Source: Flavobacteriales bacterium (GTDB lineage Bacteria; Bacteroidota; Bacteroidia; CAIKAF01). From it: a stretch of DNA of 64,000 bases. The notes under the pieces are model-generated. The model ran no database searches. It was not told the origin of the DNA and saw only the letters and a list, made by a program, of their open reading frames with translations. This document shows positions 1-64,000 of this stretch, in pieces. The DNA lies in assembly GCA_040376605.1 (NCBI GenBank), contig JBEIQI010000001.1, positions 5,191 through 69,190 on the forward strand. Reading direction: 5' to 3'. The position numbers and the translations under genes were made by a program. How positions within the stretch are numbered: position 1 is the first letter of the stretch; each line of letters begins with the position of its first letter.

Positions 1-1162
1 CTTCCGGTTCCATAATTGAAATAGGTTGGTTGGATTGGATACAGATAGAACTCGCCATGGCGATTCGATGATCGTTATAAGTATTAAATTGCATTTCTTT
101 GGGCCAGGGATGAAAATTAATTATTTCCAAACTTTTGTTGGTGGTGATGCAATCAGTTCCAGTTTTTTCCAGTTCCGTTTTTATAGATTCGATACGATTA
201 GATTCTTTTAGTTGAAGAGTATCCAAACCTGTAAACTTTGCTTTTAAGCGCAAGGTGGCACAGCTAAATGTCAACGCTGGGAATAAGTCCGGCTCATTTA
301 TTAAATCAAACTCAAGGCCTTCTTCTGTAAGGCCTTGGCCTGTTTTTTCAATAAGAACCCCGTGTGGTGTTTCGGTGGATTTTACTCCCAGTTGATTAAA
401 ATATTGAGCCGCTTTTTTATCTCCTTGCAAACTTTCAAAAGATAGTTGATTCAATAAAATTTTATCACCAATATTTCCGCAAGCAATATGACCATACCAA
501 AATGCTGCAGCACTCCAATCTTTTTCTATGGTATAATTAGCCGGCAAATAAGCTTGAGGTAAGATTTTAATATGATTGTACTCCCAAACCGATTTGATGC
601 CGAAATGATGCATGAGCCCCAACGTCATATCAATATAAGGCCGTGATACCAATGTCCCATCTAATTCTAATGTTAAACCATTTTCCAGGACGGGGGCAAT
701 CATTAACAAACTTGAAATGAACTGAGAGCTGGTGCTACCATCTATGTTAACTGCACCACCCGTTAATTTTTTCCCATGAATTTCAAGTGGGGGATATCCT
801 ATTTCCTTTAAATAGTGAATATCCGCTCCTAATAAACTTAAACAATCTACCAGCTTGCCAACAGGTCTTTCAAGCATTCTTTCACTCCCAGTTATAACCG
901 ACATTCCCGGCTTGATGGATAAAAGGCTAATTAAAAAACGCATATTGGTACCTGCCGGTCCAACATCATACAAATAGGTTTCTTTTTTAAGCAAATCCAC
1001 CAGGTTTTGGGTATCAGAGGAGCTGGATAAATCCATCAATTCAATTTTCTCGTTGCATAATGCCTGAATAATCAAAGCTCGGTTGCTTAGGCTTTTGGAA
1101 CTTGGCAGTTGTATTGCAGCCTGAGTAAATTCAGCTATTTTATGGAGGCTTATTGTATTCAT
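1..1162 (-). CDS. aroA: 3-phosphoshikimate 1-carboxyvinyltransferase (EPSP synthase); C-terminus runs off the window start
   Basis: Minus-strand translation from ATG (complement of 1160-1162) reads MNTISLHKIAEF...LKAKFTGLDTLQLKESNRIES...DHRIAMA, the typical EPSPS layout with a glyphosate-site-like DVGPAGTNMRFL. Not in the ORF track because the frame runs off the window. Its start overlaps the aroB stop (ATGA). Confidence 0.8.
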   Translation of the reverse strand, partial: MNTISLHKIAEFTQAAIQLPSSKSLSNRALIIQALCNEKIELMDLSSSSDTQNLVDLLKKETYLYDVGPAGTNMRFLISLLSIKPGMSVITGSERMLERPVGKLVDCLSLLGADIHYLKEIGYPPLEIHGKKLTGGAVNIDGSTSSQFISSLLMIAPVLENGLTLELDGTLVSRPYIDMTLGLMHHFGIKSVWEYNHIKILPQAYLPANYTIEKDWSAAAFWYGHIACGNIGDKILLNQLSFESLQGDKKAAQYFNQLGVKSTETPHGVLIEKTGQGLTEEGLEFDLINEPDLFPALTFSCATLRLKAKFTGLDTLQLKESNRIESIKTELEKTGTDCITTNKSLEIINFHPWPKEMQFNTYNDHRIAMASSICIQSNQPISIMEPE

Positions 1163-2205
1163 CTTTGTCGATAATAATGCCAAGCCTTCAAAATGATTTC
1201 ATCGGAACAAGTATCATTAAAGGAAGCATCGCCAATTTTACGAATCAAACTAAAATGAATATGATTTTGTTGATTTTTTTTATCCTGCTTCATCTGAATT
1301 AACAAGGCATCTATATCTATTTGTTTAACATCTATCGTTCCAAAAAACTCAACGATCGTTTTTTCAATTTCTACCCATTCTGATTCCGGTAAATAGCCCA
1401 ATTCTTTGGATATATAAGATTCTATAATAAGCCCGGCGGCCACTGCTTCTCCATGGGTTACAGTTGATTCTGTTGCTAGTTTTATCGCTTCAATTGCATG
1501 CCCAATGGTATGCCCGGCATTCAGAATTTTCCTAAGTCCTATTTCGTAAGGATCTTTAGCTACGATGGATTCTTTTATTTCTACAGATCTTGAAATGATT
1601 AAATCAATTTGATCGAGGGGGGTGGTCCGAATTTGGTTCCAAAACTCTTTATCTGCAATTAATCCATGTTTAAATGCTTCAGCTATACCACTTTTTAATT
1701 CTTTTTGGGGTAAAGTATCCAGAAACTTTTTAGAAATAACCGTTAACTCCGGAAAACCAATGGTACCCAATAGGTTTTTATAGCCCTGAAAATCAATGCC
1801 ATTTTTGCCACCAATAGAGGCATCAATTTGGGCTAAAAGGGTTGTGGGTACATGCAGATAGCTGATCCCTCGTTTATAAATGCTAGCCGCAAATGCCCCT
1901 ATATCGCAGATAACACCACCGCCCAGATTAATCAAACATGCATTTTTATCTGCATTCATTTGAGTTAGTTGAGAAAGGATAAATAACAATTGATCGGTAT
2001 TTTTATTTTGCTCTCCGGCTGGGATTTCTATTATATCCGGTTGTATAAGTGCTGGTGATTGTTCAAGGACGTATGGTAAACAATACTGTTGGGTATGGTT
2101 GTCGACAAGAATGATAAACCTTTTCTTATTGGATTGGGCTGATATATAGCTATTCAGCGCGGTTAACGAAGGGTCAATGATGATTTGTTGTGGTATTTTG
2201 GTCAT
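1159..2205 (-). CDS. aroB: 3-dehydroquinate synthase
   Basis: 348 aa. N-terminal Rossmann region (FIILVDNHTQQYCLP), the GGGVICDIGAFAASIYKRGISYLHVPTTLLAQIDASIGGKNGID motif characteristic of DHQ synthase, and H..H metal ligands. Shikimate pathway neighbour aroA. Confidence 0.85.
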   Translation of the reverse strand: MTKIPQQIIIDPSLTALNSYISAQSNKKRFIILVDNHTQQYCLPYVLEQSPALIQPDIIEIPAGEQNKNTDQLLFILSQLTQMNADKNACLINLGGGVICDIGAFAASIYKRGISYLHVPTTLLAQIDASIGGKNGIDFQGYKNLLGTIGFPELTVISKKFLDTLPQKELKSGIAEAFKHGLIADKEFWNQIRTTPLDQIDLIISRSVEIKESIVAKDPYEIGLRKILNAGHTIGHAIEAIKLATESTVTHGEAVAAGLIIESYISKELGYLPESEWVEIEKTIVEFFGTIDVKQIDIDALLIQMKQDKKNQQNHIHFSLIRKIGDASFNDTCSDEIILKAWHYYRQR

Positions 2206-2360
2206 TATTAATTTTGTTCTGCCCGCTTTAAGAATATCAATATTAGTAGTGATTGTTGAATTAACAAAATTAGTTTAGGTTTGCAACATAATTGAAGGGG
2301 AAGCGGTGTATGCCCAACCTCATTTATTCAGTTGAACAAGAGATTTAAATTGGCGCAATC

Positions 2361-3530
2361 ATGTTGAGCTTTGATAATACGCAGATCGCTTTTGAAAGCA
2401 AATCCAACGCTGAATTAAAAAGGGCGCATTTTCTATTTAATGTAATTGGGAAAAAGTGGGTAGTTGGAATGGGTAGGGGACTTACCAATTTTGCTTTTAG
2501 TATAGGATTGCCCATAAAATCCATTATTAAGGCCACCATTTTTAAGCAATTTGTGGGTGGTGAAAATATTCAGGATTGCGAAAAGGCCATGCAGTCATTA
2601 AGTAATTATAAAATTGGAACGATCTTGGATTATTCTGTAGAAGGAAAAGAATCAGAGGAAAGTTTTATGGCTGCTGAGAAGGAAATTTTAAGAACCATTG
2701 AAAAGGCCAAATTAGATTCTAGAATTTCATTTTCCGTATTTAAGGTTACTGGTTTGGGGCGACATGAAATTCTTGAAAAGCAAAGCAAAAAATCGGCACT
2801 TTCCCCATCAGATCAGTTAGAATGGGATCAAATTTATCAAAGGGTATTGAATATTTGTACGGCTTCATTTCAAATTGGGAGGCCTATATTTATTGATGCA
2901 GAAGAGAGTTGGATTCAGCCGGCCATTGATGATTTGGCATTGGATATGATGAGGAAATTTAATAAGGAAAAATGTATTGTTTACAATACTGCACAATTAT
3001 ATCGTCACGATCGATTAGATTATTTGAAAGAATTGTTTTCGACTGCCCAAAAGGAAAATTTTTATATGGGCTTAAAGCTGGTTCGTGGGGCTTATATGGA
3101 GAAAGAAAGAAAAAGGGCTCAGGAGATGGGTTATATGGATCCTATTCAACCCAATAAAGAAGCCTCAGACAGAGATTTTGATCTAGCCTTAATGTTTTGT
3201 GTGGAGCATATAGAAAGAGTGGCCATTTGTTTGGGAACACATAATGAAACAAGCAGTTTAAAGTTGGCTCAACAGCTGGCTGAAAGAAAAATTTCATTAA
3301 ACCATCCACATATATATTTTGCTCAATTACTTGGAATGAGTGATCATATTAGTTATAATTTAAGTAAGGATGGTTATAATGTAGCCAAGTACGTTCCTTA
3401 TGGACCTGTAAAGGAGGTGCTTCCCTATTTGATTCGAAGGGCTGAGGAAAATACTTCAGTAGAAGGGCAAACAGGTAGAGAACTCTCTTTAATTAAAAAG
3501 GAATTACATCGAAGAAAATCAGCTTATTAG
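2361..3530 (+). CDS. Monofunctional proline dehydrogenase (PRODH domain only)
   Basis: 389 aa. FIDAEESWIQPAIDDLALDMM...LKLVRGAYMEKER...VPYGPVKEVLPYLIRRAEEN is typical of the PutA PRODH TIM-barrel. No P5C dehydrogenase domain. Confidence 0.75.
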   Translation: MLSFDNTQIAFESKSNAELKRAHFLFNVIGKKWVVGMGRGLTNFAFSIGLPIKSIIKATIFKQFVGGENIQDCEKAMQSLSNYKIGTILDYSVEGKESEESFMAAEKEILRTIEKAKLDSRISFSVFKVTGLGRHEILEKQSKKSALSPSDQLEWDQIYQRVLNICTASFQIGRPIFIDAEESWIQPAIDDLALDMMRKFNKEKCIVYNTAQLYRHDRLDYLKELFSTAQKENFYMGLKLVRGAYMEKERKRAQEMGYMDPIQPNKEASDRDFDLALMFCVEHIERVAICLGTHNETSSLKLAQQLAERKISLNHPHIYFAQLLGMSDHISYNLSKDGYNVAKYVPYGPVKEVLPYLIRRAEENTSVEGQTGRELSLIKKELHRRKSAY

Positions 3531-3630
3531 TGCTGTGACTCCATCATTTTTTCAATTTTCTGCTTATTAATTAATGGCCTTATTTGAACCGAGCTAGGTT
3601 TTAGGTGTAGGTTTCAAAAAAATATAAGCC

Positions 3631-4545
3631 ATGAATAGAACAAAATTAGCCATTACCCTTTTTATCATTTCCTTTTTTAGTGGAATTCTAACCGCTCAAC
3701 AAGCAGAAATGTCAAGGTATTACAATGCGGTTGCGGGAAGCAACGTTCCAATGGTTGCTGAAAAGGACCATCAAGGAAATCTCAAAAAAAATGACAAGGG
3801 AGAAGTTATTTACAAGGAAGTGCAACGAGATAGTTATGGAAATGCACAAGGAAATCAATATGATTTGGCTGTGGATGGTGCATTTGAAGGTCAAACCATT
3901 TTGGTTTTACAATTGTATGCCGAAAGCAGTTTTGATTTTAAATCACCCGAAAAGGCGTTAAAAGAAAAAGGATTTGGGGTATTTCGATATATCAGCAATC
4001 CGCCGGATGCATTGCAGCTTAAGAAGGATTTGAGTCAATCTTGTCAGCTATGGATCATTTCGGATAGTTACAGTAAATTAAATGATGACCATTTAAAAGT
4101 GATCAAACAGTTTTTTGATGATGGACATGGAATATACATATGGGGTGATAATGACCCTTATTATGCAGATGCCAATAAGGTGGCCAATTGCCTGTTTGAT
4201 GGGGAAATGACGGGGAATTTAATGGGAGATCATCCGGTAGGAATTCAGGTGGATAAAACTTCACCTGGTATAAGAGAAGGACATTTGGTAACCACAGGAC
4301 TTGAAACAGTTTATGAAGGGATTACCATTGCGACCATTTCGGAGAATGAAAGTTTACAGCCATTAATTTATGGATCGGAAGGTAATTTGGTAACGGCGGT
4401 TTATGAGAAAAATGGGAAAAGAGCCATATTGGATGGGGGATTTACCAGGCTCTATTATAAATGGGAAACTGCGGGAACCGATCGGTATGTAAAAAATGCT
4501 GCCGCCTGGTTGGTGAATATGGAAAACTTAAGCCTGAAGAATTAG
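3631..4545 (+). CDS. Hypothetical secreted protein (signal peptide)
   Basis: 304 aa. N-terminal signal MNRTKLAITLFIISFFSGILTAQQ. No family recognised by eye. Confidence 0.5.
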   Translation: MNRTKLAITLFIISFFSGILTAQQAEMSRYYNAVAGSNVPMVAEKDHQGNLKKNDKGEVIYKEVQRDSYGNAQGNQYDLAVDGAFEGQTILVLQLYAESSFDFKSPEKALKEKGFGVFRYISNPPDALQLKKDLSQSCQLWIISDSYSKLNDDHLKVIKQFFDDGHGIYIWGDNDPYYADANKVANCLFDGEMTGNLMGDHPVGIQVDKTSPGIREGHLVTTGLETVYEGITIATISENESLQPLIYGSEGNLVTAVYEKNGKRAILDGGFTRLYYKWETAGTDRYVKNAAAWLVNMENLSLKN

Positions 4546-4548
4546 CCA

Positions 4549-4606
4549 ATTATTATTTATACCAATAATCAGGAGTGAGATCCTGATTATTGGTATAAAT
4601 AATTGA
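4549..4606 (+). terminator. Long near-perfect inverted repeat (about 24-bp stem, 6-nt loop) immediately after the 3631-4545 CDS; probable intrinsic terminator or structural element
   Basis: caattattatttataccaataatcagga-gtgaga-tcctgattattggtataaataattg, followed by AT-rich sequence. Confidence 0.55.
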
Positions 4607-4843
4607 TAAATAAAAATTTAATATATATATATAAACAAATAGTTTAATTAATACCTTCATTTAACATCGTTGATCCTTCATTTGTACTATCACGCTAGTT
4701 ATAATAGTTTAAATATCTGTAAATAAGAATTATATGAATTAATAACATGTTAATAACTCAGTGATTTGTTAAATCATTGAAATAATTCATGAATTCTCCT
4801 GTTCCACGAATTAAAATAATTTAATTCAATCTACTTTTGTACC

Positions 4844-5371
4844 ATGATGGGTTTCGAATTGTTATCGGATGAATTGCTGAAAAAAGCTAGTAAGATTAAA
4901 TTATTGATAACGGATTGTGATGGTGTATTAACCGATAACGGAGTTTATTATTCCGAAACAGGCGAATTCACCAAACGATTTTCCATTCGAGATGGCATGG
5001 GTGTTGAGCGATTAAGAACGCAAGTTGGGGTAGAAACCTCCATTATGACAGGTGAAAATTCAATGTCTGTTTTTAAAAGAGCGGAGAAACTCAAGATTAA
5101 ATTTTTGTACCAGGGCATAAAAGATAAAAAGGCCATTTTGCCGGAGGTGCTTGTTGCTGCAGGTGTTACTCCAAGCGAGATTGCTTATATTGGAGATGAT
5201 ACCAATGATATTGAAATCATCAAAGAAATTGGGTTTTCGGCAACTCCTGCTGATGGAACCATTTTTACAAAAGAAATAGTAGACTATATTTGTAAAGAAA
5301 AAGGCGGCTATGGTGCGTTTAGAGAACTCGCAGAATTAATCATTTTCGCTAAGAACAAAAATAAACAATAG
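4844..5371 (+). CDS. HAD-IIIA family sugar-acid phosphate phosphatase (KdsC / KDN-9-P phosphatase type)
   Basis: 175 aa. DxD motif (LLITDCDGVLTDNGVYY), conserved IMTGENS...KDK...GDDTNDIEI, same size and architecture as KdsC. Adjacent to a NeuB-family synthase. Confidence 0.75.
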   Translation: MMGFELLSDELLKKASKIKLLITDCDGVLTDNGVYYSETGEFTKRFSIRDGMGVERLRTQVGVETSIMTGENSMSVFKRAEKLKIKFLYQGIKDKKAILPEVLVAAGVTPSEIAYIGDDTNDIEIIKEIGFSATPADGTIFTKEIVDYICKEKGGYGAFRELAELIIFAKNKNKQ

Positions 5372-5383
5372 GGTTTAAAGAGA

Positions 5384-6265
5384 ATGAGAAGAGTTGATAT
5401 AAAAAATGGCAGAAGCATTGGTGATGGTTTTCCTACTTATATAATTGCAGAAATAGGCATTAATCATAATGGCTCTATTGATATTACTAAAAAATTGATT
5501 GATTCTGCAATCAAGTCTGGATGCGATGCCGTTAAATTTCAAAAGCGGACTCCCGAAATTTGTGTACCCAGAGATCAATGGGATAAAGAAAGAGAAACCC
5601 CTTGGGGGAAAATGAGCTATATCGATTATAAAAAGAAAATTGAATTTTCTGAAGATGATTATGCAGCCATTGATAAATATTGTAAAAAGCAAGGAATAGA
5701 CTGGTTTGCTTCATGTTGGGATGAACCTTCAGTAGATTTTATTGAACATTTCGATCCGGTTATTTATAAAATGGCATCGGCTTCTTTAACTGATTTTCCC
5801 TTATTAACCAAGGTGAGATCCACTGGTAAACCCATTATCATTTCCACTGGCATGAGTACTATGGAAGAAATTCACGCTGCCGTTAAACATTTAGGAACGG
5901 ACAATTTGTTAATAGCCCATTCTACCTCGGCATATCCATGCGTTCCCAACGAATTGAACTTGCGTATGGTGGTTAGTCTAAGAGAATTATTTCCAACATG
6001 CCCAATTGGATATTCAGGACATGAAACCGGATTAGCTACTACTGAAGCCACCATAGCTTTAGGAGCTAATTTTATAGAACGTCATTTTACTTTAGATAGG
6101 GCCATGTGGGGAACCGATCATGCTGCATCTGTTGAGCCAGAAGGTATGAGCAGATTGGTAAGAAATATTCGCGACATCGAAATAGCTTTAGGGGATGGGA
6201 TAAAAAAAGTCTATGAAAGCGAAAAAGAACCTATTAAAAGATTAAGAAGGGTACATCTCACGTAA
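5384..6265 (+). CDS. NeuB-family (sialic acid / KDN-9-P synthase type) aldolase, short form lacking the C-terminal SAF/antifreeze-like domain
   Basis: 293 aa. N-terminal FPTYIIAEIGINHNGSIDITKKLIDSAIKSGCDAVKFQKR is the hallmark NeuB/PseI/LegI motif. At 293 aa it is about 50 aa shorter than canonical NeuB. Confidence 0.75.
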   Translation: MRRVDIKNGRSIGDGFPTYIIAEIGINHNGSIDITKKLIDSAIKSGCDAVKFQKRTPEICVPRDQWDKERETPWGKMSYIDYKKKIEFSEDDYAAIDKYCKKQGIDWFASCWDEPSVDFIEHFDPVIYKMASASLTDFPLLTKVRSTGKPIIISTGMSTMEEIHAAVKHLGTDNLLIAHSTSAYPCVPNELNLRMVVSLRELFPTCPIGYSGHETGLATTEATIALGANFIERHFTLDRAMWGTDHAASVEPEGMSRLVRNIRDIEIALGDGIKKVYESEKEPIKRLRRVHLT

Positions 6266-6268
6266 ATA

Positions 6269-7243
6269 ATGATCGAAAAAATTATTCATTTTTTTTCATC
6301 TATTAATTGGAACAGCGCCGAAACTATTTCAAGCATCATTATCGTATCCGCTGTTGTATTATTTTCTATTCTCGAACGGTTATTTCCATATCAAAAGGGA
6401 ATCCCATATTTTAGAAAGGGGTGGTATATCGATTTAATTTGGTACACTTTTATTCAAAGCTTTATTTTAAAAATTGTCATTTTTACATGGATCATTGGTC
6501 CGGTGCATGATCTTTTAAATTTACCAACTGAAGGGATTTTATCCCATTGGCCATTATGGGCACTCATATTATTCTATTTTATTACCCATGATTTTTATAT
6601 GTATTGGATGCATCGTTGGCAACATTATAATAAAATATTATGGAGAACCCACGAGGCGCACCATAGTGTTGAACAAGTTGATTTTATTGCAGGTAGTAGA
6701 TCCAATATGATTGAAATTATCATTAATCAAACCATAGAATTTGCACCCATTGTTCTATTACTTGATGTGGAAACGGGAATTTTGGTTACCTATATAAAAG
6801 CATCTATTGATGCGGTTTATGGTCAATTTATTCATGCCAATTTAAATGTAAAAATGGGCAAACTGGGTTATATATTTAATGGGCCTATTTTGCATCAATG
6901 GCATCATGGCGACCAAGTGGAGGTATATCATGCCAATTTTGCCACTAAATTATCACTATGGGACTACATGTTCGGAACGGCCTATAATCCAAATAAAAAA
7001 CCCGAACGTTATGGGGTTTGGTATAGATTTCCCAAGGATTGGTTTATGCAACATGTTTTTTCGTTGGTTAGGTTTAATGTTGGAAAACTGGAGGATTCAA
7101 AGGCTTGTAGTTGGTATTTTAATTTTAGAGTAAATTTGATCAAGTTGTTTTTTAAATGGTGGAAGAAAATATTTGGGTTTAGGCTAAATAAAAGAAAATT
7201 GATCGAAGGCGAATTGTATGGACCCAAACCCGAGCTCGTATAA
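6269..7243 (+). CDS. Fatty acid hydroxylase / sterol desaturase superfamily integral membrane protein (di-iron, His-box)
   Basis: 324 aa. Multiple TM segments and three His boxes (HDFYMYWMHRWQH, HEAHHS, HQWHHGD). Confidence 0.75.
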   Translation: MIEKIIHFFSSINWNSAETISSIIIVSAVVLFSILERLFPYQKGIPYFRKGWYIDLIWYTFIQSFILKIVIFTWIIGPVHDLLNLPTEGILSHWPLWALILFYFITHDFYMYWMHRWQHYNKILWRTHEAHHSVEQVDFIAGSRSNMIEIIINQTIEFAPIVLLLDVETGILVTYIKASIDAVYGQFIHANLNVKMGKLGYIFNGPILHQWHHGDQVEVYHANFATKLSLWDYMFGTAYNPNKKPERYGVWYRFPKDWFMQHVFSLVRFNVGKLEDSKACSWYFNFRVNLIKLFFKWWKKIFGFRLNKRKLIEGELYGPKPELV

Positions 7244-7260
7244 CTCAATTATTAATAAAA

Positions 7261-7632
7261 TTGACAGTATCCTTTATTTATTTAATCATTGCATCAGCTT
7301 TCCAATTGGCATGGTTGTATAATATAAAGCTCATGCCAAAGGGAATTTGGAGTCAATTAAAACAAGGTAAAATATTTACTAAAGTTTTCTGGAAAGCAAT
7401 TTTGCCCATTTTCCTTTATATCTTGTTTAGTATTTCAAATATTGTTTTTCTTACCATGGCCATGCACGACATCCCAGCCTCTATTGCCTATGCAGTATGG
7501 ACCGGTTTGGTTATTGCAGTTTCAACCGTTATAGATCAGATTGTTTTAAAAAATGGCTTTAACTGGCTTAAGTATTTGTTTTTATTGATGATTACCCTGG
7601 GTATTATTGGTTTAAAGCTTTCAACTAAATAA
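7261..7632 (+). CDS. Small multidrug resistance (SMR/DMT) family protein, subunit 1 of a tandem pair (TTG start); TM1 Glu replaced by Gln
   Basis: 123 aa, 4 TM. C-terminal half DIPASIAYAVWTGLVIAVS...LGIIGLKL matches the SugE/EmrE signature. TM1 reads SAFQLAW where the family has the catalytic Glu. Confidence 0.6.
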   Translation: MTVSFIYLIIASAFQLAWLYNIKLMPKGIWSQLKQGKIFTKVFWKAILPIFLYILFSISNIVFLTMAMHDIPASIAYAVWTGLVIAVSTVIDQIVLKNGFNWLKYLFLLMITLGIIGLKLSTK

Positions 7633-7635
7633 AGG

Positions 7636-8007
7636 ATGCGCTGGATTTATCTCATACTTGCCTCCTGTTGCGAAATTGCTTGGTTTTATTGTATTGGCTA
7701 TCTTAATCAATTAACATTTAAGGAGTTATATACATTTTCATTTCTAGAAAAGGAGGAGGTTTTATTGATTATGGGAGCCATCCTTAGCTATATTTTATTT
7801 GGGATAGCCAATATGTTGTTGTTTATGAAAGCTATGCAAAAAATTCCGGCATCTATTGCTTTCTCCATCTGGACAGGGGTTGCCTTGGTTGGAATTACCA
7901 TTATTGATGGTCTTTTTCTCCACATTAACCTTTCTTTACTGCAAATTGGCAGCATTGCTTTTATCATCATTGGGGTGGTAGGGCTAAAGCGATATGTAAA
8001 TACCTAA
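7636..8007 (+). CDS. SMR family protein (SugE/Gdx-like), subunit 2 of the tandem pair
   Basis: 123 aa. MRWIYLILASCCEIAWFY keeps the TM1 Glu. KIPASIAFSIWTGVALVG...GVVGLK is the SugE-like signature. Confidence 0.65.
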   Translation: MRWIYLILASCCEIAWFYCIGYLNQLTFKELYTFSFLEKEEVLLIMGAILSYILFGIANMLLFMKAMQKIPASIAFSIWTGVALVGITIIDGLFLHINLSLLQIGSIAFIIIGVVGLKRYVNT

Positions 8008-8072
8008 GTTTGGTGATGTGGGTATTGAATAATTGTTGTATTTTTGAACACAACAAATTAGACTTTTTAATC

Positions 8073-9227
8073 ATGAAGAAACTTTATTTAGCACTTGTTT
8101 TATTTACAGGGTTATCTGTAGTTAATGCACAGCACCCAATAGAATCGGCACATAATACCAATGTTACTGTGCAACCTAAAAATACCAATCAGGATAGAGC
8201 TGTTGGTTATTATTTTGTAGACTACGAAGGATATGATGCTTCCTTAGGAACCTTAGAATCTGGAGTTTTATTTTTTAACCGTAGAAATCCAGTTTATTTT
8301 GGAACTTCTACATTAGGTATGGGTGAAGCCGCAGTGGTTTTTGATACCATGATTGTTACTCAGGATTATTCAGTTTTTGATATCTATCCTGGAAATGCAG
8401 TACAAAATTTTGATGTGGATACAGCTTATATCGTTTTACACCATCAAAACAATTCTGGTTTAGCAGATACTATTATTCTTTCTATTAAGAATGTAGCTGC
8501 TAACGGAACTCCTGGTACTACCGTTATGTGGGCTGATACCATTATTACTACTGTAGCTTTAACTAATCCTCCTACAGGAACAGGTTATCCAATTTCTCAA
8601 TATGCTTTCCCAATTGATATGGCACCTATCGCTGGTGGTAAATTTAGTTTATTTGTAAACTATTACGGTGCAGCGGTTGATACCTTTGGTTTAATTAGTT
8701 CTAACAATACCTCTGGTGCTCCTTGTGCTAATGCTGCTGCTGGAAATGAAGCCATTACTTCTGAAGTATTCCCTTCATCATTCTACAGATATTGGAATGC
8801 TACTACCTTAAGCACTGTTCAACCCAATAACGTAGGTAGCGGTGGATTGTATATCGATTGTAATGGTAATGCGGCGGCTGATTGGTTAACTGAGCAAGCA
8901 GTTCAAACATTCAGCATTTGGGTTTCTGGTACACTTACCGATAACTTAGGAGTTGATGAAGAAGCTGCTGGTGTTCAAGTTAATGCTTATCCAAACCCTG
9001 CTACCGATTTCACCACTATTCAATTTACTTTGGTGGATGACGCCAGTGTTTCTGTAAACATTACCGATCTTTCTGGTAAAGTGGTTTATAACAATATTCT
9101 TGGTAAGCGTGATGCTGGTAGCAACAATATTGTTGTTAACACATCTGAGTTTAGCAATGGCGTTTACATGTACACTGTTAATGTAAATAACAAAAAAGTT
9201 ACAAGAAGAATTATTGTAAATAAATAG
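8073..9227 (+). CDS. Secreted protein with type-A T9SS C-terminal sorting domain (Por_Secre_tail)
   Basis: Track ORF 8010-9227. A better start is the Met of MKKLYLALVLFTGLSVVNAQ (signal peptide). The C-terminal about 80 aa (VNAYPNPATDFTTIQFTL...ITDLSGKVVY...NGVYMYTVNVNNKKVTRRIIVNK) is a classic T9SS CTD. Confidence 0.7.
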   Translation: MKKLYLALVLFTGLSVVNAQHPIESAHNTNVTVQPKNTNQDRAVGYYFVDYEGYDASLGTLESGVLFFNRRNPVYFGTSTLGMGEAAVVFDTMIVTQDYSVFDIYPGNAVQNFDVDTAYIVLHHQNNSGLADTIILSIKNVAANGTPGTTVMWADTIITTVALTNPPTGTGYPISQYAFPIDMAPIAGGKFSLFVNYYGAAVDTFGLISSNNTSGAPCANAAAGNEAITSEVFPSSFYRYWNATTLSTVQPNNVGSGGLYIDCNGNAAADWLTEQAVQTFSIWVSGTLTDNLGVDEEAAGVQVNAYPNPATDFTTIQFTLVDDASVSVNITDLSGKVVYNNILGKRDAGSNNIVVNTSEFSNGVYMYTVNVNNKKVTRRIIVNK

Positions 9228-9248
9228 TATATACTAATATTTATACGA

Positions 9249-9281
9249 AAAGGCTGTTCAGTAATGAACAGCCTTTTTTTA
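9249..9281 (+). terminator. Rho-independent terminator of the T9SS cargo gene
   Basis: aaaggctgttca-gtaa-tgaacagcc followed by TTTTTTT. Confidence 0.8.
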
Positions 9282-9282
9282 T

Positions 9283-9456
9283 GGAGTTCGGCCAGGGGGT
9301 GCAGAGATATGCAGATGCTTGTAAAAGCTAGAACTGCAGCAATGAAAAGAGCGACCGATAGGAAGCTCCTTTGCTTGCTAGCAGTTCTTTTTTACAAGGA
9401 TTTGCATATAGCGGAACACCCTGAAGGCCGCCAATTAATGGTGGCTATGGTAAATA
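9283..9456. ncRNA. Candidate structured small RNA (GC-enriched, long imperfect hairpin; 6S-like architecture), strand unresolved
   Basis: About 175 nt, bounded by intrinsic terminators on both sides, with GC content well above the flanking sequence. An outer stem (GGCCAGGGGGTG ... CACCCTGAAGGCC) encloses a roughly 40-bp bulged helix (ATATGCAGATGCTTGTAAAAGCTAGAACTGCAGCAA paired with TTGCTTGCTAGCAGTTCTTTTTTACAAGGATTTGCATAT) and an apical sub-hairpin GAGC...GCTC. The overlapping 75-aa ORF (9264-9491) has an implausible composition. Confidence 0.45.
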
Positions 9457-9497
9457 AAAAAGGTTCAACACATTGTATTGAACCTTTCTAAAAAAAT
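9457..9497. terminator. Bidirectional intrinsic terminator (A-run, hairpin, T-run); terminates frr on the minus strand
   Basis: aaaaaa-ggttcaaca-cat-tgttgaacc(1 mismatch)-tttctaaaaaaa, immediately downstream of the frr stop (9510-9512). Confidence 0.7.
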
Positions 9498-9509
9498 ATG
9501 TTTGTTCCA

Positions 9510-10067
9510 TTAAACGGTCATAATTTCCTTTTCCTTCTTTACTACATGTTCATCTACTTTTGTTTCGTAGTCTTTGGTGAGATTTTGTATGGTATTTTCT
9601 CCATCTTTGGCTAAGTCTTCCGCTAAACCATCCTTCTGTAATTTTTTAATGTTCTCATTACCAGCTTTACGGGCATTTCGGATGCTTACTTTACAATGTT
9701 CTGCTTCGTTTTTGGCCATCTTAACCATTTCTCTTCTGCGCTCCTCGGTAAGTGGTGGTACATTAATGCGAATAATCTCTCCATCGTTTTGAGGATTGAG
9801 CCCTAAATTGCTATTAATAATGGCTCTTTCAATATCAGCCAATCGGCTCTTTTCCCAAGGCTGAACAACAAGTGTTCGGGCATCGGGGGTATTAACATTG
9901 GCAATTTGGTTTAATGGGGTCATCGCTCCATAATAATCCACCATAACGCTGTCTAACATAGCCGGATTTGCTTTGCCTGTGCGAATTCTACCTAATTCAA
10001 CTTCTAAATGATTGATGGCTTTATCCATCATTTCGCGGCTGGTTGTTATAATCGACTCCAAACTCAT
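9510..10067 (-). CDS. frr: Ribosome recycling factor
   Basis: Track ORF 9510-10106 (TTG start). The internal ATG giving MSLESIITTSREMMDKAINHLEVELGRIRTGKANPAMLD... yields a canonical 185-aa RRF. Conserved ...VNVPPLTEERRREMVK... is present. Confidence 0.85.
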   Translation of the reverse strand: MSLESIITTSREMMDKAINHLEVELGRIRTGKANPAMLDSVMVDYYGAMTPLNQIANVNTPDARTLVVQPWEKSRLADIERAIINSNLGLNPQNDGEIIRINVPPLTEERRREMVKMAKNEAEHCKVSIRNARKAGNENIKKLQKDGLAEDLAKDGENTIQNLTKDYETKVDEHVVKKEKEIMTV

Positions 10068-10167
10068 AAATTCAATTTTTACATTAACTAAGGCAAAAAT
10101 AATCAACTATTTGAATTCGGGAGCATACTCCCCTCAGATCATCACTTTCCGCTTAACTGCTTATTTC

Positions 10168-10175
10168 TACCTTTG
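10168..10175 (+). promoter_or_regulatory. Bacteroidetes sigma-A -7 element (TAccTTTG) upstream of mazG
   Basis: Matches the TAnnTTTG consensus. 18 nt upstream of the mazG ATG (10193). Confidence 0.45.
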
Positions 10176-10192
10176 TATAAATACCGATAGAT

Positions 10193-10960
10193 ATGAAACC
10201 CCAATTAATGGCTTTTGATAGGTTGCTTACCATAATGGATGAGTTAAGAGAAAAATGTCCATGGGATAAAAAGCAAACCATGGAATCTCTTCGTTATTTA
10301 AGCATTGAAGAGCTCTATGAGCTTTCGGATGCCATTCTGGAGGGGGATGATGAGGAAATTAAAAAAGAACTGGGAGACATCATGCTCCATTTGGTGTTCT
10401 ATGCCAAAATTGCCAGCGAAACGGGCAAGTTTGATATTGCGGATGTGCTTAATGGGATATGTGATAAACTTATTATTAGGCATCCACATATATATGGAGA
10501 TGTGAAAGTAACTGACGAGGAGGAAGTAAAAAGGAACTGGGAAACCATTAAGTTAAAGGAAGGAAAAAAATCTGTTTTAGAGGGTGTTCCTAATAGTTTG
10601 CCCGCTATGGTTAAGGCCTTTCGCATGCAGGAAAAAGCAAAAGGGGTGGGTTTCGAATGGAGCAATGCGGAGGATGTTTGGAAAAAGGTACAGGAAGAAT
10701 TGGAGGAGTTTAAGGTGGAGTCATCAAAAGAAAACAATCAGGATAAGTTGGAAAACGAATTTGGCGATTTGCTTTTTTCATTAATCAACTATTCACGATT
10801 TATTGGAATTAATCCGGAGGATGCCTTGGAAAGAACCAATAGGAAATTTAAAAAACGCTTTGAACACATTGAAAAAAGGGCTTTAGAAAATGGACGTCAG
10901 CTGCAGGATATGAAACTCGAAGAAATGGATGTATACTGGGAAGAGGCTAAAAAGCTATAG
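10193..10960 (+). CDS. mazG: Nucleoside triphosphate pyrophosphohydrolase MazG
   Basis: 255 aa, two tandem MazG EE-motif domains (EELYELSDAILEGDDEEIKKELGDIMLHLVF and EELEEF...ENEFGDLLFSLINYSR). Confidence 0.8.
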   Translation: MKPQLMAFDRLLTIMDELREKCPWDKKQTMESLRYLSIEELYELSDAILEGDDEEIKKELGDIMLHLVFYAKIASETGKFDIADVLNGICDKLIIRHPHIYGDVKVTDEEEVKRNWETIKLKEGKKSVLEGVPNSLPAMVKAFRMQEKAKGVGFEWSNAEDVWKKVQEELEEFKVESSKENNQDKLENEFGDLLFSLINYSRFIGINPEDALERTNRKFKKRFEHIEKRALENGRQLQDMKLEEMDVYWEEAKKL

Positions 10961-11026
10961 CTTGTTGATTTTAAAATATTTGGTATATTTATTGTCAATA
11001 TCAATTCAAATAAGATTGGTTTAATT

Positions 11027-11650
11027 ATGAGCTGGAGAAGTGGTTTAAAGGTTACGAGTAGGTATTTTATTCCTATTTCCATCATTTTTCTAATGCTCTA
11101 TTCGTCAGCGTCTATTCATTCTCAAAAGTTAAATGGTTGGGATAAGCGCAAGTGGAGAAAAAATATGCTCTGGATAGAGGGGATGGGAGCTAGTGGAGCA
11201 GTTGGAGTTCATTATGAAAGAATTTTTCAGGTAGGTAGGGTGGTTTCTTTTAGGGCAGATGCTGGGATAAGCCCTTTTTACATGACGGAGCGATTTGAAT
11301 TGTACGCCGGGAAAAGTATTACAGGAATTATTGGTGGAGGTTGCTATCTATTTCCCAATGCCTTTAAAATAGGAATAGGTTGTTCTATGCTAAACGATAT
11401 ATTTTTCGATAGAATTCCAGAAACTGTTGTGCCCAGCGATACCTCTCATGGCGGAAGTTCGGAGATTTTGCCCGCGAAAAATTATAAAGTTCGAATCATG
11501 CCTTACATAGTATTCGAAGGCACCATAAAAAACAGAATCGTATTAAGAGCGGGATACTCTCCAATTATAGATCCTGCCAACGATAATCAAAGAGATGTTT
11601 ATTTTACCCATTGGGCTACCGTAGGCATCGGTTATAAGTTTGGTAAATAG
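11027..11650 (+). CDS. Hypothetical outer-membrane beta-barrel protein (tandem paralog 1)
   Basis: 207 aa, N-terminal hydrophobic signal, alternating amphipathic beta pattern, C-terminal aromatic terminus ...GIGYKFGK. Confidence 0.5.
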   Translation: MSWRSGLKVTSRYFIPISIIFLMLYSSASIHSQKLNGWDKRKWRKNMLWIEGMGASGAVGVHYERIFQVGRVVSFRADAGISPFYMTERFELYAGKSITGIIGGGCYLFPNAFKIGIGCSMLNDIFFDRIPETVVPSDTSHGGSSEILPAKNYKVRIMPYIVFEGTIKNRIVLRAGYSPIIDPANDNQRDVYFTHWATVGIGYKFGK

Positions 11651-11665
11651 TTTTTCAATTAATAC

Positions 11666-12235
11666 ATGCGGCGTTTTGTAGTTTTAATGGTTGCTGTTTT
11701 TAGTTTAACTAGCAATCAGTCATTTTCTCAAACCTCATTAATCGATTCAACTAAATTTGATAAGGTAGGCGATAAAAAAAACGGATTTTTTATTGAGGCT
11801 TTAGGCTCGAGTTACATAGCAGGAATTTTTTATCAGCGAACCATTCCACTGGCCCGCAATAAATTACATCTCCGTTTTACCGGCGGATTTAGCCCCTTTG
11901 CATTTGGAAATGTTTCTTTTAGTTCTGGAGTTTCATTACCTACAGGAGTTGGATTATATTTTTTTAAATCCCGATTTAAATTAGGTATTACCATGATGCT
12001 TATTCACGGACTTTATTTTGAACCGGTAACCCTGGTGGATGCTGGTTCCGGACCAGATGTAGAGCGAGGATATCAATTGTTTTTACAGCCCCAGCTCAAT
12101 TTCGAATATCATTTTAGTCAACGATTTGTTGGTAGGGCAGCTTTTACCCCCACTTTTATACCAGGCATTAATAATGGTTTAAATACCTATAGTTTTTATC
12201 CTTGGGGAGGTTTGGTTTTTGGGTATAAATTTTAG
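11666..12235 (+). CDS. Hypothetical outer-membrane beta-barrel protein (tandem paralog 2)
   Basis: 189 aa, signal MRRFVVLMVAVFSLTSNQSFSQ, C-terminus ...GGLVFGYKF. Paralogous layout to the upstream gene. Confidence 0.5.
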   Translation: MRRFVVLMVAVFSLTSNQSFSQTSLIDSTKFDKVGDKKNGFFIEALGSSYIAGIFYQRTIPLARNKLHLRFTGGFSPFAFGNVSFSSGVSLPTGVGLYFFKSRFKLGITMMLIHGLYFEPVTLVDAGSGPDVERGYQLFLQPQLNFEYHFSQRFVGRAAFTPTFIPGINNGLNTYSFYPWGGLVFGYKF

Positions 12236-12454
12236 GCTGCCTTTGGCCGCTTTTTGCTGTAGGCTGTTCATAAGGTTCACCAAATGTAATGAGCTTAGGC
12301 TCCTCCTCCGTCGGTGCTAAGCCCATAACATTTGCTAACACCTTATTTCGCAGCGCTACAGCCGTCAATCGGCAGTTATTCAACCTCATTAACGAACGTT
12401 AAATCAAAACAATTGCCCATTCATATTGTTAAATTTGTAATCAAAATAAGATGT

Positions 12455-12772
12455 ATGGCTGTTTTAAATGTTAACGATATCACCTTTAGTACAGAGTTGG
12501 CAACAAGCGATAAAGTAGTTGTAAAATATTATGCCGATTGGTGTGGATCATGTAAACTTTTTGCTCCTAAATACAAAAGATTATCAGGCGATGAAAGGTT
12601 TGCCGGAATTCAATTTCTGGAGGTAAATGCAGAAGAAAACCCAGAAGCCAGAAAATTTGCAGGAGTGGATAACCTCCCATTCTTTGCCATATTTAAACAG
12701 GGCAAATTGGTTGAAGGATCTGCAACCAGCAAGGAGGAAGCTGTAGTAGCAATGTTGGAAAAACTTAATTAA
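12455..12772 (+). CDS. Thioredoxin-fold protein with non-canonical WCGSC active site
   Basis: Track ORF starts at 12332. A better start is the Met of MAVLNVNDITFSTELATSDKVVVKYYADWCGSCKLFAPKYKRL..., giving a 105-aa thioredoxin-sized protein. Ser replaces the canonical Pro of CGPC. Confidence 0.65.
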   Translation: MAVLNVNDITFSTELATSDKVVVKYYADWCGSCKLFAPKYKRLSGDERFAGIQFLEVNAEENPEARKFAGVDNLPFFAIFKQGKLVEGSATSKEEAVVAMLEKLN

Positions 12773-13718
12773 GATTTTTATCTTTCAGTTGGTTGGCCAC
12801 CCAAGTGGATAAACTATAGGCCCCTGCAACATTAAGGTGTTCTTGATCATACCAGTTTTTCTTATTGGTAAAAATGGAATCTGGAGCTATCCAAACTTCT
12901 CCGTATGATAGATATGTATCCATCTCAATGGGCGTTTTTTCAGGACTTCCATAAGGCGGGATATATAAAAAAATGATTTTCACACCGTTATTTATCGCCA
13001 ACGTATTTATATTAGCCAACCATTTTCTGGATAATGGTAAATTAATTCTACGGGTCCAGGTAAAACTATTACCTTGGTTTTTAATTCTTCTAATTTTATT
13101 TTGATTTAATTGATTAGTATCTGCAGTAAAGGCATTTGTGCTGAAGCCGAATTCCTCTCTAAGGCCGTATTTATAAACCAAACTATCCTTAAATAAATCC
13201 TGCCGAAAGTACATAATCCTTGAAATGGCCGCATTATATAGATTGTTAGGATAACTTCTATTTACAATGGTTTGCGGATTAACTACATCTTTTATATCAG
13301 CCAAAAAAGGGAATACTGGATGACTAAATGGATTTTCATCCGGTAAGACCTCAATGATAAAAGTTTTGGTATTTTTTTGTTGAATTATATGTTTCATCAT
13401 CACATAGGTAAGATCACGTCCCAGGCGGCAATAACCTAAATTGCAAACGGAAATAGGAGGCAAAGAATCAGTCATGAGCTGTTGATTTATTAAGGTATCA
13501 TTGATACCATTAATAGTATGGGAGGATCCTAAAAAAGCAATATCAATGGGCCTTTTTAATTCAAATACTCTGCGATAGATCCAGGCTCCACGACCTTCAC
13601 AATCATCTGTAAGATAATGATAGGCTCGTTTTGTGTTGGTAGGCATTGAAAAAAAAACAAATCCACCTATAACCAAAGGAACTAAAAACAGGAGGATATG
13701 TAGAATAAATTTTTTCAT
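12765..13718 (-). CDS. Membrane-anchored periplasmic partner protein of MBOAT acyltransferase (AlgJ/AlgX/DltD-like SGNH-type, putative)
   Basis: 317 aa, N-terminal TM anchor. Start overlaps the stop of the upstream MBOAT gene (translational coupling), an arrangement typical of AlgI-AlgJ / DltB-DltD pairs. The canonical DxHW motif is not obvious. Confidence 0.5.
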   Translation of the reverse strand: MKKFILHILLFLVPLVIGGFVFFSMPTNTKRAYHYLTDDCEGRGAWIYRRVFELKRPIDIAFLGSSHTINGINDTLINQQLMTDSLPPISVCNLGYCRLGRDLTYVMMKHIIQQKNTKTFIIEVLPDENPFSHPVFPFLADIKDVVNPQTIVNRSYPNNLYNAAISRIMYFRQDLFKDSLVYKYGLREEFGFSTNAFTADTNQLNQNKIRRIKNQGNSFTWTRRINLPLSRKWLANINTLAINNGVKIIFLYIPPYGSPEKTPIEMDTYLSYGEVWIAPDSIFTNKKNWYDQEHLNVAGAYSLSTWVANQLKDKNLN

Positions 13719-15127
13719 TAGAACTGAAAATAAATAAAAGTGGGGGCATTATTAAAATCACCAAATAAAAGTATGCAAAGAATTAAGGAATAATATAATA
13801 GCCATCTAAGGACTTTTGGAATACCTTTTATCTTTTCTGCAAAGGTTATTTTATTCATCCAAACTTCAATTAGCACAAATAGGGCTAAGGGGAGCAAAAA
13901 TAATTGGTTGTAGATGCTTAATGGATAAATAAAACGTTCGATGATAAAATTGAACGAAAACAATGGACTCCAGGCCGCCATTGTTTGAGCTAAATTGACT
14001 GCTCTAAAAGGTACCCAGCAAAGAATTACCGAAATAAATACAATTAAACTGAATCCTTTAAATGATGGAAATACCTTCATCAATATTTTTTCCACCACCA
14101 GTAGGATTCCATGCAAAAACCCCCAGATAAGAAAATTATAACTGGCCCCATGCCAAAAGCCCGAGAGTAAAAATGTAATCATGATATTGATGATATACCT
14201 TATTATGGTCCCTCTGTTTCCCCCCAAAGGAATAAATACATAATCCCTGAACCAGGTGGATAAAGATATATGCCAACGTTGCCAAAACTCTGTAAAGGTT
14301 TTAGAAAAGTAAGGAGTTTTAAAATTTACCATTAACTCAAATCCTAATAACCTAGCGCAGCCCATGGCAATATCAGAATAGCCGGAAAAGTCGCCATATA
14401 TTTGTATAGCAAATGCCAATACCCCTATCCAAGCGGAAATACTATCAAAACCTGAGGGATTACTAAAATATTGATTGGCCAAAACCGCAAAAGTATCAGC
14501 GATTACCATTTTTTTAAACAACCCCCAAATAATCATCCTAACACCAGAAGTTGCTTGGTCATAATTAAATTTTTTTGCACTGGAAAATTGAGGGAGCATG
14601 TGTACTGCCCTTTCTATTGGACCTGCAACCAATTGTGGGAAGAAAGAAACAAAGGCAAAAAAGTCGATTATATTTTTGGTAGGGGTTAGTTTTCCTTTGT
14701 AAACATCTAGTGCATAACTCATTGATTGGAATGTATAGAAGCTAAGACCCACCGGTAAAATAATTTTTAGCGTTTGCAAGGATCCTTCGTATCCCAATAC
14801 TTGCATCATATCATTAGCCGACGTAATAAAGAAGTCGCAGTATTTAAAAAATCCAAGGAGGCATAAATTAACACCTAAACTAATTCCTAAAAATATTTTT
14901 TTATTGGATCTATTTTTGGCAGAGTGAATAAGTAAACCTGATGCAAAATCAACTGAAGAGCTGAAAATTAGCAAAAGAAGGAACCTCCAGTCCCACCATC
15001 CATAAAACAAATACCCCCCAAAAATCATAAAGAGATTGCGGGCATCTTTATTAGTCCGCGCCAAGATCCAGTAACCTGCAAAGAACAGGATCAGGAAAAT
15101 AAAAAATGTAATGGTGGTAAAGGTCAT
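13718..15127 (-). CDS. MBOAT family membrane-bound O-acyltransferase (AlgI/DltB/PatA type)
   Basis: 469 aa, polytopic. Conserved FWQRWHISLSTWFRDYVFIPLGGNRG and catalytic-His region FLLSGFWHGASYNF are MBOAT hallmarks. Confidence 0.85.
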   Translation of the reverse strand: MTFTTITFFIFLILFFAGYWILARTNKDARNLFMIFGGYLFYGWWDWRFLLLLIFSSSVDFASGLLIHSAKNRSNKKIFLGISLGVNLCLLGFFKYCDFFITSANDMMQVLGYEGSLQTLKIILPVGLSFYTFQSMSYALDVYKGKLTPTKNIIDFFAFVSFFPQLVAGPIERAVHMLPQFSSAKKFNYDQATSGVRMIIWGLFKKMVIADTFAVLANQYFSNPSGFDSISAWIGVLAFAIQIYGDFSGYSDIAMGCARLLGFELMVNFKTPYFSKTFTEFWQRWHISLSTWFRDYVFIPLGGNRGTIIRYIINIMITFLLSGFWHGASYNFLIWGFLHGILLVVEKILMKVFPSFKGFSLIVFISVILCWVPFRAVNLAQTMAAWSPLFSFNFIIERFIYPLSIYNQLFLLPLALFVLIEVWMNKITFAEKIKGIPKVLRWLLYYSLILCILLFGDFNNAPTFIYFQF

Positions 15128-15200
15128 TGTTTAGGAATCCTTAACGAAGTAAAGATGCGATTAAAATTGAAAACCTGCTACCTTTGAAAAAACTTTTACC

Positions 15201-15440
15201 ATGAAAGTAGCCGCCATAAAACCATTGGTTGAAACTTATACCATCGATCAGTTAAAAGAGGCCGAAAAAAACCTATATAACGAGGAACCCCTTAGTATTG
15301 AAGTGGATGGGGCAGACGAAGGTGAAAAGTTAACCCATATTTTAGCCGCCATCGAAATATTGACAGATATGGCTAAAGGATCCGATTATAAAACCGCATT
15401 AAGAAATTATAGTTCCAGGGTAAGGAATTCTATTAATTAA
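15201..15440 (+). CDS. Small hypothetical acidic protein
   Basis: 79 aa ORF with plausible composition. A TAnnTTTG-type context lies upstream. Confidence 0.35.
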   Translation: MKVAAIKPLVETYTIDQLKEAEKNLYNEEPLSIEVDGADEGEKLTHILAAIEILTDMAKGSDYKTALRNYSSRVRNSIN

Positions 15441-15509
15441 ATGAACCCATTTTTGGCTTGTCTTGTTTAGAAGGCCAATTGGACGGGTACTTCACACAAT
15501 CGACATTTT

Positions 15510-16553
15510 TTATTCTTCGTTATTATAAAATAATTTATAATAATGCATTTTCTTTTTCTCGTCGTAACCTCTTTCCAAATGTTGAGCATTTCCATGAACA
15601 TATACATGGAAGTTCTTATCTAATTTAATGACACTTCTGAAAAATTTCTGTGAATTTTTTTCTACCGCTGGTTGTGAAATCTGAAAACGTTCCATGGTTG
15701 GAAGATGTTTATCTGATTCATATTCTTCCTTGTAACTAATAAAGGTTTCAGCCAATTCAGGTTCGATAATTACATCCTTGGCAAATTGTTGGGCATCAAA
15801 TACTTCACTAGTCATAAAGTATTCATTAGATTTTTGAAGGAAAGCAAGTTGATCTTCACGAGAAACTTCATTTTCGCTGCTCATATAATCCTTGCTAAAG
15901 CCTTTCATCATTTCCATGTACTGATTGGTCATAAAATACTCAGTATCTACCGGAGCAATGCCCAAGAAGTCCGTTTTCCAATATAAGGCAGCATTGATGT
16001 TAGAGTTGCTATCTACCATGGCAATTTTATATCCTTGCTCCTCGTAGGTTTTAAAAATGATACAACCTTTATCAAGCTTGGCAATATTTAATCCTTCATC
16101 GGTGTACATTTCTGCTTCAGCAGCATTCTGACGAACTTTTATAAAGGTCTCTTTATGTTCCGATTTAAAAATACCAATGGCTTCAACCACCTCGTCTTCT
16201 ATGATACATTCTTTTAAATAGGTAACATATAATTCACCTCCTTTAATTTTTTTGTTGGTACCGCATTGATAAAGATATTGTGCCAATTCTTTAGATTTAG
16301 CATGAAATGAGGCTGGCTTTTCGAACATTTGTTGTACGATTTTAGCAGTTGCGGCATTCAAATCCTGAAAGCAGAAAAAGGTTTCACCTTTAAATGGATT
16401 GAAAAAATATCTTTTTATGGCATCATATAATATTTCATCATTCAGTTGAAATTGACCATCGGTAATATTTAATTGCTCTCCAGCAGTTCTGTTTCCTACA
16501 AAATGAACTGACATCTTTTCAATTCGGGCTTGTTCGAAATTTAATACACTCAT
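15510..16553 (-). CDS. Nucleoid-associated protein, NdpA/YejK family (putative)
   Basis: 347 aa. Size and overall composition, plus a C-terminal region (...REDQLAFLQKSNEYFMTSEVFD..., ...KNFHVYVHGNAQHLERGYDEKKKMHYYKLFY) reminiscent of the 37-kDa nucleoid-associated protein family. Assigned from memory of family features only. Confidence 0.45.
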   Translation of the reverse strand: MSVLNFEQARIEKMSVHFVGNRTAGEQLNITDGQFQLNDEILYDAIKRYFFNPFKGETFFCFQDLNAATAKIVQQMFEKPASFHAKSKELAQYLYQCGTNKKIKGGELYVTYLKECIIEDEVVEAIGIFKSEHKETFIKVRQNAAEAEMYTDEGLNIAKLDKGCIIFKTYEEQGYKIAMVDSNSNINAALYWKTDFLGIAPVDTEYFMTNQYMEMMKGFSKDYMSSENEVSREDQLAFLQKSNEYFMTSEVFDAQQFAKDVIIEPELAETFISYKEEYESDKHLPTMERFQISQPAVEKNSQKFFRSVIKLDKNFHVYVHGNAQHLERGYDEKKKMHYYKLFYNNEE

Positions 16554-16734
16554 AGTTTCTAAAAAATTTGGAAGACGAAAGTAGGGTTTTTGCTACTTCC
16601 TAAAATGGGGTTATAAACAGGTAGGGCCGAATGTTAATATCTTTTGTACACCTCAAAATTTGGCCAAAACCCGGTATTCACTTTGAACTTTTATAAATAT
16701 TACTACTTTTAGGCAATCTAGCGAATGATTCAGG

Positions 16735-18138
16735 ATGAATAACAGATCATTACCCATACTTATATCGGTATTTTTCTTTTGGGGGTTTGTAGCTGCCAGT
16801 AATGATATACTTATTCCTGTTTTTAAAGAAAAACTCAATTTGGAGCAATGGCAATCACAAATGATTTCTTTTGCTTTTTATGTGGCATATACGGTGGGAT
16901 CCATTATTTATTATGTGATTTCGAAGCTTATGAAGCAGGATGTACTCAATAAAATTGGGTATAAAAATGGCGTGGCGTTGGGTTTATTTATATCAGCATT
17001 AGGTACTTTATTATTTTATCCGGCAGCCCAAACGGCCTCTTTCCCTTTAATGATTTCGGGTTTGTTTATTGTAGGTTTGGGCTTTTCGCTGCAACAAACT
17101 GCTGCAAACCCATTAACCATTGCAATGGGTGATCCAAAAAATGGATCACAACGACTTAGTTTGGCAGGTGGAATCAATAATTTTGGAACCACCATAGGAC
17201 CTTTACTTATAAGTTTTGCCATTTTTGGTTCTGTTGCTGCAGGTTCTGCTGAAGCAAATATCGAAAGTGTAAAAGTTCCATACCTTATTTTAGGTGCAGC
17301 TTTCATCATTGTAGCAGTCATCTTTAAATTTTCATCTATTCCTAATACCATTCCGGCAATACAGGAAGAAGTAAATTCTACCAGCTCAAACCTCAGCCGA
17401 AAATCAGCACTCAAGTATCCACAGTTGGTTTTGGGAATGATTGCCATCTTTGTTTATGTTGGAGTAGAAGTATCTACCGCTAGTAACTTGCCTGAATTTA
17501 TGAAACAACATTTAGGCACAAAAACCGAGAACATTGCACCTTTCGTTTCATTGTTTTGGGCCAGTTTAATGATTGGACGTTGGACCTCATCTATTGGAGC
17601 ATTTAATATTAAGGGTGGGGCCAAACATATCATTCAATTTTTAATGCCATATATTGCATTCGGAGTTTTTTTACTAGTTAATCGGATTGCGAATCATGAT
17701 GTAACCCCCTTCTATATTTATGGATTTGTAATTATTGCCTTAATTATTGGGGACTTATTGAGCAAAGGAAATCCAGCTCGTCAACTTTTATTGTATTCCA
17801 TTTTTGGAATAATTGCTTTGTTTATCGGAATGTTAGCCGATGGAATGGTAAGTGTATTTGCATTTATTAGTGTAGGGTTGTTTTGCAGTACCTTATGGCC
17901 CTGTATCTTTACGCTAGCGATTAAAGGATTAGGAAAACATACCAATGAAGGATCCGGATTTTTAATTATGATGATTATGGGTGGCGGATTTATAAGCTTG
18001 TTGCAAGGTGTGCTGGCAGATAAAAATCTTTTAGGTATACAATGGAGTTATTTAGTCGGTGTTGCCTGTTTTGCCTATTTGGCATTTTATGCAACGGTTA
18101 CCAAGGGTATCTTTAAAAAACAACAGATTGAATTGTAG
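16735..18138 (+). CDS. MFS sugar transporter, FucP/GluP (glucose/galactose or fucose:H+ symporter) family
   Basis: 467 aa, 12 TM. N-terminal FFFWGFVAASNDILIPVFKEKLNLEQWQSQMISFAFYVAYTVGSIIYY is the FucP/GluP family signature. Confidence 0.8.
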   Translation: MNNRSLPILISVFFFWGFVAASNDILIPVFKEKLNLEQWQSQMISFAFYVAYTVGSIIYYVISKLMKQDVLNKIGYKNGVALGLFISALGTLLFYPAAQTASFPLMISGLFIVGLGFSLQQTAANPLTIAMGDPKNGSQRLSLAGGINNFGTTIGPLLISFAIFGSVAAGSAEANIESVKVPYLILGAAFIIVAVIFKFSSIPNTIPAIQEEVNSTSSNLSRKSALKYPQLVLGMIAIFVYVGVEVSTASNLPEFMKQHLGTKTENIAPFVSLFWASLMIGRWTSSIGAFNIKGGAKHIIQFLMPYIAFGVFLLVNRIANHDVTPFYIYGFVIIALIIGDLLSKGNPARQLLLYSIFGIIALFIGMLADGMVSVFAFISVGLFCSTLWPCIFTLAIKGLGKHTNEGSGFLIMMIMGGGFISLLQGVLADKNLLGIQWSYLVGVACFAYLAFYATVTKGIFKKQQIEL

Positions 18139-18144
18139 TGGATA

Positions 18145-19056
18145 ATGAAATATTTTGCAGGAATAGATATAGGAGGCACAAATTCAACATTAGGAATCAT
18201 CAATGAGAATGGTGAGGTTATTGAAACACATCATTTCTCAACACGTAAATATGAGACTCCGGAAAGTTTTGTAGATGATGTGGGGGATAAACTAATTGAA
18301 TTGCGCAATACATATGCATTGGAAGGGGTGGGTATTGGAGCTCCTAACGGAAATTATTATACGGGTTGTATTGAATTTGCACCTAATCTTCCATGGAAGG
18401 GGAAAATAGCTTTGTCGGTACTCTTTACACAAAAAACCAATCTTATTTGTAAGGTAACCAACGATGCCAATGCAGCGGCGGTGGGGGAAATGAAATTTGG
18501 AGGTGCTGTGGGCATGAAGAATTTTATTTTAGTAACCCTGGGGACAGGCGTAGGAAGTGGAATTGTAGTAGATGGTAATATTGTATTGGGGCATGATGGT
18601 TTTGCGGGTGAATTAGGACATACCATTGTATTGCCAGCAGGAAGAGAATGTGGATGTAATAGGCAAGGTTGTTTAGAAACGTATTGCTCGGCCGGCGGAA
18701 TTAAAAAAACCTATTTCGAAATTTCTGGGAAGGAGTTAGAACAAGGTAAAAAAATAGATTACTTATCGGAATTGGCTGCTCAGGGCGACAAAGATGCCTT
18801 GGCTACTTTCGAAATAACAGGACAAATTCTTGGATTGGCATTAGCAAATGTATCTGCATTAACATCCCCGGAGGCTATCTTTTTATTTGGTGGCCCTTTG
18901 CATTGTGGCGAATATTTAGTGGAACCTATTAAGAAGTATTTTATTAAAAACCTATTAAGCATTTATCAAGGCAAGATTAAAATATTAACTTCATGGTTAC
19001 CAATGAATCATGCCGCTATTTTGGGTGCAGCTTCGTTGGTGAAAGAACCACATTAA
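18145..19056 (+). CDS. ROK family sugar kinase (glucokinase / N-acetylglucosamine kinase type)
   Basis: 303 aa. N-terminal GIDIGGTNSTLGI (ATPase motif) and zinc-binding GHTIVLPAGRECGCNRQGCLETYCS (ROK CxCGxxGCxE). 6 nt after the transporter gene. Confidence 0.8.
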   Translation: MKYFAGIDIGGTNSTLGIINENGEVIETHHFSTRKYETPESFVDDVGDKLIELRNTYALEGVGIGAPNGNYYTGCIEFAPNLPWKGKIALSVLFTQKTNLICKVTNDANAAAVGEMKFGGAVGMKNFILVTLGTGVGSGIVVDGNIVLGHDGFAGELGHTIVLPAGRECGCNRQGCLETYCSAGGIKKTYFEISGKELEQGKKIDYLSELAAQGDKDALATFEITGQILGLALANVSALTSPEAIFLFGGPLHCGEYLVEPIKKYFIKNLLSIYQGKIKILTSWLPMNHAAILGAASLVKEPH

Positions 19057-19066
19057 TTTTCTCTTT

Positions 19067-20068
19067 ATGAAATCACGACGTAGCTTTTTAAAAAAGCTAG
19101 GGCTTTCAGTAGCCGCGATACCATTGGCACCTGCCATGGTAAAAGCTGATGCTTTTGAAGATAATCCGCAAGAAAATATTATAGGAAAAATAAATAAACC
19201 AATTATACTATCTACTTGGCCCTTTGGTCAAATTGCAAATCAGGCTGGTTGGGATATTCTTTCAAAAGGAGGATCCGCATTAGATGCAGTAGAAAGTACC
19301 GCCAAATTCGTAGAGGCCGATCTTACCCAAAAATCCGTTGGATTAGGTGCATTGCCGGATAGAGATGGATATGTTACCCTGGACGCTTGTATAATGGATG
19401 AAAAAGGTAATTGTGGTTCGGTGATGTTTTTAGAAAATATTTTGCATCCGATTTCGGTAGCTCGAATGGTAATGGAAAAAACCCCACATGTGCAAATTGT
19501 TGGATCCGGGGCTCTTCAATTTGCCTTAGAAAATGGATTTACTAAACACGATGCCCCTACCGAAAGTTCTAAAAAGGAATGGCAAGATTGGGTGAAGAAA
19601 AACAATTATACACCTCAACACGGAATAGATAATCATGATACCATTGGCGTAATTGCGATGGATGAAAAGGGGAACTTATCCGGGGCTTGTACTACCAGTG
19701 GAATGGCCTTTAAAATGAGAGGCCGTGTAGGTGATTCCCCAATTATCGGGGCCGGACTTTTTGTAGACAACGAAGTGGGTGCAGCAACCGCTACAGGCAC
19801 TGGTGAAGAAGTGGTTAGAATTTGTGGAACCCATTTAGTAGTAGAATTAATGCGTCAGGGATATTCGCCCTCTGATGCTTGTAAAGAAGCAACGAATAGA
19901 ATTATCAAAAAAAGCCCGAAGTATACCAAGGATATGATTGTAGGTTTTTTAGCAATCAATAAAAAGGGTGAATACGGAGCATATTCTACACGGAAGGGAT
20001 TTTCATATGGTGTTTATGACCAGTCGGGAACAGTCTTAAAGGATGCCCAATTTATTGAACCAGAATAA
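19067..20068 (+). CDS. N4-(beta-N-acetylglucosaminyl)-L-asparaginase / isoaspartyl peptidase (Ntn-hydrolase, asparaginase-2 family) with Tat signal
   Basis: 333 aa. Twin-arginine signal MKSRRSFLKKLGLSVAAIPLAPA. Autoproteolytic site HDTIGVIAMD (Thr nucleophile), ...GAGLFVDNEVGAATATGTGEEV... is typical of glycosylasparaginases. Confidence 0.75.
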   Translation: MKSRRSFLKKLGLSVAAIPLAPAMVKADAFEDNPQENIIGKINKPIILSTWPFGQIANQAGWDILSKGGSALDAVESTAKFVEADLTQKSVGLGALPDRDGYVTLDACIMDEKGNCGSVMFLENILHPISVARMVMEKTPHVQIVGSGALQFALENGFTKHDAPTESSKKEWQDWVKKNNYTPQHGIDNHDTIGVIAMDEKGNLSGACTTSGMAFKMRGRVGDSPIIGAGLFVDNEVGAATATGTGEEVVRICGTHLVVELMRQGYSPSDACKEATNRIIKKSPKYTKDMIVGFLAINKKGEYGAYSTRKGFSYGVYDQSGTVLKDAQFIEPE

Positions 20069-20074
20069 TTCCTG

Positions 20075-20404
20075 ATGATTAGCTGGGAAGATTTCGAAAA
20101 ACTAGATATTCGGGTAGGAACTGTTATCGAAGTAAAGGATTTTCCTGAAGCCCGAAACCCTTCGTATCAATTGCAAATTGATTTTGGAGAGTTAGGGATC
20201 AAAAAATCGTCTGCACAAATCACCCACTTATATTCCAAAGAAAATTTATTGAATCAACAAATAATAGCTGTGGTTAATTTCCCACACAAACAAATCGGCA
20301 AATTTATGAGTGAATGTTTGGTATTGGGTATTTATGGAGAACAACATCAGGTAACTCTCATCCAACCTGAAAGAAGGGTGAATAATGGAAGTAAAATTGG
20401 ATAG
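20075..20404 (+). CDS. tRNA-binding protein (CsaA/YgjH, EMAP/Myf OB-fold domain)
   Basis: 109 aa. MISWEDFEKLDIRVGTVIEVKDFPEARNPSYQLQIDFGELG...SSAQI is the tRNA-binding domain signature. Confidence 0.7.
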   Translation: MISWEDFEKLDIRVGTVIEVKDFPEARNPSYQLQIDFGELGIKKSSAQITHLYSKENLLNQQIIAVVNFPHKQIGKFMSECLVLGIYGEQHQVTLIQPERRVNNGSKIG

Positions 20405-20479
20405 TATTTAGGATTATTCCAGCATTTTAAACAAAAATAATTGAATAGTTTTACGTTATTATCAAACTAAAAATATCAA

Positions 20480-20776
20480 ATGAGTAAAGTAAATCCAGAA
20501 ATGGAGATTTTAAAATGGATTCAAAAGAAAGGAAAACTCCAAATCGAAAATAATGAGGAGTTTTATATCACCTTGGAATATTCTTCTGAAAAATTTATTT
20601 ATAGATTTGGTGATACCTCCACTCAAAAAGATTCGGAAGTAAAAGAAATGAAAGGGCCGGAGGCGCTGATATATTTTCAATCGCATATAGTAAGCAGAGC
20701 CAAATCAAAAGATAAATTATCGTTGAAGAGTACCGAACAAGTATGGAACTATATAAAAAACAATTCGTATATCTAA
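20480..20776 (+). CDS. Hypothetical small protein
   Basis: 98 aa ORF, no recognisable family. Confidence 0.3.
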   Translation: MSKVNPEMEILKWIQKKGKLQIENNEEFYITLEYSSEKFIYRFGDTSTQKDSEVKEMKGPEALIYFQSHIVSRAKSKDKLSLKSTEQVWNYIKNNSYI

Positions 20777-20791
20777 TTCTTGAATGATAGA

Positions 20792-21550
20792 ATGAAGAAG
20801 ACGTTATCAACCACCATTTTCTTTTTACTTGTTGCTAGTTTTGCCGTAGCTCAATCCATTTATAAGGATGCCCGCACTGGCATTACCATTTCCTTTATTA
20901 CCGATGCAGAAATGTACCCTGAAAGTTGGAGAGGAGGAGCCATCAAGGGTGAAGCAACCTCGTTGGCGGAAACAGAATATGAACGTTCTAAAAGTATCGT
21001 TAATAATGCATTAAATAAATATCCGGTGGAAGTATTAACCGAACATATTAAGAAGGTGTATGTATTGGATGAGATCCGTTTTTATGGGCTTCGTTATGGT
21101 GGTACTAATTCCTTAGATGCAGTTTATATTTCAAATAGAGGGCTTAATAGTGGATATACCGATCGTTATGTAGAGCAACTTTTCCATGCAGAGTTTTCAA
21201 GTATTCTATTAAGAAATTTATCTTATCACCTAAATCAAACTACTTGGGAGGCTTGTAATGACGAATCATTTACCTATGGAGGTTCTGGCATGGAAGCTAT
21301 TAAAAATAAAAAAGCAGGGGAGGATTTCGATCCCGATTTTCATCGGCTTGGATTGTTAAATCAATATGCTTCTTCTAATTTCGAGAACGACGTAAATTCA
21401 TTTGCCAAAAATATATTTAACCCTAAGCCTGGTTTTTGGGATGCTATTGATCAATACCCCAGACTTCAATGCAAAATACAATTGATCATTTCTTTTTATA
21501 GTCAAATAGATCCCAGCTTTAACGAGGAGTATTTTAAAAAATGGAAGTGA
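20792..21550 (+). CDS. Hypothetical secreted protein
   Basis: Track ORF starts at 20780. The likely start is MKKTLSTTIFFLLVASFAVAQS (signal peptide). No family recognised. Confidence 0.45.
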   Translation: MKKTLSTTIFFLLVASFAVAQSIYKDARTGITISFITDAEMYPESWRGGAIKGEATSLAETEYERSKSIVNNALNKYPVEVLTEHIKKVYVLDEIRFYGLRYGGTNSLDAVYISNRGLNSGYTDRYVEQLFHAEFSSILLRNLSYHLNQTTWEACNDESFTYGGSGMEAIKNKKAGEDFDPDFHRLGLLNQYASSNFENDVNSFAKNIFNPKPGFWDAIDQYPRLQCKIQLIISFYSQIDPSFNEEYFKKWK

Positions 21551-21585
21551 TAGATGATAAAGAGTAATGTATATTGAGGCACATC

Positions 21586-21972
21586 TTATTGTACTTTATT
21601 TCCAGTAAAACCAATGGTAGTTCCCGGAGTAACATATTGCCAGGTAAGAATACCAAAATCCGAAGTAGTGGTGCCACTTAAAGTTCCTGTAACGTCCGCT
21701 TTATTTAAACTATAACCACCACTGATGGCTTGAAAACCAATATTGGTTAATTGAACATTCGCTCCACCACTGAAAGAATAGGTAAGTTCAATGGTAGTAT
21801 CGCCTGTAGCATACAAATAGCTGGTAGCGCCACCCGAACTGGCTCCCATGGTATAACTTCCCAAATAACTTTTGCTGCCTAATTTACCGCCAGGGGTTGA
21901 TGGATCAGCAACACATGCTACCAAAAAACTAATGGCCAATATTCCAATAAACCCTAAAAAAGTTGATTTCAT
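21586..21972 (-). CDS. Hypothetical lipoprotein (Gly/Thr/Ser-rich)
   Basis: 128 aa. Lipobox-like ...SFLVAC after a signal peptide. Low-complexity G/T/S-rich body. Confidence 0.45.
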   Translation of the reverse strand: MKSTFLGFIGILAISFLVACVADPSTPGGKLGSKSYLGSYTMGASSGGATSYLYATGDTTIELTYSFSGGANVQLTNIGFQAISGGYSLNKADVTGTLSGTTTSDFGILTWQYVTPGTTIGFTGNKVQ

Positions 21973-22074
21973 GATGGTGAGTTTTCATTAAAAATAGACA
22001 ATAGGGTTGGAAATTGCAAACCTTATAATAGCCGGCACTATATTTAACTTATCCTTGTAGCCTTTGTTTATACC

Positions 22075-22848
22075 TTAATGGTCTGCTGTTTTCGATTTAC
22101 TAAACAGGCTTTTTACTTTAACCGCAGGAACCCATAATTTGGATAAAACATATTTGCCTAAACCTTGGTTAGTAGATACATGCCATTCAGTGGTACGAGG
22201 GCTTTCTTTGGGTTGTTCATGCAAGGTATATGCATAGGCTGCTATAGATGTTCGGTACGAACCTTCAGGAAAATTAATTGGGTCATATCCATGCAAGGTA
22301 TAACTACGACAATGCATAATTGCTAACCGATTAAATGGTACATCTACCTCGGTTTTTTTACCCGTACGTTTATCTTCCAATCTTAATTCACCCCCATATT
22401 CTTTTTGCCAATCTTTGTTGATATACAATAATAAATTTAAATTCCTAAACCAGTTATGGTGTAAGGGGTGATAATTAAAATCTGCATGCATATCCAAAAA
22501 GCTTCCTTTACGACCCTGATGGATTCCACCACCATAAAACGCTGGATCAATAAAAACATCCTCATTGGTAAAATAGCAGAGCCATTTTTTAAATCTATCG
22601 CTGGTAAGATCTTGATAGAGTTCTTCAAATACTCCTCCTAATTCTTTATAGTGAGATTTTTCGTATTTGTTTTTAGCAAAAACATAATCAGCACTGGGGG
22701 TATTAATTTGTGGTATGGAATGGTATAGTTCTAATAATTTTTCGGGTTCACATAAACCATCAATACCAATATGAGGAAAGGGCTGAGCCGATAAAAAATC
22801 TTCTCTAAATTTTTCCTGGTTAGCTTCTAAATAATCAAAACGTATCAA
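22075..22848 (-). CDS. 2-oxoglutarate/Fe(II)-dependent oxygenase (PhyH/prolyl-hydroxylase-like fold)
   Basis: 257 aa. A His-x-Asp...His facial triad is plausible from FLDMHADFNYHPLHH ... H, and an Arg-containing C-terminal strand. Assigned by motif only. Confidence 0.55.
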   Translation of the reverse strand: MIRFDYLEANQEKFREDFLSAQPFPHIGIDGLCEPEKLLELYHSIPQINTPSADYVFAKNKYEKSHYKELGGVFEELYQDLTSDRFKKWLCYFTNEDVFIDPAFYGGGIHQGRKGSFLDMHADFNYHPLHHNWFRNLNLLLYINKDWQKEYGGELRLEDKRTGKKTEVDVPFNRLAIMHCRSYTLHGYDPINFPEGSYRTSIAAYAYTLHEQPKESPRTTEWHVSTNQGLGKYVLSKLWVPAVKVKSLFSKSKTADH

Positions 22849-23070
22849 ATCATAAATATTTTAGGAAATCAAAAATCCAATAAATTTTACCAATAAAAGA
22901 TGATTTTTATCAGGCTTTAGCAAGGTTAAATCACTACTTACTGGCTTTGATATTAATTTTTTTGAGTTAATCTCTGAGAATTGATTAAGGGTTATGTCTA
23001 TTTACTGAACTCCATTAATTTTAGTATGTTTAGTCTCAATATTTAAGTTAATTACCATTCTATAAATTCA

Positions 23071-23871
23071 ATGATGATGCAATTAATTTCTCTTTTAAGT
23101 TTTAATGAGATTAGTACCACCACCATAACCATTATCCTATTTGTTTTGCTCACTCTTCTCTATTTTGCTGGGTTTAAGCTAAAACGATGGTTTATAAAAC
23201 GAGGCACGGTGGAAGAAAATAGCGGATTGGGTATTGTAGAAGGAGCCTTGCTTAGTTTGTTTGGTTTATTTATTGGTTTTACATTTAGCATGGCTTCTTC
23301 TAGATTCGATCATCGACGCGAAACTATTATTGCGGAAGCCAATAATATTGGTACGGCTATTTTGAGGACAGATCTTTATCCGGATAGTGCCAGAACTGAA
23401 ATAAGATCACATTTAAAATTATATTTAGAATATAGGATTGCCTATTATGATGCTGTCGTTGATGAATCACTAATTAAGGCTTCGCTGGAGGGGGCTAATA
23501 AGGAGTCAGGAATTATTTGGAACATCATTACTTCCCTAGGTAAAAATCCAGAAAATAGAGAGGCCACATTATTAATGGTTCCTGCTTTAAATGAAATGAT
23601 TGATATAGTCACCACTCGTGAATCTGCCAAAAATGGCAGGGTTCCCACCTCTGTACTCTGGGTGTTAATTGTTTTGAGTTTATGCTCTAGCTTTATTGCT
23701 GGATATGGTACCCGAGGTAAAAGTATTAACTATGTAGTGAGCTTGTTTTTTATCGTTATGATTACCAGTTCTATTTATCTCATCATTGATTTAGATCGAC
23801 CACGAAGAGGTTTGATTAATACGGATGATGCGAATAATAAAATTATTGAGTTAAGGGAAATGTTTAAATAA
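23071..23871 (+). CDS. Hypothetical membrane protein (DUF4239-like architecture)
   Basis: 266 aa, TM segments at both ends, conserved-looking C-terminal ...IIDLDRPRRGLINTDD. Confidence 0.4.
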   Translation: MMMQLISLLSFNEISTTTITIILFVLLTLLYFAGFKLKRWFIKRGTVEENSGLGIVEGALLSLFGLFIGFTFSMASSRFDHRRETIIAEANNIGTAILRTDLYPDSARTEIRSHLKLYLEYRIAYYDAVVDESLIKASLEGANKESGIIWNIITSLGKNPENREATLLMVPALNEMIDIVTTRESAKNGRVPTSVLWVLIVLSLCSSFIAGYGTRGKSINYVVSLFFIVMITSSIYLIIDLDRPRRGLINTDDANNKIIELREMFK

Positions 23872-23879
23872 AAACCCTA

Positions 23880-24621
23880 CTATGCTCTGGAGAGAAGTCT
23901 TCCAATAATCATTACCTCGAATAAGTGAGTAAAAATAGATTCGATGGCCATGCTATTTCTAACAAAAGGAGCAAATGTACCCTCTGGAGGGTCCATAGAT
24001 GCTACCACATATCCGCTATGGATATAACAGGTATTATAGAGTTTTGAAATGTTAGCATCCGAAACAACAGAGTTAGGGAACACGATGCCCATTACCGCAT
24101 AAATAAAGGTAAATAGGATGATAATAAGCAGAAATATATTTGCGGCCCCCAGCAATGCATCTTTAATCTTTAAGCGTTCACCAAATACATCTGTTACGGC
24201 TTCGTAAAAACTGGTAAAGATCATAATTAAGGTTACGGTAGTAGAAAATCCCAGAATAACACGGTATGTTTGGAAATTGGTTTTTTCTAATCCACTTATA
24301 GTGGCAATAAATATTACAACTGTGGCAACTGTTAATGCGGTAGCTAATACATAAAAATACCAACGTCGATTAATAAAATGATAAAAGGAAAAATAATGAC
24401 ACCGTGGTTAAGGACAATGAGAAAAAAAGATCCATAAACGCAGCGGTGGTTTCGCTGATTAGGTAATTACCAGTACGAGCAGCGGGTACAATAAAAACAT
24501 TGGAAAATAAACTGAGTGATTGACATACCAACAGCCAAATATATAAAGGTACGCGACGCTGATCTATTTTGGGATGTGTACTAGAGGCCATGAATAAAAA
24601 TTGATAGTTAAAGATATACAT
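23880..24621 (-). pseudogene. Polytopic membrane protein (possible ion-channel/pore-loop family) interrupted by a 1-nt frameshift at an A7 tract
   Basis: Track ORFs 24370-24621 (N-terminal part, frame 0) and 23880-24224 (C-terminal part, another frame). The second frame is open from 24457 down to 23880 and hydrophobic. Inserting one T into the T7/A7 run at 24422-24428 joins ...AAFMDLFF to LIVLNHGVIIFPFIILLIDVGYFYVLATALTV..., giving one protein of about 247 aa. ORF 24178-24363 is wrong-frame junk. Confidence 0.6.
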
Positions 24622-24802
24622 TTATTCGAATTTGCACTTGGTTGAAGCGGTAACACCCTGCAAGCTTAAAGTTGCACTCCTTTGGCGTCTAGAGCCAAGG
24701 ATGAGCTCTTTACTCGGTTAGTAGCCGGCTTTTAGTAAAGGCTGTTTTTTGTAAACCAGGTAACACAGTCTTCCCCAATTTATTTGGTACTGTTTTTGTA
24801 CC

Positions 24803-24810
24803 TTTGGGGT
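24803..24810 (+). promoter_or_regulatory. Bacteroidetes -7 element TAccTTTG upstream of the OM beta-barrel gene
   Basis: TAnnTTTG match 17 nt upstream of the ATG at 24827. Confidence 0.45.
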
Positions 24811-24826
24811 ATACGAAACTTATAAC

Positions 24827-25489
24827 ATGAAAAAAGCCCTATTTATTTTTGTTCTAATTTGCGCTACCGCCGCAAAAAGTTTTGCCCAAATGCCTCGTCA
24901 TGAAATTGGGATTGAAGCTGGACCTAGTTATACCAATATGTTTGGTACTGATTTTTTAAAATTAGAAAGCGGTAGAGTAGGTTTTTTAACCGGTCTGACC
25001 TATCAATATAACTTCCCCAAATTTTTCAGTATCAGAACTGGTTTTGCCATTGAACAGAAAGGGGCATACAATACATTAGATTATACTGATACTTCGGGTA
25101 ATGTATATGGATCCGGAAGTTATGTACGAAATATCAATTATTTTTCGTTGCCCGTATTAATGCGTTTTAGTTTTGGTAAAAAGGCAAAGTTCTTTGTAAA
25201 TGCCGGCGGCTATATGGGATTTATTTTTGATTCGAATGTTCGTTTGGTAGATCCAAATGGGATTGTTACGGTACAAGGGTTTGATTTAAATAGATTTGAA
25301 GTGGGCGCAACCTTGGGAATTGGAGGCATGTTTACGATTTTAAAACGATTGAATCTATCTCTTGAAGTAAGGGATAACCTAGGGTTATATAATTTAGGAA
25401 AAGGTGGAAACTTGGGAAGCGGTGACGCTATGACCAACTCGTTATATGGCTTGGTTGGGGTAAGTTATAATATTGGTTTAAGAAAATAA
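24827..25489 (+). CDS. Outer membrane beta-barrel protein (OmpA-N/porin-like 8-10 strand barrel)
   Basis: 220 aa. Signal MKKALFIFVLICATAAKSFAQ, alternating hydrophobic beta pattern, C-terminus ...GLVGVSYNIGLRK. Confidence 0.65.
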   Translation: MKKALFIFVLICATAAKSFAQMPRHEIGIEAGPSYTNMFGTDFLKLESGRVGFLTGLTYQYNFPKFFSIRTGFAIEQKGAYNTLDYTDTSGNVYGSGSYVRNINYFSLPVLMRFSFGKKAKFFVNAGGYMGFIFDSNVRLVDPNGIVTVQGFDLNRFEVGATLGIGGMFTILKRLNLSLEVRDNLGLYNLGKGGNLGSGDAMTNSLYGLVGVSYNIGLRK

Positions 25490-25508
25490 TTGATAAAATT
25501 AATTTTAC

Positions 25509-25550
25509 ATAGCCTATCCATTTTATGGGTAGGCTTTTTTATTGTTACTT
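25509..25550 (+). terminator. Rho-independent terminator (10-bp stem with one G-U, then T-run)
   Basis: agcctatcca-tttta-tgggtaggct followed by tttttatt. The G-U wobble is only valid on the plus strand. Confidence 0.75.
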
Positions 25551-25688
25551 TAAATTTTGGAGTCCAAATGCATTTTTTATTAAGTTATTTGTTATTGCAC
25601 CCTTTAAGAAATTTGAGGATACGAAGTTGTCTGCAATAAATTATATTAGTTTTGATTAAATTACAAGTTTTAGAATATTTGTTATACG

Positions 25689-26279
25689 ATGAATGTTGCA
25701 AATAACTTTACCACTTTTAAAAACTGGCTTACTCAAGTTTCTTTTTTGAAACCTGAGGATTGTGATATTTTTGAACCTTTCTTAATTACCCAAAAATTTG
25801 AAGAGAAGGAGTTTTTTAATACAGAGGGAAAGGTCTGCAAGGAAATTGGATTTATTAATTCGGGGGCATTTAGAACATTTTATTTGGTTGATGGTAAAGA
25901 AATAAATACTCAGTTTTGTTTCGAAAATCAATTTATAGTGGATTATGATAGTTTCTTAAATAATAAGCCAAGTAGATATTTTATTCAGGCATTGGAGCCA
26001 ACAGAAATTGTAAGTTTTAATTTGGCTGCACTGCAGAGTGCTTATGAACAATCTCAGAACTGGGAAAGATTGGGGAGAGTGATGGCGGAGCAATCTTTTA
26101 CTTACACTACACAGCGTGTAGAAAGTTTTATGTTTCTTGATGGTGAGCAGCGATATCTTCAATTAGTTAAAAATGAACCTGAAATATTTAATAGGGTTCC
26201 ACTTTATCATATAGCATCCTACATTGGTTTGGAAAGGGAAAGCTTGAGTCGATTGAGAAAAAAAATTGCCGGTAAATAA
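25689..26279 (+). CDS. Crp/Fnr family transcriptional regulator (cNMP-binding domain plus C-terminal HTH)
   Basis: 196 aa. The beta-roll region (GFINSGAFRTFYLVDGKEINTQF) and C-terminal HTH (RVPLYHIASYIGLERESLSRLRKK) are typical of short Bacteroidetes Crp-like regulators. Confidence 0.75.
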   Translation: MNVANNFTTFKNWLTQVSFLKPEDCDIFEPFLITQKFEEKEFFNTEGKVCKEIGFINSGAFRTFYLVDGKEINTQFCFENQFIVDYDSFLNNKPSRYFIQALEPTEIVSFNLAALQSAYEQSQNWERLGRVMAEQSFTYTTQRVESFMFLDGEQRYLQLVKNEPEIFNRVPLYHIASYIGLERESLSRLRKKIAGK

Positions 26280-26314
26280 CGAATGTAACATTTGTTAATT
26301 TTAAAGTGTTTGGG

Positions 26315-26349
26315 CATGTTCATCTTTGTACCATAAAACAATGAACATG
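26315..26349 (+). promoter_or_regulatory. 9-bp perfect inverted repeat CATGTTCAT-N17-ATGAACATG bracketing the start codon of the quinone reductase gene; candidate operator
   Basis: Seen directly in the sequence. It lies immediately downstream of the Crp/Fnr regulator gene and overlaps the translation start of the next gene. Confidence 0.35.
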
Positions 26350-26925
26350 AAAAACATATTGATTATTAACGGTCACCCAAATACCAATAGCTTTAATGCA
26401 TCATTGGTGAATGCCTACAAAACTGGTTCAATTAAAGCAGGGGCTCAAGTAAAGGAAATTGTAATAGCAGATTTAAAATTCAATCCAAATTTGGCGCATG
26501 GTTATCAAAAGAGGACAGAACTCGAACCTGATCTATTAGAAAGTTGGAGCAAAATTCAATGGGCAAATCATTTGGTTTGGGTACATCCTGTTTGGTGGGG
26601 CGGATTGCCAGCAATTACAAAAGGATTTATTGATCGTGTTTTTCTGCCAGGGTTTGCTTTTTCTTATAAGGAAAACTCAGTTTGGTGGGAGAAACATTTA
26701 ACCAATAAAACGGCTCATATTATCACTACATTGGATCAACCCAGCTGGTATTATCGGATGGCTTATGGCAGGCCTAGCGTAAACCAACTTAAAAAATCAA
26801 CTCTAGAATTTTGTGGAGTAAAGCCAGTGAAAGTTACCTATATTGGTCCAATTAGAAATTCTAAGGAGAATTTTAGAATTCAGAAAATAGCTCAAGTAGA
26901 AAAACTCGGCCTATTGCTTAAATAA
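26341..26925 (+). CDS. NAD(P)H dehydrogenase (quinone), flavodoxin-like fold (Flavodoxin_2 / MdaB-KefF type)
   Basis: Track ORF 26326 (TTG). ATG at 26341 gives MNMKNILIINGHPNTNSFNASLVNAY...WANHLVWVHPVWWGGLPAITKGFIDRVF, the classic NQO/MdaB motif. Confidence 0.75.
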   Translation: MNMKNILIINGHPNTNSFNASLVNAYKTGSIKAGAQVKEIVIADLKFNPNLAHGYQKRTELEPDLLESWSKIQWANHLVWVHPVWWGGLPAITKGFIDRVFLPGFAFSYKENSVWWEKHLTNKTAHIITTLDQPSWYYRMAYGRPSVNQLKKSTLEFCGVKPVKVTYIGPIRNSKENFRIQKIAQVEKLGLLLK

Positions 26926-28290
26926 CTATTTTCTAAGTTGGTAAGATTTCGGTTTTGTAAATGCCCTTATGCCTGCATGTGATAAGGTAGACCCAAATCC
27001 TGAATGATTTCTGCCGCTCCATGGAACAGGAGCACTTACCCTGTCACAACAATTCCAATAACCGGTTCCGCTGTCAATTTGTGATAATATTTTTTCAGCT
27101 CGATCCCAGGTTTTTGAATAAACTGCAGCGGTAAGCCCGTATTCTGTATCTTGCATAAGTTTCAAGGCTTCATCGTCATCCTTTACTTTCATAATACCGA
27201 TTACCGGGCCAAAACTTTCTTCTACCATAATGTCCATCTCATGATTTACATCCACCAAAACAGTGGGCTCAAATCCATATCCTTTGCCTTCGATTACTTC
27301 ACCACCAACTAATATATTTGCGCCTTTTTCTATTGCATCTTGCACTTGGTTGTAAATCACTTCTACTTGAGGTTCTCTGGCCACCACGGTAATATATACC
27401 CCATCTTCAGTAGGTAAACCAACCTTCCACGATTTTACTTCTGTTACAAATGCATTGATAAAATCATCGTAGATTTTTTCGTGAACATAAATTCTTTCAA
27501 CAGCACAACAGCTTTGTCCGTTATTATAGAATGCCCCATCTGCTATTCCTGCTGCTGCTGCCGAAATATTTTCTATATCATCTGCTACATAAACAGGATC
27601 TTTGCCGCCTAATTCCAATTGACAAGGCACCATTTTATGAGCTACTTTTTCGTAAATTATTTGTCCTGTTTTGTAAGAGCCCGTAAAGAAATATCCATTA
27701 AATGGCATATCCAATAATATACTTCCCACCTCGCCGGTTCCAATAGCTACTTTAAAAATATCATCTGGCACACCGGCTTTTATGAGTAGCTTTTCAATTT
27801 CTATTCCGGTTAAACTGGAATATTCGGATGGCTTGTACAGCACCGCATTGCCTGCCAATAATGCTGGTACAAATACATTCACTCCTACATTATAAGGGAA
27901 ATTCCATGCCGAAATATTACAAATAACTCCCAATGGTTCGTAAACAATTTTTTCCGTTAAACCGTTGGTTTCCGTCATGATTTCTTCCGACAAATATTTC
28001 TCGGCATTTTCGGTTAACCAAACAACCCGATTACTTGCTCCATTTATTTCGTTTCGGGATTGTTGCAGAGGCTTTCCCACTTCGGAGGTGAGTATCGCGG
28101 CTAAACTTTCAACATTTTCCTTCAACAATGTTGCAAATTTTGATAGAATGGAAATTCGTTCTTTTAATGGAACTGCTTGCCAATTGGGCTGCGACTCTAT
28201 TAATGTATTGTATTTATCTATAATGGTATCTTCATTGTCTTCTGCAATGGTAATGATTATTTCTTCTGTGGCAGGATTAATAATGTCCAT
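26926..28290 (-). CDS. NAD(P)+-dependent aldehyde dehydrogenase (PuuC-like position in operon)
   Basis: 454 aa. ALDH catalytic motifs (ELGGKDP..., NNGQSCCAVERIYV with catalytic Cys, FTGSYKTGQ cofactor site). Confidence 0.85.
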   Translation of the reverse strand: MDIINPATEEIIITIAEDNEDTIIDKYNTLIESQPNWQAVPLKERISILSKFATLLKENVESLAAILTSEVGKPLQQSRNEINGASNRVVWLTENAEKYLSEEIMTETNGLTEKIVYEPLGVICNISAWNFPYNVGVNVFVPALLAGNAVLYKPSEYSSLTGIEIEKLLIKAGVPDDIFKVAIGTGEVGSILLDMPFNGYFFTGSYKTGQIIYEKVAHKMVPCQLELGGKDPVYVADDIENISAAAAGIADGAFYNNGQSCCAVERIYVHEKIYDDFINAFVTEVKSWKVGLPTEDGVYITVVAREPQVEVIYNQVQDAIEKGANILVGGEVIEGKGYGFEPTVLVDVNHEMDIMVEESFGPVIGIMKVKDDDEALKLMQDTEYGLTAAVYSKTWDRAEKILSQIDSGTGYWNCCDRVSAPVPWSGRNHSGFGSTLSHAGIRAFTKPKSYQLRK

Positions 28291-28295
28291 AATAT

Positions 28296-28997
28296 TTACT
28301 TGGGTTTAATTGATGATAAAAATGCTTCTCGTATATTTTGAGAAAATGACAACATCGTTTTGTTAACCTTTAATCTTTCAGGATGCCATTGTACACATAA
28401 TAAAAATGGTTTGCCTTCTTTAATTTTATATTCTGTTGCTTCGGCAACATCATCTTTGGATACGGCTGATACCATTAAATCATCAGCAATAGTGCCCAAC
28501 CCCTGATGATGGGCTGAATTCACTTCGCCGTTTTCTGTTTCAGAAATCTGATATAGGAGGCTTTCACGATCTACAAAAATTTCATGCACCCCATCATCAA
28601 ATTCGTTTGCCTTCCGATGATTTTGACGACCAGCCTCTTCCAAATCCTGAATTAGGTTTCCTCCTAAAGCAATATTCACTAATTGCATGCCTCGGCAAAT
28701 GGCCAAAACCGGAATGTGATGGCTGCATGCATATTCAAAAACTTTAATTTCGAAAATGTCTCTTGCCTCATTAAATATTTCTGGGCCTAATGGATATTCG
28801 TATCTACTGTTATTATAAAATTTAGGATGAGTATCAATACCTCCACTTAAAACGATAGCATCACATTTACTTAAATCCTCTAAATTATTTTCGGTATAGG
28901 ATAAGGTGATAATTTTAATACCATCATCATTTCCCTGAATCCATGGGGCATAGAGATGGAACTTTGAATCGGATTGTGTAATGCCTATTATTTTCAT
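28296..28997 (-). CDS. Gamma-glutamyl-amide hydrolase, class-I glutamine amidotransferase-like (peptidase C26, PuuD type)
   Basis: 233 aa. VLAICRGMQLVNIALGG (nucleophile Cys) ... CVQWHPE (His) is the triad layout of PuuD / gamma-glutamyl-GABA hydrolase. Confidence 0.8.
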   Translation of the reverse strand: MKIIGITQSDSKFHLYAPWIQGNDDGIKIITLSYTENNLEDLSKCDAIVLSGGIDTHPKFYNNSRYEYPLGPEIFNEARDIFEIKVFEYACSHHIPVLAICRGMQLVNIALGGNLIQDLEEAGRQNHRKANEFDDGVHEIFVDRESLLYQISETENGEVNSAHHQGLGTIADDLMVSAVSKDDVAEATEYKIKEGKPFLLCVQWHPERLKVNKTMLSFSQNIREAFLSSIKPK

Positions 28998-29011
28998 GCT
29001 AATTAATTATT

Positions 29012-30160
29012 TTATAAAGCCTCGGCATAAAGGGTTCTGAATTCATCCCTAGAAACAGGTTTTGGATTATTCGGATGTGCAAAATCTGCAAATGCCAAAT
29101 CGGCTAAGGTGTCCAAATGTTCTTCCTTCACTTGGATATCTCTTAAATGATGTGGAATACCAATACTAGAATTTAAATCAAATAGATATTTAACCACTGC
29201 TTCACCGGTAAGTTCTTTAAGATTGAGTGTTTGTGCAATCCTGTGAAAGCGATCTTCGAATCCGGCTATATTAAATTTCATTCCATATGGAATATTAACG
29301 GCATTGGCTAAACCATGATGTGTATCTAATAAGGAGGAAAGTGGATGAGCTAATGAATGAACTACTCCTAAACCTTTTTGAAATGCAATAGCACCCATCA
29401 TAGAGGCCAATAACATTTCAGCCCTGGATTCTACGTCCGGATTTTTAACTGCCTTTTCTAAAGAAACAGAAACTAATCGAATTCCTTCTAATGCAATTCC
29501 ATCGCAAATAGGATGATAATTTTTTGCCAAGAATGCTTCCATGTTATGAGTTAATGCATCCATACCGGTCGCAGCCGTTATAAATGCAGGAAGTTCCATG
29601 GTAAGCATCGGATCTGCAAAAACAATTTTGGCGAGTAGTTTTGGCGAGAATAAAATTTTTTTTTGATGCGTTTCGTCATCTGCAATTATTGCTGATCGGC
29701 CCACTTCAGAGCCTGTTCCAGCTGTTGTGGGTACGGTAATAAAATGAGGTACATCATTGGTAACATAAATATCGCCTCCCACTAAATCATCGTATTTAAA
29801 AAGAGCTTCTCTATGGTTAACTTGCAAAACAATGGCCCTTGCAACATCTAATGCTGCTCCTCCACCAATGCCAATAATACAATCTCTGTGGGTTGCATCC
29901 CAATGTTCGGTTCCTTTATAAACATCTGATTTTACAGGGTTTTTATGGATACTGGAAAAAACCTCTACTGAAATTCCTGCATTTTTTAAATCCGATACAA
30001 TGGTCTTAAAAAAACTCAAATCGGCAATAACCGGATCTGTTACAATCAGTGGTTTATTAAGTTGATTATTTTTTAAATAAGGGGCTAGTTCTTTTATAGC
30101 ACCGGCACCAAATCGTATGATGGTGGGGAAGTTAAATTGAGAAATTTTCGTAAAGTCCAT
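29012..30160 (-). CDS. Iron-containing (group III) alcohol dehydrogenase
   Basis: 382 aa. GGGAALDVARAI (NAD-binding GGGS-like) and metal-ligand His motifs (...THNMEAF..., ...VHSLAHPL...). Confidence 0.85.
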   Translation of the reverse strand: MDFTKISQFNFPTIIRFGAGAIKELAPYLKNNQLNKPLIVTDPVIADLSFFKTIVSDLKNAGISVEVFSSIHKNPVKSDVYKGTEHWDATHRDCIIGIGGGAALDVARAIVLQVNHREALFKYDDLVGGDIYVTNDVPHFITVPTTAGTGSEVGRSAIIADDETHQKKILFSPKLLAKIVFADPMLTMELPAFITAATGMDALTHNMEAFLAKNYHPICDGIALEGIRLVSVSLEKAVKNPDVESRAEMLLASMMGAIAFQKGLGVVHSLAHPLSSLLDTHHGLANAVNIPYGMKFNIAGFEDRFHRIAQTLNLKELTGEAVVKYLFDLNSSIGIPHHLRDIQVKEEHLDTLADLAFADFAHPNNPKPVSRDEFRTLYAEAL

Positions 30161-30272
30161 GGAGTCTTGGTATAGGTTGCAAAATTAGGAAAAAGAGTGG
30201 AATAATCTTGGTGCATTACAACGGTAGATTCCGGCGAAGGCAGCTAGCTCTATTGCGAAATGGCCATATAAA

Positions 30273-31631
30273 CTAAATAATCTCGAAATATCTTCTTTTT
30301 TCCCAATCAGTAACCGCTTTATTATATTGTTTCCATTCCCATTCTCGGGTAGCTACAAAATGATCAACAAATGCATTCCCAAATAATTCTTTTGATAATT
30401 TAGATTGTTTCATGGCTTGGGTAGCATTCCATAAATTGGTGGGCAAAACCCCATGAGAAGTTTCCTTATATCCATTGCCTTTTGTTGGAGCTTGTAGTTT
30501 AAGTTTGTTTTTTATCCCATACAAACCACTTGCTAAACATGCTGCCATGGCTAAATAAGGATTGACATCTGAACCTACTACACGTGTTTCAAGTCGGCAT
30601 GATTTATTACTACTGGGCAATGCTCTTAAAGCAACGGTTCTATTATCAATGGCCCAGGTTAAAGTTGTTGGAGCCCAAGCTCCTTCAACCAATCTTTTAT
30701 ATGAATTAATGGTAGGGGCGTACATTGGCAAAATAAATGGAAGACAATATAATTGACCAGCAATATATTGTTTCATTAATTCACTCATGCCATCTTTTTC
30801 ATCCTCGCTATGGAATAAATTTTTATTAGGTCTTTTATCCCACAAACTTTGATGAACATGTCCACTGCATCCTGGTAAATTCTCATCCCATTTAGCCATA
30901 AAGCTAGCCATGATTCCATGCATATAGGCCAATTCTTTTACGGATGATTTAAATAGTACGGCTCGATCTGCTGCCTCCAATATACCTGAATAGGTAATGG
31001 CTGCTTCATAAACACCTGGCCCTGTTTCGGTATGTAAACCTTCAATAGGAATATCGAATTTTTTTAATTCATCGAATATGGCAGAAAAAAAATCATTTCT
31101 TAAAGTAGTTCTTAAAATAGAATAACCAAACATGCCCGGCGTAAGTGGGCTAAGGTTATTAAATTTTTTTTCGTGAATAGATTGAGGTGTTTCTTCGAAA
31201 TTAAACCATTCGAATTCCTGACTGAAATAGGGCACATAGCCAGCTTTATCTGCTGAGGCAATTATTTTTTTTAATAGATTTCTCGGACAAACATCTGCCG
31301 GGTTTTCTTTTTCATGAACGAGTTCGCAAAGGAAAAAAGGAATATTATTTTCCCATGGAATCATTCGAAAGGTAGATAAATCAATTCTTGCCGGTGCATC
31401 TGGGTAACCTGATTGCCATCCGGTATATGAAGAATTATCATAAGCGGTATCATTGGCATCCCAGCCAAATACAACATTACAAAAACCTAGTTGACCCTTA
31501 ACTGCACTTAGAAACTTTTCGGTGCTGATATATTTTCCACGTAAAACTCCATCAATATCAGTAATGGCTAATTTTACCTTTTGGTCGGAATGGTTTTTTA
31601 CATAATCGATAATTTCCTGTTCTGTCATCAT
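30273..31631 (-). CDS. Glutamine synthetase-family gamma-glutamyl-amine ligase (PuuA / GlnA4 / GmaS type)
   Basis: 452 aa. GS catalytic-domain features (...FEPKP-like beta-grasp N-terminal domain, HVHQSLW, NPYLAMAACLASG, ...R...E motifs). Size and operon context fit the PuuA-like ligases rather than housekeeping GlnA. Confidence 0.75.
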   Translation of the reverse strand: MMTEQEIIDYVKNHSDQKVKLAITDIDGVLRGKYISTEKFLSAVKGQLGFCNVVFGWDANDTAYDNSSYTGWQSGYPDAPARIDLSTFRMIPWENNIPFFLCELVHEKENPADVCPRNLLKKIIASADKAGYVPYFSQEFEWFNFEETPQSIHEKKFNNLSPLTPGMFGYSILRTTLRNDFFSAIFDELKKFDIPIEGLHTETGPGVYEAAITYSGILEAADRAVLFKSSVKELAYMHGIMASFMAKWDENLPGCSGHVHQSLWDKRPNKNLFHSEDEKDGMSELMKQYIAGQLYCLPFILPMYAPTINSYKRLVEGAWAPTTLTWAIDNRTVALRALPSSNKSCRLETRVVGSDVNPYLAMAACLASGLYGIKNKLKLQAPTKGNGYKETSHGVLPTNLWNATQAMKQSKLSKELFGNAFVDHFVATREWEWKQYNKAVTDWEKRRYFEII

Positions 31632-31634
31632 AAA

Positions 31635-32951
31635 TTATTTTTTATAAAATATCTTGTAAACAATAAAACAAATAAGAAGGATACCTAAGTAAATCAACAT
31701 CAGCTTTATCCAATAAATGCCAATTAATACAAAGGTAACCATTGCCAACACCATAGCTAATGCAGGAACAAATGGATAACCAGGAACTCTATAGGGGCGA
31801 TGAGTATTCGGATCTTTGCGCCTTAGTGCAATAAGCGAAAGCATGGCCAGCATATACAACGTTAATGCTCCTAAAACCGAAATGATAATTATGTCCCCAG
31901 TTTTATTCGTTATTAATAGCATTATACCAATACACATATTGGCAATTAGCGCATAATCGGGAGTTTTAACAATAGGTTGAATATGCCCTAGAAATTTAGG
32001 TGCTAAACCGGCTTTACCAAATTCGAAAGTAGACCGACCTGCAGCTAAAATTAATCCATGGAACGAAGCCACTAAACCAAATAAACCGATCGTAATTAAT
32101 AGATGATATAATAATGCATTATCACCTACTACCTTTCTCATCGCTAATGGTAGGGGAGAATCAGATACATTTCCATTCTGCGCATTATCGAAAACAATGA
32201 GTTCCCAGCCGCCAACCCCAACGGCTGCTACAAAGGTTAATATGCACAATACTACTAATGTAAAAATGGCCGATCCAAAACCTTTTAAAATATCTTTTTG
32301 TGGATTTTTTGTTTCTTCAGCAACATTTGCCAAACCTTCGATTCCCAGAAAAAACCATACAGCAAAAGGAAGTGCCCCAAGAATTCCTTTCCAACCATTT
32401 GGTAAGGCGTTATGTTGCAGGTTTTCCATTTTAAAATGTGGCATGGTAACTCCGGCAAAAATTAAAAGTTCTACTACAGCAATGATTGTGATTACTAATT
32501 CGAAGATAGCCGCCGCTTTTACCCCTGATACATTTAATAAAGTAAAAATAATATAAGCTGAAATAGATATTGCTAAGGCAGGAATTTGTGGAAAGAATAA
32601 ATGAAAATAAGTTCCTATGGCAAATGCAATAGCGGGTGGTGCGAATACAAATTCAATGATTTGGGCCATCCCTGCCAAAAAGCCGATATCTTTTCCAAAA
32701 GCTTTAGTGGCATAATCAAATACACCACCCGCCTTTGGTATATAGCAAGCAAGCTCCGCATAGGAAAATGTAAAACAAGCATAAAGTATTATAATGATAA
32801 CGGTGGCAATTCCCATTCCTAAAGTTCCACCTTCTTTTAAACCCAAATTCCAGCCAAAATATAATCCAGAAATAACATAACCTACCCCTAATCCCCAAAG
32901 CATTATAGGAGTAAGTGTTTTCTTAAGGCTGCCGTTATTGGTTATTTCCAT
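31635..32951 (-). CDS. APC-superfamily amino acid/amine permease (ethanolamine/putrescine permease-like)
   Basis: 438 aa, 12 TM. An APC signature is recognisable near the N-terminus. First gene of the minus-strand operon. Confidence 0.75.
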   Translation of the reverse strand: MEITNNGSLKKTLTPIMLWGLGVGYVISGLYFGWNLGLKEGGTLGMGIATVIIIILYACFTFSYAELACYIPKAGGVFDYATKAFGKDIGFLAGMAQIIEFVFAPPAIAFAIGTYFHLFFPQIPALAISISAYIIFTLLNVSGVKAAAIFELVITIIAVVELLIFAGVTMPHFKMENLQHNALPNGWKGILGALPFAVWFFLGIEGLANVAEETKNPQKDILKGFGSAIFTLVVLCILTFVAAVGVGGWELIVFDNAQNGNVSDSPLPLAMRKVVGDNALLYHLLITIGLFGLVASFHGLILAAGRSTFEFGKAGLAPKFLGHIQPIVKTPDYALIANMCIGIMLLITNKTGDIIIISVLGALTLYMLAMLSLIALRRKDPNTHRPYRVPGYPFVPALAMVLAMVTFVLIGIYWIKLMLIYLGILLICFIVYKIFYKK

Positions 32952-33060
32952 CCCTCAATAATAATAAAAATTGACTGTAATTGGTCCTAATTGCTCGCCT
33001 CAAGGTCATACTTCTTGGGATATTTTTAATCTGGCATTGAACAAAATGAATCGGGCATTT

Positions 33061-33090
33061 TTGGAAATTTGTTTTTATTATCTACATTTG
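33061..33090 (+). promoter_or_regulatory. Bacteroidetes promoter (-33 TTG, 19-nt spacer, -7 TAcaTTTG) driving the SAM riboswitch / met operon
   Basis: ttggaaatttgtttttattatctacatttg, with TTG at 33061-33063 and TAnnTTTG at 33083-33090. Confidence 0.5.
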
Positions 33091-33115
33091 TGACATCAAA
33101 CGACCTGTTACAAGG

Positions 33116-33258
33116 TAATTGATTTATAAAGAAGAGGTTAGAGACTGGCTCGTTGAACCTCTGGCAACCAACTATAAGCCCCGTTAATTCGGGTTGGAAA
33201 ACCGGTGCCAATTCCAGATTCTGCTACATATTGTATCAGAAGAATATAGATTGAGAAA
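33116..33258 (+). promoter_or_regulatory. SAM-I (S-box) riboswitch aptamer
   Basis: Contains the invariant SAM-I blocks ...AGAAGAGGTTAGAGACTGGCTCGTTGAACCTCTGGCAACC... (GGCAACC at 33163-33169) and GGTGCCAATTCC (33204-33215). P2 (GAGGTT/AACCTC), P3 and P4 hairpins can be drawn. It sits 5' of metY-metX-hom. Confidence 0.8.
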
Positions 33259-33507
33259 AATGAAAAAAACAAATCATTTAAGTCTAGAAAGCCAAACAAA
33301 AAAATTCTTTGGACAACATTTATTCTGTTGTTGTTGCTGTTTTAGCTGTTAAGATTTTACCATTTCTTCATTAACACCTTTAAAACTTTTACAACATCAT
33401 CATGAATACATATGTCCATGCGGAAGTATTTCAGTTAGAATCTGGCCATAAAATAGCTAGTGTTAATCTCATGCTCAATGGTATTTGCCGTCGCTAATAC
33501 GATATAA

Positions 33508-34902
<1,395 letters not shown>

Positions 34903-34950
34903 TGGTTGATAATAATAAAACTCTATAATAAATAATTAGCAAATGTAGGC

Positions 34951-35970
34951 ATGTCAAACTTTCAAACATACCAAAACACCCAACCCTTTGCACTCGAAAG
35001 TGGCGAGGTACTTGGTGGGCTTAAAATAGCTTACCATACCTATGGTACCTTTGATGCACAAAAAAGCAAGGTGGTTTGGGTTTGCCATGCCCTCACAGCT
35101 AATTCCGATGTAGCAGATTGGTGGGAAGATATTTTTGGCAAAGGCAGTCACTTCGATAAAGAGGAATATTATATCATTTGCGCAAATATATTAGGATCAT
35201 GTTATGGATCTACAGGGCCATTGTCTGATAATGGCATTGGACGTCCTTATTTAAGAAGTTTTCCACTGGTAACCCCAAGGGACATGGCAAATGCTCATTT
35301 AATGCTGAAATCGCACCTGAAGATTCAAACCATTGATTTGTTAATTGGTTCATCTCTGGGAGGGCAGCAAGCTATGGAGCTTGCAATACAACTTAAGGAG
35401 GATTTGGATCAACTCATATTAATTGCTACTAATGCAAAACATTCACCCTATGGTATTGCCTTTAATGAATCCCAGCGTTTGGCATTATTAGCAGATGAAA
35501 GCTTTGAAAGACAGGAACCTAATGGTGGAGAAAAGGGCTTAATTGCTGCTAGAAGCATTGCGATGTTAAGTTATCGCTCCTATCACGGTTATCAAATTAC
35601 CCAATCAGAAGAAAGTAGCAATAAGCTGGATGATTTTAAGTCGTCTTCATATCAGAGGTATCAGGGTAAAAAATTGGCTAAAAGGTTTAATGCTTATTCA
35701 TATTGGGCACTTTTAAAATCTATGGATAGCCACCATGTAGGTCGGAACAAGGGATCAATAAAGGATGCTCTTGCAGAAATAACTGCTAGAACATTAGTGG
35801 TAGGGATCAGTAGCGATTTGCTTTTTCCAGTAGAGGAGCAAAAATATTTAGCCGAACATATTCTAAACGCCCAGCTGGAAGTAATGGATTCGAATTTTGG
35901 ACATGATGGGTTTTTAGCGGACGCCAAAGTACTTGAAACAATTATTATTGAATTTTTAAAAACTACATAA
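34951..35970 (+). CDS. metX: Homoserine O-acetyltransferase
   Basis: 339 aa alpha/beta hydrolase. FALESGEVLGGLKIAYHTYG...VVWVCHALTANSD...GSSLGGQQA (nucleophile Ser) ... DLLFP ... HDGFL is the MetX pattern. Confidence 0.85.
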   Translation: MSNFQTYQNTQPFALESGEVLGGLKIAYHTYGTFDAQKSKVVWVCHALTANSDVADWWEDIFGKGSHFDKEEYYIICANILGSCYGSTGPLSDNGIGRPYLRSFPLVTPRDMANAHLMLKSHLKIQTIDLLIGSSLGGQQAMELAIQLKEDLDQLILIATNAKHSPYGIAFNESQRLALLADESFERQEPNGGEKGLIAARSIAMLSYRSYHGYQITQSEESSNKLDDFKSSSYQRYQGKKLAKRFNAYSYWALLKSMDSHHVGRNKGSIKDALAEITARTLVVGISSDLLFPVEEQKYLAEHILNAQLEVMDSNFGHDGFLADAKVLETIIIEFLKTT

Positions 35971-35971
35971 A

Positions 35972-37219
35972 ATGAGAAAGAAATTATCGATTGGATTATT
36001 TGGATTTGGTTGTGTTGGAAATGGGTTATATGAAGTGTTGAATAAATCAGAGTTATTAGATGCAACGATCAAAAAAATAGTGGTTAAGAATCCTACCAAA
36101 GATAGAAAAATTAGTAAGGAGCATTTTTCATATGATAAAAATGATATTTTATTGGATGATGAAATTAACCTTGTTGTTGAATTGATTGATGATGCAAAAG
36201 CTGCATTTTTAATCGTTTCCGAGGCATTAAAAAGAAAGAAAAATGTAGTTACCGCCAATAAAAAAATGCTTGCTGAGAACCTTGAGGAACTTATTGGGCT
36301 GGCAAAGGAAAATAAGGTATCCTTATTATATGAAGCATCTGTGGGAGGCAGTATTCCTATAATCAGGAACTTGGAGGAATACTATAATAATGATTCTCTA
36401 TCAGGGGTGTTGGGAATTGTAAATGGAACCACGAATTATATTCTAACCCAAACCAATTATGGCAAGGACTATGATTCGGCATTGCAGGAAGCCCGTGAGT
36501 TAGGATTTGCGGAATCTGATCCTACCTTAGATGTTGACGGATTTGATTCGAAGTTTAAATTGATATTGCTCATTAAGCATGCTTTTGGATTAACCTTACA
36601 AGCCGAAGAGGTGTTTAATTATGGAATACGTCAAGTAAAAGAGCAGGATGTTAGGTATGCTTCGGAAAAGGGACTTCGCTTAAAATTATTTTCAAGGGCC
36701 GAAAAAGTGGGGAATCAATTAATAGGTTTTGTGGCGCCACACTTTATTGCGGAGGATAATGTCGCTTATAATGTAAATAACGAATTTAATGCAGTAACTG
36801 TAGAAGCATTATTTTCCGATAAACAATTGTTTTTGGGTAAAGGTGCAGGAGCCTATCCAACGGCAAGTGCTGTATTATCTGATATTTCAGCACTCCAATA
36901 TGATTATGCCTATGAGTATAAAAAATCACAGAAAGTGAATAATTTAACCTATACCACTGATTTTAAATTGAAAATCTATGCCGGATCATCTTCTATTGAA
37001 AAGTTAGAGGAGCTTCCTTGGATAGAAAAAGATGAAGTACTAAAAAGTAAAGACTACTGTTATATCACGGGAATTATAAACTTTGCCGACCTGTTTCTAA
37101 CGGATTTTAATGCCAGAAATGATTTTTTCTTCGCGGTTCTCCCTCATTCCATCAAGGACTTAAACAGTTCTGAAGCTCAATTATCATTTGCCGAATTACA
37201 AGAATCTATTAACTATTAA
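35972..37219 (+). CDS. hom: Homoserine dehydrogenase
   Basis: 415 aa. N-terminal GLFGFGCVGNG (NAD-binding), catalytic ...ANKKMLAENLEEL..., ...GTTNYIL..., ...GFAESDPTLDVDGFDSKFKL... are Hom hallmarks. Confidence 0.8.
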   Translation: MRKKLSIGLFGFGCVGNGLYEVLNKSELLDATIKKIVVKNPTKDRKISKEHFSYDKNDILLDDEINLVVELIDDAKAAFLIVSEALKRKKNVVTANKKMLAENLEELIGLAKENKVSLLYEASVGGSIPIIRNLEEYYNNDSLSGVLGIVNGTTNYILTQTNYGKDYDSALQEARELGFAESDPTLDVDGFDSKFKLILLIKHAFGLTLQAEEVFNYGIRQVKEQDVRYASEKGLRLKLFSRAEKVGNQLIGFVAPHFIAEDNVAYNVNNEFNAVTVEALFSDKQLFLGKGAGAYPTASAVLSDISALQYDYAYEYKKSQKVNNLTYTTDFKLKIYAGSSSIEKLEELPWIEKDEVLKSKDYCYITGIINFADLFLTDFNARNDFFFAVLPHSIKDLNSSEAQLSFAELQESINY

Positions 37220-37242
37220 ATAACCCTCAAATTAATTTAAAA

Positions 37243-37734
37243 ATGAATCAAGCTCCTTTACCCTGGTATATTGCCGGCCCGCTTATTGGTCTAATCGTTC
37301 CCTTACTCTTATTGTTAAGAGAAAAACAATTTGGTATTTCGTCATCGTATCGTTATATCTGGTCGTTAATTACAAAGAAACCAGCCTATTTTAATTATGA
37401 TAACAAGGTGGATGCCTGGCAAGCTCAATTTGGAATTGGTTTAATTGCCGTGGGATTCTATTATTATTTTACTAAGGAAGCTAATTTTCTCATGAACGAT
37501 GAATTATCCAACCAGTTTAATGTTGATTTTTATCAAATCAGTAATTGGGTCGTGTTTTTGATTGGGGGCATTTTGGTTGGTTTTGGGGCTAGATATGCTA
37601 ATGGCTGCACTGCAGGGCATTGTATCATGGGAATGTCTCAGCTTTCTCTCACCTCATTAATAGCTACTGTTGGGTTTTTTATCGGGGGCTTAATCATTGC
37701 TCATTTTATTAATCCAATTCTTTATCATTTATAA
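37243..37734 (+). CDS. YeeE/YedE family (sulfur/thiosulfate transporter) half-protein, N-terminal-type
   Basis: 163 aa, 4 TM, conserved Cys-containing loop GARYANGCTAGHCIMG. Confidence 0.65.
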   Translation: MNQAPLPWYIAGPLIGLIVPLLLLLREKQFGISSSYRYIWSLITKKPAYFNYDNKVDAWQAQFGIGLIAVGFYYYFTKEANFLMNDELSNQFNVDFYQISNWVVFLIGGILVGFGARYANGCTAGHCIMGMSQLSLTSLIATVGFFIGGLIIAHFINPILYHL

Positions 37735-37737
37735 ATT

Positions 37738-38163
37738 ATGAAAAAAATAATCAATTTTATTGTTTCCATTTTATTGGGAGCTGCTTTCGGAATAGTGCTT
37801 ATAGAGTCACAGGCAATTTCTTGGTATAGAATTCAGGAAATGTTTTATTTTCAGTCGTTCCATATGTATGGTTTGTTAGGTTCTGCTATTGCTACCGGTG
37901 CCTTAAGTATTTTTCTTATAAAGAAGCTAAAGGTTAAAAGTGTCTATAATAATACGGTTGTTGTTAAAGATAAACCACTAACTTGGAAGGCGAATTTGAT
38001 AGGAGGAATTATTTTCGGTTTGGGCTGGGGATTAACAGGGGCTTGTTCTGCACCGCTGCTAATTTTGGTTGGGTTATCATGGAAGTTGGGTTTAATTTTG
38101 TTGGGTGGAGCATTATTGGGTACTTTTATTTATGGAATATTAAAAAACAAACTTCCGCATTAA
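37738..38163 (+). CDS. YeeE/YedE family half-protein, C-terminal-type
   Basis: 141 aa, 4 TM, conserved GLGWGLTGACSAP loop. Abuts the upstream half-gene. Confidence 0.65.
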   Translation: MKKIINFIVSILLGAAFGIVLIESQAISWYRIQEMFYFQSFHMYGLLGSAIATGALSIFLIKKLKVKSVYNNTVVVKDKPLTWKANLIGGIIFGLGWGLTGACSAPLLILVGLSWKLGLILLGGALLGTFIYGILKNKLPH

Positions 38164-38164
38164 T

Positions 38165-38584
38165 ATGAAATTAATTTTAGAAAGGATAAATAGTAAAGTG
38201 GCTTTTAAATCCACCAACGAATTCGGTACAGCGGTTCAAATTGATGGAAGTGAATCGGCAGGGGGTGAGGGCCTGGGCCTGCGCCCAATGGAATTGTTAG
38301 CTACGTCTTTGGCTTCTTGTCTTAGCATTGATATTTTACTAATTCTAAAAAAAATGCGAATTGAGCCCATTAAATATGAAGTTCATATTCAATCAAAACG
38401 CAAAGATGCTGTTCCATCATCATTCGAATCAATTCATTTAACTTTTGTGGTTGATAAAAATGATCCTAGAGAGAAAATTGAAAAAGCGATTCAATTAAGT
38501 TTGGATAAATATTGTTCGGTTGCCGCAAGCCTCTCCAATGAAATAAAAATTAGCTTTGATGTAATCACACCAAAAAAATTATAA
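38165..38584 (+). CDS. OsmC/Ohr family thiol protein
   Basis: 139 aa. Two conserved Cys in OsmC-like positions (LATSLASCLSIDI and DKYCSVAASL). Confidence 0.65.
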   Translation: MKLILERINSKVAFKSTNEFGTAVQIDGSESAGGEGLGLRPMELLATSLASCLSIDILLILKKMRIEPIKYEVHIQSKRKDAVPSSFESIHLTFVVDKNDPREKIEKAIQLSLDKYCSVAASLSNEIKISFDVITPKKL

Positions 38585-38589
38585 AGTAA

Positions 38590-39771
38590 ATGAGCAAAAA
38601 ATATTTAAAGAATGCCCATAAGGAAACTTTGGCCATTCGAACACATATTCTAAGAACTAATCAAAAGGAACATTCCAATCCATTGTTCCTTACCAGTAGT
38701 TTTACATTTGACACGGCCGAAGAAATGGCAGCTGTATTTGCTGATGAGATCCCAGGAAATATTTATTCACGATATTCAAACCCCAATGTTCAAGAGCTTA
38801 TAGATAAGGTGTGTTTATTAGAAAACGCAGAAAGCGGATGGGCTACTTCCTCCGGTATGGCTGCTGTATTTACTACATTTGGTGCATTATTAAAATCAGG
38901 GGATCATATCGTTTCGAGCCGATCTGTTTTTGGATCAACACATCGATTATTCACAGAAGTATTTCCTAAATGGGAGGTTTCTACGACATATGTGGATGCA
39001 TTAGATTATGAAGGATATAAAAATGCTATTCAACCAAATACCAAAATTTTATATTTAGAAACCCCTTCAAACCCGGCGTTAGAAATTATTGATATTAAAA
39101 CGGTGGCTAAAATTTGTAAGAAGGCAAAAATACTTTTCGTAGTGGATAATTGTTTTGCAACACCTATATTACAGCGACCGCTTGATTTAGGAGCAGATAT
39201 CTCCATTCATTCAACTACAAAATTTATGGATGGCCAAGGAAGAACGCTTGGTGGATTGATTTTATCAAACTCAAAAATTATCAAAGAAATTGAAGGATTT
39301 GCTCGCCATACCGGGCCGGCATTAAGCCCGTTTAATGCCTGGATCATTTCTAAGTCAATCGAAACTTTACATATACGTGTTGAAAGAATGACCGAAAATG
39401 CGTTGGTGATTGCAAAAAAATTAGAAAAGTATCCCAAAGTAAAATGGGTTAAATATCCATTTTTGCCAAGCCATCCTCATTACAAAACTGCGAAAAAGCA
39501 GATGTTTGGAGGAGGCTCTATTGTTACATTTGAAATAAAAGGTGGATTAAAAGCAGGCCGTCAATTTTTAAATAAACTTCAGCTATTTTCATTAACTCCC
39601 AATTTAGGGGATGCCAAAAGTATTGCTACCCATCCGGCATCTACGACCCATTCGAAATTAAAGCCGGAGGAGAGAAATGCCGTGGGTATTTCCGATGGTT
39701 TGGTTAGATTATCCATCGGTCTTGAACATTCTAATGATATTTGGAAAGATATTTTACAGGCCCTATCCTAA
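38590..39771 (+). CDS. PLP-dependent O-succinyl/acyl-homoserine sulfhydrylase or cystathionine gamma-synthase (MetZ/MetB-like)
   Basis: 393 aa. Cys/Met-metabolism PLP family (...YSRYSNPN..., ...HSTTKFMDGQG... PLP-Lys, ...RLSIGLEH...). Confidence 0.8.
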   Translation: MSKKYLKNAHKETLAIRTHILRTNQKEHSNPLFLTSSFTFDTAEEMAAVFADEIPGNIYSRYSNPNVQELIDKVCLLENAESGWATSSGMAAVFTTFGALLKSGDHIVSSRSVFGSTHRLFTEVFPKWEVSTTYVDALDYEGYKNAIQPNTKILYLETPSNPALEIIDIKTVAKICKKAKILFVVDNCFATPILQRPLDLGADISIHSTTKFMDGQGRTLGGLILSNSKIIKEIEGFARHTGPALSPFNAWIISKSIETLHIRVERMTENALVIAKKLEKYPKVKWVKYPFLPSHPHYKTAKKQMFGGGSIVTFEIKGGLKAGRQFLNKLQLFSLTPNLGDAKSIATHPASTTHSKLKPEERNAVGISDGLVRLSIGLEHSNDIWKDILQALS

Positions 39772-39807
39772 TTCAAGTGAATGAATCAATCAACATGATG
39801 GGTTCGT

Positions 39808-41064
39808 TTATGTTTTTTGTTCTTTCTTTTTAGCTGCAGGAAAAAGAACATTATTTAATATCAAACGATATCCTGATGAATTGGGATGCAGCGATAAATC
39901 TGTAGGTTCATCACCCACCCGATGCTGATAATCTTCCGGATCGTGTCCACCATAAAAAGTCCAGAAGCCTTTTCCAAAAGTTCCATGCATGTATCGAACT
40001 TCGTTAGCTTGTTTATTTTCTCCCAATATAACAACGTTAGATTTCAATAATTTTTTATTAAACGCAGTGGTTTGTCCAAGAAATCCTTTAATAACCGATT
40101 CATGATTTTGGGTTAACATGGTGGGCACTTCATCAGCTTTAGCAGAAAATTCAAACAATGTAAAAAAGTCGAATTTTTGCTGCATATTTCGGGTGGTGGT
40201 CATATCAATATTAGAATATTCGTATTCCGATGGATTCGTGCTAATGGTAAAATCTTTGAAAGCGAAACATTTGGTAAAATCTAGTTTAGCTTGTGATTGT
40301 TGATCCATCGGATCTCCGTCAAACGGGGTTTCACAAATATCGATACCTTCTGCGGCCAATGAAATATCATAACTGTCGGTTGCGCTACACATGGCAAATA
40401 AGTATCCACCTCCGGCTACATAATCACGTATTTTTTTTGCAACTCCTAATTTTAATTCGCTTACTTTATTAAATCCTAATTTTTTTGCCAGAATTTCTGA
40501 TGACCTCACTTGTTCTTGGTACCAACTGTCATTTTTATAGGCCGACCAAAACTTTCCATACTGACCTGTAAAGTCTTCATGATGCAAGTGTAACCAATTA
40601 TAGGTTGGCAACAGACCTCCAATAACTTCGGTATCGTAAATGGTGTCGTAAGGTATTTCTGAGTAGGTTAGTACCATGGTTACCGCATCATCCCAAGGTT
40701 GCATACCTGGAGGAGAATAAACGGCAATTTTGGGAGCCTTTTCCAACTTCATTGGATTTTGATTGACATCGGGGTCGGATAATTGTGAAATTAAATTGGT
40801 GCTTTGGCCGTCCGTTATTAACTCGTAAGAAACATTTCTGGCAAGCATTAAATCTTCATAAGTTGATCTGTATTTAAACATGAATGCGCCTCCACGATAA
40901 TTAAGCATCCAAAAAATCTCATCGTTTAATTCTAACACTCGATATGCAACTCCATATGCTTTCAAATGATCCGTTTGGCCATCATCCATTGGAATAAAAA
41001 CATAATTTGCCCTGGTACTTGTTATACTTAAAAATATAATCAGGGTAAAAGTTAATTTTTTCAT
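39808..41064 (-). CDS. Hypothetical secreted protein
   Basis: Track ORF starts at 41145. The likely start is MKKLTFTLIIFLSITSTRANYVF (signal peptide). No family recognised. Confidence 0.45.
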   Translation of the reverse strand: MKKLTFTLIIFLSITSTRANYVFIPMDDGQTDHLKAYGVAYRVLELNDEIFWMLNYRGGAFMFKYRSTYEDLMLARNVSYELITDGQSTNLISQLSDPDVNQNPMKLEKAPKIAVYSPPGMQPWDDAVTMVLTYSEIPYDTIYDTEVIGGLLPTYNWLHLHHEDFTGQYGKFWSAYKNDSWYQEQVRSSEILAKKLGFNKVSELKLGVAKKIRDYVAGGGYLFAMCSATDSYDISLAAEGIDICETPFDGDPMDQQSQAKLDFTKCFAFKDFTISTNPSEYEYSNIDMTTTRNMQQKFDFFTLFEFSAKADEVPTMLTQNHESVIKGFLGQTTAFNKKLLKSNVVILGENKQANEVRYMHGTFGKGFWTFYGGHDPEDYQHRVGDEPTDLSLHPNSSGYRLILNNVLFPAAKKKEQKT

Positions 41065-41316
41065 ACTTCGAATATACGGATAATGTATTGATTGGAGTAA
41101 ACGTGATTTACTCGGTTTTGTTATATGTTTAAATATAACTCTCAATATTTGTGCCTAATAGCTCTATTGACTGAAAGAAACAATGGGTTGTGCCTAAGCA
41201 GACCATATAGCTTTCTTTAAGGATTTTTGCAGAAATCTTTGTTTATCTAGTAAAAATAAATGCAGATAGGTTAAAATATAGAAGCAGAATAAGAGAAATA
41301 CAAATAACTAAAATGG

Positions 41317-41349
41317 TTCCTTTTAAAGAAAGTTTTGATTAAAAAGGAA
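41317..41349 (-). terminator. Hairpin spanning the dnaB stop codon (ttcctttt...aaaaggaa), likely a terminator
   Basis: An 8-bp inverted repeat with a 16-nt loop at the dnaB 3' end, followed on the minus strand by ccatttt. Confidence 0.4.
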
Positions 41350-42883
41350 TATCATCATCATTCATTTTACTTTGCACAGTAATAGTTTTAGGAAGAGGAT
41401 TTACCTCTCGATCCATTTCTACACCTACATCATTGGAATCTTCTGCACCGTATCTGCGAACATAATTGGATTGGGTTGGAGCCATATCCAAGTTGTGGAA
41501 CTTGGTTTGTTCTGCAATGAAGCCTAAATTAATATCACGTAAAGCTCCATGCCTGTTCTTGGCAATAATTAATTGTGCCATTCCCGCAGTTGAATTCCCA
41601 TCGGCATCCTGGGTAATTTTATAATATTCCGGACGGTAAAGAAAACAAACCATATCCGCATCCTGCTCAATGGCTCCTGATTCACGTAAGTGGGAAAGTA
41701 AAGGTCTTTTGTCGGTTGTTTCTTCCACCTTACGACTTAACTGGGCTAAGGCAATAATAGGTATTTTTAATTCTTTGGAAATGGCTTTTAACGAACGGGA
41801 AATCATAGAAATTTCTTGCTCTCTTAATCCCTTGCTATCGCCGGAACCTCTCATCAATTGTAAGTAGTCAATTAAGATCATACTTACATCATTCTGTTGT
41901 TTTAATCTTCTGGCAATGGATCGGAATTCCATAATGGAAAGTCCTGGTGTATCATTGATAAAAATAGGAGCGTCAGAAAGTAAAGAAATATTTTTATGGA
42001 GTTGTTGCCAATCGTCTTCGTTTAATTTTCCCTTACGAAGTTTTTCGGACTCCAACCCGGTTTCCATAGAAATCATCCTATTCACTAATTCAACAGCCTC
42101 CATCTCAAGGGAGAAAACCGCAACTGGTTTTTTATAATCAACGGCGGCATTTCTTGCCAGTGCAAGAGCAAATGCGGTTTTACCCATACCCGGACGTGCC
42201 GCTACAATGATGAGATTGGATTGTTGCCATCCTCCAGTTACCTCATCCAACTCATGAAACCCAGATGGTACTCCCGAATTTTTTTCATCTCCATCCTTAT
42301 CTTCAATATTCTTAATCGCTTCTGCCAACAGCTCATGCATTTTTGTATTGGCACGATTTAAATTGCCTTGGGATACATCAAATAAATTCTGTTCTGCAAA
42401 ATCCAATACATCAAATACATCCGAACTATCTTCAAATGCTTTATTCGTTACTTCCGAAGAAATACGAATAAGTTCTCTTTTAATAAATTTCTCTTGAAGG
42501 ATCCTGCAATGATATTCTATATTGGCCGCAGATCCTACCCTACTGGTTAGTTGGGCTATAAAATAAGGTCCACCAATAATATCAAGATCCCCTAAAGACT
42601 TGAGTTTATTGGTTACTGTTAAAATATCTATAGGCTCACCCTCTTTATTCAGTTCGCTGATTGCATGATATACCTTTTGGTGGTTAGGTTTGTAAAATAC
42701 TTCAGATTTTAATAAATCACTAACCGCCGTAAATGCATCCTTTTCTAGCATCAAAGCACCCAGTACCGCCTCCTCTAAATCAACAGCCTGAGGTGGTAGT
42801 TTCCCATATTCCAAAGAATTGATTGTATTTACAACCTTTTTTGGCTTGATGTTTTTATCTAATATTTGTCTGATATCGTCCAT
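41339..42883 (-). CDS. dnaB: Replicative DNA helicase DnaB
   Basis: 514 aa. Walker A (AARPGMGKTAFALA), Walker B/DnaB motifs (ILIDYLQLM..., ...ALAQLSR...), N-terminal DnaB domain. No intein. Confidence 0.9.
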   Translation of the reverse strand: MDDIRQILDKNIKPKKVVNTINSLEYGKLPPQAVDLEEAVLGALMLEKDAFTAVSDLLKSEVFYKPNHQKVYHAISELNKEGEPIDILTVTNKLKSLGDLDIIGGPYFIAQLTSRVGSAANIEYHCRILQEKFIKRELIRISSEVTNKAFEDSSDVFDVLDFAEQNLFDVSQGNLNRANTKMHELLAEAIKNIEDKDGDEKNSGVPSGFHELDEVTGGWQQSNLIIVAARPGMGKTAFALALARNAAVDYKKPVAVFSLEMEAVELVNRMISMETGLESEKLRKGKLNEDDWQQLHKNISLLSDAPIFINDTPGLSIMEFRSIARRLKQQNDVSMILIDYLQLMRGSGDSKGLREQEISMISRSLKAISKELKIPIIALAQLSRKVEETTDKRPLLSHLRESGAIEQDADMVCFLYRPEYYKITQDADGNSTAGMAQLIIAKNRHGALRDINLGFIAEQTKFHNLDMAPTQSNYVRRYGAEDSNDVGVEMDREVNPLPKTITVQSKMNDDDIPF

Positions 42884-43057
42884 TATAGTGGTGCAAACTT
42901 ACGTGTTGGGAAGCTAATATTAATTTAATGTTATTAACGTTAAAACAGGATTTTATGTGTACAATTAATTTATAGGAATTGGTAAATATGAGTTTTATAC
43001 ACCCATAAACATCTGTTAGTCAATATTATATAATCCCATCCCTCAACCGAAGCTACT

Positions 43058-43089
43058 ATGATGTGAAACGGCTGAATGTTTCACATCAT
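43058..43089. promoter_or_regulatory. Perfect 12-bp inverted repeat ATGATGTGAAAC-N8-GTTTCACATCAT in the divergent dnaB / biotin-protein promoter region
   Basis: Seen directly. Contains TGTGA ... TCACA half-sites (CRP-like sequence, but 14-nt spacing). Confidence 0.4.
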
Positions 43090-43177
43090 GTTTACAAATC
43101 AGAATAAGAGACAGGTTATTCAAATTAAGTGAATAACATTAAATTTACGTCTTAATTGAGAATTAGCCTACGACAAA

Positions 43178-43684
43178 ATGTACAAAGTATTAACAGAAAA
43201 TGGTGAATATAATATTGGATTTGCCTCCAATGACAATACCAAACCTTTGATTAATTCAGTTTACTCTGGATACACTATAAAAGGGAATTCCATGGATGGT
43301 TTTGAGATTGAGAAGGATGGAAAACTCTTTAAGGCAGATTTATTAAAAGTTGATTATAAGGAGAAAACTTTTTTGGTAAAAGTAGAAGGTAGAAGGATTA
43401 TGGTGAAGGCCCAGGATCGTTTTGATTTGTTATTGGCAAAGCTTGGGATGACCGAGTTAGCATCAAAAAAGATCAATCAGCTCAAGTCTCCCATGCCAGG
43501 ACTCATTTTGGAAGTTTTGGTAACTCCTGGCCAAAACATTAAGGCAGGAGAACCTTTAATTATTTTGGAGGCCATGAAAATGGAAAATATCATTAAGGCG
43601 CCTATAGATGTTGTAATAAAAAACGTAAAGGCCATTAAAGGAAGGCCGGTTGAAAAGAATGAGTTATTGATTGAATTCGAATAA
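43178..43684 (+). CDS. Biotin/lipoyl attachment domain protein (BCCP-like, AMKM biotinylation motif)
   Basis: 168 aa. The C-terminal about 70 aa (PMPGLILEVLVTPGQNIKAGEPLIILEAMKMENIIKAP...) is a canonical biotinyl domain. Confidence 0.65.
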   Translation: MYKVLTENGEYNIGFASNDNTKPLINSVYSGYTIKGNSMDGFEIEKDGKLFKADLLKVDYKEKTFLVKVEGRRIMVKAQDRFDLLLAKLGMTELASKKINQLKSPMPGLILEVLVTPGQNIKAGEPLIILEAMKMENIIKAPIDVVIKNVKAIKGRPVEKNELLIEFE

Positions 43685-44111
43685 AATTGCCATGAATGAA
43701 TCTGTTGAATTTTACAAACAATATATAGGTCAGCGAATCAACACGGCCCCATCTGCTTTTGGAAATTGGCTGAATGGAAAAATTTTAAAAGTAGAGGAGG
43801 ATAGTTTATCCATAGAGTTTGAGGTGCGGGATAATATGACCAACCCGGTAAAACTTCTTCATGGAGGAATGATGGCTGCCTTGATGGATGAAATAATAGG
43901 GATGACAATTTTTGTAAATGGAGAGAAAAACTTCTTTTACAGTATTAGCCTAAATGTTGATTTTATTAGCAACGTAAATGTGGGAGCCAATGTAGTGGTT
44001 ACCTCAAAGATCATCAAGAAAAGTGCAAGGTTGATTCAAGCGGAATGTTATATACATGGTCCCGAAAATAAATTGTTAGCAAAAGCTAGTTCAAATCTAA
44101 TTAGCAGTTAG
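43671..44111 (+). CDS. Hotdog-fold thioesterase, PaaI/4HBT (YbdB-like) family
   Basis: 146 aa. ...PVKLLHGGMMAALMDEIIGMT... is the PaaI-type catalytic motif. Confidence 0.65.
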   Translation: MNSNKIAMNESVEFYKQYIGQRINTAPSAFGNWLNGKILKVEEDSLSIEFEVRDNMTNPVKLLHGGMMAALMDEIIGMTIFVNGEKNFFYSISLNVDFISNVNVGANVVVTSKIIKKSARLIQAECYIHGPENKLLAKASSNLISS

Positions 44112-44122
44112 TTACAGGAACC

Positions 44123-44932
44123 CTATTCTCCGGCATTAATATATTCAAAACCGCTTCCGATTTGTTTCCATAAGACTGCAATTATTCGAATATTTCCCAG
44201 GTCCCATTCTGGTTTTCTAAAAATTCCCTGACGAATTTTAAAGGAAGTATTTTCATTTACCGGAAGGATGTTGACTTGCGCCCCAATTCCATTTGACGCA
44301 GTTGATCCTCGGAGGATATGTTGATGGTTATAATTACCCGCAACTCCTAATTGTGGTGATAAAATATTGTCTTCCACGATATATGCAGTGGTGAAATAAT
44401 TTGAATTGTCTGAAATAAAAAACTTACCATAAATGTTTACAATGATACTATCTGAAGTGGTTGAAAAATTAGCATTCACAGCCCCTTCTGAACTTTCGGC
44501 GGACTCCATGGTTAATGCCGTTAGGATGGCACTTTGGGTCAAAAGAGAAGATTGATTTCCTACACCAAAGTCCGGGAAACCCGCAACATTTAAGGCTGTC
44601 GCAATGTCAATGCCAGCAGGAGTAAAAAGGGTATCCGTGGCATTAGGATGAACCGTTATAAAATAATTATTTGATGGATTTGTTGCCTCCACCTGGTCTA
44701 ATAGATTCAAACCAAAAGTACCACAGGTATTATTTTCGGTATCAGAAAAGAAAAAACAAATAGTGTTTTTGGTTTGCGATGGATAATCACATGATCCATC
44801 ATTTACCTCTGCATTTGGATTGTAATTGGGAGAATTGGGATCTGTACATCCTTTTGTCTTATTATCGCAACTTACCATGGAAATAGTAAAGAATAATAAT
44901 AGACTGATGATAATGTATGATGGACGTATCAT
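44123..44932 (-). CDS. Hypothetical lipoprotein
   Basis: 269 aa. Signal plus lipobox (...ISMVSCDNK), Cys-rich N-terminal region, Asn/Ser-rich body. Overlaps the upstream gene by 4 nt. Confidence 0.45.
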   Translation of the reverse strand: MIRPSYIIISLLLFFTISMVSCDNKTKGCTDPNSPNYNPNAEVNDGSCDYPSQTKNTICFFFSDTENNTCGTFGLNLLDQVEATNPSNNYFITVHPNATDTLFTPAGIDIATALNVAGFPDFGVGNQSSLLTQSAILTALTMESAESSEGAVNANFSTTSDSIIVNIYGKFFISDNSNYFTTAYIVEDNILSPQLGVAGNYNHQHILRGSTASNGIGAQVNILPVNENTSFKIRQGIFRKPEWDLGNIRIIAVLWKQIGSGFEYINAGE

Positions 44933-46143
44933 TTAATAAGTTTAATTTTTCTGCTAATTTGGTCTTGTTCGTAAAATATAGTAACGAGAAACATAAATAT
45001 CCATTGCCCAAGGATACAACAATATATTCCTCCTACTAGGTCAAAACTCTTTAAAAAGAAACTGCATGATGCCAACATGGTTATGGCAGCACCTCCAGCA
45101 CATCGGGATAAAAGTCCGTGATTGTTTTTGTTATAGAAATAAATAACAATTGGAGTATACAGTGTTGAGGGAAATGCAAATAACAAACCGGCAGCCCAAA
45201 ATTCATAACCAATGTTTAACATAAAGAATTGAATGCAAATAAAGTAGGAAATGGAGATAGAAACAACATTCACTAACATTCCCAAAATCAATACTTTCAT
45301 GCGCAGTGAATTGTCCACTTTAATTTTGCTCTTCCTGTCTCTATTATGATAAAATTGTGTGATAAAATTTGGAAGGCTAATGGCAAATAACATAAAGTTC
45401 ATAAAAATTTGATAGGTCGCTTTTTCCGAATCATCAAATTGGGTATATACAAAGAACCGATCTACGGTAAGAATGAGAATAATTGAGAATGAATAAATAA
45501 AATAATTATAAGTAATGAGGTACATTTCTATGTTTATTGTACTCAGTTTACCTTTAATAAAAACTTTATAGTTAAGCAATAAATGAATAGCGCTTTTAGA
45601 AATCTCAGTGAGACCAATGGCAAAAATTAAATACATAAATGACATGTCGTCTAATCGTAAAAAGAAATAAGCAATTCCTACGGACATTCCGGTAATATTA
45701 GCAATAATTGGCTTCCAATCGTTTTTTTCGTAAACATATAATGTTTCGAAACTTTGATTGATAAACTTTCCTGTAAAGAGAAGCAAATAGGATACACAAA
45801 TGATGGGATTATAAGGAGATAAAGCGAGGAATATTAGAAAAATAATGAGCAGTGGCAGTCTGGAATAAAAGCTTTCAACAAAACTATCATATATTTTATT
45901 GGGGAAAGAGGAAAACCTTTTTTGTAAATATTGATTGGATCCCCAGGATAAAATAATGGATGCAATAGAGGCAAAAAACCAAACATCCACTGCCTTGCCC
46001 CATAATTCAATATTTACCATATAGATTGCCAACAAAGGCCATACCGGCTGAAAGATGGGTCCGGAGAATGATCGCAAGGCTTCCATGGCAATGGTTGTCG
46101 CCTTTTTAGGAGAAAGCAGGAATTTCTTCTGAATTAGTTCCAT
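44929..46143 (-). CDS. Polytopic membrane protein, putative MOP/Wzx-type flippase-like
   Basis: 404 aa, about 12 predicted TM helices. Composition and layout are typical of oligosaccharide-lipid flippases, but there is no diagnostic motif. Confidence 0.4.
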   Translation of the reverse strand: MELIQKKFLLSPKKATTIAMEALRSFSGPIFQPVWPLLAIYMVNIELWGKAVDVWFFASIASIILSWGSNQYLQKRFSSFPNKIYDSFVESFYSRLPLLIIFLIFLALSPYNPIICVSYLLLFTGKFINQSFETLYVYEKNDWKPIIANITGMSVGIAYFFLRLDDMSFMYLIFAIGLTEISKSAIHLLLNYKVFIKGKLSTINIEMYLITYNYFIYSFSIILILTVDRFFVYTQFDDSEKATYQIFMNFMLFAISLPNFITQFYHNRDRKSKIKVDNSLRMKVLILGMLVNVVSISISYFICIQFFMLNIGYEFWAAGLLFAFPSTLYTPIVIYFYNKNNHGLLSRCAGGAAITMLASCSFFLKSFDLVGGIYCCILGQWIFMFLVTIFYEQDQISRKIKLIK

Positions 46144-46239
46144 TCAAGATGCAAATTACAAAATATACCTATTGCTTTAACATTACACTCGCACTATTTT
46201 AGGGGTAAACGCTTGTTTTTTATACTTGATAAGGACGGT

Positions 46240-46914
46240 TTAATTAACTTTTAACTCGTATTCCCAAATGAAATTTTTTTCCAACCATGTGTTTCGCGTA
46301 TAAACTAGTTGAGGTTGAAAGCTTTCAATTTCGGCCATTTTATTAATTAAAGTAATGTTGCAGTCATCTGAAAGTACAAGAATTAATTTGCCTTTGATTG
46401 CCAGATATTTTTTTGAATCTCGAAAAAGAAGTTGAAAATAGTTGAGATCTTGTCCGGCGTACCAAGCATGTTCTTCGAGATTGGAAGGATTCTTTGGGAA
46501 ATATGGGGGGTTATTAATGATTAATTCGAAATTCTTCTCTTTAATTTTCTCGAATAAATTAGATTGAACTATTTGCACCATAACATCATTTAAAAGGCAA
46601 TTCGATGAAGTAGTGGACACCGCAACTGGATTGATATCGCAGGCAAATGTGATTGCTTTTTCTTTGGCTGCAAAGATGCATATTGCCCCTGATCCGCATC
46701 CTATTTCCAATACTTTCTTACCTGTCAATGATTGAGTTTTTAGGTATCTGCACATGGTTCTGGTACTAAAAAACAGAGACGGATGAAATATGCCTGGCGG
46801 AATAGATAATTTAAGGCCCATAAATTGAGCCTTCCGTTCTTTTCTGAGGTAAGATTTTGTGACCGGAACTAACCAAGGTTGAATTAACCTTTTAAATATT
46901 TTTTTCCGACTCAT
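46240..46914 (-). CDS. Class I SAM-dependent methyltransferase with NPPY motif (HemK/RsmC-like small-domain MTase)
   Basis: 224 aa. LEIGCGSGAI (motif I) and IINNPPYF (motif IV typical of N-directed MTases). Confidence 0.65.
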   Translation of the reverse strand: MSRKKIFKRLIQPWLVPVTKSYLRKERKAQFMGLKLSIPPGIFHPSLFFSTRTMCRYLKTQSLTGKKVLEIGCGSGAICIFAAKEKAITFACDINPVAVSTTSSNCLLNDVMVQIVQSNLFEKIKEKNFELIINNPPYFPKNPSNLEEHAWYAGQDLNYFQLLFRDSKKYLAIKGKLILVLSDDCNITLINKMAEIESFQPQLVYTRNTWLEKNFIWEYELKVN

Positions 46915-46919
46915 AAATA

Positions 46920-48422
46920 TTAAAATCCTTCAATTTCGGGTTGTCGGTATTTCCATACTTTTTGAAGTACTTTTATTTCATAAGGCATTTGATATGCACT
47001 AAACTTATATCTGGGAGCAGAAATTAACTTGATGGACTTTCTTTTCCATTTATCTAACCTTATATCCGAAACCGTCGGGTAGTAGCCATTTAATACAGTT
47101 TCGAAATTCTTAATCTTATCAATCATATATGGCTTCAGCCATGGGGTAAGTGGGTTTTTCCTTAAATCGAAATTCTCCCAGGTATCATTTATCCAATCCT
47201 CTAATTTATCAGGAAATGTAAAACCACTGGCCTTTACTTGTTCGTATAAATCTGACCCTTCTGTAGGAACCGGACTATATACATAAATGATAATTTCGGT
47301 ATTGGGGTTAATGGATTTGATTTCTTTAATGAATTTGATGTCCTCATCAATTTGTTTATTCACCTGCTTCTCATCGCCCACCGGTATACCGAGTACAAAG
47401 GACATTTCCGGTATTATATCGAACTTTGCCATTCTTTCCGCAAATTTTTTTATTTGAGCCCCAGTTTGTGTACCCCCTTTATCCATCTGTTTTAGGATCT
47501 CATCATTGCCAGTTTCAGCTCCTAGGAATATCATTTTGCAACCGGCTTCACGCATGATTTTAAGACTTTCGTCTTTGTATTTGTCAATGGTGTCGATGCG
47601 GCCTTCGCCCCACCAAATTATTTCCTCCTTTTTTATTAATTCAGAGAATTCAACCGTTCTTTTTTCGGAAACGAAAAAATTGTTGTCAACAAATTCAATC
47701 GCATTCCCCCCATATTGAGTTTTTAAAAATTTAATATCATTATAAATATTGATTGCCGATTTCCCTTTCCAGCGAGCATTATAGATAGGAACTACAGCAC
47801 AGAAGGAGCATGTAAATGGGCATCCAAAGCTGCTATGATAAGCAATGGTTTTACTCCCTAAATATGTTTTACCCAAGTATTTCTTTATAGGGTAAAAAAT
47901 ATTCAATTTCTCATATGGAAATGGGGGCAAACTGTCCTGATCATAAATTCCATCTTTTTTAGTAAAGTGAAGATCTCCATTTTTCTCAAAAATTAAATTG
48001 GAGATATCGCTAAAATCCTTTACACCCACCGAAATTTTCTGAAGTAATTGCGGAAAACATTCGTCACCGGGACCATTTACAATAAAATCAACATATCCTG
48101 ATTTTAAAACTGATTTGGGCTGGTTAGATGGAAAATATCCACCCCAAACTGTGGTAATTTGAGGGTAGGATTCTTTTATTTTTTTGGTGATTGGAATGGC
48201 TTGTTTTAACTGAGGGCCAGGCATTACTGTTGACCCAAAACAAAAAACATCTTTCGTTTCGAGATATTCAAAAATCTTCTTTTCCGGCTCCCTTTCTATA
48301 TTGCCGTCAACGATATAGTATTCAAAGAGTCCTTCGATACTTGCGGCTATTTGAAGAATAGAATTGGGTATTCTTGGCTTTGACGAGCTACTTCTTGGGT
48401 TAAATAGGATTACTCCAGCCAT
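46920..48422 (-). CDS. B12-binding-domain radical SAM protein
   Basis: 500 aa. N-terminal Rossmann-like cobalamin-binding-type domain, then the radical SAM cluster motif CPFTCSFC (CxxxCxxC) with a downstream glycine-rich SAM site. Confidence 0.7.
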   Translation of the reverse strand: MAGVILFNPRSSSSKPRIPNSILQIAASIEGLFEYYIVDGNIEREPEKKIFEYLETKDVFCFGSTVMPGPQLKQAIPITKKIKESYPQITTVWGGYFPSNQPKSVLKSGYVDFIVNGPGDECFPQLLQKISVGVKDFSDISNLIFEKNGDLHFTKKDGIYDQDSLPPFPYEKLNIFYPIKKYLGKTYLGSKTIAYHSSFGCPFTCSFCAVVPIYNARWKGKSAINIYNDIKFLKTQYGGNAIEFVDNNFFVSEKRTVEFSELIKKEEIIWWGEGRIDTIDKYKDESLKIMREAGCKMIFLGAETGNDEILKQMDKGGTQTGAQIKKFAERMAKFDIIPEMSFVLGIPVGDEKQVNKQIDEDIKFIKEIKSINPNTEIIIYVYSPVPTEGSDLYEQVKASGFTFPDKLEDWINDTWENFDLRKNPLTPWLKPYMIDKIKNFETVLNGYYPTVSDIRLDKWKRKSIKLISAPRYKFSAYQMPYEIKVLQKVWKYRQPEIEGF

Positions 48423-48517
48423 GTAAGCATTGGTTTTGGGTAAATATACAAAGATTTTGGCCGGTTAAGGTAGTTTGGTTTACAGCTGTTAGGTAACCAT
48501 TGACACCTAAGAACGAT

Positions 48518-49012
48518 TTAAGTGTCTTTTACTTGATGAGGACGAACCGAAGGTTCATTTAATTTTTTCCTGATACTGTTTGATCTTCTTCTTAATAGCA
48601 TTGAAATAATAATTGATATAGCTGTTGCCCCCAAAACCAAACTAATAAGCGGCTTATGATAAATCCACACCATGGATAGACAGACCATCGTTATGATTAT
48701 ACCTAGTAGAAAGGAAGAAAGTAAAATACCATTTCTTATTTCCTGGTAAGTGAGGGGAATTTTACTCATAAATAGTTTAATAGCCGATAAGATTTGATAA
48801 AAACAACAACTGATAAATAGGAATCCCACTATTCGAATAGACCAATACAACCAATTGTAGTTATTATCATTAAATAAAGGAGTTTGATTAACAGCATGAT
48901 ATTCATTCCATAACAACAAGATGGGTCCGACAGGTAATAAAATGATCCCTCCAATTATCTTTAGAAGATATTTTTTGATCCTCCTCCCACCTGGAATATA
49001 GCTTAAGCTCAT
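48518..49012 (-). CDS. Hypothetical small membrane protein (4 TM)
   Basis: 164 aa hydrophobic ORF, first gene of the minus-strand cluster. Confidence 0.35.
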   Translation of the reverse strand: MSLSYIPGGRRIKKYLLKIIGGIILLPVGPILLLWNEYHAVNQTPLFNDNNYNWLYWSIRIVGFLFISCCFYQILSAIKLFMSKIPLTYQEIRNGILLSSFLLGIIITMVCLSMVWIYHKPLISLVLGATAISIIISMLLRRRSNSIRKKLNEPSVRPHQVKDT

Positions 49013-49166
49013 AATGATGGATTTGTTACGGAAAAGTAAGGTTTTTGTTCGATTACTTTGGATTTTAACTTATTTAATCAAAAAAAATGTTAGTTCAACA
49101 TATTTACAGTTTAAAAATTCACTTAGCACACTACTTTTGTGATGTATCCCAAAATCCTCAATCATT

Positions 49167-49628
49167 ATGCACAAATTATTCATTTTGCCTTTTATCTTAC
49201 TTTCAGTTCTATCTTTAAATGTTACTGCCCAATCAGGTATTGGTAATAATTCTGTTTCTGTAGCAACCAATACCAACGGTGATATTAGTTGGAACGCCAA
49301 TGTGGATGGGCATAACAGAAGAGGTTATATCGATTCTAAAAACTCCAAAGAAGAATGTAATTCGAAGGTTGCTGATGAAGATATTTTAACCCCAACCACC
49401 ATTAGTTTATATGGGAATAGTTTTACTGATGTGTTATTCTTTTCTGGTAATGGCATGGATTTACATACCATTACAATTTTGGATGAAGAGGGAAAAGTTT
49501 TGGTATCAGATCAATATACAAATTATCATTCTATTGATGTTTCCAATTTTGCAAGTGGCACTTATTTGATTGAAATTAATAGAGGGATAAATCGGAAGTC
49601 TTATAGCAAGAAGTTTATCAAAGAATAA
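49167..49628 (+). CDS. Small secreted protein with type-A T9SS C-terminal sorting domain
   Basis: 153 aa. Signal MHKLFILPFILLSVLSLNVTAQ. C-terminus ...ITILDEEGKVLVSDQY...DVSNFASGTYLIEINRGINRKSYSKKFIKE is a Por_Secre_tail. Confidence 0.6.
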   Translation: MHKLFILPFILLSVLSLNVTAQSGIGNNSVSVATNTNGDISWNANVDGHNRRGYIDSKNSKEECNSKVADEDILTPTTISLYGNSFTDVLFFSGNGMDLHTITILDEEGKVLVSDQYTNYHSIDVSNFASGTYLIEINRGINRKSYSKKFIKE

Positions 49629-49670
49629 TCAATTATACTTATCGGTAAAAATCCACCAAGATTTTAAATT

Positions 49671-50957
49671 CTATCGATTGATTAAAGAATTGATGTACTG
49701 CACGCCTAGTAATTTATGAGTAATATCACCGGGTCGTCTTAAATAAACCATAATTGTATAATCATTTTCTGTTTCGGCATAGCTGCCTTCAATTAGGGTA
49801 ATATCTCCATTTCCTGTCTTGGGATCTTTTACGGTATACATATAATTATAATACCCTTGTTTAAAAGGTATTGCTAACCAAAATAAATCACGGTAATTGT
49901 CATAATTCATTTTATAGGTGTCTAACATTTGTCCAAAAGTAAATCCGCCTAAAAGGTAAATCTCTTTTCCCCGATAAGACTCATCGTTGGGTAAGGTAAA
50001 ATATAAAGTAGCATAGTCAGGGTCGATGGTTGTGCTGAACCCATCCTGGTTATAAACGGTATATCTGCCATTAATATCTGGTCGGTTTTGATAATTACGA
50101 AAATTTCGGAGTACTTCATTTCGTAAACGGATATGATATTTGCCTTGCTCTATTTTAATATCTACGATGGGTTCATTGATAATTTGTAATGTTTTAATAT
50201 CAATAAACCGATATTGGTTTCCTGCGGCAAACGAACATTCACCATTGGTATAATTATATTTAACCTCCTTGGTGTTGATGTATTGAGGACTTAGTCCAAT
50301 GATCGCATTATCCCATCGATTGTTCTGAGTGATGTTTACTTTAAAATCGTTGATATAATCCTGAACGTAAATATTCTCAGTATTAATGGTAAAATATAAT
50401 TCCTGATGGGTGTTTCGTAGATCTACCCCACTGGCATACCTAATCTTGGCCTCAGGAAAACTAACCACCGACTCTACAACCATAAACCTTCTGGTAAAAA
50501 CAATTTTTTCTGGATCATTGGTATCAAACACCTTCATAATAAAATTCCCCGAAATGGTAGGCTTCATGAACTCATTTGGAAAGGTAAATTGGTAATGAGT
50601 ATAGGGCTGTGTTACGTTTTGCGAAAAATGAGATTCAATTACATTATACGATTCAAATCCTTGCATATATTGCATATGTAATAGATCGGAAACAGACCAA
50701 TCTGGATTGCAATGAATTACCTGATAACTATAATATTTTAGATCATTATCCCAATCGTCGAATTGAAAAATAAGTTTCTGCGAACTATTCAATTCAATGA
50801 TGTTGTTGGTTTGATCGGAACCAGTTTTATAAACCTCAGGAAAATGAATATTGGATTGGTAAATATAATCCGGGAAAAGGATTGTTTGAGATTTTAATGG
50901 AATGTAACTAACTAAAACTCCTATGGCAAATACGATTCCTTGTTTGATTCGATTCAT
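49671..50957 (-). CDS. Hypothetical secreted beta-rich protein adjacent to a T9SS type-B cargo gene (possibly T9SS-associated)
   Basis: 428 aa, signal peptide. Does not show the PorP/SprF N-terminal motif. Family not resolved by eye. Confidence 0.4.
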   Translation of the reverse strand: MNRIKQGIVFAIGVLVSYIPLKSQTILFPDYIYQSNIHFPEVYKTGSDQTNNIIELNSSQKLIFQFDDWDNDLKYYSYQVIHCNPDWSVSDLLHMQYMQGFESYNVIESHFSQNVTQPYTHYQFTFPNEFMKPTISGNFIMKVFDTNDPEKIVFTRRFMVVESVVSFPEAKIRYASGVDLRNTHQELYFTINTENIYVQDYINDFKVNITQNNRWDNAIIGLSPQYINTKEVKYNYTNGECSFAAGNQYRFIDIKTLQIINEPIVDIKIEQGKYHIRLRNEVLRNFRNYQNRPDINGRYTVYNQDGFSTTIDPDYATLYFTLPNDESYRGKEIYLLGGFTFGQMLDTYKMNYDNYRDLFWLAIPFKQGYYNYMYTVKDPKTGNGDITLIEGSYAETENDYTIMVYLRRPGDITHKLLGVQYINSLINR

Positions 50958-51050
50958 TTGATTTCGATTAACTTTCTCAAAGCTAACGCAGAATAGGAAA
51001 ATATTGTGCCAAATCGAGAAATTTTTTGAGTAGAAATGAATTTGAGTAGA

Positions 51051-53618
51051 TTAACGTAACAAATTAACCATCCCTCTGAGGCTTATTTCCTGACCATTTG
51101 CCATAACAATGTAAATGTCGTAAACATATACATCAACAGGGGCAGGAATTCCATCAAATGTACCATCCCACCCAATGTTTTTATCGTTAGAAAAGAAAAT
51201 AGCTTGACCCCAACGATTATGAATTCTCATTTCGAATGATTGAACATTTCCCACGTGTATCATGAAATTTTGGTTCAACTCATCAAAATTGGGTGAAAAG
51301 GAATTGGGCACAAATACATTACAATCTACTTCAACAGTAATTGAATAAAATTCAGTACAGCCTCTATCATCGGTTACCGCCGCTGTATAGGTGGTAGATT
51401 TGCTGGGTGATGCAGCTGGATCTTCACATGTTGAGCAGTCAAGTGTAGTGCCATTGTCCCAGGCGAAGCTATAATTCCCTGATCCGCCAGTAACGTCAAT
51501 TGCTAAGGGGGAAGTGTCACCACAATACATAAAATATTCGGTAACTCCGGCGATATTGATTTTTGTAGGTTCAATAATGGTTAATTGTACAGGCAGAACA
51601 CAGTTATTATTGTCTGTAACGGTATAATTATAAACTCCTGCAGGCATATTAGTAAGTTGTGGCCCCATGCTATATACAAAAGGTGCTACCCCGCCAGAGA
51701 CGTTGAGCGAAACGGCCCCATCTATTTCCCCAAAACAAGAAATATTTGTACTAGTAGAAAGGTCTGTAAGCAATGCAGGTTCGGATAAGGTAATGTCAAG
51801 AACTTCTTGTTGCCCTGCCGCATCCGTTATGGTAACTTGATAACTTCCGGCAATTAGTTGAGTTGCTAAATTGGAAATTAACCCAGGATCATGCGACCAG
51901 CTATAGCTATAAGGTGCGCAGCCTGCTGAAGTTTGAATGGTAATTTCCCCATCACTTAATCCGAAGCAGCTGATATCAAAACCATTATAATCAGAGGTGG
52001 TATAGCTATTAATCATTGGAGCCGGTAAAACATCCACAGTAAATTGACAAGTTGTTGTATTGCCCACAATGTCTTCTGCTATTAAATCTACGAGCTGCTG
52101 ACCAACATCGGCACAACTAAAGATAGATTGACTGATGGTAATTGTATTGATGCCACAGTTGTCGGTACTTCCATTATCCGCCTGCGCAGCGGTAATGGAG
52201 CCATCTCCATTGGCATCAAGCTGTAATTGTAAATTCTGACAAAGAGCCGTTGGGTTAATGGTATCTGCCAATGTTAACGTAAAGCTAAAAGTGGAATCGA
52301 AGTTACTAACCTGACCATCATTAATGGTGATGGTAATTAATGAGCTACCAACGGCACCCCCAATTGGAGTTAAAGTGATATCACGATTAGCTCCAACTCC
52401 GCCAAAAACAATATTGGCTGCTGGAATCACAGCAGGGTTCGATGAAGTGGCCGATAAGGTTAGAACACCTGCTGCCTGTTGATTATCTGCTACATCAAAA
52501 AGAATATTGAGAGGGGAGGTATTTGGACAAACAATAGTATCTGAAGGTGGATTTACAATGTATGGTGGGGTATTGATAATGATACCATTGGCCCTGATAG
52601 CAAAATTATAAGGGTTTGGAGGACTGCATGATGAGTAAGCATCCGAATTGGGAATATTAATAGTTCCATTTATGATGCCTGTTACCCCTGGGGCAAATTG
52701 AATATCAAAGGGGACAGAGCCTCCCGGTGGAATGATATTAGTTGCGGGTTGATTTAAAACACTAAATCCAACTCCTGTAACTGTAATATAAGGAACACCC
52801 GTTAAGGTAAGTGGGGATTCTCCAATATTGTGGATATAAAAAGTTTTTGTTGACGAAAATCCAACGCCAACATTCCCAAAATCAGTATTGTCTGCGACAA
52901 TCGGAGTAACATCGTTATCTGGAATAATAAGAGCATTGCCCTGAACCTGTGGTTGAGCAATACTAACTATTTTAATATCATCAACGGCCCAACCCCTGTC
53001 TGCAACCGCCTCATCCGAATGAAATGTATATCTTAACTGAAAGGTCGGTACGTTATCAAATGCCGAAATATTGGCGATTACCTTGGTCCAGGTTGTTTTA
53101 GGATTAAACCAGGCTGGTGTATTATTATAATAAAAGGGGGTAGAAGATCCATTTTGAGACATGTTACCATCGTATGGAATGCACATTTGAGCTGCGGTAA
53201 TTTTGGTCCAGGTTACTCCATTGTGCGACCATTCTATAAAGCCCCCATCCCAATTTCCGGTTTCCGAACGCATTTGCATCCAAAATTCAAGTCTGCAATT
53301 GTCATAACCAGTTAAGTCGATTACCGGAGAAACCAAACGATAGACAATATAATTTCCGGCTCCTGCCTGGGCATAATTATTATTTCCATTTACATAAAAG
53401 CACCCTCCGCCACCTCCGGTATGATCCGTGGCCGGCACAACGGGCACCACTGCCAGCCAATTATATCCAGCAACATTGGCAGGAAATAGTCTTCCGGTAT
53501 TGGTCCATCCTCCTAAAGCATTACAATTATCATAAAATACAGTAGTTTGGGCATGGCTCCTGCCTACCATAAATAACGTAGAAGCAACGAAGAGTATCGG
53601 AAAAAATTTACTTGGTTT
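51051..53618 (-). CDS. Large cell-surface adhesin-like protein with type-B T9SS C-terminal domain (CHU_C / gliding-motility-associated CTD), HYR and SprB-type repeats
   Basis: Track ORF 51051-53690. The likely start is MKPSKFFPILFVASTLFMVGRSHAQTT. C-terminus CNVFVPNSFSPNFDELNQNF...WDGTFDGIPAPVDVYVYDI is the T9SS type-B sorting domain. Internal ...NGDGSITAAQADNGSTDNCGI... is HYR-like. N-terminal MAM/lectin-like region. Confidence 0.7.
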   Translation of the reverse strand, partial: KPSKFFPILFVASTLFMVGRSHAQTTVFYDNCNALGGWTNTGRLFPANVAGYNWLAVVPVVPATDHTGGGGGCFYVNGNNNYAQAGAGNYIVYRLVSPVIDLTGYDNCRLEFWMQMRSETGNWDGGFIEWSHNGVTWTKITAAQMCIPYDGNMSQNGSSTPFYYNNTPAWFNPKTTWTKVIANISAFDNVPTFQLRYTFHSDEAVADRGWAVDDIKIVSIAQPQVQGNALIIPDNDVTPIVADNTDFGNVGVGFSSTKTFYIHNIGESPLTLTGVPYITVTGVGFSVLNQPATNIIPPGGSVPFDIQFAPGVTGIINGTINIPNSDAYSSCSPPNPYNFAIRANGIIINTPPYIVNPPSDTIVCPNTSPLNILFDVADNQQAAGVLTLSATSSNPAVIPAANIVFGGVGANRDITLTPIGGAVGSSLITITINDGQVSNFDSTFSFTLTLADTINPTALCQNLQLQLDANGDGSITAAQADNGSTDNCGINTITISQSIFSCADVGQQLVDLIAEDIVGNTTTCQFTVDVLPAPMINSYTTSDYNGFDISCFGLSDGEITIQTSAGCAPYSYSWSHDPGLISNLATQLIAGSYQVTITDAAGQQEVLDITLSEPALLTDLSTSTNISCFGEIDGAVSLNVSGGVAPFVYSMGPQLTNMPAGVYNYTVTDNNNCVLPVQLTIIEPTKINIAGVTEYFMYCGDTSPLAIDVTGGSGNYSFAWDNGTTLDCSTCEDPAASPSKSTTYTAAVTDDRGCTEFYSITVEVDCNVFVPNSFSPNFDELNQNFMIHVGNVQSFEMRIHNRWGQAIFFSNDKNIGWDGTFDGIPAPVDVYVYDIYIVMANGQEISLRGMVNLLR

Positions 53619-53737
53619 CATAACTGTTAAGCCAAAAGTAATAAAACTTATATGAAAAGAGGACAATTTGCTCAAATTAGCTTCAGCCATGGATTATTGC
53701 AAACAATAAAATAGATAACTTTACGTATTATACCGTT

Positions 53738-53938
53738 ATGAAAAGGATTCTCATTTATTGTGGACTGATATTAATATTGGGCTCTTGCGGCGACCAATGT
53801 ATTAGTTGCACCGAAATCAGCGGATATCCAAATGCCGTTATTTGCAAGGATACTTACGAAACCACCATTGATGACCAAGCTCCGGTTTGGGCAGAATATC
53901 AAGAAACCGCAGTTACTGCAGGCTGTATTAAGCAATAA
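53738..53938 (+). CDS. Small Cys-rich lipoprotein (hypothetical)
   Basis: 66 aa. Signal plus lipobox (LILGSCGD), 6 Cys in the 45-aa mature region. Confidence 0.35.
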   Translation: MKRILIYCGLILILGSCGDQCISCTEISGYPNAVICKDTYETTIDDQAPVWAEYQETAVTAGCIKQ

Positions 53939-53964
53939 AATTGGCGGCTTTCAGTTATAAATCT

Positions 53965-53972
53965 TATTTTTG
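53965..53972 (+). promoter_or_regulatory. -7 element TAttTTTG 8 nt upstream of the lipoprotein-signal ATG (53980)
   Basis: TAnnTTTG match. Implies a very short leader. Confidence 0.35.
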
Positions 53973-53979
53973 CCAACCA

Positions 53980-56519
53980 ATGCATTTGCGTCGCCATATA
54001 CCTGCAGGATTAGTACTTATTGCTGTGCTCTTATTATCAACGGGCTGTAGTACCAAAAAAATACGGGACTTGCCAGGTTTTGGCATAATCTAAATACCAA
54101 GTATAACGGTTATTTTAATGGTAATGAAGCCATTAAGCTGGGAATGCAAGATTTAAGCAAAACCAGAAAGGACGATTATTCAAAGATTATCCCAACCTTC
54201 GATTATGGGGATCGCTCCAATTGGCCTGCCATGAATACCAACGCGGATCGTGCCATTAAAAAAGCGGTGATCATGATCAAAAAGCACAGCATGTTTATCA
54301 ATGGCAAACAATACAATCGCTGGATTGATGATTGTTATATGTTAATGGGCAAGGCTAATTTTTTCAAATTAGAACATTCTTTAGGGGCCAATCAATTAAA
54401 ACATGTTGCTGATAATAGTGAAAAACAATTTACGAAGGATGAGGCTAAAATTTGGATGGTAAGAACCTATAACGAAATGGGTGAATTTGCAGAATCCGGC
54501 ACCATCATTAGAGGTATCGACAGGGGTGGGGTAGATAGAAAATTATTACCAGAATATTATTCGGTTATTGCTGATTATTATATCCGTCAAAAAGATTGGG
54601 ATAAGGCATTGGATAATATTGATGAAGCTATTAAATGGTCGAAGAGCAAAAAAAGAAATGGTCGTCTTGAATTTATTCGCGGACAGATTTATGAAATGAT
54701 GGGCGATAATAAAAAGGCCTATGATTCTTATGAGAAGGTCATCAAATATCGTCCGGAATATGTAATGGAGTTTCAAAGCCGCATCAACATGGCCCGAACC
54801 GCCGAAAATAGCAATAACGAGAGTTTAAGAAAGACCCTCAGGAAAATGTTGAGAGATGGGAAAAATATTGAATATCTCGATCAGGTTTATTATGCAATAG
54901 CCCTTATTGATTTAAAAGAAGAAAAAAATCCTGAAGCAATTATCAACCTTAACAAGTCCCTAAGAAATAGTATCGACAACCAAAATCAACAAGCACTGTC
55001 TCATTTAAAATTGGCCGAAATTTATTTGGCTGATAGGAAGTATGAATTGGCCCAAGGTTATTATGATAGTACGGCTTCTTTATTAGCGAAGGATCATCCA
55101 AAATATGATGAGGTGATGCGTTTAAAAGAAAACCTGACCTTATTGGTTCAGAATATTAGAATTGTGGAAACGCAGGATAGTTTGCAAAGACTTTCTAAAA
55201 TGGATAGTACCGAGTTGGTTGATTATTTTACCAAGTATGTGGAAGATTTGAAACAGGCTGATGAGGATGCAAAAAATAATCCGAATACTAATCCAGTAAA
55301 TTTTAATACCAGTCAATCAAGTAATGGCAAATGGTATTTTACAAGTCCCCAATCATTAACCCTGGGTTCTAATGAATTTAAGAAAACCTTTGGGCAAAGA
55401 CCTCTGGAAGATAACTGGAGAAGACAAAATAAAGCGGTAAGTTTTTTAAATGACGATCCGGTTGATACGGGAGGTACAGACTTGGTAGACCTGCGTTATG
55501 ATGTAAACACTTATGTGAGTCAGGTCCCCAAAAACGATTCTGATTTATATGCTTCTAATGAGTTGATTTATAAAGCCCTTTATAATATTGGAACGATTTA
55601 TAAGGATAAAATTTTGGATTATCCCAAATCAGCCGAAGCTTATGAGGAATTGGTAAAACGATGTGATAAAAACAATCCGCAATATTTCCCGATCACTTAT
55701 TTTCAGCTTTATTCCTTGTATAAAGGTTTGAAAAAAGAAGAGCTGATGAATAAGTATAAGGATATTATACTTACCGAGTATGCTAATAGTGATTATGCGG
55801 CCATTATTTTAGACCCTGAAGGTTTTGCCCAAAAGAATGAAACCAATGATGCTGCTTCACCAGCTTATACCGCGGCGTATAATTTGTACAAGTCGAATGA
55901 TTTTACAGGCAGTTTAAATAGTTGTATTACCGCCTTACAACAATATCCAAAATCGCCTTTACTTCATCGTTTTGCCTTGTTAAAAGCCTTATGTATTGAT
56001 AAAATTAATGGGAGAGAGGTATTTAAAACAGAATTGCAAGTGGTAATTGATAACTATAAAGGAACAGAAAGTGCCTCCACTGCAAAAAGACTATTGGATG
56101 CGATAAATGGCAAAACGGATGACAATACCAATCCAGAAATTAATGTTAAAGCAGAATTTGTTTTTGATGCTAAATCGGAGCATTTTGTAATACTTTATAT
56201 CCCAGATGCAACCAAAAAAGTGGATGGTGCGGTAGGTAAATTGATTGAATTTAATGATCTTGAATTTGAGGGTCGAGAATATTCGGTATCGAACTCTATT
56301 TTGCCTCAATCCGGACAAGTTATTTTAATTCGAAAGTTTGCCAATTCCACCGAAGCGCTTCAATACGTAAGTAAATACGATGACAAAGGAATGGTGCTTA
56401 AACTCAACCTTAATTCGCCAAGTAAAATTATGGCAATTAGTAAAGCCAATTTTGCGACTCTAATGAAAACGCCATCAATGGCCGAGTACCAGAATTTTTA
56501 TACTGAAAACTATAAATAG
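53980..56519 (+). CDS. TPR-repeat lipoprotein, putatively PorW/SprE-family T9SS component; signal peptide is out of frame with the body because of a 1-nt deficit in an A7 tract
   Basis: ATG at 53980 encodes the lipoprotein signal MHLRRHIPAGLVLIAVLLLSTGCSTKK, then stops after 37 codons. The long frame (open from 54051, track ORF 54144-56519, 791 aa, multiple TPR-like repeats) joins perfectly if the A7 run at 54055-54061 is read as A8 (...STGCSTKKNTGLARFWHNLNTKYNGYFNG...). Confidence 0.55.
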
Positions 56520-56535
56520 AGAAGGGTTTACTGTT

Positions 56536-56901
56536 ATGGCCAAAACGACTAAAAAGAGCGATAAACCAAATTTTATAAATGTCCCTAACCAATTAAATGC
56601 GGGGGCTGTAATCGATGGAAATGTAAAGTTGGAAGGCCATTTAAGGCTAGATGGAAAGATTATTGGGGATTTAACCTGCACGGGAAAAGTGGTTGTGGGT
56701 GAAAAGGGGGAGGTTTCCGGAAATTTAATTTGCGAAAGTGCAGATATAATGGGTTTGGTGAATGGAGACATCAAGGTGAACACAAATACCTCTTTGTTCG
56801 CAAAGTCTAAAGTAATTGGTAATATTTATACCATCACCATTAATATAGAACCCGGTGCCATTTTTAATGGAAAGTGTATTATGGGTTCTCATGAATCATA
56901 A
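56536..56901 (+). CDS. Bactofilin family cytoskeletal protein
   Basis: 121 aa. Repetitive beta-helix pattern with periodic G..V/I..G (GAVIDGNVKLEGHLRLDGKIIGDLTCTGKVVVGEKGEVSGNLICESADIMGLVNGDIKV). Confidence 0.65.
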   Translation: MAKTTKKSDKPNFINVPNQLNAGAVIDGNVKLEGHLRLDGKIIGDLTCTGKVVVGEKGEVSGNLICESADIMGLVNGDIKVNTNTSLFAKSKVIGNIYTITINIEPGAIFNGKCIMGSHES

Positions 56902-57130
56902 TTTGGGATCATCACCTCAAAAATCGAATGGGCCCAAGTCCAACCAATGGATTCGATATTCCGGAATGGGACTTCAAATGCTTGTTATCATTGGGTTGGG
57001 TGTTTGGGGAGGATATAAACTAGATAAAATTTATCACACCGAATCAATATTTACTATAGTTTTGTCCCTGGTTTCGGTTATATTATCAATGGCCTTGGTA
57101 ATTAGAGAGTTTACAAATAGAAAAAAATAG
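56891..57130 (+). CDS. AtpZ/AtpI-like small membrane protein preceding the ATP synthase genes
   Basis: The likely start is the internal Met (MNHNLG...). YSGMGLQMLVIIGLGVWGGYKLD matches the 'ATPase_gene1' small-protein motif. Confidence 0.5.
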   Translation: MNHNLGSSPQKSNGPKSNQWIRYSGMGLQMLVIIGLGVWGGYKLDKIYHTESIFTIVLSLVSVILSMALVIREFTNRKK

Positions 57131-57131
57131 C

Positions 57132-57503
57132 GTGAATAACAAGTTAAAAAATTACATCATTTATATTTGTCTAATAACCATTGCCTTAATGGTAGGTTAT
57201 TATTTTTTTAAGGATAAACTGGCCCTACAAACGGCTTATATTATTCCGGCCTTTTTCCTTATCACCTTAGTAGGGCATATGATCTTAATGCGCGCTGTAA
57301 CAAGGGATGCCAAGAAGTTCTATATTAATTTTATTGGGGCAATGGCTTTTAAAATGTTGGCTTATTTCTTTTTTCTAACCATTATGTTCCTTGCCTACAA
57401 GGAGATTAATACCGATTTTCTAGTGGTCTTTATGTCGGTATACCTTGTCTATACGGTGTTTGAAATGATCTATGTTTATCCAATTGCTCGTAAGAACAAT
57501 TAA
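57132..57503 (+). CDS. ATP synthase protein I-like hydrophobic protein (hypothetical)
   Basis: 123 aa, 4 TM, positioned between the atpZ-like gene and atpB. Confidence 0.4.
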   Translation: MNNKLKNYIIYICLITIALMVGYYFFKDKLALQTAYIIPAFFLITLVGHMILMRAVTRDAKKFYINFIGAMAFKMLAYFFFLTIMFLAYKEINTDFLVVFMSVYLVYTVFEMIYVYPIARKNN

Positions 57504-57753
57504 CTAGTGGTTCTGGTGCAATAGGTTAAAAAAAGAATCTCCCACCGGGTATTTATAGAAGTGTCGCTGATTTTAACAATTAAATATTGCTCGTACATAG
57601 CGTTGAGCCAATTAAATCATTCGTAAGGGGCTGCTATTGCTCGGTTTCTTGATAATTTTCAGGGTTTTAAAAAAAATAGAAAATAATTATCCTTTTAGAT
57701 TCCTTTTGGGACTATATTTTTCTACTTTTGCGGTGCGAAAAAAAAAGTTTGGT

Positions 57754-58944
57754 ATGAATTTTTTTAAAAACCTTGGTCTCTCTGCTGTTTTATTTGTTTT
57801 TGGGTTCATTATGCCAAACCTTTTTGCCCAAAATCATGATCACCCTGCAGATACTGGAGCCGTTCATGAAGATCATGTAGAAGCCAATCATGGAAATAAA
57901 GAGGAAGCTGAAGAAGAAGATTATTTTGGTTCATTCGTATTTCATCATATTTCGGATGATTATATGTTCCAAATTTTTGATGATATCTACTGTCCATTAC
58001 CCGTAATTATTTTTGAACCAGGATCTGGATTAGATGTTTTCTTATCCAATCAATTATTGGAGAAAGATGAAAATCATTTATCAAGAGGAAAATATTTTTA
58101 CCACCACGGAAATTTGGTTATCGCGGAATTAGATGAACATGGTCATGCCAAGATGGATAGTTTAGGACATCCTGTTGGTAAACATGAAGCTAAACTATTG
58201 GATGTTGGGAAATCGGATGTATTCTATAATTTTTCTATCACCAAAAATGTTTTTGGAATCCTTTTGGCCTGTGCGGTTATTGTTCTTATTTTCTTTAGCG
58301 TGGCTTCTAAATACAAGAAGAACCCAAACTCAGCACCACGTGGATTACAAGGAGCTCTTGAGCCTTTAATTTTATATGTACAGGACGATGTGGTGAAGCC
58401 ATCTATAGGCAAGAAATATGAAAGATTCTTACCATATTTATTAACCCTATTCTTCTTTATTTGGATCAATAACATGATAGGGTTGATTCCATTTTTCCCG
58501 GGGAGTGCTAACGTTACCGGAAATATTGCGGTAACCTTTACTCTTGCATTTTTTGCTTTGATTATACAAGTTGTGAATGGGAATAAAAACTTCTGGGGTC
58601 ATATTTTTTGGTTTCCAGGAGTGCCAGTGCCGGTAAAACTTTTACTTGCGGTAATTGAATTTATTGGATTATTTACTAAGCCGTTTTCATTAATGATACG
58701 TTTGTTTGCGAACATTACCGCAGGTCATATCATCATTATGAGTATCATCGGTATTACGTTTGTTATGAAGAGTTTGGCCCTTGGATTTGCCACTTCTATT
58801 TTTTCAGTAGCGATGTTCGTTCTGGAATTATTAGTAGCGCTTATCCAGGCTTATATATTTACTTTGCTTACATCATTAATGATAGGATCGGCTTTGGAAG
58901 AGGGGCATCACGATCATCATGAAACGGCGGAAGCGAAACATTAA
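57754..58944 (+). CDS. atpB: F0F1 ATP synthase subunit a
   Basis: Track ORF 57637. Better start MNFFKNLGLSAVLFVFGFI (57754). Conserved ...MIRLFANITAGHIIIMS... (essential Arg) and C-terminal ...LIQAYIFTLLT... His-rich N- and C-terminal tails. Confidence 0.85.
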   Translation: MNFFKNLGLSAVLFVFGFIMPNLFAQNHDHPADTGAVHEDHVEANHGNKEEAEEEDYFGSFVFHHISDDYMFQIFDDIYCPLPVIIFEPGSGLDVFLSNQLLEKDENHLSRGKYFYHHGNLVIAELDEHGHAKMDSLGHPVGKHEAKLLDVGKSDVFYNFSITKNVFGILLACAVIVLIFFSVASKYKKNPNSAPRGLQGALEPLILYVQDDVVKPSIGKKYERFLPYLLTLFFFIWINNMIGLIPFFPGSANVTGNIAVTFTLAFFALIIQVVNGNKNFWGHIFWFPGVPVPVKLLLAVIEFIGLFTKPFSLMIRLFANITAGHIIIMSIIGITFVMKSLALGFATSIFSVAMFVLELLVALIQAYIFTLLTSLMIGSALEEGHHDHHETAEAKH

Positions 58945-58959
58945 GTTGGATTTTTTTAA

Positions 58960-59226
<267 letters not shown>

Positions 59227-59234
59227 AAAAACGA

Positions 59235-59270
59235 AGCGGTGTTCCGGCGATTGGCCGGAACCGCTTTTTT
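59235..59270 (+). terminator. GC-rich hairpin plus T-run between atpE and atpF (intra-operon attenuator or terminator)
   Basis: agcggtgttccggc-gatt-ggccggaaccgc followed by TTTTTTG. Confidence 0.7.
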
Positions 59271-59295
59271 GTATTAAAGAAAAAAGATTAAGAAT

Positions 59296-59790
59296 ATGGA
59301 ATTGTTAAACCCCAGTTTTGGACTTGTTGTTTGGACCACATTTTCATTTTTGATATTGTTGGTTTTATTGCGTCGTTTTGCATGGAAGCCTATTTTGGGT
59401 ACCATCAAAAAGAGAGAAGAATCCATTAACAATGCATTAAACTCTGCCAAAGAAGCTGAGCTAAAATTAACTGCTTTAAAATCAGAAAATGAAGCATTAT
59501 TGGCTGAAGCTAGAAAAGAAAGAGATGCTATTTTGAAGGAAGCTCGTGAGGCAAAAGAGAGAATTATTAATGAGGCCAAAGGAATTGCTCAAGAAGAAGC
59601 TGCTCGATTAACCGCAAGTGCTAGAGAGAATATTAACAACGAAAAAATGAAAGCCGTTACCGAGTTACGTAACCAGGTGGCCATTTTATCAGTGGAAATT
59701 GCGGAGAAGATCTTGAAGGAAAAAATGGCTGATAGCGCTAAGCAAACGGAGGTGATGGAAAATATTATGAAAGAGGTAACCTTAAATTAA
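59296..59790 (+). CDS. atpF: F0F1 ATP synthase subunit b
   Basis: 164 aa. N-terminal TM (FGLVVWTTFSFLILLVLL), then a long charged coiled-coil. Confidence 0.8.
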   Translation: MELLNPSFGLVVWTTFSFLILLVLLRRFAWKPILGTIKKREESINNALNSAKEAELKLTALKSENEALLAEARKERDAILKEAREAKERIINEAKGIAQEEAARLTASARENINNEKMKAVTELRNQVAILSVEIAEKILKEKMADSAKQTEVMENIMKEVTLN

Positions 59791-59797
59791 AAAAGAA

Positions 59798-60370
59798 ATG
59801 GCAGGTTATAGTGTTTTAGCTTCCAGATATGCTCATTCGTTGTTTTCACTAGCGCAGGAGAAAGGATTAACCAATGAGGTAGAGGCTGATTTGATTGGTA
59901 TAAAAAATGCGTTTCATGAAAGTGCAGATTTGAGAAGTTTTTTAAAGAGTCCTGTTATCAATATCAATACCAAAAAAGCTGCTTTAGAAAAAGCTTTTGG
60001 TCCTCATGTTTCAAAACTTACTTTGTTGTTTTTAGATAAGTTGGTGGAGGCAAGAAGAGAATATTATATTGCTGAAGTAGCTGAAGCTTTTAGAGATTCA
60101 TTTAAAAAGTTGAATGGAGTAGTTACTGCTAAAGTAATTACTGCCGCTCCAATGAATGATAAAATTAGAGCCGAAGTAACCAGAATTGTTAAAGATAATA
60201 AGGAGTTTATCAATGCATCATCAATTGAAATTGAAGAGAAAATTGATCCAAGTTTAATTGGAGGTATCATCATTAATGTTGGAGACAAGCAAATTGATGC
60301 AAGCTTCAGCAGAATGATTAATGAGTTTAAAATGGCATTTAGCCATAACTATTACGTAAAAGAATTTTAA
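59798..60370 (+). CDS. atpH: F0F1 ATP synthase subunit delta (OSCP)
   Basis: 190 aa. ...ASRYAHSLFSLAQEKG... N-terminal OSCP pattern. Position between b and alpha. Confidence 0.75.
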   Translation: MAGYSVLASRYAHSLFSLAQEKGLTNEVEADLIGIKNAFHESADLRSFLKSPVININTKKAALEKAFGPHVSKLTLLFLDKLVEARREYYIAEVAEAFRDSFKKLNGVVTAKVITAAPMNDKIRAEVTRIVKDNKEFINASSIEIEEKIDPSLIGGIIINVGDKQIDASFSRMINEFKMAFSHNYYVKEF

Positions 60371-60393
60371 TAAGATTTTAAATACACATTTCT

Positions 60394-61968
60394 ATGGCAG
60401 AAATTAAGGCAACAGAAGTAACAGCAATTTTAAGAGAACAACTTTCGGGTTTTAAGTCTCATGCTGAATTAGAAGAGGTAGGTACTGTATTACAAATTGG
60501 TGATGGAGTTGCCCGTATCTTTGGATTAAATAATGTAGAATCTGGGGAGTTGATCGAGTTTCATAATGGTTTACGTGCCATCGTATTGAATCTTGAAGAG
60601 GACCACGTGGGTGCCGTATTATTAGGGGAAGCAAAAGGAATTAAAGAAGGTGATACCGTTAAACGTACCCGTAAAATTGCTTCTATTAAAGTAGGTGATG
60701 GCATGTTAGGTCGTGTTATTGATACTTTAGGAACTCCTATTGATGGAAAAGGCCCATTAACTGGTGAATTATTAGAAATGCCATTAGAAAGAAAGGCTCC
60801 CGGAGTTATTTACCGTCAACCAGTAAATGAGCCATTGCAAACGGGTATCAAAGCGATTGATGCGATGATTCCAATTGGTCGTGGACAAAGAGAGTTGATC
60901 ATTGGTGACCGTCAAACGGGTAAAACTGCCGTGGCCATTGATACCATTATTAATCAAAAAGAATTTTACGATAGAGGCGAACCTGTATTTTGTATTTATG
61001 TGGCAGTTGGTCAAAAATCATCAACTGTTGCCGCTATTGCAAATACATTAGAGAAATATGGTGCTATGCCTTATAGTGTTATTGTATCTTCATCTGCTGC
61101 AGATCCTGCTCCTATGCAGTTTTATGCGCCATTTGCTGGTGCCGCAATCGGAGAATATTTCCGTGATACCGGTCGTCCTGCATTAATTATTTATGATGAC
61201 TTATCGAAACAAGCCGTAGCTTATCGTGAGGTATCTTTATTATTACGTAGACCACCGGGACGTGAAGCTTATCCTGGAGACGTGTTCTACTTACATAGCC
61301 GTTTGCTTGAAAGAGCTGCCAAGGTAATTGCCAATGATGAGATTGCATCTCAAATGAACGATTTACCTGAATCATTAAAGGGTAGAGTAAAAGGAGGGGG
61401 TTCTTTAACAGCTCTTCCGATTATCGAAACTCAAGCGGGTGACGTTTCAGCTTATATTCCTACTAACGTAATTTCTATTACCGACGGACAAATATTCCTT
61501 GAATCGAATTTATTTAATGCGGGTGTTCGTCCTGCCATTAACGTAGGTATTTCGGTATCTCGTGTAGGAGGAAATGCTCAAATTAAATCGATGAAAAAGG
61601 TTGCTGGTACTTTAAAATTAGACCAGGCTCAATATAGAGAGTTAGAGGCTTTCTCTAAATTCGGTTCGGATTTAGATGCATCTACCAAATCGGTATTGGA
61701 TAAAGGATCTCGTAACGTGGAAATTCTAAAGCAAGGGCAGTTTTCTCCATCATCTGTAGAAAAACAAATTGCCATTATTTATGCAGGAACAAAAAATTTA
61801 TTGAGAAATGTTCCAATCAATAAAGTAAAAGAATTTGAAGCGGATTATTTAGGGGTATTGGAAGCTACGCATCCTGAAGTATTAGATGGTTTACGTAAGG
61901 GTCAGTACAACGATGAGATCGAGAAAGTATTAACCAAGGTGGCTGCTGATGTAGCTGCTAAGTATTAA
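60394..61968 (+). CDS. atpA: F0F1 ATP synthase subunit alpha
   Basis: 524 aa. Walker [16 protein letters not shown], ...[16 protein letters not shown]... and other alpha-specific motifs. Confidence 0.9.
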
Positions 61969-62055
61969 TAAAACGGAATTGCGGCAGGGATAGTAGTTTC
62001 GGCAATGCCGAGACGGATAGCCCGGTACAGCCGCCCAACATAAAAAATACAGGCC

Positions 62056-62937
62056 ATGGCCAATTTAAAGGAAGTTAGAAATAGAATTGTATCGGTAAAT
62101 TCAACCAGACAGATTACCAGCGCTATGAAGTTGGTATCTGCTGCTAAATTGAAAAAAGCCCAGGATGCCATTACTAAAATGCGTCCTTATTCGAATAAAC
62201 TAACCGAGATTTTACAAAACCTAAGCCAATCTATGAATGCCAATGAAGGCATTTATACCCAGCAACGTGAAGTAAAAAATGTTTTGCTTATTGTAGTTAC
62301 TTCTAATAGAGGTTTATGTGGTGCTTTTAATGCCAATGTAATTAAACGTGCTAACTATGCCATTGAACATAGCTACAAACAAATACAGCAGGAAGGAAAT
62401 TTATCGGTAATTACTGTTGGGAAAAAAGCAACTCAACTTTTTTCTAAGAAAAACGTGAACCTGATCAGCTCTCACGATGATATTTTTAACGGAATTAGTT
62501 TTGAAGCTGTTATTCCGGTTGCTGAAGCTGTAATGAAATTGTTTGCTGAAGGTAAAGTTGATAAAGTTGAATTCTTCTATAACCAATTTAAAACGGCTGC
62601 TACCCAAATGGTACAACAGGAACAATTTTTACCTGTATTGCCTCCTGTAGCAAAAGAAGGTGCTAATAAAAGTACGCAAGAGTATATTTTTGAGCCTTCT
62701 AAAGAAGAAATTATCCAGAACTTAATTCCTCTTTCCTTAAAAACTCAATTTTTTAAAGTGATTTTGGATTCTAATGCATCAGAACATGGTGCTCGTATGA
62801 CGGCTATGCATAAGGCTACAGACAATGCCGGTGAATTATTAAAGGCATTAAAATTGTCATATAACAAGGCCCGTCAGTCTGCTATTACCAATGAGATCCT
62901 TGAGATCTCTGCCGGAGCAGAAGCTTTAAAAGGCTAG
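62056..62937 (+). CDS. atpG: F0F1 ATP synthase subunit gamma
   Basis: 293 aa. N-terminal MANLKEVRNRIVSVNSTRQITSAMKLVSAAKLKKAQ and C-terminal ...NKARQSAITNEILEI... are gamma-subunit hallmarks. Confidence 0.85.
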   Translation: MANLKEVRNRIVSVNSTRQITSAMKLVSAAKLKKAQDAITKMRPYSNKLTEILQNLSQSMNANEGIYTQQREVKNVLLIVVTSNRGLCGAFNANVIKRANYAIEHSYKQIQQEGNLSVITVGKKATQLFSKKNVNLISSHDDIFNGISFEAVIPVAEAVMKLFAEGKVDKVEFFYNQFKTAATQMVQQEQFLPVLPPVAKEGANKSTQEYIFEPSKEEIIQNLIPLSLKTQFFKVILDSNASEHGARMTAMHKATDNAGELLKALKLSYNKARQSAITNEILEISAGAEALKG

Positions 62938-63009
62938 TTTTTGTTTTTATTCTCGCATTTGATCCTTATATCCTGAGAAGTTATATTTTTATATAACTCA
63001 ACTAAGGTT

Positions 63010-64000
63010 ATGACCAATAATGTATATGCTTATTTAACACCTATTGCCATTCTATTTATTTTATTGGAGGTTGGTTTGGTGTTATTGTTTAAACGAAAGT
63101 ACATTCGATTTCAAGAGGCCATTGCTAATTTTGGAACAGCCCTTGGCAATCAAACCATGAATGTTTTGGTTGCTGCCGGAGTCTTTGTTGTATATGGAAT
63201 TTTATGGGAACGGTCTCGATTCATTAACCAAATTGATATAACTAATCCTATCAATTTTATCCTCCTTTTGTTGGGGGTAGATTTTATTTTTTATTGGGTG
63301 CATCGTTGGGGTCATCATATTAATATTATGTGGGCTGCCCATTCGCCACATCATTCTGCCGAGGAGATGAATTATCTGGTGGCTTTAAGAGCCAGTGTAA
63401 CGCAACGTTTATTTTCATTTTTCTTTTTTTGGCCCTTGGCTCTTATTGGGTTTAAGCCCGAACATATTTATATGATGACAGGTTTGCATTTATTTATTGC
63501 TTTTTTACATCATACAGAGTTTATTCCTAAACTTTGGAGGGGTATTGAATTTTTGTTTACTACACCATCACATCATCGGGTTCACCATGGGGTTAACTTT
63601 AAATACCTGGATAAAAATTTTGGTGAATTTTTAATAGTGTGGGATCGTTTGTTTGGCACATTTGCCGAGGAAAAGGAGAAGGTAGTTTATGGGATGTACA
63701 ATGGACCTAAAACATGGAATCCCATTTATATCAATTTTCATTATTATATACAGCTATGGAAATTGGCCAATGAATCGAAAAGTTTTTGGCCTAAACTCAT
63801 CATTTGGTTTATGCCTTTGGGATGGACACCAAAGGATGTAAAACCCAAACCTGCAAATGTGGAAATGACCCAACAAAATCAGGTTAAATTTAAAACGATT
63901 ATGTTCCCAATGGCTAAACCCTATCTGCTGTTACAAACTGTTTTTGGGGTAGTCTTGATGTTATTAATTATTTCACCTAATTCAACCTGGTTGGTTTATG
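63010..64000 (+). CDS. Fatty acid hydroxylase / sterol desaturase superfamily membrane protein (second paralog); runs off the window end
   Basis: Not in the ORF track (no stop in the window). ATG at 63010. His boxes HRWGHH, HSPHHS, HHRVHHG and 4 or more TM segments. Confidence 0.7.
   Translation, partial: MTNNVYAYLTPIAILFILLEVGLVLLFKRKYIRFQEAIANFGTALGNQTMNVLVAAGVFVVYGILWERSRFINQIDITNPINFILLLLGVDFIFYWVHRWGHHINIMWAAHSPHHSAEEMNYLVALRASVTQRLFSFFFFWPLALIGFKPEHIYMMTGLHLFIAFLHHTEFIPKLWRGIEFLFTTPSHHRVHHGVNFKYLDKNFGEFLIVWDRLFGTFAEEKEKVVYGMYNGPKTWNPIYINFHYYIQLWKLANESKSFWPKLIIWFMPLGWTPKDVKPKPANVEMTQQNQVKFKTIMFPMAKPYLLLQTVFGVVLMLLIISPNSTWLVY

Follow-up and report, generated by a model that had tools for sequence, protein, structure and literature searches.

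Five open reading frames (ORFs) lie on the plus strand between positions 4844 and 8007 of the window, by which we mean the whole 64-kb stretch of DNA that was analysed. They encode a HAD phosphatase, a NeuB-family synthase, a membrane hydroxylase and two SMR subunits (SMR1 and SMR2; Table 1). The first-pass annotation had proposed a five-gene module here, and the module is real: ORF translation finds every gene where it had been drawn, with family matches far beyond chance. The gaps between the genes are, in order, 12, 3, 17 and 3 nt. Further upstream, an inverted repeat directly follows the stop codon of a 304-aa gene and is separated from the first ORF by an AT-rich spacer of about 240 nt; it looks like a terminator hairpin marking the 5' limit of the operon. 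Because the five genes share a strand, are spaced by 3-17 nt and have this hairpin upstream, we regard them as a single operon. Judged by profile HMMs, none of the five is an orthologue of a characterised enzyme, as every equivalog cut-off is missed.

Table 1. Coordinates of the five ORFs and the upstream inverted repeat.
Feature	Coordinates	Strand	Details
Inverted repeat	4552..4603	+	perfect 23-nt arms, 6-nt loop, 100% complementary
HAD phosphatase ORF	4844..5371	+	175 aa
NeuB-family synthase ORF	5384..6265	+	293 aa
FA_hydroxylase ORF	6269..7243	+	324 aa
SMR subunit 1 ORF	7261..7632	+	123 aa, TTG start
SMR subunit 2 ORF	7636..8007	+	123 aa

The phosphatase and the synthase

The first gene product carries a DxD nucleophile motif (D24, D26) and is a predicted HAD-IIIA phosphatase of the KdsC/KDN-9-P phosphatase type. 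It scores 148.8 bits against the KdsC subfamily model TIGR01670 (cut-off 106.95), which cannot tell KDO-8-P from KDN-9-P phosphatases. The top model is NF058599 (KDN-9-P phosphatase, BT1713 type) at 153.2 bits, below the equivalog cut-off of 180 and slightly above the KdsC model PRK09484 (149.2 bits, where a KdsC equivalog requires 208). The best match in the PDB is 3E81, which is BT1713, the KDN-9-P phosphatase of Bacteroides thetaiotaomicron. Glu71 and Lys82 (TGE...AEKLK) occupy the positions of BT1713 Glu56 and Lys67, residues probed by mutation that we identified from PDB entries 4HGQ and 4HGR; in the KdsC structures 4UM5 and 1J8D the Glu is replaced by Arg (TGR and SGR). The E/K signature is kept in 50/52 HAD partners of the short NeuB proteins described below.

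The second gene product matches PF03102 along the whole profile (positions 1-241 of 241; E = 1e-79, 267.8 bits against a gathering threshold of 22.1). This match covers residues 38-274 and leaves 19 residues at the C-terminus, and therefore no room for a SAF domain; a profile search of the 293-aa protein found none. Glu23, Lys51, Gln53, Lys129, Ser154, His213, Glu232, His234 and Asp245 are identical to N. meningitidis NeuB E25, K53, Q55, K129, S154, H215, E234, H236 and D247, which are catalytic, PEP-binding or metal-binding sites (including the metal-binding His pair). Two sites differ in the alignment: the catalytic E134 of the N. meningitidis enzyme is Ser134 here, and its N184 is also Ser. 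The catalytic, PEP-binding and metal-binding roles are assigned after Gunawan et al. and PMC8208679. Subfamily HMMs, a check that had been proposed for this protein, reach neither equivalog: the scores are 262.3 bits for TIGR03569 (N-acetylneuraminate synthase; cut-off 399.65) and 206.9 bits for TIGR03586 (PseI; cut-off 340.25), and the equivalog model of 329 positions aligns only up to position 277. By family membership, the protein is most simply described as a predicted SAF-less nonulosonate(-9-phosphate) synthase. Its more specific assignment as a Kdn-9-phosphate synthase (EC 2.5.1.132, BT1714 type) we infer solely from the KDN9PP-type partner and the Streptomyces orthologues.

The synthase had been called truncated as well as SAF-less, and only the second description holds. 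Canonical NeuB and PseI proteins have about 350 aa, and the 293-aa protein could on that count be a decaying remnant in a non-functional locus. Conservation rules this out, leaving it a negligible chance: each of the 80 species-level loci recovered, from Bacteroidota, Ignavibacteriota, Chlorobiota, Chloroflexota and Streptomyces, encodes a member of one clade of about 294 aa at 61-72% identity, and a ten-sequence alignment of these short proteins has more than 100 invariant columns. NeuB homologues of 289-305 aa number in the thousands, one of 290 aa has a solved structure (6NCS), and synthases without a SAF domain are recognised as a class of their own (PMC8208679). A length of about 294 aa is normal for this large, conserved clade.

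In public annotation the phosphatase is a KDO 8-P phosphatase. The TIGR01670 cut-off it passes and its PRK09484 score would fit a housekeeping supply of KDO for LPS, with the phosphatase as the genome's KdsC and the NeuB-like enzyme as a substitute for KdsA. We find this very improbable, as the KdsC equivalog cut-off is missed, the Glu/Lys pair is that of BT1713 and not of the solved KdsC enzymes, the synthase belongs to the NeuB rather than the KdsA family, and the same pair occurs in Streptomyces, an organism without LPS. Moreover, the Kdn-9-P synthetase of Prymnesium parvum rejected Ara-5-P as a substrate (PMC6200933). At the level of sequence, the two proteins form a synthase/phosphatase pair of KDN-9-P type; the phosphorylated route suggested by the first-pass annotation is upheld by BT1713 as the best solved match and by the Glu/Lys signature.

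The membrane proteins

The third gene product is, by profile match, an integral-membrane di-iron enzyme of the FA_hydroxylase family (PF04116; E = 1e-24, 87.5 bits against a threshold of 31). Its sequence contains the His boxes HX3H, HX2HH and HX2HH as H115RWQH119, H128EAHH132 and H209QWHH213. The sole named NCBIfam relative is OlsE, the ornithine-lipid headgroup hydroxylase, and the match is weak: 102.6 bits against the equivalog model NF052566 (cut-off 475), over model positions 36-278 of 293.

Both SMR subunits match PF00893 (E = 4e-9 and 5e-9; 37.3 and 37.1 bits, gathering threshold 23.7). Alignment with SugE and EmrE puts Gln15 of SMR1 (SAFQLAW; codon 7303-7305) at the position of the central Glu, which SMR2 retains as Glu13 (CCEIAW; codon 7672-7674). 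This replacement had already been noticed; it is fixed in all SMR1 orthologues (47-52% identity) and in one more distant pair. The Lys/Arg bias is -4 in SMR1, loops 1 and 3 of which are therefore predicted to be cytoplasmic, and +2 in SMR2. The orthologues show -5/-6 versus +3/+2, and singleton relatives range from -2 to +2. Adjacent genes with opposite bias are the criterion for paired SMRs (PMC9574504), and because of this opposite bias, typical of an obligate heterodimer, SMR1 and SMR2 are predicted to form a fixed antiparallel heterodimer; the first-pass annotation had proposed a heterodimer.

The two subunits belong to a small clade (201 representative clusters among 1.84 billion proteins) with Asn where Gdx has Ser42. 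Both have a clade-specific loop-1 insertion of about 17 residues, the Trp at Glu+3, the binding-site Trp (AVWTG) and a C-terminal GxxGLK-type motif (GIIGLK/GVVGLK). The pair had been thought closer to ArnE/ArnF than to drug or guanidinium exporters, a view that the HMM scores, all of them far below cut-off, do not support: SugE is the best-scoring named model for both subunits (38.7 and 36.5 bits, cut-off 126), all Qac models are far below their cut-offs, and ArnE matches SMR2 only (22.2 bits, cut-off 92). With Gln15 in SMR1 and such low equivalog scores, the pair does not qualify as a proton-coupled Gdx/SugE or Qac transporter; the low ArnE score and the lack of an arn-type transferase gene likewise keep it out of the ArnE/ArnF flippases. 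A search for a guanidine riboswitch, or any other riboswitch, found none.

Gene neighbourhood and the proposed pathway

In related loci, the phosphatase and synthase genes sit within a cluster of about ten genes that also encodes a NeuC-like epimerase, a NeuA-like CMP-transferase, often a split transketolase, a class-III aminotransferase, an SDR, the hydroxylase and, in Bacteroidota, the SMR. We found it in Hymenobacter, Puia, Mucilaginibacter, Ignavibacteria, Calditrichota, 'delta proteobacterium' MAGs and one Anaerolineae MAG. This cluster occurs in many environmental bacteria and is apparently unstudied; our literature search for it found no paper. The phosphatase and synthase are its invariant core across many phyla, the former lying directly 5' of the latter in 55/74 loci. 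HMMs built from related loci match neither a CMP-transferase nor the other extra cluster genes in the 64-kb window, in agreement with the first-pass annotation, which had seen no CMP-transferase there. In this Flavobacteriales-like lineage these genes are presumably elsewhere in the genome. Since the pair is accompanied by a NeuA-like CMP-transferase and a NeuC-like epimerase in other phyla, an activation step does exist in the family-wide cluster.

The hydroxylase gene lies directly 3' of the synthase gene in 41 of 73 testable loci, from at least four phyla, and an SMR gene lies 3' of the synthase gene in 12/23 Bacteroidota loci. Flavobacteriales keep the synthase, hydroxylase and SMR genes together even where the rest of the cluster is not nearby. 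In a Lewinellaceae variant, a PhyH dioxygenase and an LPG_synthase_TM (MprF-flippase-type) protein take the positions of the hydroxylase and SMR. Neither of the latter is beside the pair in Chlorobiota, Chloroflexota or Streptomyces; they are accessory and could belong to a different lipid pathway.

The keto-deoxy-sugar reading of the locus is well supported, and for the exact sugar made by the pair we infer a Kdn-type product. There is perhaps an even chance that the five genes act as one operon that uses the phosphorylated route to make a Kdn-type, sialic-acid-like 2-keto-3-deoxy sugar acid of nine carbons, with the membrane half acting on the same product. The SAF-less synthase would condense PEP with a hexose-6-phosphate-type aldose to a nonulosonate 9-phosphate, from which the phosphatase would strip the phosphate. 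The larger cluster adds the NeuC-like 2-epimerase, the NeuA-like CMP-transferase and often the split transketolase, and its class-III aminotransferase and SDR probably introduce an amino group; because of this aminotransferase, plain Kdn is unlikely to be the final sugar. The OlsE-like hydroxylase and the SMR most likely act on a membrane-anchored stage of the product. The hydroxylase would oxidise a lipid or lipid-linked conjugate, and the SMR, duplicated here into a putative antiparallel heterodimer with one carboxylate (Gln15/Glu13), would carry a lipid-linked or amine-bearing product across the inner membrane. Gene neighbourhood, family-level analogy and a published comment that the central Glu is often missing from lipid SMRs, often with Asn in its place (PMC9574504), make these hydroxylation and flippase roles plausible. 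No recognisable glycosyltransferase is encoded in the window or the wider cluster, the cluster has no lipid-carrier enzyme, and nothing physically connects the sugar acid with a lipid. The first-pass interpretation as a whole is supported in part: the sugar-acid pair and the Gln/Glu heterodimer hold; the truncation and the closer resemblance to ArnE/ArnF are not supported.

It is also conceivable, though on balance unlikely, that the neighbourhood is mixed: a nonulosonic acid pair, an independent OlsE-type hydroxylase of ornithine or lysine aminolipids and an ordinary Gdx/Qac-type cation exporter, adjacent only through shared envelope-related regulation. OlsE as the only named family of the hydroxylase, aligned over most of its model, and SugE as the best score for both SMR subunits would fit, as would the phosphatase/synthase pairs that have neither membrane protein beside them and an OlsF-like aminolipid synthase adjoining the synthase and hydroxylase genes in four Ignavibacteriota loci. 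OlsE homologues are also reported to be widespread in Bacteroidetes, according to the title of Holzl et al. 2018 (cited in PMC12971839). However, the OlsE and SugE scores are four- to five-fold under their cut-offs, the small SMR clade is set apart by its insertion and Asn residue, and no guanidine riboswitch was found at the locus. The tight spacing and the frequent position of the hydroxylase right after the synthase, even with the rest of the cluster elsewhere, likewise argue for a shared pathway.

Alternatively, the substrate of the SMR could be soluble and not a lipid: a cationic intermediate or end product that bears an amine, exported much as polyamines are by MdtIJ, with the single Glu tuning stoichiometry for a monovalent amine. 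The aminotransferase of the full cluster makes an amine-bearing product likely, both conserved Trp residues are present in each subunit, and the known SMR subtypes other than ArnE/ArnF move cations (PMC9574504). We nevertheless think this improbable: a sugar acid with one amine is zwitterionic rather than cationic, the SMR is associated more closely with the hydroxylase than with the aminotransferase (persisting in Flavobacteriales loci that have no aminotransferase nearby), and the MprF-flippase-type replacement in the Lewinellaceae variant points to a lipid substrate.

A more ambitious version of the sugar-lipid pathway, to which we assign a low but not trivial probability, is that the cluster of NeuC-like, NeuA-like, aminotransferase, SDR, phosphatase, SAF-less synthase and hydroxylase genes follows a sugar-phosphate route to an as yet undescribed amino-nonulosonic acid. 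This would decorate a membrane lipid such as a hydroxylated aminolipid or a sphingolipid, or form its headgroup, with OlsE-like hydroxylation and flipping by a dedicated SMR. If so, it would be a bacterial sialo-lipid pathway, and ArnE/ArnF would be joined by a second, independent lipid flippase of the SMR family, here as a single-carboxylate Gln/Glu heterodimer.

Comparison with known systems

The Kdn pathways of B. thetaiotaomicron (BT1714 synthase and BT1713 phosphatase) and Prymnesium parvum also combine a NeuB-family synthase with a KdsC-fold HAD, a coupling that implies a phosphorylated aldose substrate. The present locus differs in having a membrane hydroxylase and an SMR beside the pair, the phosphatase falls under the BT1713 equivalog cut-off (153/180), and the wider cluster has an aminotransferase, SDR, transketolase and NeuC-like protein, all unneeded for Kdn. 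Compared with canonical neuC-neuB-neuA clusters, the synthase has no SAF domain and scores below the NeuB equivalog cut-off (262/400), the phosphatase is obligatory, a protein labelled "U" is without a Pfam match above threshold, and the class-III aminotransferase, the SDR and the split transketolase are extra enzymes.

Streptomyces loci encode, in order, a DUF6716 putative glycosyltransferase, a NeuA-HAD fusion with the E/K signature and a SAF-less NeuB (61-64% identity). The teichulosonic-acid polymer contains Kdn. Its cell-wall cluster in S. coelicolor includes SCO4879-4881 (NeuE-like, NeuA, NeuB) in the same arrangement (PMC3479208, PMC13011467), suggesting that the short NeuB of other Streptomyces species is orthologous to SCO4881. 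The phosphatase is free-standing here and fused to the CMP-transferase there; Streptomyces has the putative transferase but no hydroxylase or SMR, while the window has no transferase.

ArnE/ArnF resemble the SMR pair in lying inside a sugar-modification cluster, in sometimes being paired and in the loss of the central Glu from a subunit. Here, however, only one subunit lacks it, with Gln rather than Asn in its place, a loop-1 insertion sets the clade apart, and no ArnC-like undecaprenyl-phosphate glycosyltransferase is in the cluster (neither the window nor related clusters contain an ArnC/ArnT-like gene). OlsE of Rhizobium tropici, which hydroxylates ornithine lipids at C4 of the headgroup, shares superfamily, His boxes, membrane location and a near-full model alignment with the hydroxylase, but the genomic partner here is a sugar-acid synthase instead of ols genes, the four OlsF-containing Ignavibacteriota loci excepted.

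Finally, in the Kdo8N (KdnA/KdnB, Shewanella) and kanosamine (NtdABC) pathways, a dehydrogenase and an aminotransferase, with a HAD phosphatase in the Ntd case, aminate a sugar or sugar acid. The enzyme families differ and the SDR and aminotransferase genes lie outside the window, but by analogy these two enzymes, the aminotransferase being of class III, may plausibly follow the same logic in the full cluster.

Layout and boundaries of the operon

The five open reading frames between 4844 and 8007, all on the forward strand and separated by gaps of 12, 3, 17 and 3 nt, have the layout of one operon. We assigned them to families with Pfam and NCBIfam models. The first-pass annotation of this region, which had described five reading frames, these families and the Gln and Glu strings of the two SMR genes, was factually correct throughout.

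On the upstream side, a perfect 23-nt inverted repeat is followed by an AT-rich spacer of about 240 nt that reaches to the operon's first ATG. A scan for sigma-70 promoters and terminators was uninformative, with 17 promoter-like sites observed against 24 expected by chance. In Bacteroidetes the -7 promoter consensus is TAnnTTTG, and TACTTTTG (4834-4841, +) matches it 2 nt upstream of the ATGATG start of the phosphatase gene. If this motif is used, the mRNA would be leaderless or translation would start at a later codon. No riboswitch of the guanidine or other families was found upstream of the operon or of the SMR genes; the search returned a single match, to MIR399 within the first SMR coding sequence (7282-7363, +), which we take as chance given its weak score (22.8 bits vs 57, E 0.07). 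Over the whole window, a SAM-I riboswitch alone scores above its Rfam threshold.

Immediately downstream, the longest reading frame of a gene for a T9SS C-terminal sorting-domain protein begins 3 nt after the second SMR gene, with a possible alternative start at an internal ATG (MKKLYLALV...) about 60 nt in. Por_Secre_tail proteins likewise lie downstream of the operon in its closest relatives (loci L005-L007) and in one further MAG (L089). This gene may be co-transcribed with the operon, or its position may just reflect the abundance of such genes in Bacteroidota. Another 3' neighbour, 5 kb away, is a membrane O-acyltransferase gene (MBOAT, 469 aa) followed by one for a 317-aa protein with no Pfam match, an arrangement similar to the AlgI/AlgJ- or DltB-type pairs for polymer O-acylation.

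Features of the operon, of its surroundings and of compared loci in other genomes
Feature	Position	Strand	Evidence or remark
Perfect 23-nt inverted repeat	4552-4603		3' of upstream gene's stop
HAD-IIIA phosphatase, KdsC subfamily	4844-5371	+	TIGR01670, 148.8 bits vs 107
NeuB synthase, complete domain	5384-6265	+	PF03102, E 1e-79, profile 1-241 at residues 38-274
FA_hydroxylase	6269-7243	+	PF04116, E 1e-24
SMR subunit 1	7261-7632	+	PF00893, 37 bits vs 23.7
SMR subunit 2	7636-8007	+	PF00893, 37 bits vs 23.7
T9SS sorting-domain protein	8010-9227	+
MBOAT gene and 317-aa protein gene	12765-15127	-
SAM-I riboswitch	33121-33252	+	RF00162, 57 bits vs gathering threshold 44.4
Second FA_hydroxylase-family gene	63037-63999	+	PF04116, E 8e-26; clipped by window end
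OlsF-like gene, L041	10868-12637
OlsF-like gene, L064	4083-5837
OlsF-like gene, L079	12201-13949
OlsF-like gene, L082	9290-11059
Variant cluster, L017	585-9471
GNAT-domain protein, L034	10970-12088

The synthase and its phosphatase

The synthase had been called truncated, which it is not. No residues of another domain follow the PF03102 match, and NeuB-only homologues of 289-305 aa are very numerous. A scan of one genome per species found 593 relatives, the best 80 of which are 61-72% identical to the window protein and come from Bacteroidota, Ignavibacteriota, Chlorobiota, Chloroflexota, Acidobacteriota, Calditrichota, Myxococcota, MAGs labelled 'delta proteobacterium' and Streptomyces. More than 100 columns are invariant in a ten-member alignment of this short clade, and a 290-aa NeuB homologue has a solved structure (6NCS). 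A published survey puts the share of nonulosonate synthases without a SAF domain at about 30%; most of these are from environmental bacteria, Streptomyces among them (PMC8208679). Aligned with NeuB of N. meningitidis, the window protein keeps E25, K53, Q55, K129, S154, H215, E234, H236 and D247, and has Ser at the position of E134. We consider the chance of gene decay at this locus negligible.

The top model for the phosphatase is KDN-9-P phosphatase (NF058599, 153 bits, below its cut-off of 180), and the KdsC model PRK09484 scores 149 bits. Its best solved match is BT1713, the KDN-9-P phosphatase of Bacteroides thetaiotaomicron (3E81, E 6e-33), followed closely by KdsC enzymes. BT1713 has also been deposited with Glu56 changed to Ala (4HGQ) and with both Glu56 and Lys67 changed to Ala (4HGR), so these are the residues its depositors probed. 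At these positions the window protein has Glu71 and Lys82 (TGE...AEKLK). In the KdsC structures from Moraxella and Haemophilus, the first of the two is Arg and the second is Glu or Asp. The Glu/Lys pair is found in 50/52 phosphatase partners of short NeuB, across all phyla and including the NeuA-fused HAD domains of Streptomyces. This pattern marks the window protein as a predicted KDN-9-P type phosphatase and makes its public annotation as a 'KDO 8-P phosphatase' probably wrong. The KDN-9-P-type logic proposed for the HAD and NeuB pair in the first-pass annotation therefore stands, on both the best solved match and the Glu/Lys signature. That the pair instead serves housekeeping KDO supply, as the nearby KdsC scores might suggest, is very unlikely in our judgement. 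An obligatory phosphatase also implies that the aldose substrate of the synthase is phosphorylated; the Kdn pathways of B. thetaiotaomicron and Prymnesium parvum follow this pattern (PMC6200933).

A larger cluster in other genomes

The HAD/NeuB pair lies inside a longer co-directional cluster in Hymenobacter sedentarius, a Hymenobacter-like MAG and Puia, with the gene order U (a 358-395 aa protein with no Pfam match), CTP_transf_3, Transketolase_N, Transketolase_C, Aminotran_3, SDR, HAD, NeuB, FA_hydroxylase and SMR. Surveying 87 loci by tblastn and de-novo clustering, we found the same order in Bacteroidota, Ignavibacteriota, Calditrichota, 'delta proteobacterium' MAGs and one Anaerolineae MAG, with the transketolase missing from some Ignavibacteriota clusters. 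Mucilaginibacter dorajii is another cultured species that carries the full cluster. One such cluster, in a MAG labelled Janthinobacterium lividum (L002, GCA_050954465.1), is 67-84% identical to that of Hymenobacter over its whole length and has Bacteroidota-like neighbours; this contig is probably mis-binned.

We counted gene neighbours at 80 species-level loci, using as denominators the loci whose contig permits each test. The phosphatase gene is immediately 5' of NeuB in 55/74 loci, and U, the CMP-transferase, the aminotransferase and the SDR each lie 5' of it in 31 to 37 of 55. The hydroxylase is immediately 3' of NeuB in 41/73 loci (20/26 in Bacteroidota and 17/23 in Ignavibacteriota), and in none of the testable Chlorobiota, Chloroflexota or Streptomyces loci. 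An SMR gene lies 3' of NeuB in 13/68 loci, 12 of them among the 23 from Bacteroidota. At the level of sequence, the NeuB-type synthase and the predicted KDN-9-P-type phosphatase are co-inherited as a unit, and share a conserved operon with a membrane hydroxylase of the di-iron type and a putative heterodimeric, single-Glu SMR.

Other phyla place different genes beside the pair. In three Chloroflexota loci (L034, L065 and L078) the gene after the short NeuB encodes 372 aa ending in a GNAT domain, as might be expected if an amino sugar acid were N-acetylated. Neuraminic acid reportedly occurs in an aminoglycosphingolipid of Chlorobium. At the Chlorobium locus there are no lipid genes near the HAD-NeuB pair. 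This lipid (Jensen et al. 1991, cited in PMC11762602) would be a candidate explanation for the Chlorobiota pair. Streptomyces loci carry a DUF6716 gene, a NeuA-HAD fusion and then the short NeuB. By hhalign, U and the DUF6716 protein show no relationship (probability 0.3%). Kdn is said to be present in the teichulosonic acid polymer. The Streptomyces order is that described for SCO4879-4881, a PhoP-activated teichulosonic-acid cluster (PMC3479208, PMC13011467).

The closest relatives of the window operon (L005-L007, NeuB 81-91% identical) have its exact arrangement of HAD, NeuB, hydroxylase and two SMR genes. There the operon adjoins aroB/aroA and proline dehydrogenase, and none of the remaining cluster genes lies within 10 kb. 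NeuB, hydroxylase and SMR also occur together without the rest of the cluster in a MAG labelled Flavobacteriales (L088) and in the MAG of L089. Searches of the 64-kb window with tblastn and family HMMs found no U, CMP-transferase, aminotransferase, SDR or transketolase half, in line with the earlier remark that no CMP-transferase is visible there.

The hydroxylase, the SMR pair and a possible pathway

The window hydroxylase has three His boxes (H115xxxH119, H128xxHH132 and H209xxHH213), and each of its 1127 close homologues is a 'sterol desaturase family' protein with a single domain. Among named families it matches OlsE alone, over nearly the full model and at 102.6 bits against a cut-off of 475. 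OlsE is the C4 headgroup hydroxylase of ornithine lipid (PMC12971839). The second gene of this family in the window, directly 3' of the ATP synthase operon (atpB-F-H-A-G, about 57.6-62.9 kb), encodes a protein 29% identical to the operon hydroxylase and less OlsE-like (55 vs 103 bits).

At four Ignavibacteriota loci, with or without the hydroxylase, the short NeuB adjoins an OlsF-like bifunctional aminolipid acyltransferase (Acyltransf_2 and Acetyltransf_5), a possible connection of the hydroxylase or the pathway with acyloxyacyl aminolipids; we searched the window for such a gene and it is absent there. A Lewinellaceae locus (L017) has, in this order, HAD, NeuB, a glucose/sorbosone dehydrogenase, U, a GFO/IDH/MocA oxidoreductase, CTP_transf_3, a PhyH dioxygenase and LPG_synthase_TM, the family of the MprF flippase domain; other families appear to stand in for the SDR, hydroxylase and SMR. 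Few and circumstantial as they are, these cases are consistent with a substrate that is a lipid and has to be translocated.

The Gln15 (SAFQLAW) and Glu13 (CCEIAW) of the two SMR subunits occupy the alignment position of the central Glu in SugE and EmrE. Among cluster-linked SMRs, the central residue is Gln in 3/3 subunit-1 orthologues (47-52% identical) and Glu in the subunit-2 orthologues and all singletons of other Bacteroidota. All but the Calditrichota member share a loop-1 insertion of ~17 residues, and in all of them Asn replaces the Ser42 of SugE. When 1.84 billion representative proteins were scanned in full with HMMER, only 201 clusters matched at E <=0.001. Gln is present in all nearest relatives of subunit 1 and in 8/36 full-length relatives, and a more distant Bacteroidota MAG also encodes a pair in which the Gln subunit comes first and the Glu subunit second. 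This distribution indicates that the substitution has become fixed in an SMR that is duplicated and specific to the cluster. The Lys/Arg bias is -4 to -6 in subunit 1, +2 to +3 in subunit 2 and -2 to +2 in singletons; according to the literature, such opposite bias distinguishes fixed antiparallel heterodimers from dual-topology homodimers (PMC9574504).

The pair had been likened to ArnE/ArnF-type flippases. In favour of this, the central Glu of lipid-transporting SMRs is often Asn, and these may not be proton-coupled (Burata et al., PMC9574504); against it, both subunits score higher with SugE than with ArnE, every NCBIfam score being far below its cut-off. A role of the SMR as a small-molecule exporter is improbable in our view. 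A Gln/Glu heterodimer would be a natural single-carboxylate SMR, and could help test how SMRs shifted between proton-coupled cation export and lipid translocation.

In the pathway we propose, the synthase would condense PEP with a hexose-6-phosphate-like aldose and the phosphatase would free the nonulosonic acid, which in the full pathway would be CMP-activated. The SDR and aminotransferase may aminate the sugar, either ahead of the condensation or following it, by the logic of NtdC/NtdA/NtdB and KdnB/KdnA. The hydroxylase and SMR would work on a membrane-bound form of the product. We are reasonably confident in the soluble half of this model; the lipid and flippase half is tentative, and for the combined statement the balance is even. 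The main rival takes the hydroxylase as a plain aminolipid hydroxylase and the SMR as a cation exporter, adjacent for no mechanistic reason. The OlsE match, the SugE scores and the OlsF-like neighbours sit comfortably with it, the recurrent place of the hydroxylase directly 3' of NeuB less so, and we think it rather unlikely.

Nonulosonic acids (sialic, legionaminic and pseudaminic acids, Kdn) have been studied mostly in pathogens. The present clade of SAF-less synthases, each with an obligatory phosphatase, is found in environmental bacteria of at least eight phyla and stays above 60% identity among them. Its constant association with a membrane di-iron hydroxylase, and in Bacteroidota with a private SMR clade, suggests an undescribed glycoconjugate or lipid of the envelope. 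A literature search for the cluster returned no relevant paper. Every part belongs to a known superfamily, and all fall short of the equivalog cut-offs for characterised enzymes; the cluster is ordinary in its parts, and as a whole widespread, strongly conserved and uncharacterised. Its combination of class-III aminotransferase, SDR, split transketolase, OlsE-like hydroxylase and private SMR clade matches no described pathway, while its sugar-acid logic is shared with the Kdn pathway.

Follow-up and report, generated by a model that had tools for sequence, protein, structure and literature searches.

Ethanolamine can be degraded by way of γ-glutamylated intermediates. In the known route, as set out in PMC10132767 and PMC6529630, ethanolamine is converted to γ-Glu-ethanolamide, then to the aldehyde, then to γ-Glu-Gly and finally to Gly and Glu. 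The two papers credit Vetting et al. 2015 with the full pathway, which is reported to operate in both Chromohalobacter salexigens and Agrobacterium tumefaciens, although one of them calls the C. salexigens pathway an in-silico prediction. The pathway of Phaeobacter sp. MED193 (MED193_10026-10056) has proteomic support and is induced by phosphatidylethanolamine (PMC10132767), and in Streptomyces coelicolor the first step, γ-glutamylethanolamide synthesis by GlnA4 (SCO1613), has been proven biochemically (PMC6529630). The preliminary description of the locus studied here took the route to be only a proposal, made for GlnA4 in actinomycetes. The GlnA4 precedent is real, but prior knowledge was understated, and the novelty is smaller because the whole pathway had already been reported beyond the actinomycete proposal. 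It knew of no characterized equivalent in Bacteroidetes, and our literature search turned up no publication on the pathway in Bacteroidota.

The Chromohalobacter, Agrobacterium and Phaeobacter systems comprise four steps, catalyzed by a GS-like γ-glutamylase, an ADH, an ALDH and a γ-Glu-Gly amidohydrolase, with a clustered dedicated transporter; in Ruegeria conchae, a Roseobacter example with an Fe-ADH, the gene order is FGase-GS-ALDH-FeADH. In Streptomyces SCO1610-1615 a GS-like synthetase is accompanied by a predicted dehydrogenase, ALDH and hydrolase, and in other Streptomyces an ethanolamine/amino-acid permease adjoins glnA4 (PMC6529630). Two further pathways are related. The E. coli Puu system (puuP-puuA / puuD-puuR-puuC-puuB-puuE) joins a permease, a GS-like ligase, an ALDH and a C26 hydrolase. 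The Ipu cluster has a GS-like ligase, IpuC (Paenarthrobacter aurescens pTC1 annotation), a class-I amidotransferase-type hydrolase and ALDH/ADH, with a γ-glutamyl amino alcohol as intermediate. The Ipu pathway, also present in Pseudomonas sp. KIE171, uses a P450 system to create the hydroxyl group on the γ-glutamyl amide, and hydrolysis precedes alcohol oxidation.

The window, by which we mean the whole 64,000-nucleotide (64-kb) stretch of Flavobacteriales DNA that was analyzed, contains an operon that shares this enzyme logic. It consists of five full-length ORFs that share the minus strand and begin with ATG: an APC permease of the Eat family (31635..32951, 438 aa; AA_permease_2, 1.5e-38, full length), a GS-like γ-glutamyl-amine ligase (30273..31631, 452 aa; Gln-synt_C, 7.2e-97, full length), an iron-containing (group III) alcohol dehydrogenase (29012..30160, 382 aa; Fe-ADH, 3.3e-44, and ADH_Fe_C, 1.4e-47, full length), a class-I glutamine-amidotransferase-type hydrolase (28296..28997, 233 aa; Peptidase_C26, 1.4e-44, full length) and an NAD(P)-dependent aldehyde dehydrogenase (26926..28290, 454 aa; Aldedh, 7.9e-126, full length). 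ORFs and Pfam matches thus agree exactly with the order and coordinates given in the preliminary description, and the intergenic gaps, measured from permease to ALDH as 3, 112, 14 and 5 nt, span the range of 3 to 112 nt that it quoted. The GC content of the operon is that of its surroundings and no terminator-like sites were found inside it on the minus strand; a single transcript for all five genes is plausible. On the 3' side lie two convergent plus-strand genes at the positions described earlier, a cNMP-binding-domain (Crp-like) gene (25689-26279) and a Flavodoxin_2 NAD(P)H oxidoreductase or quinone reductase (26326-26925); the latter and the ALDH gene meet stop codon to stop codon at 26925/26926. 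Neither is a conserved neighbor in the best 80 of at least 587 ligase-related loci, all 80 from Bacteroidota, and both were rejected as members of the system and regarded as unrelated neighbors.

Upstream of the permease start codon, 169 nt of non-coding DNA (32952..33120, minus strand for the operon) extend to a SAM riboswitch and are shared with a divergent met operon under its control. This region presumably holds the operon promoter; a strict TAnnTTTG box was not found on its minus strand. It contains two copies of a 10-nt direct repeat, ATGCCNGATT, with a period of 21 nt at -107/-86, not kept in relatives. The 112-nt ligase-ADH spacer (30161..30272, minus strand) carries a Bacteroidetes -7-like box, TAATTTTG, at 30180-30187 on the minus strand, ∼20 nt 5' of the ADH start codon, which is a possible internal promoter; the motif shows no enrichment above chance within the window. 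No significant RNA structure was detected in the spacer (z = 0.82), and in relatives the gap varies from 5 to 1263 nt.

In order to gauge conservation we combined tblastn with ORF clustering on the best 80 of at least 587 loci that encode relatives of the ligase among species-representative genomes. The only genes conserved across these 80 loci, all of them from Bacteroidota, belong to the same five families, present in 79, 66, 49, 46 and 41 loci. Among the 60 loci with at least 4.3 kb of sequence downstream of the ligase, 35, drawn from several Bacteroidota orders, show all five as a collinear set on a single strand, and 63 of 73 loci have the permease upstream. Since the same families recur and are collinear in 35 of the 60, the arrangement is not due to chance. 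Adjacent ADH, hydrolase and ALDH genes are missing from the other 25 long loci, and the surroundings of a few ligase orthologues are of quite another kind. Many of the 80 loci come from MAGs, whose names point to lakes, groundwater and glacier-fed streams as sources; cultured strains that carry the operon include Pedobacter soli DSM 18609 and Solitalea koreensis DSM 21342.

The permease scores 418.5 bits over residues 8-430 on TIGR00908, the equivalog model for the Eat ethanolamine permease family (TC 2.A.3.5), against a cutoff of 381.75, and the next-best model gives 149 bits; for five orthologues in other Bacteroidota the range is 408-440 bits. Core Eat proteins reach 581-622 bits, and the permease is therefore a peripheral member of the family. 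Its best annotated homologues are all labeled 'eat', including the Moraxella Eat of an eat-eutB-eutC operon (43% identity over 99% of the length), whereas identity to PuuP is 22%. We predict from these matches that it imports ethanolamine or a related amino alcohol. An Eat homologue was also found beside a primary-amine oxidase, and the family may therefore carry other small amines. The transporter differs from those of the Chromohalobacter, Agrobacterium and Phaeobacter type of cluster, which are TRAP (EtoXVW) or EamA.

In the second gene product the ligands of glutamine synthetase for metal, ATP and glutamate are retained (E129, E131, E212, E220, H269, H271, R321, R339, R344, E357 and R359), while the ammonium site, assessed as described for GlnA4 (PMC6529630), has been lost through replacement of E327 by W and of N264 by P and deletion of the Y179 region (a gapped column). 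With catalytic ligands kept and ammonium-site residues gone, the protein is not a housekeeping GS. W also occupies the E327 flap position in PauA7 and IpuC and F occupies it in GlnA4, so that the residue is aromatic in both the GlnA4 clade and the present ligase. Scores fall well short of the cutoffs for GlnA, type I GS (TIGR00653, 240.6 vs 429.15, still the top NCBIfam match), type III GS (TIGR03105, 219.7 vs 469.6) and γ-glutamylputrescine synthetase (NF045547, 197.8 vs 650 bits). The closest PDB structures are 11zs (287 bits) and 5dm3 (274 bits), both presumed to be GlnA4-type, with true GS at 181 bits or below; 5dm3 is presumably Csal_0679, to judge solely from the 75% identity that it shares with the ligase of the Ruegeria cluster. 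Sequence identities are 40% to IpuC, 35-36% to 5dm3, 11zs and the Ruegeria ligase, 31% to E. coli GlnA and 29% to PuuA.

Neighbor-joining analysis places the ligase inside the γ-glutamyl-amine ligase radiation and far from GlnA, with the E. coli enzyme as outgroup to the whole clade. The Bacteroidota ligases join, with 100% bootstrap support, a clade of GS-like proteobacterial proteins, while their union with the 5dm3/GlnA4-type clade receives 0%; orthology with GlnA4/Csal_0679 was accordingly rejected, given also the separate clade and the 35-36% identity. The closest ligases outside Bacteroidota, in this sister group, are from uncharacterized clusters of Legionella lytica (pLlyPCM2298_1) and Burkholderia vietnamiensis G4 (pBVIE01), at 46-47% identity. 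The Legionella locus encodes the same four enzyme types in another order, GS-ALDH-FeADH-amidotransferase. Its ADH and ALDH, like those of Burkholderia, belong with the enzymes of Roseobacter ethanolamine clusters (identity 51-55% to Ruegeria and 34-39% to the proteins of the window), their amidotransferase is of a subfamily other than PuuD, and there is no Eat permease. Among sister-clade ligases an aminotransferase adjoins the gene in loci with a polyamine ABC transporter; elsewhere an Fe-ADH or GMC oxidoreductase is found, so that the enzyme oxidizing the distal group tracks the substrate class; relatives of the Bacteroidota clade appear to handle diamines as well. The Bacteroidota enzyme itself is predicted to be a glutamate-ethanolamine ligase.

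Turning to the remaining enzymes, no gene of the cluster is better conserved than that of the Fe-ADH (median identity 79%), which in related loci always lies between those of ligase and hydrolase. The enzyme reaches no NCBIfam equivalog cutoff (best 4-hydroxybutyrate dehydrogenase, 331 bits vs 500), and with the Fe-ADHs from the γ-glutamyl clusters of Ruegeria (38%) and Legionella it shares 38-39% identity; we predict a γ-glutamyl-ethanolamide dehydrogenase. In the hydrolase the triad C101, H205 and E207 is invariant across 45 aligned sequences. The protein is 32% identical to E. coli PuuD and matches PuuD structure 6vtv. In its Peptidase_C26 membership and Cys-His-Glu triad it has the fold and chemistry of PuuD, but on the PuuD equivalog model it scores 69.6 against a cutoff of 266 and is no PuuD equivalog. 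Its predicted role is that of a γ-Glu-Gly hydrolase. In Ruegeria and SCO1615 the hydrolase is of the N-formylglutamate-amidohydrolase (FGase) family, of whose γ-Glu-Gly amidohydrolases the Bacteroidota enzyme is a functional analogue and not a homologue. The ALDH carries the ELGGK and GQSCC catalytic motifs and falls below every equivalog cutoff, including that of PuuC (238 vs 850). It shares 34-36% identity with its counterparts in the Ruegeria, Legionella and Burkholderia clusters and 31% with PuuC, and would serve as γ-glutamyl-aminoacetaldehyde dehydrogenase. Compared with the known ethanolamine clusters as a whole, the ligase is 35% identical and the ADH and ALDH 35-38%, and neither their RpiR/DeoR regulator nor the adjacent EpuRI repressor of Streptomyces has a counterpart in the operon.

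The family assignments in the preliminary description thus hold for the GS-family γ-glutamyl ligase, set apart from housekeeping GS by model scores, site residues and phylogeny, for the PuuD-like hydrolase, with its triad intact as in the E. coli pathway, and for the Fe-ADH in the slot that PuuB, the FAD oxidase, fills in Puu. The amino-alcohol (ethanolamine-type) catabolic role that it suggested is likewise supported, the permease passing the ethanolamine-permease model, with ethanolamine as the specific substrate being inferred. We consider it probable, if by no great measure, that the operon serves the catabolism of a primary ω-amino alcohol, most probably ethanolamine, via γ-glutamylated intermediates. 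Ethanolamine would be imported by the Eat-type permease, and the GS-like ligase would couple its amino group with the γ-carboxyl of glutamate at the expense of ATP, giving γ-glutamyl-ethanolamide. The Fe-ADH would then oxidize the free hydroxyl to yield γ-glutamyl-aminoacetaldehyde, the ALDH would form γ-glutamyl-glycine, and the C26 hydrolase would free glycine and regenerate glutamate. With the amine masked by glutamylation the reactive amino-aldehyde would never be free, and the route would need neither cobalamin nor a microcompartment and form no acetaldehyde. Reaction order and individual substrates are inferred, in part from the argument that ligase and hydrolase would otherwise form a futile cycle, so that ADH and ALDH should act on glutamylated species; the ALDH in turn requires a primary alcohol. 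Support for ethanolamine comes by analogy from the reported ethanolamine pathway, in which the same combination of GS-like enzyme, Fe-ADH, ALDH and amidohydrolase is used. Counting against it, identity to the counterparts from clusters of the ethanolamine type, the sort for which function has been reported, is no more than 34-39% for ligase, ADH and ALDH, the permease is only modestly above the TIGR00908 cutoff, the ligase lacks ADH, hydrolase and ALDH as neighbors in 25 of the 60 long loci, and the 80 Bacteroidota loci share neither a nearby regulator nor any accessory gene linked to ethanolamine.

The same chemistry could act on another primary amino alcohol, such as 3-aminopropanol (giving β-alanine), 4-aminobutanol (GABA), L-alaninol (alanine) or serinol, with ethanolamine as no more than a side substrate. 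The ligase belongs to a clade other than the characterized ethanolamine one and has relatives in varied contexts; the enzyme is 40% identical to IpuC, whose pathway involves γ-Glu-alaninol; PuuD, which the hydrolase resembles, cleaves γ-Glu-GABA; the nearest sub-threshold ADH and ALDH models, 4-hydroxybutyrate and succinate-semialdehyde dehydrogenase, suggest C4 chemistry; and exclusivity of the Eat family for ethanolamine is not proven. The ADH, ALDH and hydrolase matches, however, lie so far below their cutoffs that they say little about substrate, while the ethanolamine-permease model is passed throughout the clade. Among natural amino alcohols ethanolamine is moreover the most abundant by a wide margin, as the head group of phosphatidylethanolamine, and we regard a different substrate as a real but rather unlikely alternative. 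As for Ipu itself, the cytochrome P450, ferredoxin and reductase that accompany the ligase at two Ipu-type loci are absent from the operon.

A Puu/Pau-like diamine or polyamine pathway, with amine oxidation encoded elsewhere and the Fe-ADH serving, for example, in aldehyde detoxification, would account for the PuuD-like hydrolase and ALDH and for the class-III aminotransferase and spermidine/putrescine ABC transporter beside some of the 46-47% identical non-Bacteroidota ligases. It is nonetheless improbable, given that the Fe-ADH is the best conserved gene and fixed in position, that neither a PuuB-type FAD oxidase (absent from the operon) nor any other oxidase or aminotransferase is conserved among the 80 loci, that the permease is Eat-type and distant from PuuP, and that the γ-glutamylputrescine synthetase score is 198 against 650. 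All Puu equivalog models in fact score below cutoff on the operon proteins, and PuuR and PuuE have no counterparts. A biosynthetic or protective role, in making a γ-glutamyl osmolyte or signal or in scavenging toxic aldehydes, draws on the fact that catabolism has no direct evidence and no known regulator; we think it very improbable, as an importer-type permease heads the operon and the co-encoded hydrolase destroys the γ-glutamyl bond, as in the catabolic Puu and ethanolamine clusters. Least credible of all is a housekeeping glutamine synthetase among unrelated neighbors, despite the label 'glutamine synthetase' in annotation sources and TIGR00653 as top match, for the GlnA score (240.6 vs 429), the altered E327, Y179 and N264 positions, the 31% identity to the outgroup E. 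coli GlnA and the five-gene collinearity across orders all speak against it.

Returning to catabolism of ethanolamine through γ-glutamylated intermediates, the pathway logic is known in other phyla, and the enzyme lineages in Bacteroidota differ and are uncharacterized. As judged from sequence the parts are non-orthologous: another GS-like ligase clade, a PuuD-type rather than FGase-type hydrolase, and an Eat rather than a TRAP permease. We tentatively suggest, as a proposition that falls slightly short of likely, that Bacteroidota independently assembled a cobalamin-independent, microcompartment-free route from ethanolamine to glycine. If so, glutamate-ethanolamine ligase activity would have arisen a second time, by convergence, in this ligase clade, and the route could be a major, currently unannotated sink for the phosphatidylethanolamine head group in lake, groundwater and glacier-fed stream habitats.

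The five genes of the operon all lie on the minus strand and, in the ORF listing of the window, all start with ATG. In gene order they encode, each with full-length Pfam matches, a permease (31635-32951; AA_permease_2, 1.5e-38), a glutamine synthetase (GS)-like ligase (30273-31631; Gln-synt_C, 7.2e-97), an iron-containing alcohol dehydrogenase (29012-30160; Fe-ADH and ADH_Fe_C, 3.3e-44 and 1.4e-47), a hydrolase (28296-28997; Peptidase_C26, 1.4e-44) and an aldehyde dehydrogenase (26926-28290; Aldedh, 7.9e-126), separated by 3, 112, 14 and 5 nt. Coordinates and strand agree exactly with those of the preliminary description, as do its gap range of 3 to 112 nt and the convergent plus-strand genes that it placed 3' of the operon, namely a Crp-like gene with a cNMP-binding domain (25689-26279) and a Flavodoxin_2 NAD(P)H oxidoreductase, or quinone reductase (26326-26925), with its stop codon directly against the ALDH stop codon. 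The GC content of the operon (0.36-0.37) equals that of its flanks and the wider surroundings, including DnaB and a met operon, are chromosomal. A scan of the minus strand revealed no terminator-like site inside the operon, and overall the searches for sigma-70 promoters and for terminators gave no more matches than expected by chance. Elsewhere in the window an MFS transporter, a ROK-family kinase/regulator and an Asparaginase_2 (glycosylasparaginase-type) protein are encoded in a row at 16735-20068 (plus strand), a small unit that may serve the utilization of N-glycans or aspartylglucosamine. A 500-aa protein with B12-binding and radical-SAM domains is encoded at 46920-48422 (minus strand), and no Pfam match was obtained for the neighboring ORFs 44929-46143 and 39808-41145.

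The most parsimonious reading of this gene set is a five-step route from ethanolamine to glycine. Ethanolamine would be imported by the Eat permease and converted by the ligase, with ATP, to gamma-Glu-ethanolamide, from which the Fe-ADH would produce gamma-Glu-aminoacetaldehyde and the ALDH gamma-Glu-Gly, leaving the C26 hydrolase to release Gly and Glu. We infer this order of reactions because a ligase and a hydrolase would form a futile pair unless the enzymes between them act on glutamylated species, because the ALDH would need a primary alcohol, excluding substrates of the 1-amino-2-propanol type, and because masking of the amine would prevent self-condensation of the amino-aldehyde.

The permease scores 418.5 bits against TIGR00908, the ethanolamine permease equivalog (cutoff 381.75), with the next model at 149 bits; for five orthologues from distant Bacteroidota the scores are 408-440 bits. 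Since core Eat proteins reach 581-622 bits, the Bacteroidota permeases are peripheral but passing members of this family. The best plasmid-borne homologues (40-43% identity over the full length) are every one annotated 'eat', one of them in a Moraxella eat-eutB-eutC operon; another homologue adjoins a primary-amine oxidase, and the permease family may not be strictly ethanolamine-specific.

The ligase does not reach the curated cutoff of type I GS (240.6 vs 429), nor those of type III GS and gamma-glutamylputrescine synthetase. When it is aligned to E. coli GlnA all of the metal, ATP and glutamate ligands are kept, while the flap glutamate E327 is replaced by W, N264 is replaced by P and the column of Y179 is a gap. 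The flap substitution is of the same kind as those in GlnA4 (F) and PauA7 (W), which have been argued to admit amines larger than ammonium (PMC6529630). The solved structures that match it best are 11zs (287 bits) and 5dm3 (274 bits), as compared with at most 181 bits for true GS, 149 for glutamate-methylamine ligase and 55 for PA5508. We take 5DM3 to be Csal_0679, the ethanolamine gamma-glutamylase of C. salexigens, an assignment supported by its 75% identity to the ligase of a Ruegeria cluster in which an N-formylglutamate amidohydrolase family (FGase) gene is followed by GS, ALDH and FeADH genes. The PDB entry 11zs (461 aa, 12 chains) is labeled just 'Glutamine synthetase, catalytic domain'; its identity of 54-55% to 5dm3 and to the ligase of Ruegeria makes a GlnA4-type enzyme likely.

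The closest matches of the window ligase outside Bacteroidota lie in a different lineage from 11zs and 5dm3. It is 46-47% identical to GS-like proteins of Legionella lytica, Burkholderia vietnamiensis G4 and Pseudorhizobium, 40% to IpuC, 35-36% to 5dm3, 11zs and the Ruegeria enzyme, 31% to E. coli GlnA and 29% to E. coli PuuA. In a neighbor-joining tree (300 bootstraps) the Bacteroidota ligases are monophyletic (100%) and join the proteobacterial Legionella/Burkholderia/Pseudorhizobium type (100%), 5dm3, Ruegeria and 11zs group together (99%), and a grouping of the Bacteroidota ligases with the 5dm3/GlnA4 type has 0% bootstrap support. Profile scores and phylogeny thus separate the ligase from housekeeping GlnA, the grouping that had been named at the outset as fatal to the proposal; it is likewise not an orthologue of the characterized ethanolamine ligases.

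The remaining three enzymes appear intact. The hydrolase shares 32% identity with E. coli PuuD, with C101, H205 and E207 invariant over 45 aligned sequences, and the ADH and ALDH are full length with their catalytic motifs seen in the translations. Neither dehydrogenase reaches a cutoff among the NCBIfam equivalog models, and at present none of these equivalogs captures any of the four enzymes (ligase, ADH, hydrolase or ALDH).

A genome scan with one genome per species returned at least 587 relatives of the ligase, of which the best 80 all come from Bacteroidota loci, spread over Flavobacteriales, Saprospiraceae, Chitinophagales, Cytophagales and Sphingobacteriales and including the cultured Pedobacter soli, P. 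frigoris, Solitalea koreensis, Chitinophaga terrae, Hanamia caeni and Ilyomonas limi. Relatives at 73-90% identity with a source name are likewise all from Bacteroidota, and source annotations of the ligase read merely 'glutamine synthetase (family protein)'. Conservation around these best 80 loci was evaluated both by tblastn with the window proteins and by independent all-against-all clustering of ORFs, and the two agree: the sole conserved families are those of the five operon genes, present in 79, 66, 49, 46 and 41 of the 80 loci. The permease lies upstream of the ligase in 63 of 73 loci, and ADH, hydrolase and ALDH follow in the same order and strand in 35 of the 60 loci for which 4.3 kb or more of sequence beyond the ligase is available on its downstream side. 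Cultured carriers of the whole cluster are Pedobacter soli DSM 18609 (L076), P. frigoris (L062/L064), Solitalea koreensis DSM 21342 (L075), Chitinophaga terrae DSM 23920 (L063) and Hanamia caeni (L078). The ADH has the highest median identity (79%), ahead of the ligase (71%), the ALDH (68%), the permease (63%) and the hydrolase (43%).

No conserved adjacent regulator emerged from the ORF clustering of the best 80 loci. The Crp-like and quinone-reductase genes were considered as members of the system and rejected, as neither occurs in any of the 80 loci. The closest relative (L089), whose ligase is 90% identical, has a histidine kinase, a LytTR regulator and a beta-lactamase inserted between the operon and these two genes, which are bystanders. 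Some loci depart from the five-gene pattern. In Emticicia sp. BO119 (L068, 5730-10472) a ligase orthologue (~69% identical) sits with an ATP-grasp protein, a GntP-family permease and a molybdopterin oxidoreductase and without Eat, ADH, hydrolase or ALDH, as also in L057 and, by tblastn pattern only, in L079; the ligase clade may have a second function within Bacteroidota. A number of Chitinophagales loci (L019, L025, L031, L032, L051 and similar) have just the Eat permease and ligase side by side, with ADH and hydrolase presumably elsewhere in the genome or replaced. Upstream in loci of this type are a divergent ALDH (27-30% identical to that of the window), a 158-aa Pfam-less protein and a PNPOx-like protein.

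The neighborhoods of sister-clade ligases are informative. In Legionella lytica (L084, 7977-12624) the order is GS-ALDH-FeADH-amidotransferase and in Burkholderia RpiR / GS-ALDH-amidotransferase, R. leguminosarum (L094, 2561-9741) has a PuuD-like hydrolase, a GMC oxidoreductase, GS and ALDH, and Rhodobacteraceae M382 (L093, 4783-9799) combines class-III aminotransferase-FGase-GS-ALDH with a polyamine ABC transporter. Such variety indicates that the ligase clade is substrate-plastic. Across these neighborhoods the enzyme in the place of the FAD amine oxidase PuuB tracks the predicted substrate class, an aminotransferase going with diamines and an ADH or GMC oxidoreductase with amino alcohols, a pattern that lends support to the central idea of the preliminary description, that an ADH in this position implies an amino alcohol. 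L084, L093 and L094 form a natural 'module swap' series of gamma-glutamylation pathways, none of them seemingly characterized. Ethanolamine itself is suggested by the permease model and by analogy with known clusters, and another omega-amino alcohol is a possible substrate. Homoserine was considered on account of the adjacent homoserine and methionine genes and rejected, as no locus other than the window and its closest relative shows that adjacency. Computation thus confirms what was first observed and supports how it was interpreted, with ethanolamine catabolism as the favored reading.

The region upstream of the permease spans 607 nt. The only Rfam match there is a plus-strand SAM-I riboswitch (RF00162, 33121-33252, 57 bits vs a gathering score of 44.4), so that a riboswitch for the five-gene operon was rejected. 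Together with a Bacteroidetes-type -7 box, TACATTTG (33083-33090, plus strand, ~30 nt ahead of it), it serves the divergent metY-metX-hom operon at 33559-39771 (plus strand), which encodes O-acetylhomoserine sulfhydrylase, MetX, homoserine dehydrogenase, two half-size Sulf_transp proteins, OsmC and a second Cys_Met_Meta_PP enzyme. About 170 nt are left for a putative promoter of the five-gene operon itself. A direct repeat, two copies of ATGCCNGATT with a 21-nt period (33038-33068, minus strand), lies at -107 and -86 as counted from the permease ATG (32951). LytTR-type regulator sites typically show such spacing. A search for a conserved operator did not recover the repeat in relatives, and L089, with its His-kinase/LytTR pair just downstream of the operon, keeps only CCCGATTCATTT. 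Within the 112-nt ligase-ADH gap a minus-strand -7-type box, TAATTTTG, occurs ~20 nt before the ADH start codon, so that the last three genes might also have a promoter of their own; the motif is not enriched over chance, the equivalent gap can be as short as 5 nt in relatives and no significant RNA structure was found in the spacer.

Ethanolamine derived from phosphatidylethanolamine is a ubiquitous source of carbon and nitrogen. The textbook EutBC route needs adenosylcobalamin and often a microcompartment, neither of which is required for gamma-glutamylation. The pathway logic itself is not new. In Phaeobacter MED193 growth on phosphatidylethanolamine induces an operon encoding an RpiR regulator, a gamma-Glu-Gly amidohydrolase, the TRAP transporter EtoXVW, an ethanolamine gamma-glutamylase and aldehyde and alcohol dehydrogenases (PMC10132767). 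According to that paper, closely related genes of C. salexigens and A. tumefaciens have been demonstrated to work as a pathway for ethanolamine; PMC6529630, however, treats the one of C. salexigens as an in silico prediction. For GlnA4 the activity is proven, the later steps being predicted with a hydrolase of the formylglutamate-amidohydrolase family (PMC6529630). Relative to these clusters the Bacteroidota operon differs in the lineage of its ligase and of its ADH and ALDH (34-39% identity), in having a C26 hydrolase in place of an FGase, and in using Eat rather than the TRAP system of MED193, an apparent case of convergent pathway assembly. The C26 substitution is not unique to Bacteroidota, since actinobacterial plasmids carry uncharacterized GS-PuuD-ALDH-SDR clusters. 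In two phyla, in Ruegeria conchae (L085, 6326-7114) and in Arthrobacter sp. U41 (L097, 6012-6812 and 1542-2462), inositol-monophosphatase-family genes lie directly beside gamma-glutamyl ethanolamine-type clusters, and Arthrobacter has a choline/ethanolamine-kinase-family gene as well; the phosphatase-family product may act on phosphoethanolamine and so supply the pathway. A literature search located no publication on a Bacteroidota version of the gamma-glutamylation ethanolamine pathway, in keeping with the earlier remark that no characterized equivalent was known there.

A specialist would expect this function by analogy, but an unannotated, widespread and B12-independent route would still be useful to recognize. 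If correct, the assignment would give a specific function to genes labeled just 'glutamine synthetase family protein', 'iron-containing ADH' and the like (at least 587 ligase relatives), would mean that distinct enzyme lineages gave rise to this pathway logic on more than one occasion, and would illustrate a general rule for reading gamma-glutamylation clusters, in which the chemical class of the substrate can be told from the enzyme in the place of PuuB (oxidase, aminotransferase, ADH, GMC oxidoreductase or P450). The genes would also serve as markers of ethanolamine turnover by Bacteroidota in environmental data, for which surveys at present rely on the proteobacterial TRAP binding protein alone.

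Follow-up and report, generated by a model that had tools for sequence, protein, structure and literature searches.

The cluster of five minus-strand genes at positions 44123-49012 of the 64-kb stretch of DNA analysed here (the window) raises the question of why a B12-binding radical SAM enzyme should be encoded next to an NPPY methyltransferase and a flippase-like membrane protein. We consider it rather probable that three of the genes are a pared-down form of a system by which Bacteroidota tailor and flip envelope glycans, a reading that suggests an unusual radical reaction on sugars of the envelope.

Five genes and a recurring core

The five co-directional ORFs with short gaps that the preliminary description had listed were recovered with identical coordinates, strand and spacings. 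The methyltransferase gene starts 5 nt past the stop codon of the radical SAM gene, rSAM-A (gap at 46915-46919), the genes for the flippase-like protein, TM404, and an Omp28-like lipoprotein share 4 nt (44929-44932), and the two remaining gaps are 95 and 96 nt. Comparison with three relatives revealed purifying selection on all five (pN/pS 0.15-0.49, with synonymous sites saturated), and they are therefore real genes. The most constrained were rSAM-A and TM404, with a pN/pS of 0.15-0.20, likewise at saturated synonymous sites.

The proposal that all five genes form one unit was not supported. The rSAM-A, methyltransferase and TM404 genes recur together in Bacteroidota as an uncharacterised module, and the rSAM-A/methyltransferase pair is conserved in related Bacteroidota, whereas the full five-gene set is restricted to the lineage of the window. 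The TMEM43-like gene (48518-49012, minus strand) encodes a small 4-TM protein of 164 aa whose match to PF07787 (35.3 bits) is confined to the C-terminal third of the profile. Homologues are found upstream of rSAM-A only in the window lineage (L001-L003 and L053) and are absent from the other 47 loci; the gene in the corresponding place in L054 encodes 161 aa without a Pfam hit and is separated from rSAM-A by an ABC transporter gene. The Omp28-like gene (44123-44932, minus strand; 269 aa) is likewise found only in the lineage of the window. Its product, a predicted outer-membrane lipoprotein, scores just under the PF11551 cut-off (32.9 against 34.9 bits), the L053 homologue carries a precomputed Omp28 match, and the sequence itself reveals a signal peptide with Cys22 as the lipobox cysteine. 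To call it Cys-rich was an overstatement, as there are 5 cysteines, all in the first 70 residues and one of them the lipobox Cys. The overlap with TM404, at which translational coupling is possible, is its sole tie to the module. In the window lineage, the adjoining housekeeping genes (thioesterase, BCCP and DnaB) and the T9SS genes are equally syntenic, so that the conservation of the TMEM43-like and Omp28-like genes is uninformative on function. They are probably lineage-specific envelope neighbours of the module.

rSAM-A and its methyltransferase partner

The rSAM-A gene (46920-48422, minus strand; 500 aa) encodes an N-terminal B12-binding domain (PF02310, 43.1 bits; cut-off 32.1) followed by a radical SAM domain (PF04055, 49.8 bits), and the cysteines of its CPFTCSFC motif (C201, C205 and C208, in the CxxxCxxC arrangement) are invariant in 27 homologues. 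It is the most conserved component of the module, with 62-79% identity across 50 Bacteroidota loci. Searches of databases, the PDB and the literature returned no curated family, solved structure or published paper covering it. The top NCBIfam models are HpnJ (TIGR03471, 117 bits; cut-off 577.6) and BchE (109 bits; cut-off 481), no NCBIfam equivalog cut-off is reached, and the PDB holds only distant relatives (12-17% identity to class B enzymes, with sequence E-values no better than 4e-9), all of which places the enzyme outside the characterised families. None of the hopanoid-associated models HpnH, HpnJ and HpnR was reached at cut-off among the proteins scanned. The best Foldseek match is the MCR glutamine C-methylase MgmA, which in a fold comparison fits no better than TsrM, OxsB, CysS or AprD4; the fit of AprD4, a diol dehydratase and no methylase, is roughly equal to that of the methylases. 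Whether a B12-domain enzyme methylates is thus not legible from sequence or fold, and the methylation of an unactivated carbon suggested earlier can be carried forward only as a proposal, the two top curated models not being methylases. At its C terminus, rSAM-A has a helical region of ~100 residues with no assignable counterpart in CysS, TsrM, TokK, MgmA, OxsB or AprD4.

NPPY methyltransferases (HemK, RsmC and N6-adenine types) usually modify proteins or nucleic acids, not sugars. The HemK-like member encoded here (46240-46914, minus strand; 224 aa, motif NNPPYF) matches PF05175 (MTS) with 68.1 bits and stays under the cut-off of each NCBIfam model that it resembles: PRK14968.1-3 (96.6 bits; cut-off 162), HemK2/MTQ2 (73.4; 87) and PrmC (72.7; 199). 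NPP[YF] and GxGxG are retained in 44/44 family members, and among solved structures RsmC, MJ0882, HemK and N6AMT1 come closest. The N terminus reads as basic. Since the first 50 of the 253 positions in the PrmC profile stay unmatched, the protein seems to lack the N-terminal domain with which PrmC binds release factors.

The adjacency of the two genes, already pointed out in the preliminary description, proved strongly conserved. rSAM-A is followed by the methyltransferase in all 50 related Bacteroidota loci, in 47 of them within about 170 nt, many of these loci being from related MAGs so that the counts are not independent. The same order is kept in L053, L054 and L056, the last with an rSAM-A homologue of only 42% identity; in L055, no methyltransferase adjoins an rSAM-A of 71% identity. 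Cultured carriers include Aquimarina sp. 2201CG14-23 and Flavobacteriaceae strain Hp32. The methyltransferase family diverges fast (29-54% identity) compared with its partner.

TM404 and the glycan loci of relatives

TM404 (44929-46143, minus strand; 404 aa) has no direct Pfam or NCBIfam match. A profile built from 13 homologues finds Polysacc_synt/Polysacc_synt_3 proteins (E-values of 7.6e-9 to 5.5e-5), and hhalign of the family against P0337 gave a probability of 95.8% and an E-value of 6.9e-9. This profile-level evidence supports TM404 as a putative divergent flippase of the Wzx-type/polysaccharide-transporter group (MOP superfamily). The earlier label of a flippase-like 12-TM protein is accordingly kept at the level of profiles, with the helix count approximate, since it comes from a failed, low-confidence structure model (pLDDT 48.6) with ~12 long helices. 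Close homologues are rare, with no more than 19 clusters at ≥71% identity among 5.8 billion proteins. Homologues lie ≤8 kb from rSAM-A in 20/51 loci and in several gene orders, and two independently retrieved members (P0333 and P0334) adjoin rSAM-A in clusters with Wzy, Wzz and GT87.

In most relatives, the rSAM-A/methyltransferase pair resides inside large glycan loci with Wzy, Wzz, GT2, GT4, GT87-like GT-C and FkbM genes, accompanied by another two or three paralogous B12 radical SAM genes, and this context is seen in at least 8 different gene orders. One combination is GT87-like GT-C, GT4 and FkbM, another GT2, GT4, Wzy_C, Wzz and polysaccharide deacetylase, and a third PMT_2 GT-C, GNAT and EpsG; Acyl_transf_3 also appears. 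Even a 39%-identical rSAM-A homologue lies in a Wzx/Wzy/Wzz/GT4/Bac_transf locus. Gene fusions join the same functions: a B12 radical SAM enzyme is fused to a class I methyltransferase (P0188 and P0193), to the priming sugar transferase Bac_transf (P0293, seen on 3 contigs and lying in a heptose/GT/Wzy locus) and to GT4 (P0235). The fused proteins are ~30% identical to rSAM-A and clearly nearer to it than to the paralogs. Of the lipid or glycan tailoring that had been suggested, it is the glycan half that gains support from this context (Wzy, Wzz, GT2, GT4, GT-C, deacetylase and acyltransferase); the lipid half gains none. Against the glycan reading, the 64-kb window itself lacks homologues of the glycosyltransferases, priming transferases, Wzy and Wzz of the relatives' clusters, and the flanks scanned (~30 to 62 kb) consist of housekeeping genes. 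The region holds no riboswitch or RNA element.

Beside what was observed (the gene families, the conserved pairing, the repeated proximity to flippase-family genes and to Wzy/Wzz/glycosyltransferase loci, and the fusions), we infer the substrate, the chemistry of each enzyme, the use of cobalamin and the order of steps. Cytoplasmic rSAM-A would perform radical chemistry on a nucleotide-activated or polyprenyl-phosphate-borne sugar, most likely a cobalamin-dependent C-methylation of an unactivated carbon, with contraction of the sugar ring, as proposed for HpnJ/Cds, as the main alternative reaction. The translationally coupled methyltransferase would add a second methyl group, most likely to a nitrogen (amino or amide) of that same residue. 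TM404 may then move the lipid-linked product to the periplasmic face, where a transferase encoded elsewhere would attach it to LPS, polysaccharide or glycoprotein.

Alternatives and comparison with known systems

It is unlikely, in our estimate, that the system tailors membrane lipids, the pair modifying a lipid (at an acyl chain, at a hopanoid-like or glycolipid headgroup, or as a polyprenol) that the MOP protein translocates. Lipid modification is a field in which B12 radical SAM enzymes figure prominently, HpnP/HpnR, Tes, Grs and Cds being examples (PMC13459092). The hopanoid-associated HpnJ is the best curated model for rSAM-A, the paralog rSAM-B reaches 112 bits on a "lipid biosynthesis B12/radical SAM" model, and the substrates of HpnJ and Cds are lipids with sugar headgroups, so that a glycosyltransferase and a deacetylase nearby would be compatible with this reading as well. 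However, both scores are far below the family cut-offs, the genes that recur next to the pair are Wzy, Wzz, GT2, GT4 and GT-C, and the Bac_transf fusion suggests assembly of a glycan on polyprenyl phosphate. In the conserved neighbourhoods, scanned without dedicated isoprenoid, squalene-hopene cyclase or hpn models, no gene for the synthesis of fatty acids or lipids turned up. Quite unlikely, too, is that the window copy is an inactive or re-purposed remnant, no longer modifying glycans after the loss of glycosyltransferase, Wzy and paralog genes. The other components of the large clusters are indeed missing within 64 kb in the window lineage and the module is surrounded by housekeeping genes, but the absent partners could be elsewhere in the genome, the catalytic motifs are all intact, the arrangement persists in a lineage spanning 71-100% identity, and, of the five genes, rSAM-A and TM404 are under the greatest constraint.

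Modification of protein or RNA, with the pair C-methylating and N5-methylating glutamine (as MgmA and HemK do) or modifying a nucleoside and the glycan genes as mere neighbours, seems very unlikely. The likeness of the methyltransferase to HemK/PrmC, Mtq2/N6AMT1 and RsmC, its basic N terminus, the Foldseek match of rSAM-A to MgmA and the unusually high conservation of rSAM-A across orders would agree with it. Against this, MgmA matches no better than TsrM, OxsB, CysS or AprD4, the methyltransferase is under all equivalog cut-offs and apparently lacks the PrmC N-terminal domain, no conserved candidate substrate gene adjoins the pair, and the linkage to flippase and glycosyltransferase/Wzy genes and the Bac_transf fusion would be left unexplained. 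We regard as highly improbable a RiPP or secondary-metabolite cluster in which rSAM-A and the methyltransferase tailor a peptide or small molecule for export by a MOP/MATE-like transporter. Weak matches of rSAM-A to the RiPP-type models ApyD (93 bits) and rSAM_ocin_1 (73.5 bits) and the SPASM radical SAM genes of some related clusters would agree with it; the neighbours are glycan-assembly genes, the gaps of the window cluster are just 5, 95 and 96 nt, the cluster has no protease, leader-recognition or cyclase gene, and, in line with the preliminary description, a survey of 51 loci revealed no conserved small ORF close to the pair.

Glycan tailoring and flipping, the reading that we prefer, has partial parallels in several known systems. 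The class B radical SAM enzymes CysS, TsrM, TokK, MgmA and OxsB share with rSAM-A a Rossmann-type B12 domain and a CxxxCxxC barrel, as AprD4 shares its domain layout. None of these six is known to act within a Wzx/Wzy glycan locus or to have an NPPY methyltransferase as partner. For HpnJ and the calditol synthase Cds, the proposed reaction is ring contraction of a sugar that is attached to a lipid, and HpnJ acts downstream of a glycosyltransferase and a deacetylase (PMC13459092), paralleled by the GT4 and polysaccharide deacetylase of the Aquimarina locus. Unlike those of HpnJ, the conserved neighbours of rSAM-A are glycan-assembly genes, and the carrier is probably polyprenyl phosphate instead of the hopanoid or tetraether of HpnJ/Cds. 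HemK/PrmC, Mtq2/N6AMT1 (N5-glutamine) and RsmC-type m2G (MTS) enzymes have the class I fold, GxGxG and NPPY of the methyltransferase described here, which differs from them in its constant coupling to a B12 radical SAM gene. Wzx/PST-family flippases (Polysacc_synt, MOP) resemble TM404 in profile over 352 columns, in their about 12 helices and in their occurrence in Wzy/Wzz/glycosyltransferase loci; in contrast, TM404 and 12 of the 13 aligned homologues have no direct Pfam match, and the three Polysacc_synt proteins matched are longer (489-493 aa) than TM404. Arn and Gtr systems modify a sugar while it is carried on undecaprenyl phosphate, flip it and leave its transfer to a GT-C enzyme. The relatives, though not the 64-kb window, hold what looks like a functionally analogous set of GT2, polysaccharide-deacetylase-family enzyme, flippase and GT-C (GT87-like or PMT_2) with tailoring enzymes, which here, unlike in Arn and Gtr, are radical SAM enzymes and methyltransferases.

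The cluster and its surroundings

The five co-directional minus-strand ORFs reported in the preliminary description are all present in the window. They encode a TMEM43-like protein (48518-49012, 164 aa), which is a short 4-TM protein; rSAM-A, a radical SAM enzyme with a B12-binding domain (46920-48422, 500 aa); an MTS methyltransferase with an NPPY motif (46240-46914, 224 aa); TM404, a 404-aa membrane protein (44929-46143); and an Omp28-like lipoprotein (44123-44932, 269 aa). The spacing was borne out as well, with a 5-nt gap between the rSAM-A and methyltransferase genes and a 4-nt overlap between the TM404 and lipoprotein genes, and the genes are otherwise 95 and 96 nt apart. The GC content is uniform at about 0.34 to 0.37 and thus gives no hint of an island. 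In comparison with three relatives, pN/pS is 0.15 to 0.49 for all five genes, with synonymous sites saturated, and the constraint is strongest on rSAM-A and TM404. An Rfam scan found no riboswitch, for cobalamin or any other ligand, near the cluster. A sigma-70 promoter scan returned 17 sites, fewer than the 27.9 in shuffled sequence, and operon boundaries were not drawn from it because such a scan is ill-suited to Bacteroidota promoters.

The lipoprotein had been called Cys-rich, which overstates its 5 Cys in 269 aa. It scores 32.9 bits against 34.9 for PF11551 and 25.3 against 150 for NF033782, below both cut-offs, and is only a distant relative of Omp28. Its gene converges with that of a 146-aa hotdog thioesterase, which overlaps by 14 nt with the gene of a 168-aa biotin-carboxyl-carrier-like protein (43178-44111, plus strand); the 11 nt between the stop codons (44111 and 44123) cannot hold a terminator-like hairpin. 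Directly upstream of the cluster are three type IX secretion system (T9SS) genes, encoding a 153-aa cargo protein with a Por_Secre_tail domain (49167-49628, plus strand), a plug protein (49671-50957, minus strand; NF052315, 346 bits) and an 879-aa protein (51051-53690, minus strand), for which the homologue in the related locus L053 has SprB and CHU_C domains. Radical SAM clusters in other lineages are also flanked by proteins with T9SS tails, the likeness being confined to the C-terminal sorting and CHU_C domains. The window flanks that we scanned are otherwise housekeeping in content, with glutamine synthetase, DnaB, ATP synthase and a methionine biosynthesis operon behind a SAM (S-box) riboswitch (33121-33252, plus strand; 57 bits against a gathering score of 44.4). 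This operon encodes a Cys/Met PLP enzyme (33559-34902), an alpha/beta hydrolase that is probably a homoserine O-acetyltransferase (34951-35970), homoserine dehydrogenase (35972-37219) and a second Cys/Met PLP enzyme (38590-39771). By dnaB lies a 445-aa ORF (39808-41145, minus strand) with no Pfam match, which is 83% identical and syntenic in L002 and is a conserved protein of unknown function.

The enzyme pair and the glycan loci of relatives

A genome scan with six exact rSAM-A peptides as the query, a choice that biases it to close relatives, gave 50 loci at one genome per species, nearly all of them from Bacteroidota MAGs and including two Aquimarina records and one Flavobacteriaceae isolate. 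Aquimarina sp. 2201CG14-23 (L036) and Flavobacteriaceae strain Hp32 (L038) are cultured carriers. The ORFs in these loci were called mechanically, and since the loci are mostly MAG contigs, many of them from close relatives, the counts are not independent. The rSAM-A proteins are 62 to 79% identical to that of the window, and the methyltransferases only 29 to 54%. The preliminary description had treated the five genes as one cluster. This is supported for rSAM-A and the methyltransferase, the second of which follows the first in 50 of 50 loci (about 170 nt or less apart in 47), but not for the TMEM43-like and Omp28-like genes, which are found beside the pair in no lineage other than that of the window (L001 to L003 and L053). 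In that lineage, the thioesterase, BCCP, DnaB and T9SS plug and cargo genes are equally syntenic, so the conservation of the two flanking genes is no evidence of function. The pair recurs in L053 and L054, and in L056 the last of four B12 radical SAM genes in tandem encodes a 42%-identical rSAM-A homologue, again with an MTS methyltransferase gene after it; one exception is L055, where rSAM-A has no neighboring methyltransferase. In L054, an ABC-2 type transporter (ATPase and permease, 7257-8949) lies between rSAM-A and a small membrane gene in the TMEM43-like position. Three loci with Bacteroidota-type gene content and rSAM-A proteins of 65 to 79% identity (L002, L026 and L030) come from records labeled Competibacteraceae, Bifidobacteriaceae and Akkermansia and are probably mis-binned or mislabeled MAG contigs.

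Clustering the ORFs of all loci into families and scanning the representatives for domains revealed that the pair is embedded in glycan loci in most relatives. The typical block consists of rSAM-A, the MTS methyltransferase, a 311-aa protein, a second B12 radical SAM enzyme (482 aa), a class I methyltransferase and a third B12 radical SAM enzyme (about 435 aa). It is flanked, in differing sets and orders, by GT87-like or PMT_2 GT-C, GT2 and GT4 glycosyltransferases, Wzy_C, Wzz and EpsG, as well as by polysaccharide deacetylase, GNAT, Acyl_transf_3, FkbM methyltransferases, SPASM radical SAM enzymes and TM404 homologues. The last of these lie less than 8 kb from rSAM-A in 20 of 51 loci, and in the reciprocal direction, two flippase-family proteins retrieved by profile (P0333 and P0334) were both found in clusters with GT87, Wzy, Wzz, rSAM-A and the methyltransferase. 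These data show a conserved two-enzyme module with a specific linked flippase family in a consistent setting of polyprenyl-phosphate glycan assembly. The window carries only a minimal version of the system: tblastn with the glycosyltransferase, Wzy and Wzz genes of the relatives found no match in its 64 kb, and these extra components are absent.

Tandem B12-binding radical SAM paralogs, up to three or four of them, occur in L004 to L050 (for example, L005 7989-14673) and in L056 (377-6959). The second paralog of the large clusters (482 aa) has a class I methyltransferase of its own after it, which repeats the order of radical SAM enzyme and methyltransferase; the best NCBIfam model for this methyltransferase is that of the corrinoid-protein-associated methyltransferase CpaM (49 bits, below the cut-off). 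The 311-aa protein (family c2) is encoded directly after the methyltransferase in 38 loci (L005 10165-11100 and 37 others) and is absent from the window. Its sole match is a marginal one to NTP_transf_2, a nucleotidyltransferase fold (23 bits), with none in NCBIfam, and a LicD/fukutin-like phosphotransferase is one possible identity.

Among the best 150 representatives of more distant relatives at the 50% clustering level, four rSAM-A-like proteins of about 30% identity carry extra domains, and each of them is clearly nearer to rSAM-A than to paralogs B and C. In P0188 (L062 1340-3502) and P0193, the B12 radical SAM part is joined to a class I methyltransferase, in P0293 (L061 8001-10178) it is joined to Bac_transf, and in P0235 it follows a methyltransferase fragment and a GT4 domain. 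Priming of glycan assembly is the role of Bac_transf, a polyprenyl-phosphate sugar-1-phosphate transferase. P0293 was found on three contigs, and its locus encodes a heptose-type sugar-nucleotide pathway, GT2, GT4, methyltransferases, another B12 radical SAM enzyme and Wzy. The P0188 gene is preceded by a GT2 gene. A 39%-identical rSAM-A homologue lies in a locus with Wzx, Wzy, Wzz, GT4 and Bac_transf; a 43%-identical one does not lie in such a locus.

Family placement of the module proteins

In Pfam and NCBIfam scans of the five cluster proteins and about 35 neighbor families, rSAM-A, the methyltransferase, TM404 and the ORF families c2, c7 and c8 were left without an equivalog. For rSAM-A, both class B radical SAM features that can be tested in sequence are present: an N-terminal Rossmann-type B12-binding domain (43.1 bits) and a radical SAM domain (PF04055, 49.8 bits) with the [4Fe-4S]-binding CxxxCxxC motif as CPFTCSFC, its C201, C205 and C208 being invariant across 27 homologues. 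The enzyme nevertheless falls outside every curated family, missing each cut-off. The top-scoring NCBIfam model is HpnJ (TIGR03471), at 117 bits against an equivalog cut-off of 577.6, followed by BchE (TIGR02026), at 108.9 against 481.35, and ApyD, PhpK and other models score lower still. The JGI name anaerobic Mg-protoporphyrin IX monomethyl ester cyclase is therefore an over-annotation. Single-sequence and profile searches of the PDB gave no close relative of rSAM-A and only remote matches, the nearest being AprD4 (4e-9), followed by TokK, MgmA and CysS (about 1e-5). With no NCBIfam model near its cut-off either, rSAM-A has the fold of a B12-domain radical SAM enzyme but belongs to an uncharacterized family. 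AprD4 is a diol dehydratase with the same layout of B12-binding and radical SAM domains, and in fold searches with the rSAM-A model, it matches as well as true methylases do, so that these searches do not separate methylases from nonmethylases.

The methyltransferase is an MTS/HemK-like class I enzyme in which NPPY (N135-P-P-Y138) and GxGxG (G72/G74/G76) are retained, and both are conserved in 44 family members. It scores 72.7 bits against the PrmC/HemK cut-off of 199.1 (TIGR03534) and is also below the HemK2 and PRK14968 cut-offs. The PrmC model is matched only over positions 51 to 214 of 253 and the protein has only 224 aa, which leaves the JGI name release factor glutamine methyltransferase unjustified. 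Since the match begins at position 51, the alignment suggests that the N-terminal release-factor-binding domain of PrmC is absent. A sequence search of the PDB gave remote matches only.

The window TM404 has no direct Pfam or NCBIfam family match, and only 1 of 13 homologues matched PF01943 (E value of 1e-3). A profile of these 13 homologues retrieves Polysacc_synt and Polysacc_synt_3 proteins (PF01943/PF13440) with E values of 7.6e-9 to 5.5e-5. In hhalign, the profile aligned with P0337 at 95.8% probability over 352 columns and not significantly with a single Wzx from L052 (0.2%), the flippase link being seen by this method with P0337 only. From these profile comparisons, TM404 appears to be a divergent Wzx-type MOP flippase. 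The 12 TM segments proposed earlier are an approximation: about 12 long helices are visible in an AlphaFold2 model of too low confidence (pLDDT of 48.6) for its fold to be used, built from a shallow alignment of 16 sequences that are 71 to 99% identical.

Proposed chemistry of the pair and relation to known systems

In the glycan-tailoring model, rSAM-A would be a cytoplasmic enzyme acting on a sugar linked to a nucleotide or a lipid, the NPPY methyltransferase would next methylate a nitrogen of the same residue, and TM404 would flip the lipid-linked product, to be transferred by an enzyme encoded elsewhere. Within this model, we tentatively favor, at somewhat less than even odds, cobalamin-dependent C-methylation as the rSAM-A reaction, because most characterized B12-domain radical SAM enzymes are methylases. 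The main alternative is a sugar ring contraction, consistent with HpnJ being the best-scoring curated model and with the glycosyltransferase and deacetylase upstream in an Aquimarina locus, as in the HpnI/HpnK/HpnJ sequence. Ring contraction on lipid-linked sugars has been proposed for HpnJ and Cds (PMC13459092). A bolder reading, which we regard as unlikely, is that many Bacteroidota use a battery of radical SAM enzymes dedicated to making the residues of their surface glycans and that, within it, rSAM-A and the methyltransferase form an obligate two-component enzyme, with the methyltransferase as a functional subunit. The class I methyltransferase might, for instance, load a methyl group onto the cobalamin of rSAM-A or act on the radical-generated product. 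Such an enzyme would account for the near-constant pairing of the two genes, for the occasional fusion of the domains and for the class I methyltransferase that likewise follows a second B12 paralog in the large clusters. With up to three or four B12-type enzymes in a locus, sometimes plus a SPASM-type enzyme, the products may be repeatedly C-alkylated or carbocyclic sugars, a class undescribed for Wzx/Wzy-assembled glycans.

Other substrates and origins have to be weighed against glycan tailoring. Modification of protein or RNA would fit the HemK-like fold, the MgmA match and the high conservation of rSAM-A, but it leaves the links to flippase, glycosyltransferases and Bac_transf unexplained. 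For lipid tailoring by the pair, the evidence is confined to weak HMM similarity and precedent. A RiPP cluster is disfavored because the 51 loci hold no conserved small ORF beside the pair, as the preliminary description had judged from the window: when intergenic ORFs of 20 to 89 aa were clustered, none was common to more than 7 closely related loci and none adjoined the pair. The window copy is probably not a decayed remnant, since purifying selection on it is strong and its motifs are intact.

B12-dependent radical SAM enzymes have been described for antibiotics, cofactors, lipids and RiPPs. In the literature, we found no description of the rSAM-A family, of this gene combination or of Wzx/Wzy envelope-glycan assembly that involves B12 radical SAM enzymes; the parts (glycan tailoring, B12 radical SAM enzyme, NPPY methyltransferase and Wzx) are familiar, and it is their combination that is recurrent and undescribed. 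If the pair acts on lipid- or nucleotide-linked sugars, it would provide a new way of making C-methylated or rearranged sugars for the surface glycans of Bacteroidota and tie part of the cobalamin demand of these bacteria to envelope construction. The misleading names BchE cyclase and release factor glutamine methyltransferase could then be corrected across thousands of metagenomic proteins, and the chemistry would be most simply approached by genetics through the three-gene version in the window.

Compared with known systems, the methyltransferase has NPPY and GxGxG in common with PrmC/HemK but neither the equivalog score nor the match to the N-terminal domain. The order of glycosyltransferase and deacetylase in the Aquimarina rSAM-A locus resembles that of HpnI/HpnK/HpnJ, but rSAM-A itself stays below the HpnJ cut-off. 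With class B radical SAM enzymes, rSAM-A shares the N-terminal B12-binding domain and the CxxxCxxC motif. The grouping of priming transferase, glycosyltransferases, Wzy and Wzz that marks a Wzx/Wzy locus is absent from the window but present in many of its relatives.

Follow-up and report, generated by a model that had tools for sequence, protein, structure and literature searches.

The window, the 64-kb stretch of Flavobacteriales DNA analyzed here, carries porW/sprE, the gene for a periplasmic outer-membrane lipoprotein of the T9SS, in two pieces that lie in different reading frames. Translation from the ATG at 53980 gives a lipoprotein leader, MHLRRHIPAGLVLIAVLLLSTGCSTKK, followed by IRDLPGFGII and a stop codon at 54091-54093, for a total of 37 codons. 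A second frame is open from 54051 to the stop codon at 56517-56519, and its first start codon, the ATG at 54144, opens an ORF of 791 amino acids. The run of A's at 54055-54061 is exactly seven bases long, and insertion of one A at the run produces an uninterrupted protein of 846 amino acids (…GCSTKKNTGLARFWHNLNTKYNGYFNG…). A preliminary description of positions 54040-54100 had reported both the leader from 53980 with the body in another frame and the fusion of the two when A7 is read as A8. All of the reported elements are present in the sequence, and the fused protein matches the PorW/SprE profile. We conclude that the break is a real property of the window sequence and not a chance pattern of ORFs. 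The features at issue are as follows.

53980..56519, + strand: porW/sprE, gene for the T9SS periplasmic outer-membrane lipoprotein, with a 1-base deletion inside; the A8 version encodes 846 aa
53980..54093, + strand: 5' fragment ORF, by direct translation a type II (lipoprotein) signal peptide MHLRRHIPAGLVLIAVLLLSTGC plus STKK, then 10 out-of-frame codons and a stop
54055..54061, + strand: A7 run, coding Lys-Lys-Asn (AAA AAA AAT) of the CSTKKNT motif; A8 in all other conspecific contigs
54144..56519, + strand: 791-aa ORF, the body as the gene caller gives it, without the signal peptide, the lipid-anchor Cys, and conserved residues 24-55
24380..24383, - strand: second window-private frameshift, in the gene (23881-24591) for a 236-aa membrane protein; A4 on the + strand (T4 in sense) versus A3 in 8 of 8 contigs

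The A8 reconstruction matched the NCBIfam equivalog model NF052312 (T9SS_PorW_SprE) with a score of 623.1 bits against a cutoff of 250, and the identity first proposed for the gene, a SprE/PorW-like T9SS lipoprotein, is thereby supported. Residues 17-704 of the reconstruction aligned to positions 2-715 of the 716-position profile. As the match already covers part of the signal peptide, which precedes the frameshift, both pieces come from a single gene. Moreover, Pfam models for tetratricopeptide repeats (TPR_2, 1.2e-12; TPR_12, 1.4e-08; and others) matched over residues 194-366. A type II signal peptide with a lipobox Cys and a Ser at +2 is predicted from the leader (…LLLSTG-C-S-TKK…, read directly from 53980-54060), where the criterion of a Cys followed by Ser or Gly at +2 was taken from PMC8754138 and applied to the sequence by eye. 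PorW is a periplasm-facing lipoprotein of the outer membrane and one of three essential T9SS lipoproteins, and the lipobox Cys is conserved across all members of the family, usually with Ser next to it (PMC8754138). In the 20 closest homologues, residues 24-55 (STKKNT..RFWH.NT.YNGYFNGN) are among the most conserved positions. A product begun at Met 54144, with neither signal peptide nor lipid anchor nor residues 24-55, would be expected to be nonfunctional.

The reconstructed protein thus resembles PorW of Porphyromonas gingivalis and SprE of Flavobacterium johnsoniae in its end-to-end profile match, its type II signal peptide, its lipobox Cys-Ser, its TPR arrays, and the presence nearby of a T9SS plug protein and of cargo bearing a CTD, all in agreement with the family description in PMC8754138. 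It differs from them in that a 1-base deletion splits the window copy. Its length of 846 aa is that of the shorter, Flavobacteriia-type form; SprE-type proteins are reported to lack the D6 domain found at the C terminus of P. gingivalis PorW (PMC8754138). By precomputed Pfam hits on identical loci, the neighbors are a Por_Secre_tail protein (49167-49628), a T9SS_plug_1st protein (49671-50957), and a SprB/CHU_C protein (51051-53621), and the plug gene and cargo genes near porW are intact.

Other genes flank porW on both sides. Directly upstream, at 53738-53938, is a 66-aa ORF with a lipoprotein-like leader (MKRILIYCGLILILGSCGDQC…) that was called in all conspecific loci and belongs to no Pfam family. 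Directly downstream is a bactofilin gene (PF04519; 56536-56901), followed by an AtpI-like gene and then the F-type ATP synthase operon. The bactofilin gene is also next to porW in a sister lineage with 78% identity (L023, 2943-3305), and the adjacency of the two genes appears to be conserved.

Tract length in conspecific assemblies

Outside the window, eight A's with identical flanks were found in every conspecific contig for which DNA was at hand (8 of 8; L001-L007 and L028). The eight contigs came from JGI, ENA, and Logan, and the two ENA contigs carry MEGAHIT-style names (k141_...). For seven of the eight, L001-L007, identity to the window is 99.73-99.82% over 10-20 kb. At the protein level, a search with the A8 reconstruction returned P0001, an 846-aa protein whose listed identity is 100% at 100% query coverage, although the two really differ by T579S. 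The cluster of P0001 holds the full-length 846-aa protein and near-identical alleles on 48 contigs (JGI, ENA, Logan, and NCBI), and the contig index places P0001 in 55 blocks of the collection. Another protein of the cluster, P0131, is identical to the A8 reconstruction at every residue.

The contig that encodes P0131 is L028 (ENA ERZ17175168, k141_1342111; 32,103 bp, with "cov_10" in its MEGAHIT-style name), and it is the closest relative of the window at this locus. Over window positions 43980-60556 the two are 99.976% identical, the differences being three mismatches and a single gap, located at the A tract. All 30 substitutions that set the window apart from L001-L007 are also present in L028, as are two intergenic indels at 53655 and 59259, and we conclude that the window and L028 are of the same lineage. 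The three mismatches are private to L028, as the window agrees with all other contigs at those positions. Thus, the missing A is the sole private change of the window in 16.6 kb. The indels at 53655 and 59259 had themselves been candidates for window-private changes and were ruled out by their presence in L028; they are real intergenic differences between strains.

We note that L028 and a second locus, L019, are parts of a single ENA contig (k141_1342111). That contig is 99.976% identical to the window over 43980-60556 but only 98.5% identical, with seven gaps, over 30514-42951. Either the genome is a mosaic produced by recombination or the assembly is a chimera of mixed strains.

Frameshifted forms of the gene were also sought among recorded proteins. 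A frameshift anywhere upstream of Met 56 would cause a gene caller to report the 791-aa body, and the 791-aa forms of six alleles were therefore informative when looked up among approximately 15 billion proteins. Only the form belonging to the window was recorded, once, on a 74,356-bp NCBI/ENA contig that we take to be the source of the window; the 791-aa forms of the five other alleles were absent from the same set. The 37-aa leader product of an A7 tract and the 36-aa product of an A9 tract were both absent as well, a weak negative, as such short ORFs are seldom called. When the contig index was queried for the exact 791-aa product, no match was returned, a negative that says little, as that index differs from the one used for the cluster look-up. 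A 790-aa protein of the sister lineage (P0018, 78% identity) was considered as a second OFF allele and was ruled out, as the DNA of L023 has A8 and an intact leader. Its short product reflects the start codon chosen by the gene caller because of an overlapping call on the minus strand.

Finally, a pattern scan of a metagenome contig collection for the tract with 6 to 10 A's gave no match. A protein-guided scan of the same collection returned distant orthologues only, which indicates that it holds no conspecific DNA. A scan of a genome contig collection gave three orthologues with 76-78% identity.

Tract composition, phase variation, and frameshifting

Contingency loci undergo translational phase variation by means of poly-A, poly-G, or poly-C tracts in Neisseria, Haemophilus, Campylobacter, and Helicobacter. 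The tract in porW might likewise be an evolved contingency locus, in which slippage between A8 (ON) and A7 or A9 (OFF) toggles T9SS secretion and gliding at high frequency and the window happens to have been captured OFF. The tract directly follows the signal-peptide codons in the 5' coding region, where tracts that cause translational phase variation typically lie, and as in simple-sequence contingency loci, the length of a 5' coding homopolymer sets the frame. Moreover, four of six orthologues carry an uninterrupted A8 or A9. How far such conservation speaks for a switch depends on what the encoded peptide and the codon usage of the genome would produce on their own.

The peptide C-S-T-K-K-N-T, TKKN included, is invariant in the 20 closest homologues. 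DNA was compared for six orthologues with 76-78% identity, and the tract took the form of A8, A9, AAAAAGAAT, or AAGAAGAAT. Specifically, A8 appeared as ACC AAA AAA AAT in two orthologues and as ACC AAA AAA AAC in one, A9 appeared as ACA AAA AAA AAT in one, and AAG broke the run in the remaining two (ACC AAA AAG AAT and ACT AAG AAG AAT). In the genes of the window, AAA makes up 74% of Lys codons, AAT makes up 76% of Asn codons, and AAA-AAA accounts for 54% of Lys-Lys pairs. Four uninterrupted runs in six are about what this codon usage predicts, and as judged by that comparison the tract appears no more conserved than expected. Thus, conservation of TKKN together with the preference for AAA and AAT explains the run without selection on the DNA. 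Runs of A or T of at least 7 bases are also common in the window (36% G+C), which has 63 of them, 49 in coding sequence, and the porW tract is unexceptional among them.

Phase variation of porW is highly unlikely on this evidence. Tract length was uniform across eight DNA loci and 48 contigs at the protein level, the OFF products of the five other alleles were absent from the protein set searched, and the run is interrupted in two orthologues. Unlike at contingency loci, there is no tract-length polymorphism among the assemblies, conservation does not exceed what codon usage predicts, and the target is a core component of a machine rather than a surface antigen or a modification enzyme. The phase-variable tract that the preliminary description had offered as one of two explanations therefore finds no support in the other assemblies. 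The same description had allowed that orthologues might also carry a split gene with its own start for the body, and every orthologue proved to be intact.

The run could also be a site of programmed -1 ribosomal frameshifting or of transcriptional slippage, such that the split gene would be the functional state. tRNA-Lys on AAA AAA is a classic slippery combination, and a -1 slip past the second AAA would restore the wild-type …TKKNTGL… exactly, as read from the sequence. The genes of conspecifics and orthologues, however, are all single in-frame ORFs with no conserved two-frame layout, and the heptamer in the 0 frame is C-AAA-AAA and not X-XXY-YYZ. Moreover, the downstream 79 nt (54062-54140) fold with -16.2 kcal/mol (z = -0.95), no better than shuffled sequences. 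Programmed frameshifting is thus extremely improbable. Leaky -1 rescue of an A7 allele, were such an allele real, would at most be conceivable.

A second private frameshift and the origin of the missing A

The missing A in porW is not the only frame-breaking change confined to the window. The 236-aa membrane protein encoded at 23881-24591 is conserved, has no Pfam family, and is found in full-length forms on 49 contigs. In the window, one extra base at 24383 splits its gene into ORFs of 73 and 114 aa; the comparison in this region was made without a contig of the same lineage, none having been found. The 74,356-bp contig that carries the 791-aa product also has the 114-aa fragment on record. 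The preliminary description had pointed to another gene with an A7 run and a -1 shift like those of porW, which we could not confirm: the second frameshift is a +1 in a short run (A4 versus A3). No further defect was found in either porW or the 236-aa gene.

Other differences along the window were listed with conspecific contigs that span nearly all of it. Four indels, at 25573, 30249, 53655, and 59259, are common to the window and at least one other assembly, and all four are intergenic. In loci that diverge further, the indels come in compensating pairs or are a 3-base event. Substitutions between the window and the other strains number 91 synonymous, 41 nonsynonymous, and 6 intergenic, which looks like the pattern of purifying selection. 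Only two indels are found in the window alone, A8 to A7 in porW and A3 to A4 at 24383, and both are frame breaking. Thus, reading frames are kept by the changes of demonstrably natural origin and broken by the two unique to this contig, and two consensus errors are the most economical account.

We consider it probable (roughly 65%) that the missing A is a homopolymer indel error in the consensus, made during sequencing or assembly. An origin there and not in the cell is strongly favored, although not proven, and it is the second of the two explanations first put forward for the tract. It is supported by A8 in 8 of 8 contigs, L028 among them, by the 48 contigs that encode the intact protein, and by the second private frameshift. 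The true porW/sprE would then be an ordinary, intact gene with eight A's at 54055, and the deposited consensus of one contig would have lost one of them, so that the frames of leader and TPR body disagree only in the deposited text. No specialized element would be involved: the run would simply be how Thr-Lys-Lys-Asn after the lipobox Cys is coded with a preference for AAA and AAT at 36% G+C. Homopolymer indel errors that break gene calls are documented for long-read and low-coverage consensus sequences of metagenome-assembled genomes (PMC9262707). The window resembles those cases in having a 1-base indel in an A run in one assembly only, absent from independent assemblies of the same lineage, and in having a second private frame-breaking indel on the same contig.

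Some observations argue against a consensus error. The window differs from the cases in PMC9262707 in its low apparent rate, with two private indels in 64 kb and one discrepancy among 63 long A/T runs, and in that one of the indels lies in a run of only 3 to 4 bases. The contig is not riddled with homopolymer errors, as 62 of its 63 A/T runs of at least 7 bases agree with the comparators, and the change at 24383 is not a classic failure at a long homopolymer. Moreover, two broken genes of approximately 60 is also within the range of real pseudogenes. A residual rate of two errors in 64 kb is nonetheless plausible.

Alternatively, a real slipped-strand mutation might have shortened the tract from A8 to A7 in the clone or population that was sampled, giving a porW null allele and a T9SS-defective cell. 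Homopolymers are natural hot spots of 1-base indels, and the accuracy of the contig at the other long A/T runs is consistent with a real change at this one. Such an event would have to be very recent, as porW has no other damage and A8 is found in L028, of the closest lineage. The allele could be neutral and transient, or it could have been selected, for example by a phage that uses T9SS-dependent surface structures. Phage pressure on Flavobacterium readily selects frameshifts in genes for the T9SS and for gliding: phage-resistant isolates of F. psychrophilum carry frameshift and nonsense mutations in such genes, and a frameshift by poly-A insertion in another F. psychrophilum gene was judged readily reversible (PMC9804748). 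Isolates from laboratory phage challenge were mutated in gldK, gldL, gldM, sprA, gldD, gldH, or gldJ, and sprE/porW was not among the genes hit (PMC9804748). A real A7 allele would resemble those mutants as a frameshift that knocks out a core T9SS component at a site able to slip back. It would be unlike them in that it was seen once, with no phenotype or phage context. Reversibility would apply in a trivial sense only, as any homopolymer slip can revert.

We regard a real null allele as unlikely, although it deserves more weight than the other alternatives. The A7 allele occurs in no other assembly, PorW is an essential T9SS lipoprotein (PMC8754138), and the plug and cargo genes close by are intact. 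Moreover, if the allele were real, an unrelated gene within the same 64 kb must also have acquired a genuine frameshift, independently and in a run of 3 bases, yet the window has no private substitution in the 16.6 kb that it has in common with L028. It is more doubtful still that A7 is both real and the majority form in the sampled lake population, such that an uncultured freshwater member of the Flavobacteriales toggles its whole T9SS by poly-A slippage in porW. If true, the toggling would parallel, in a natural population, the reversible T9SS and gliding mutations that phage drive in F. psychrophilum cultures. A real allele of any kind would add a modest, useful case of T9SS loss by slippage in the field, an event of a known kind with no new mechanism.

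With a consensus error as the favored explanation, porW/sprE should be annotated as intact, and the organism should not be scored as T9SS defective or as phase variable in secretion. There is nothing new in the porW tract itself, and the value of the analysis is in the corrected annotation and in a flag on the indel quality of the contig. The second spurious-looking frameshift, at 24383, calls for caution with pseudogene counts taken from the assembly.

Minor observations along the window

A scan for homopolymers between two open frames also returned an A7 run at 57121-57127, upstream of the ATP synthase operon, between an AtpI-like ORF (56855-57130) and the ORF of the next small membrane protein. 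We considered this run, the likeliest match for the second A7 gene of the preliminary description, as a -1 frameshift and rejected it. The AtpI-like ORF has a natural end there (…FTNRKK*), identical in seven independent assemblies.

Two products in the cluster of the 236-aa protein are shorter than full length: P0142, of 184 aa, on a 32,782-bp JGI contig, and P0143, of 114 aa, on a 1,664-bp JGI contig. They could be due to start-codon calls, to contig-end effects, or to further frameshifts.

Three clusters of dense, mostly synonymous substitutions set the window apart from other strains, at 2795-3332, 13552-14210, and 50478-50718, against a background that is 99.7-99.9% identical. The clusters look like imported recombination tracts.

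The intergenic indel at 53655 is an A4/A5 polymorphism upstream of the SprB/CHU_C adhesin gene (51051-53690). In the A4 lineage, which comprises the window and L028, the ORF of the adhesin appears 23 codons longer (879 versus 856 aa). The true start is probably the Met at 53621, which opens a signal peptide (MKPSKFFPILFVAST…).
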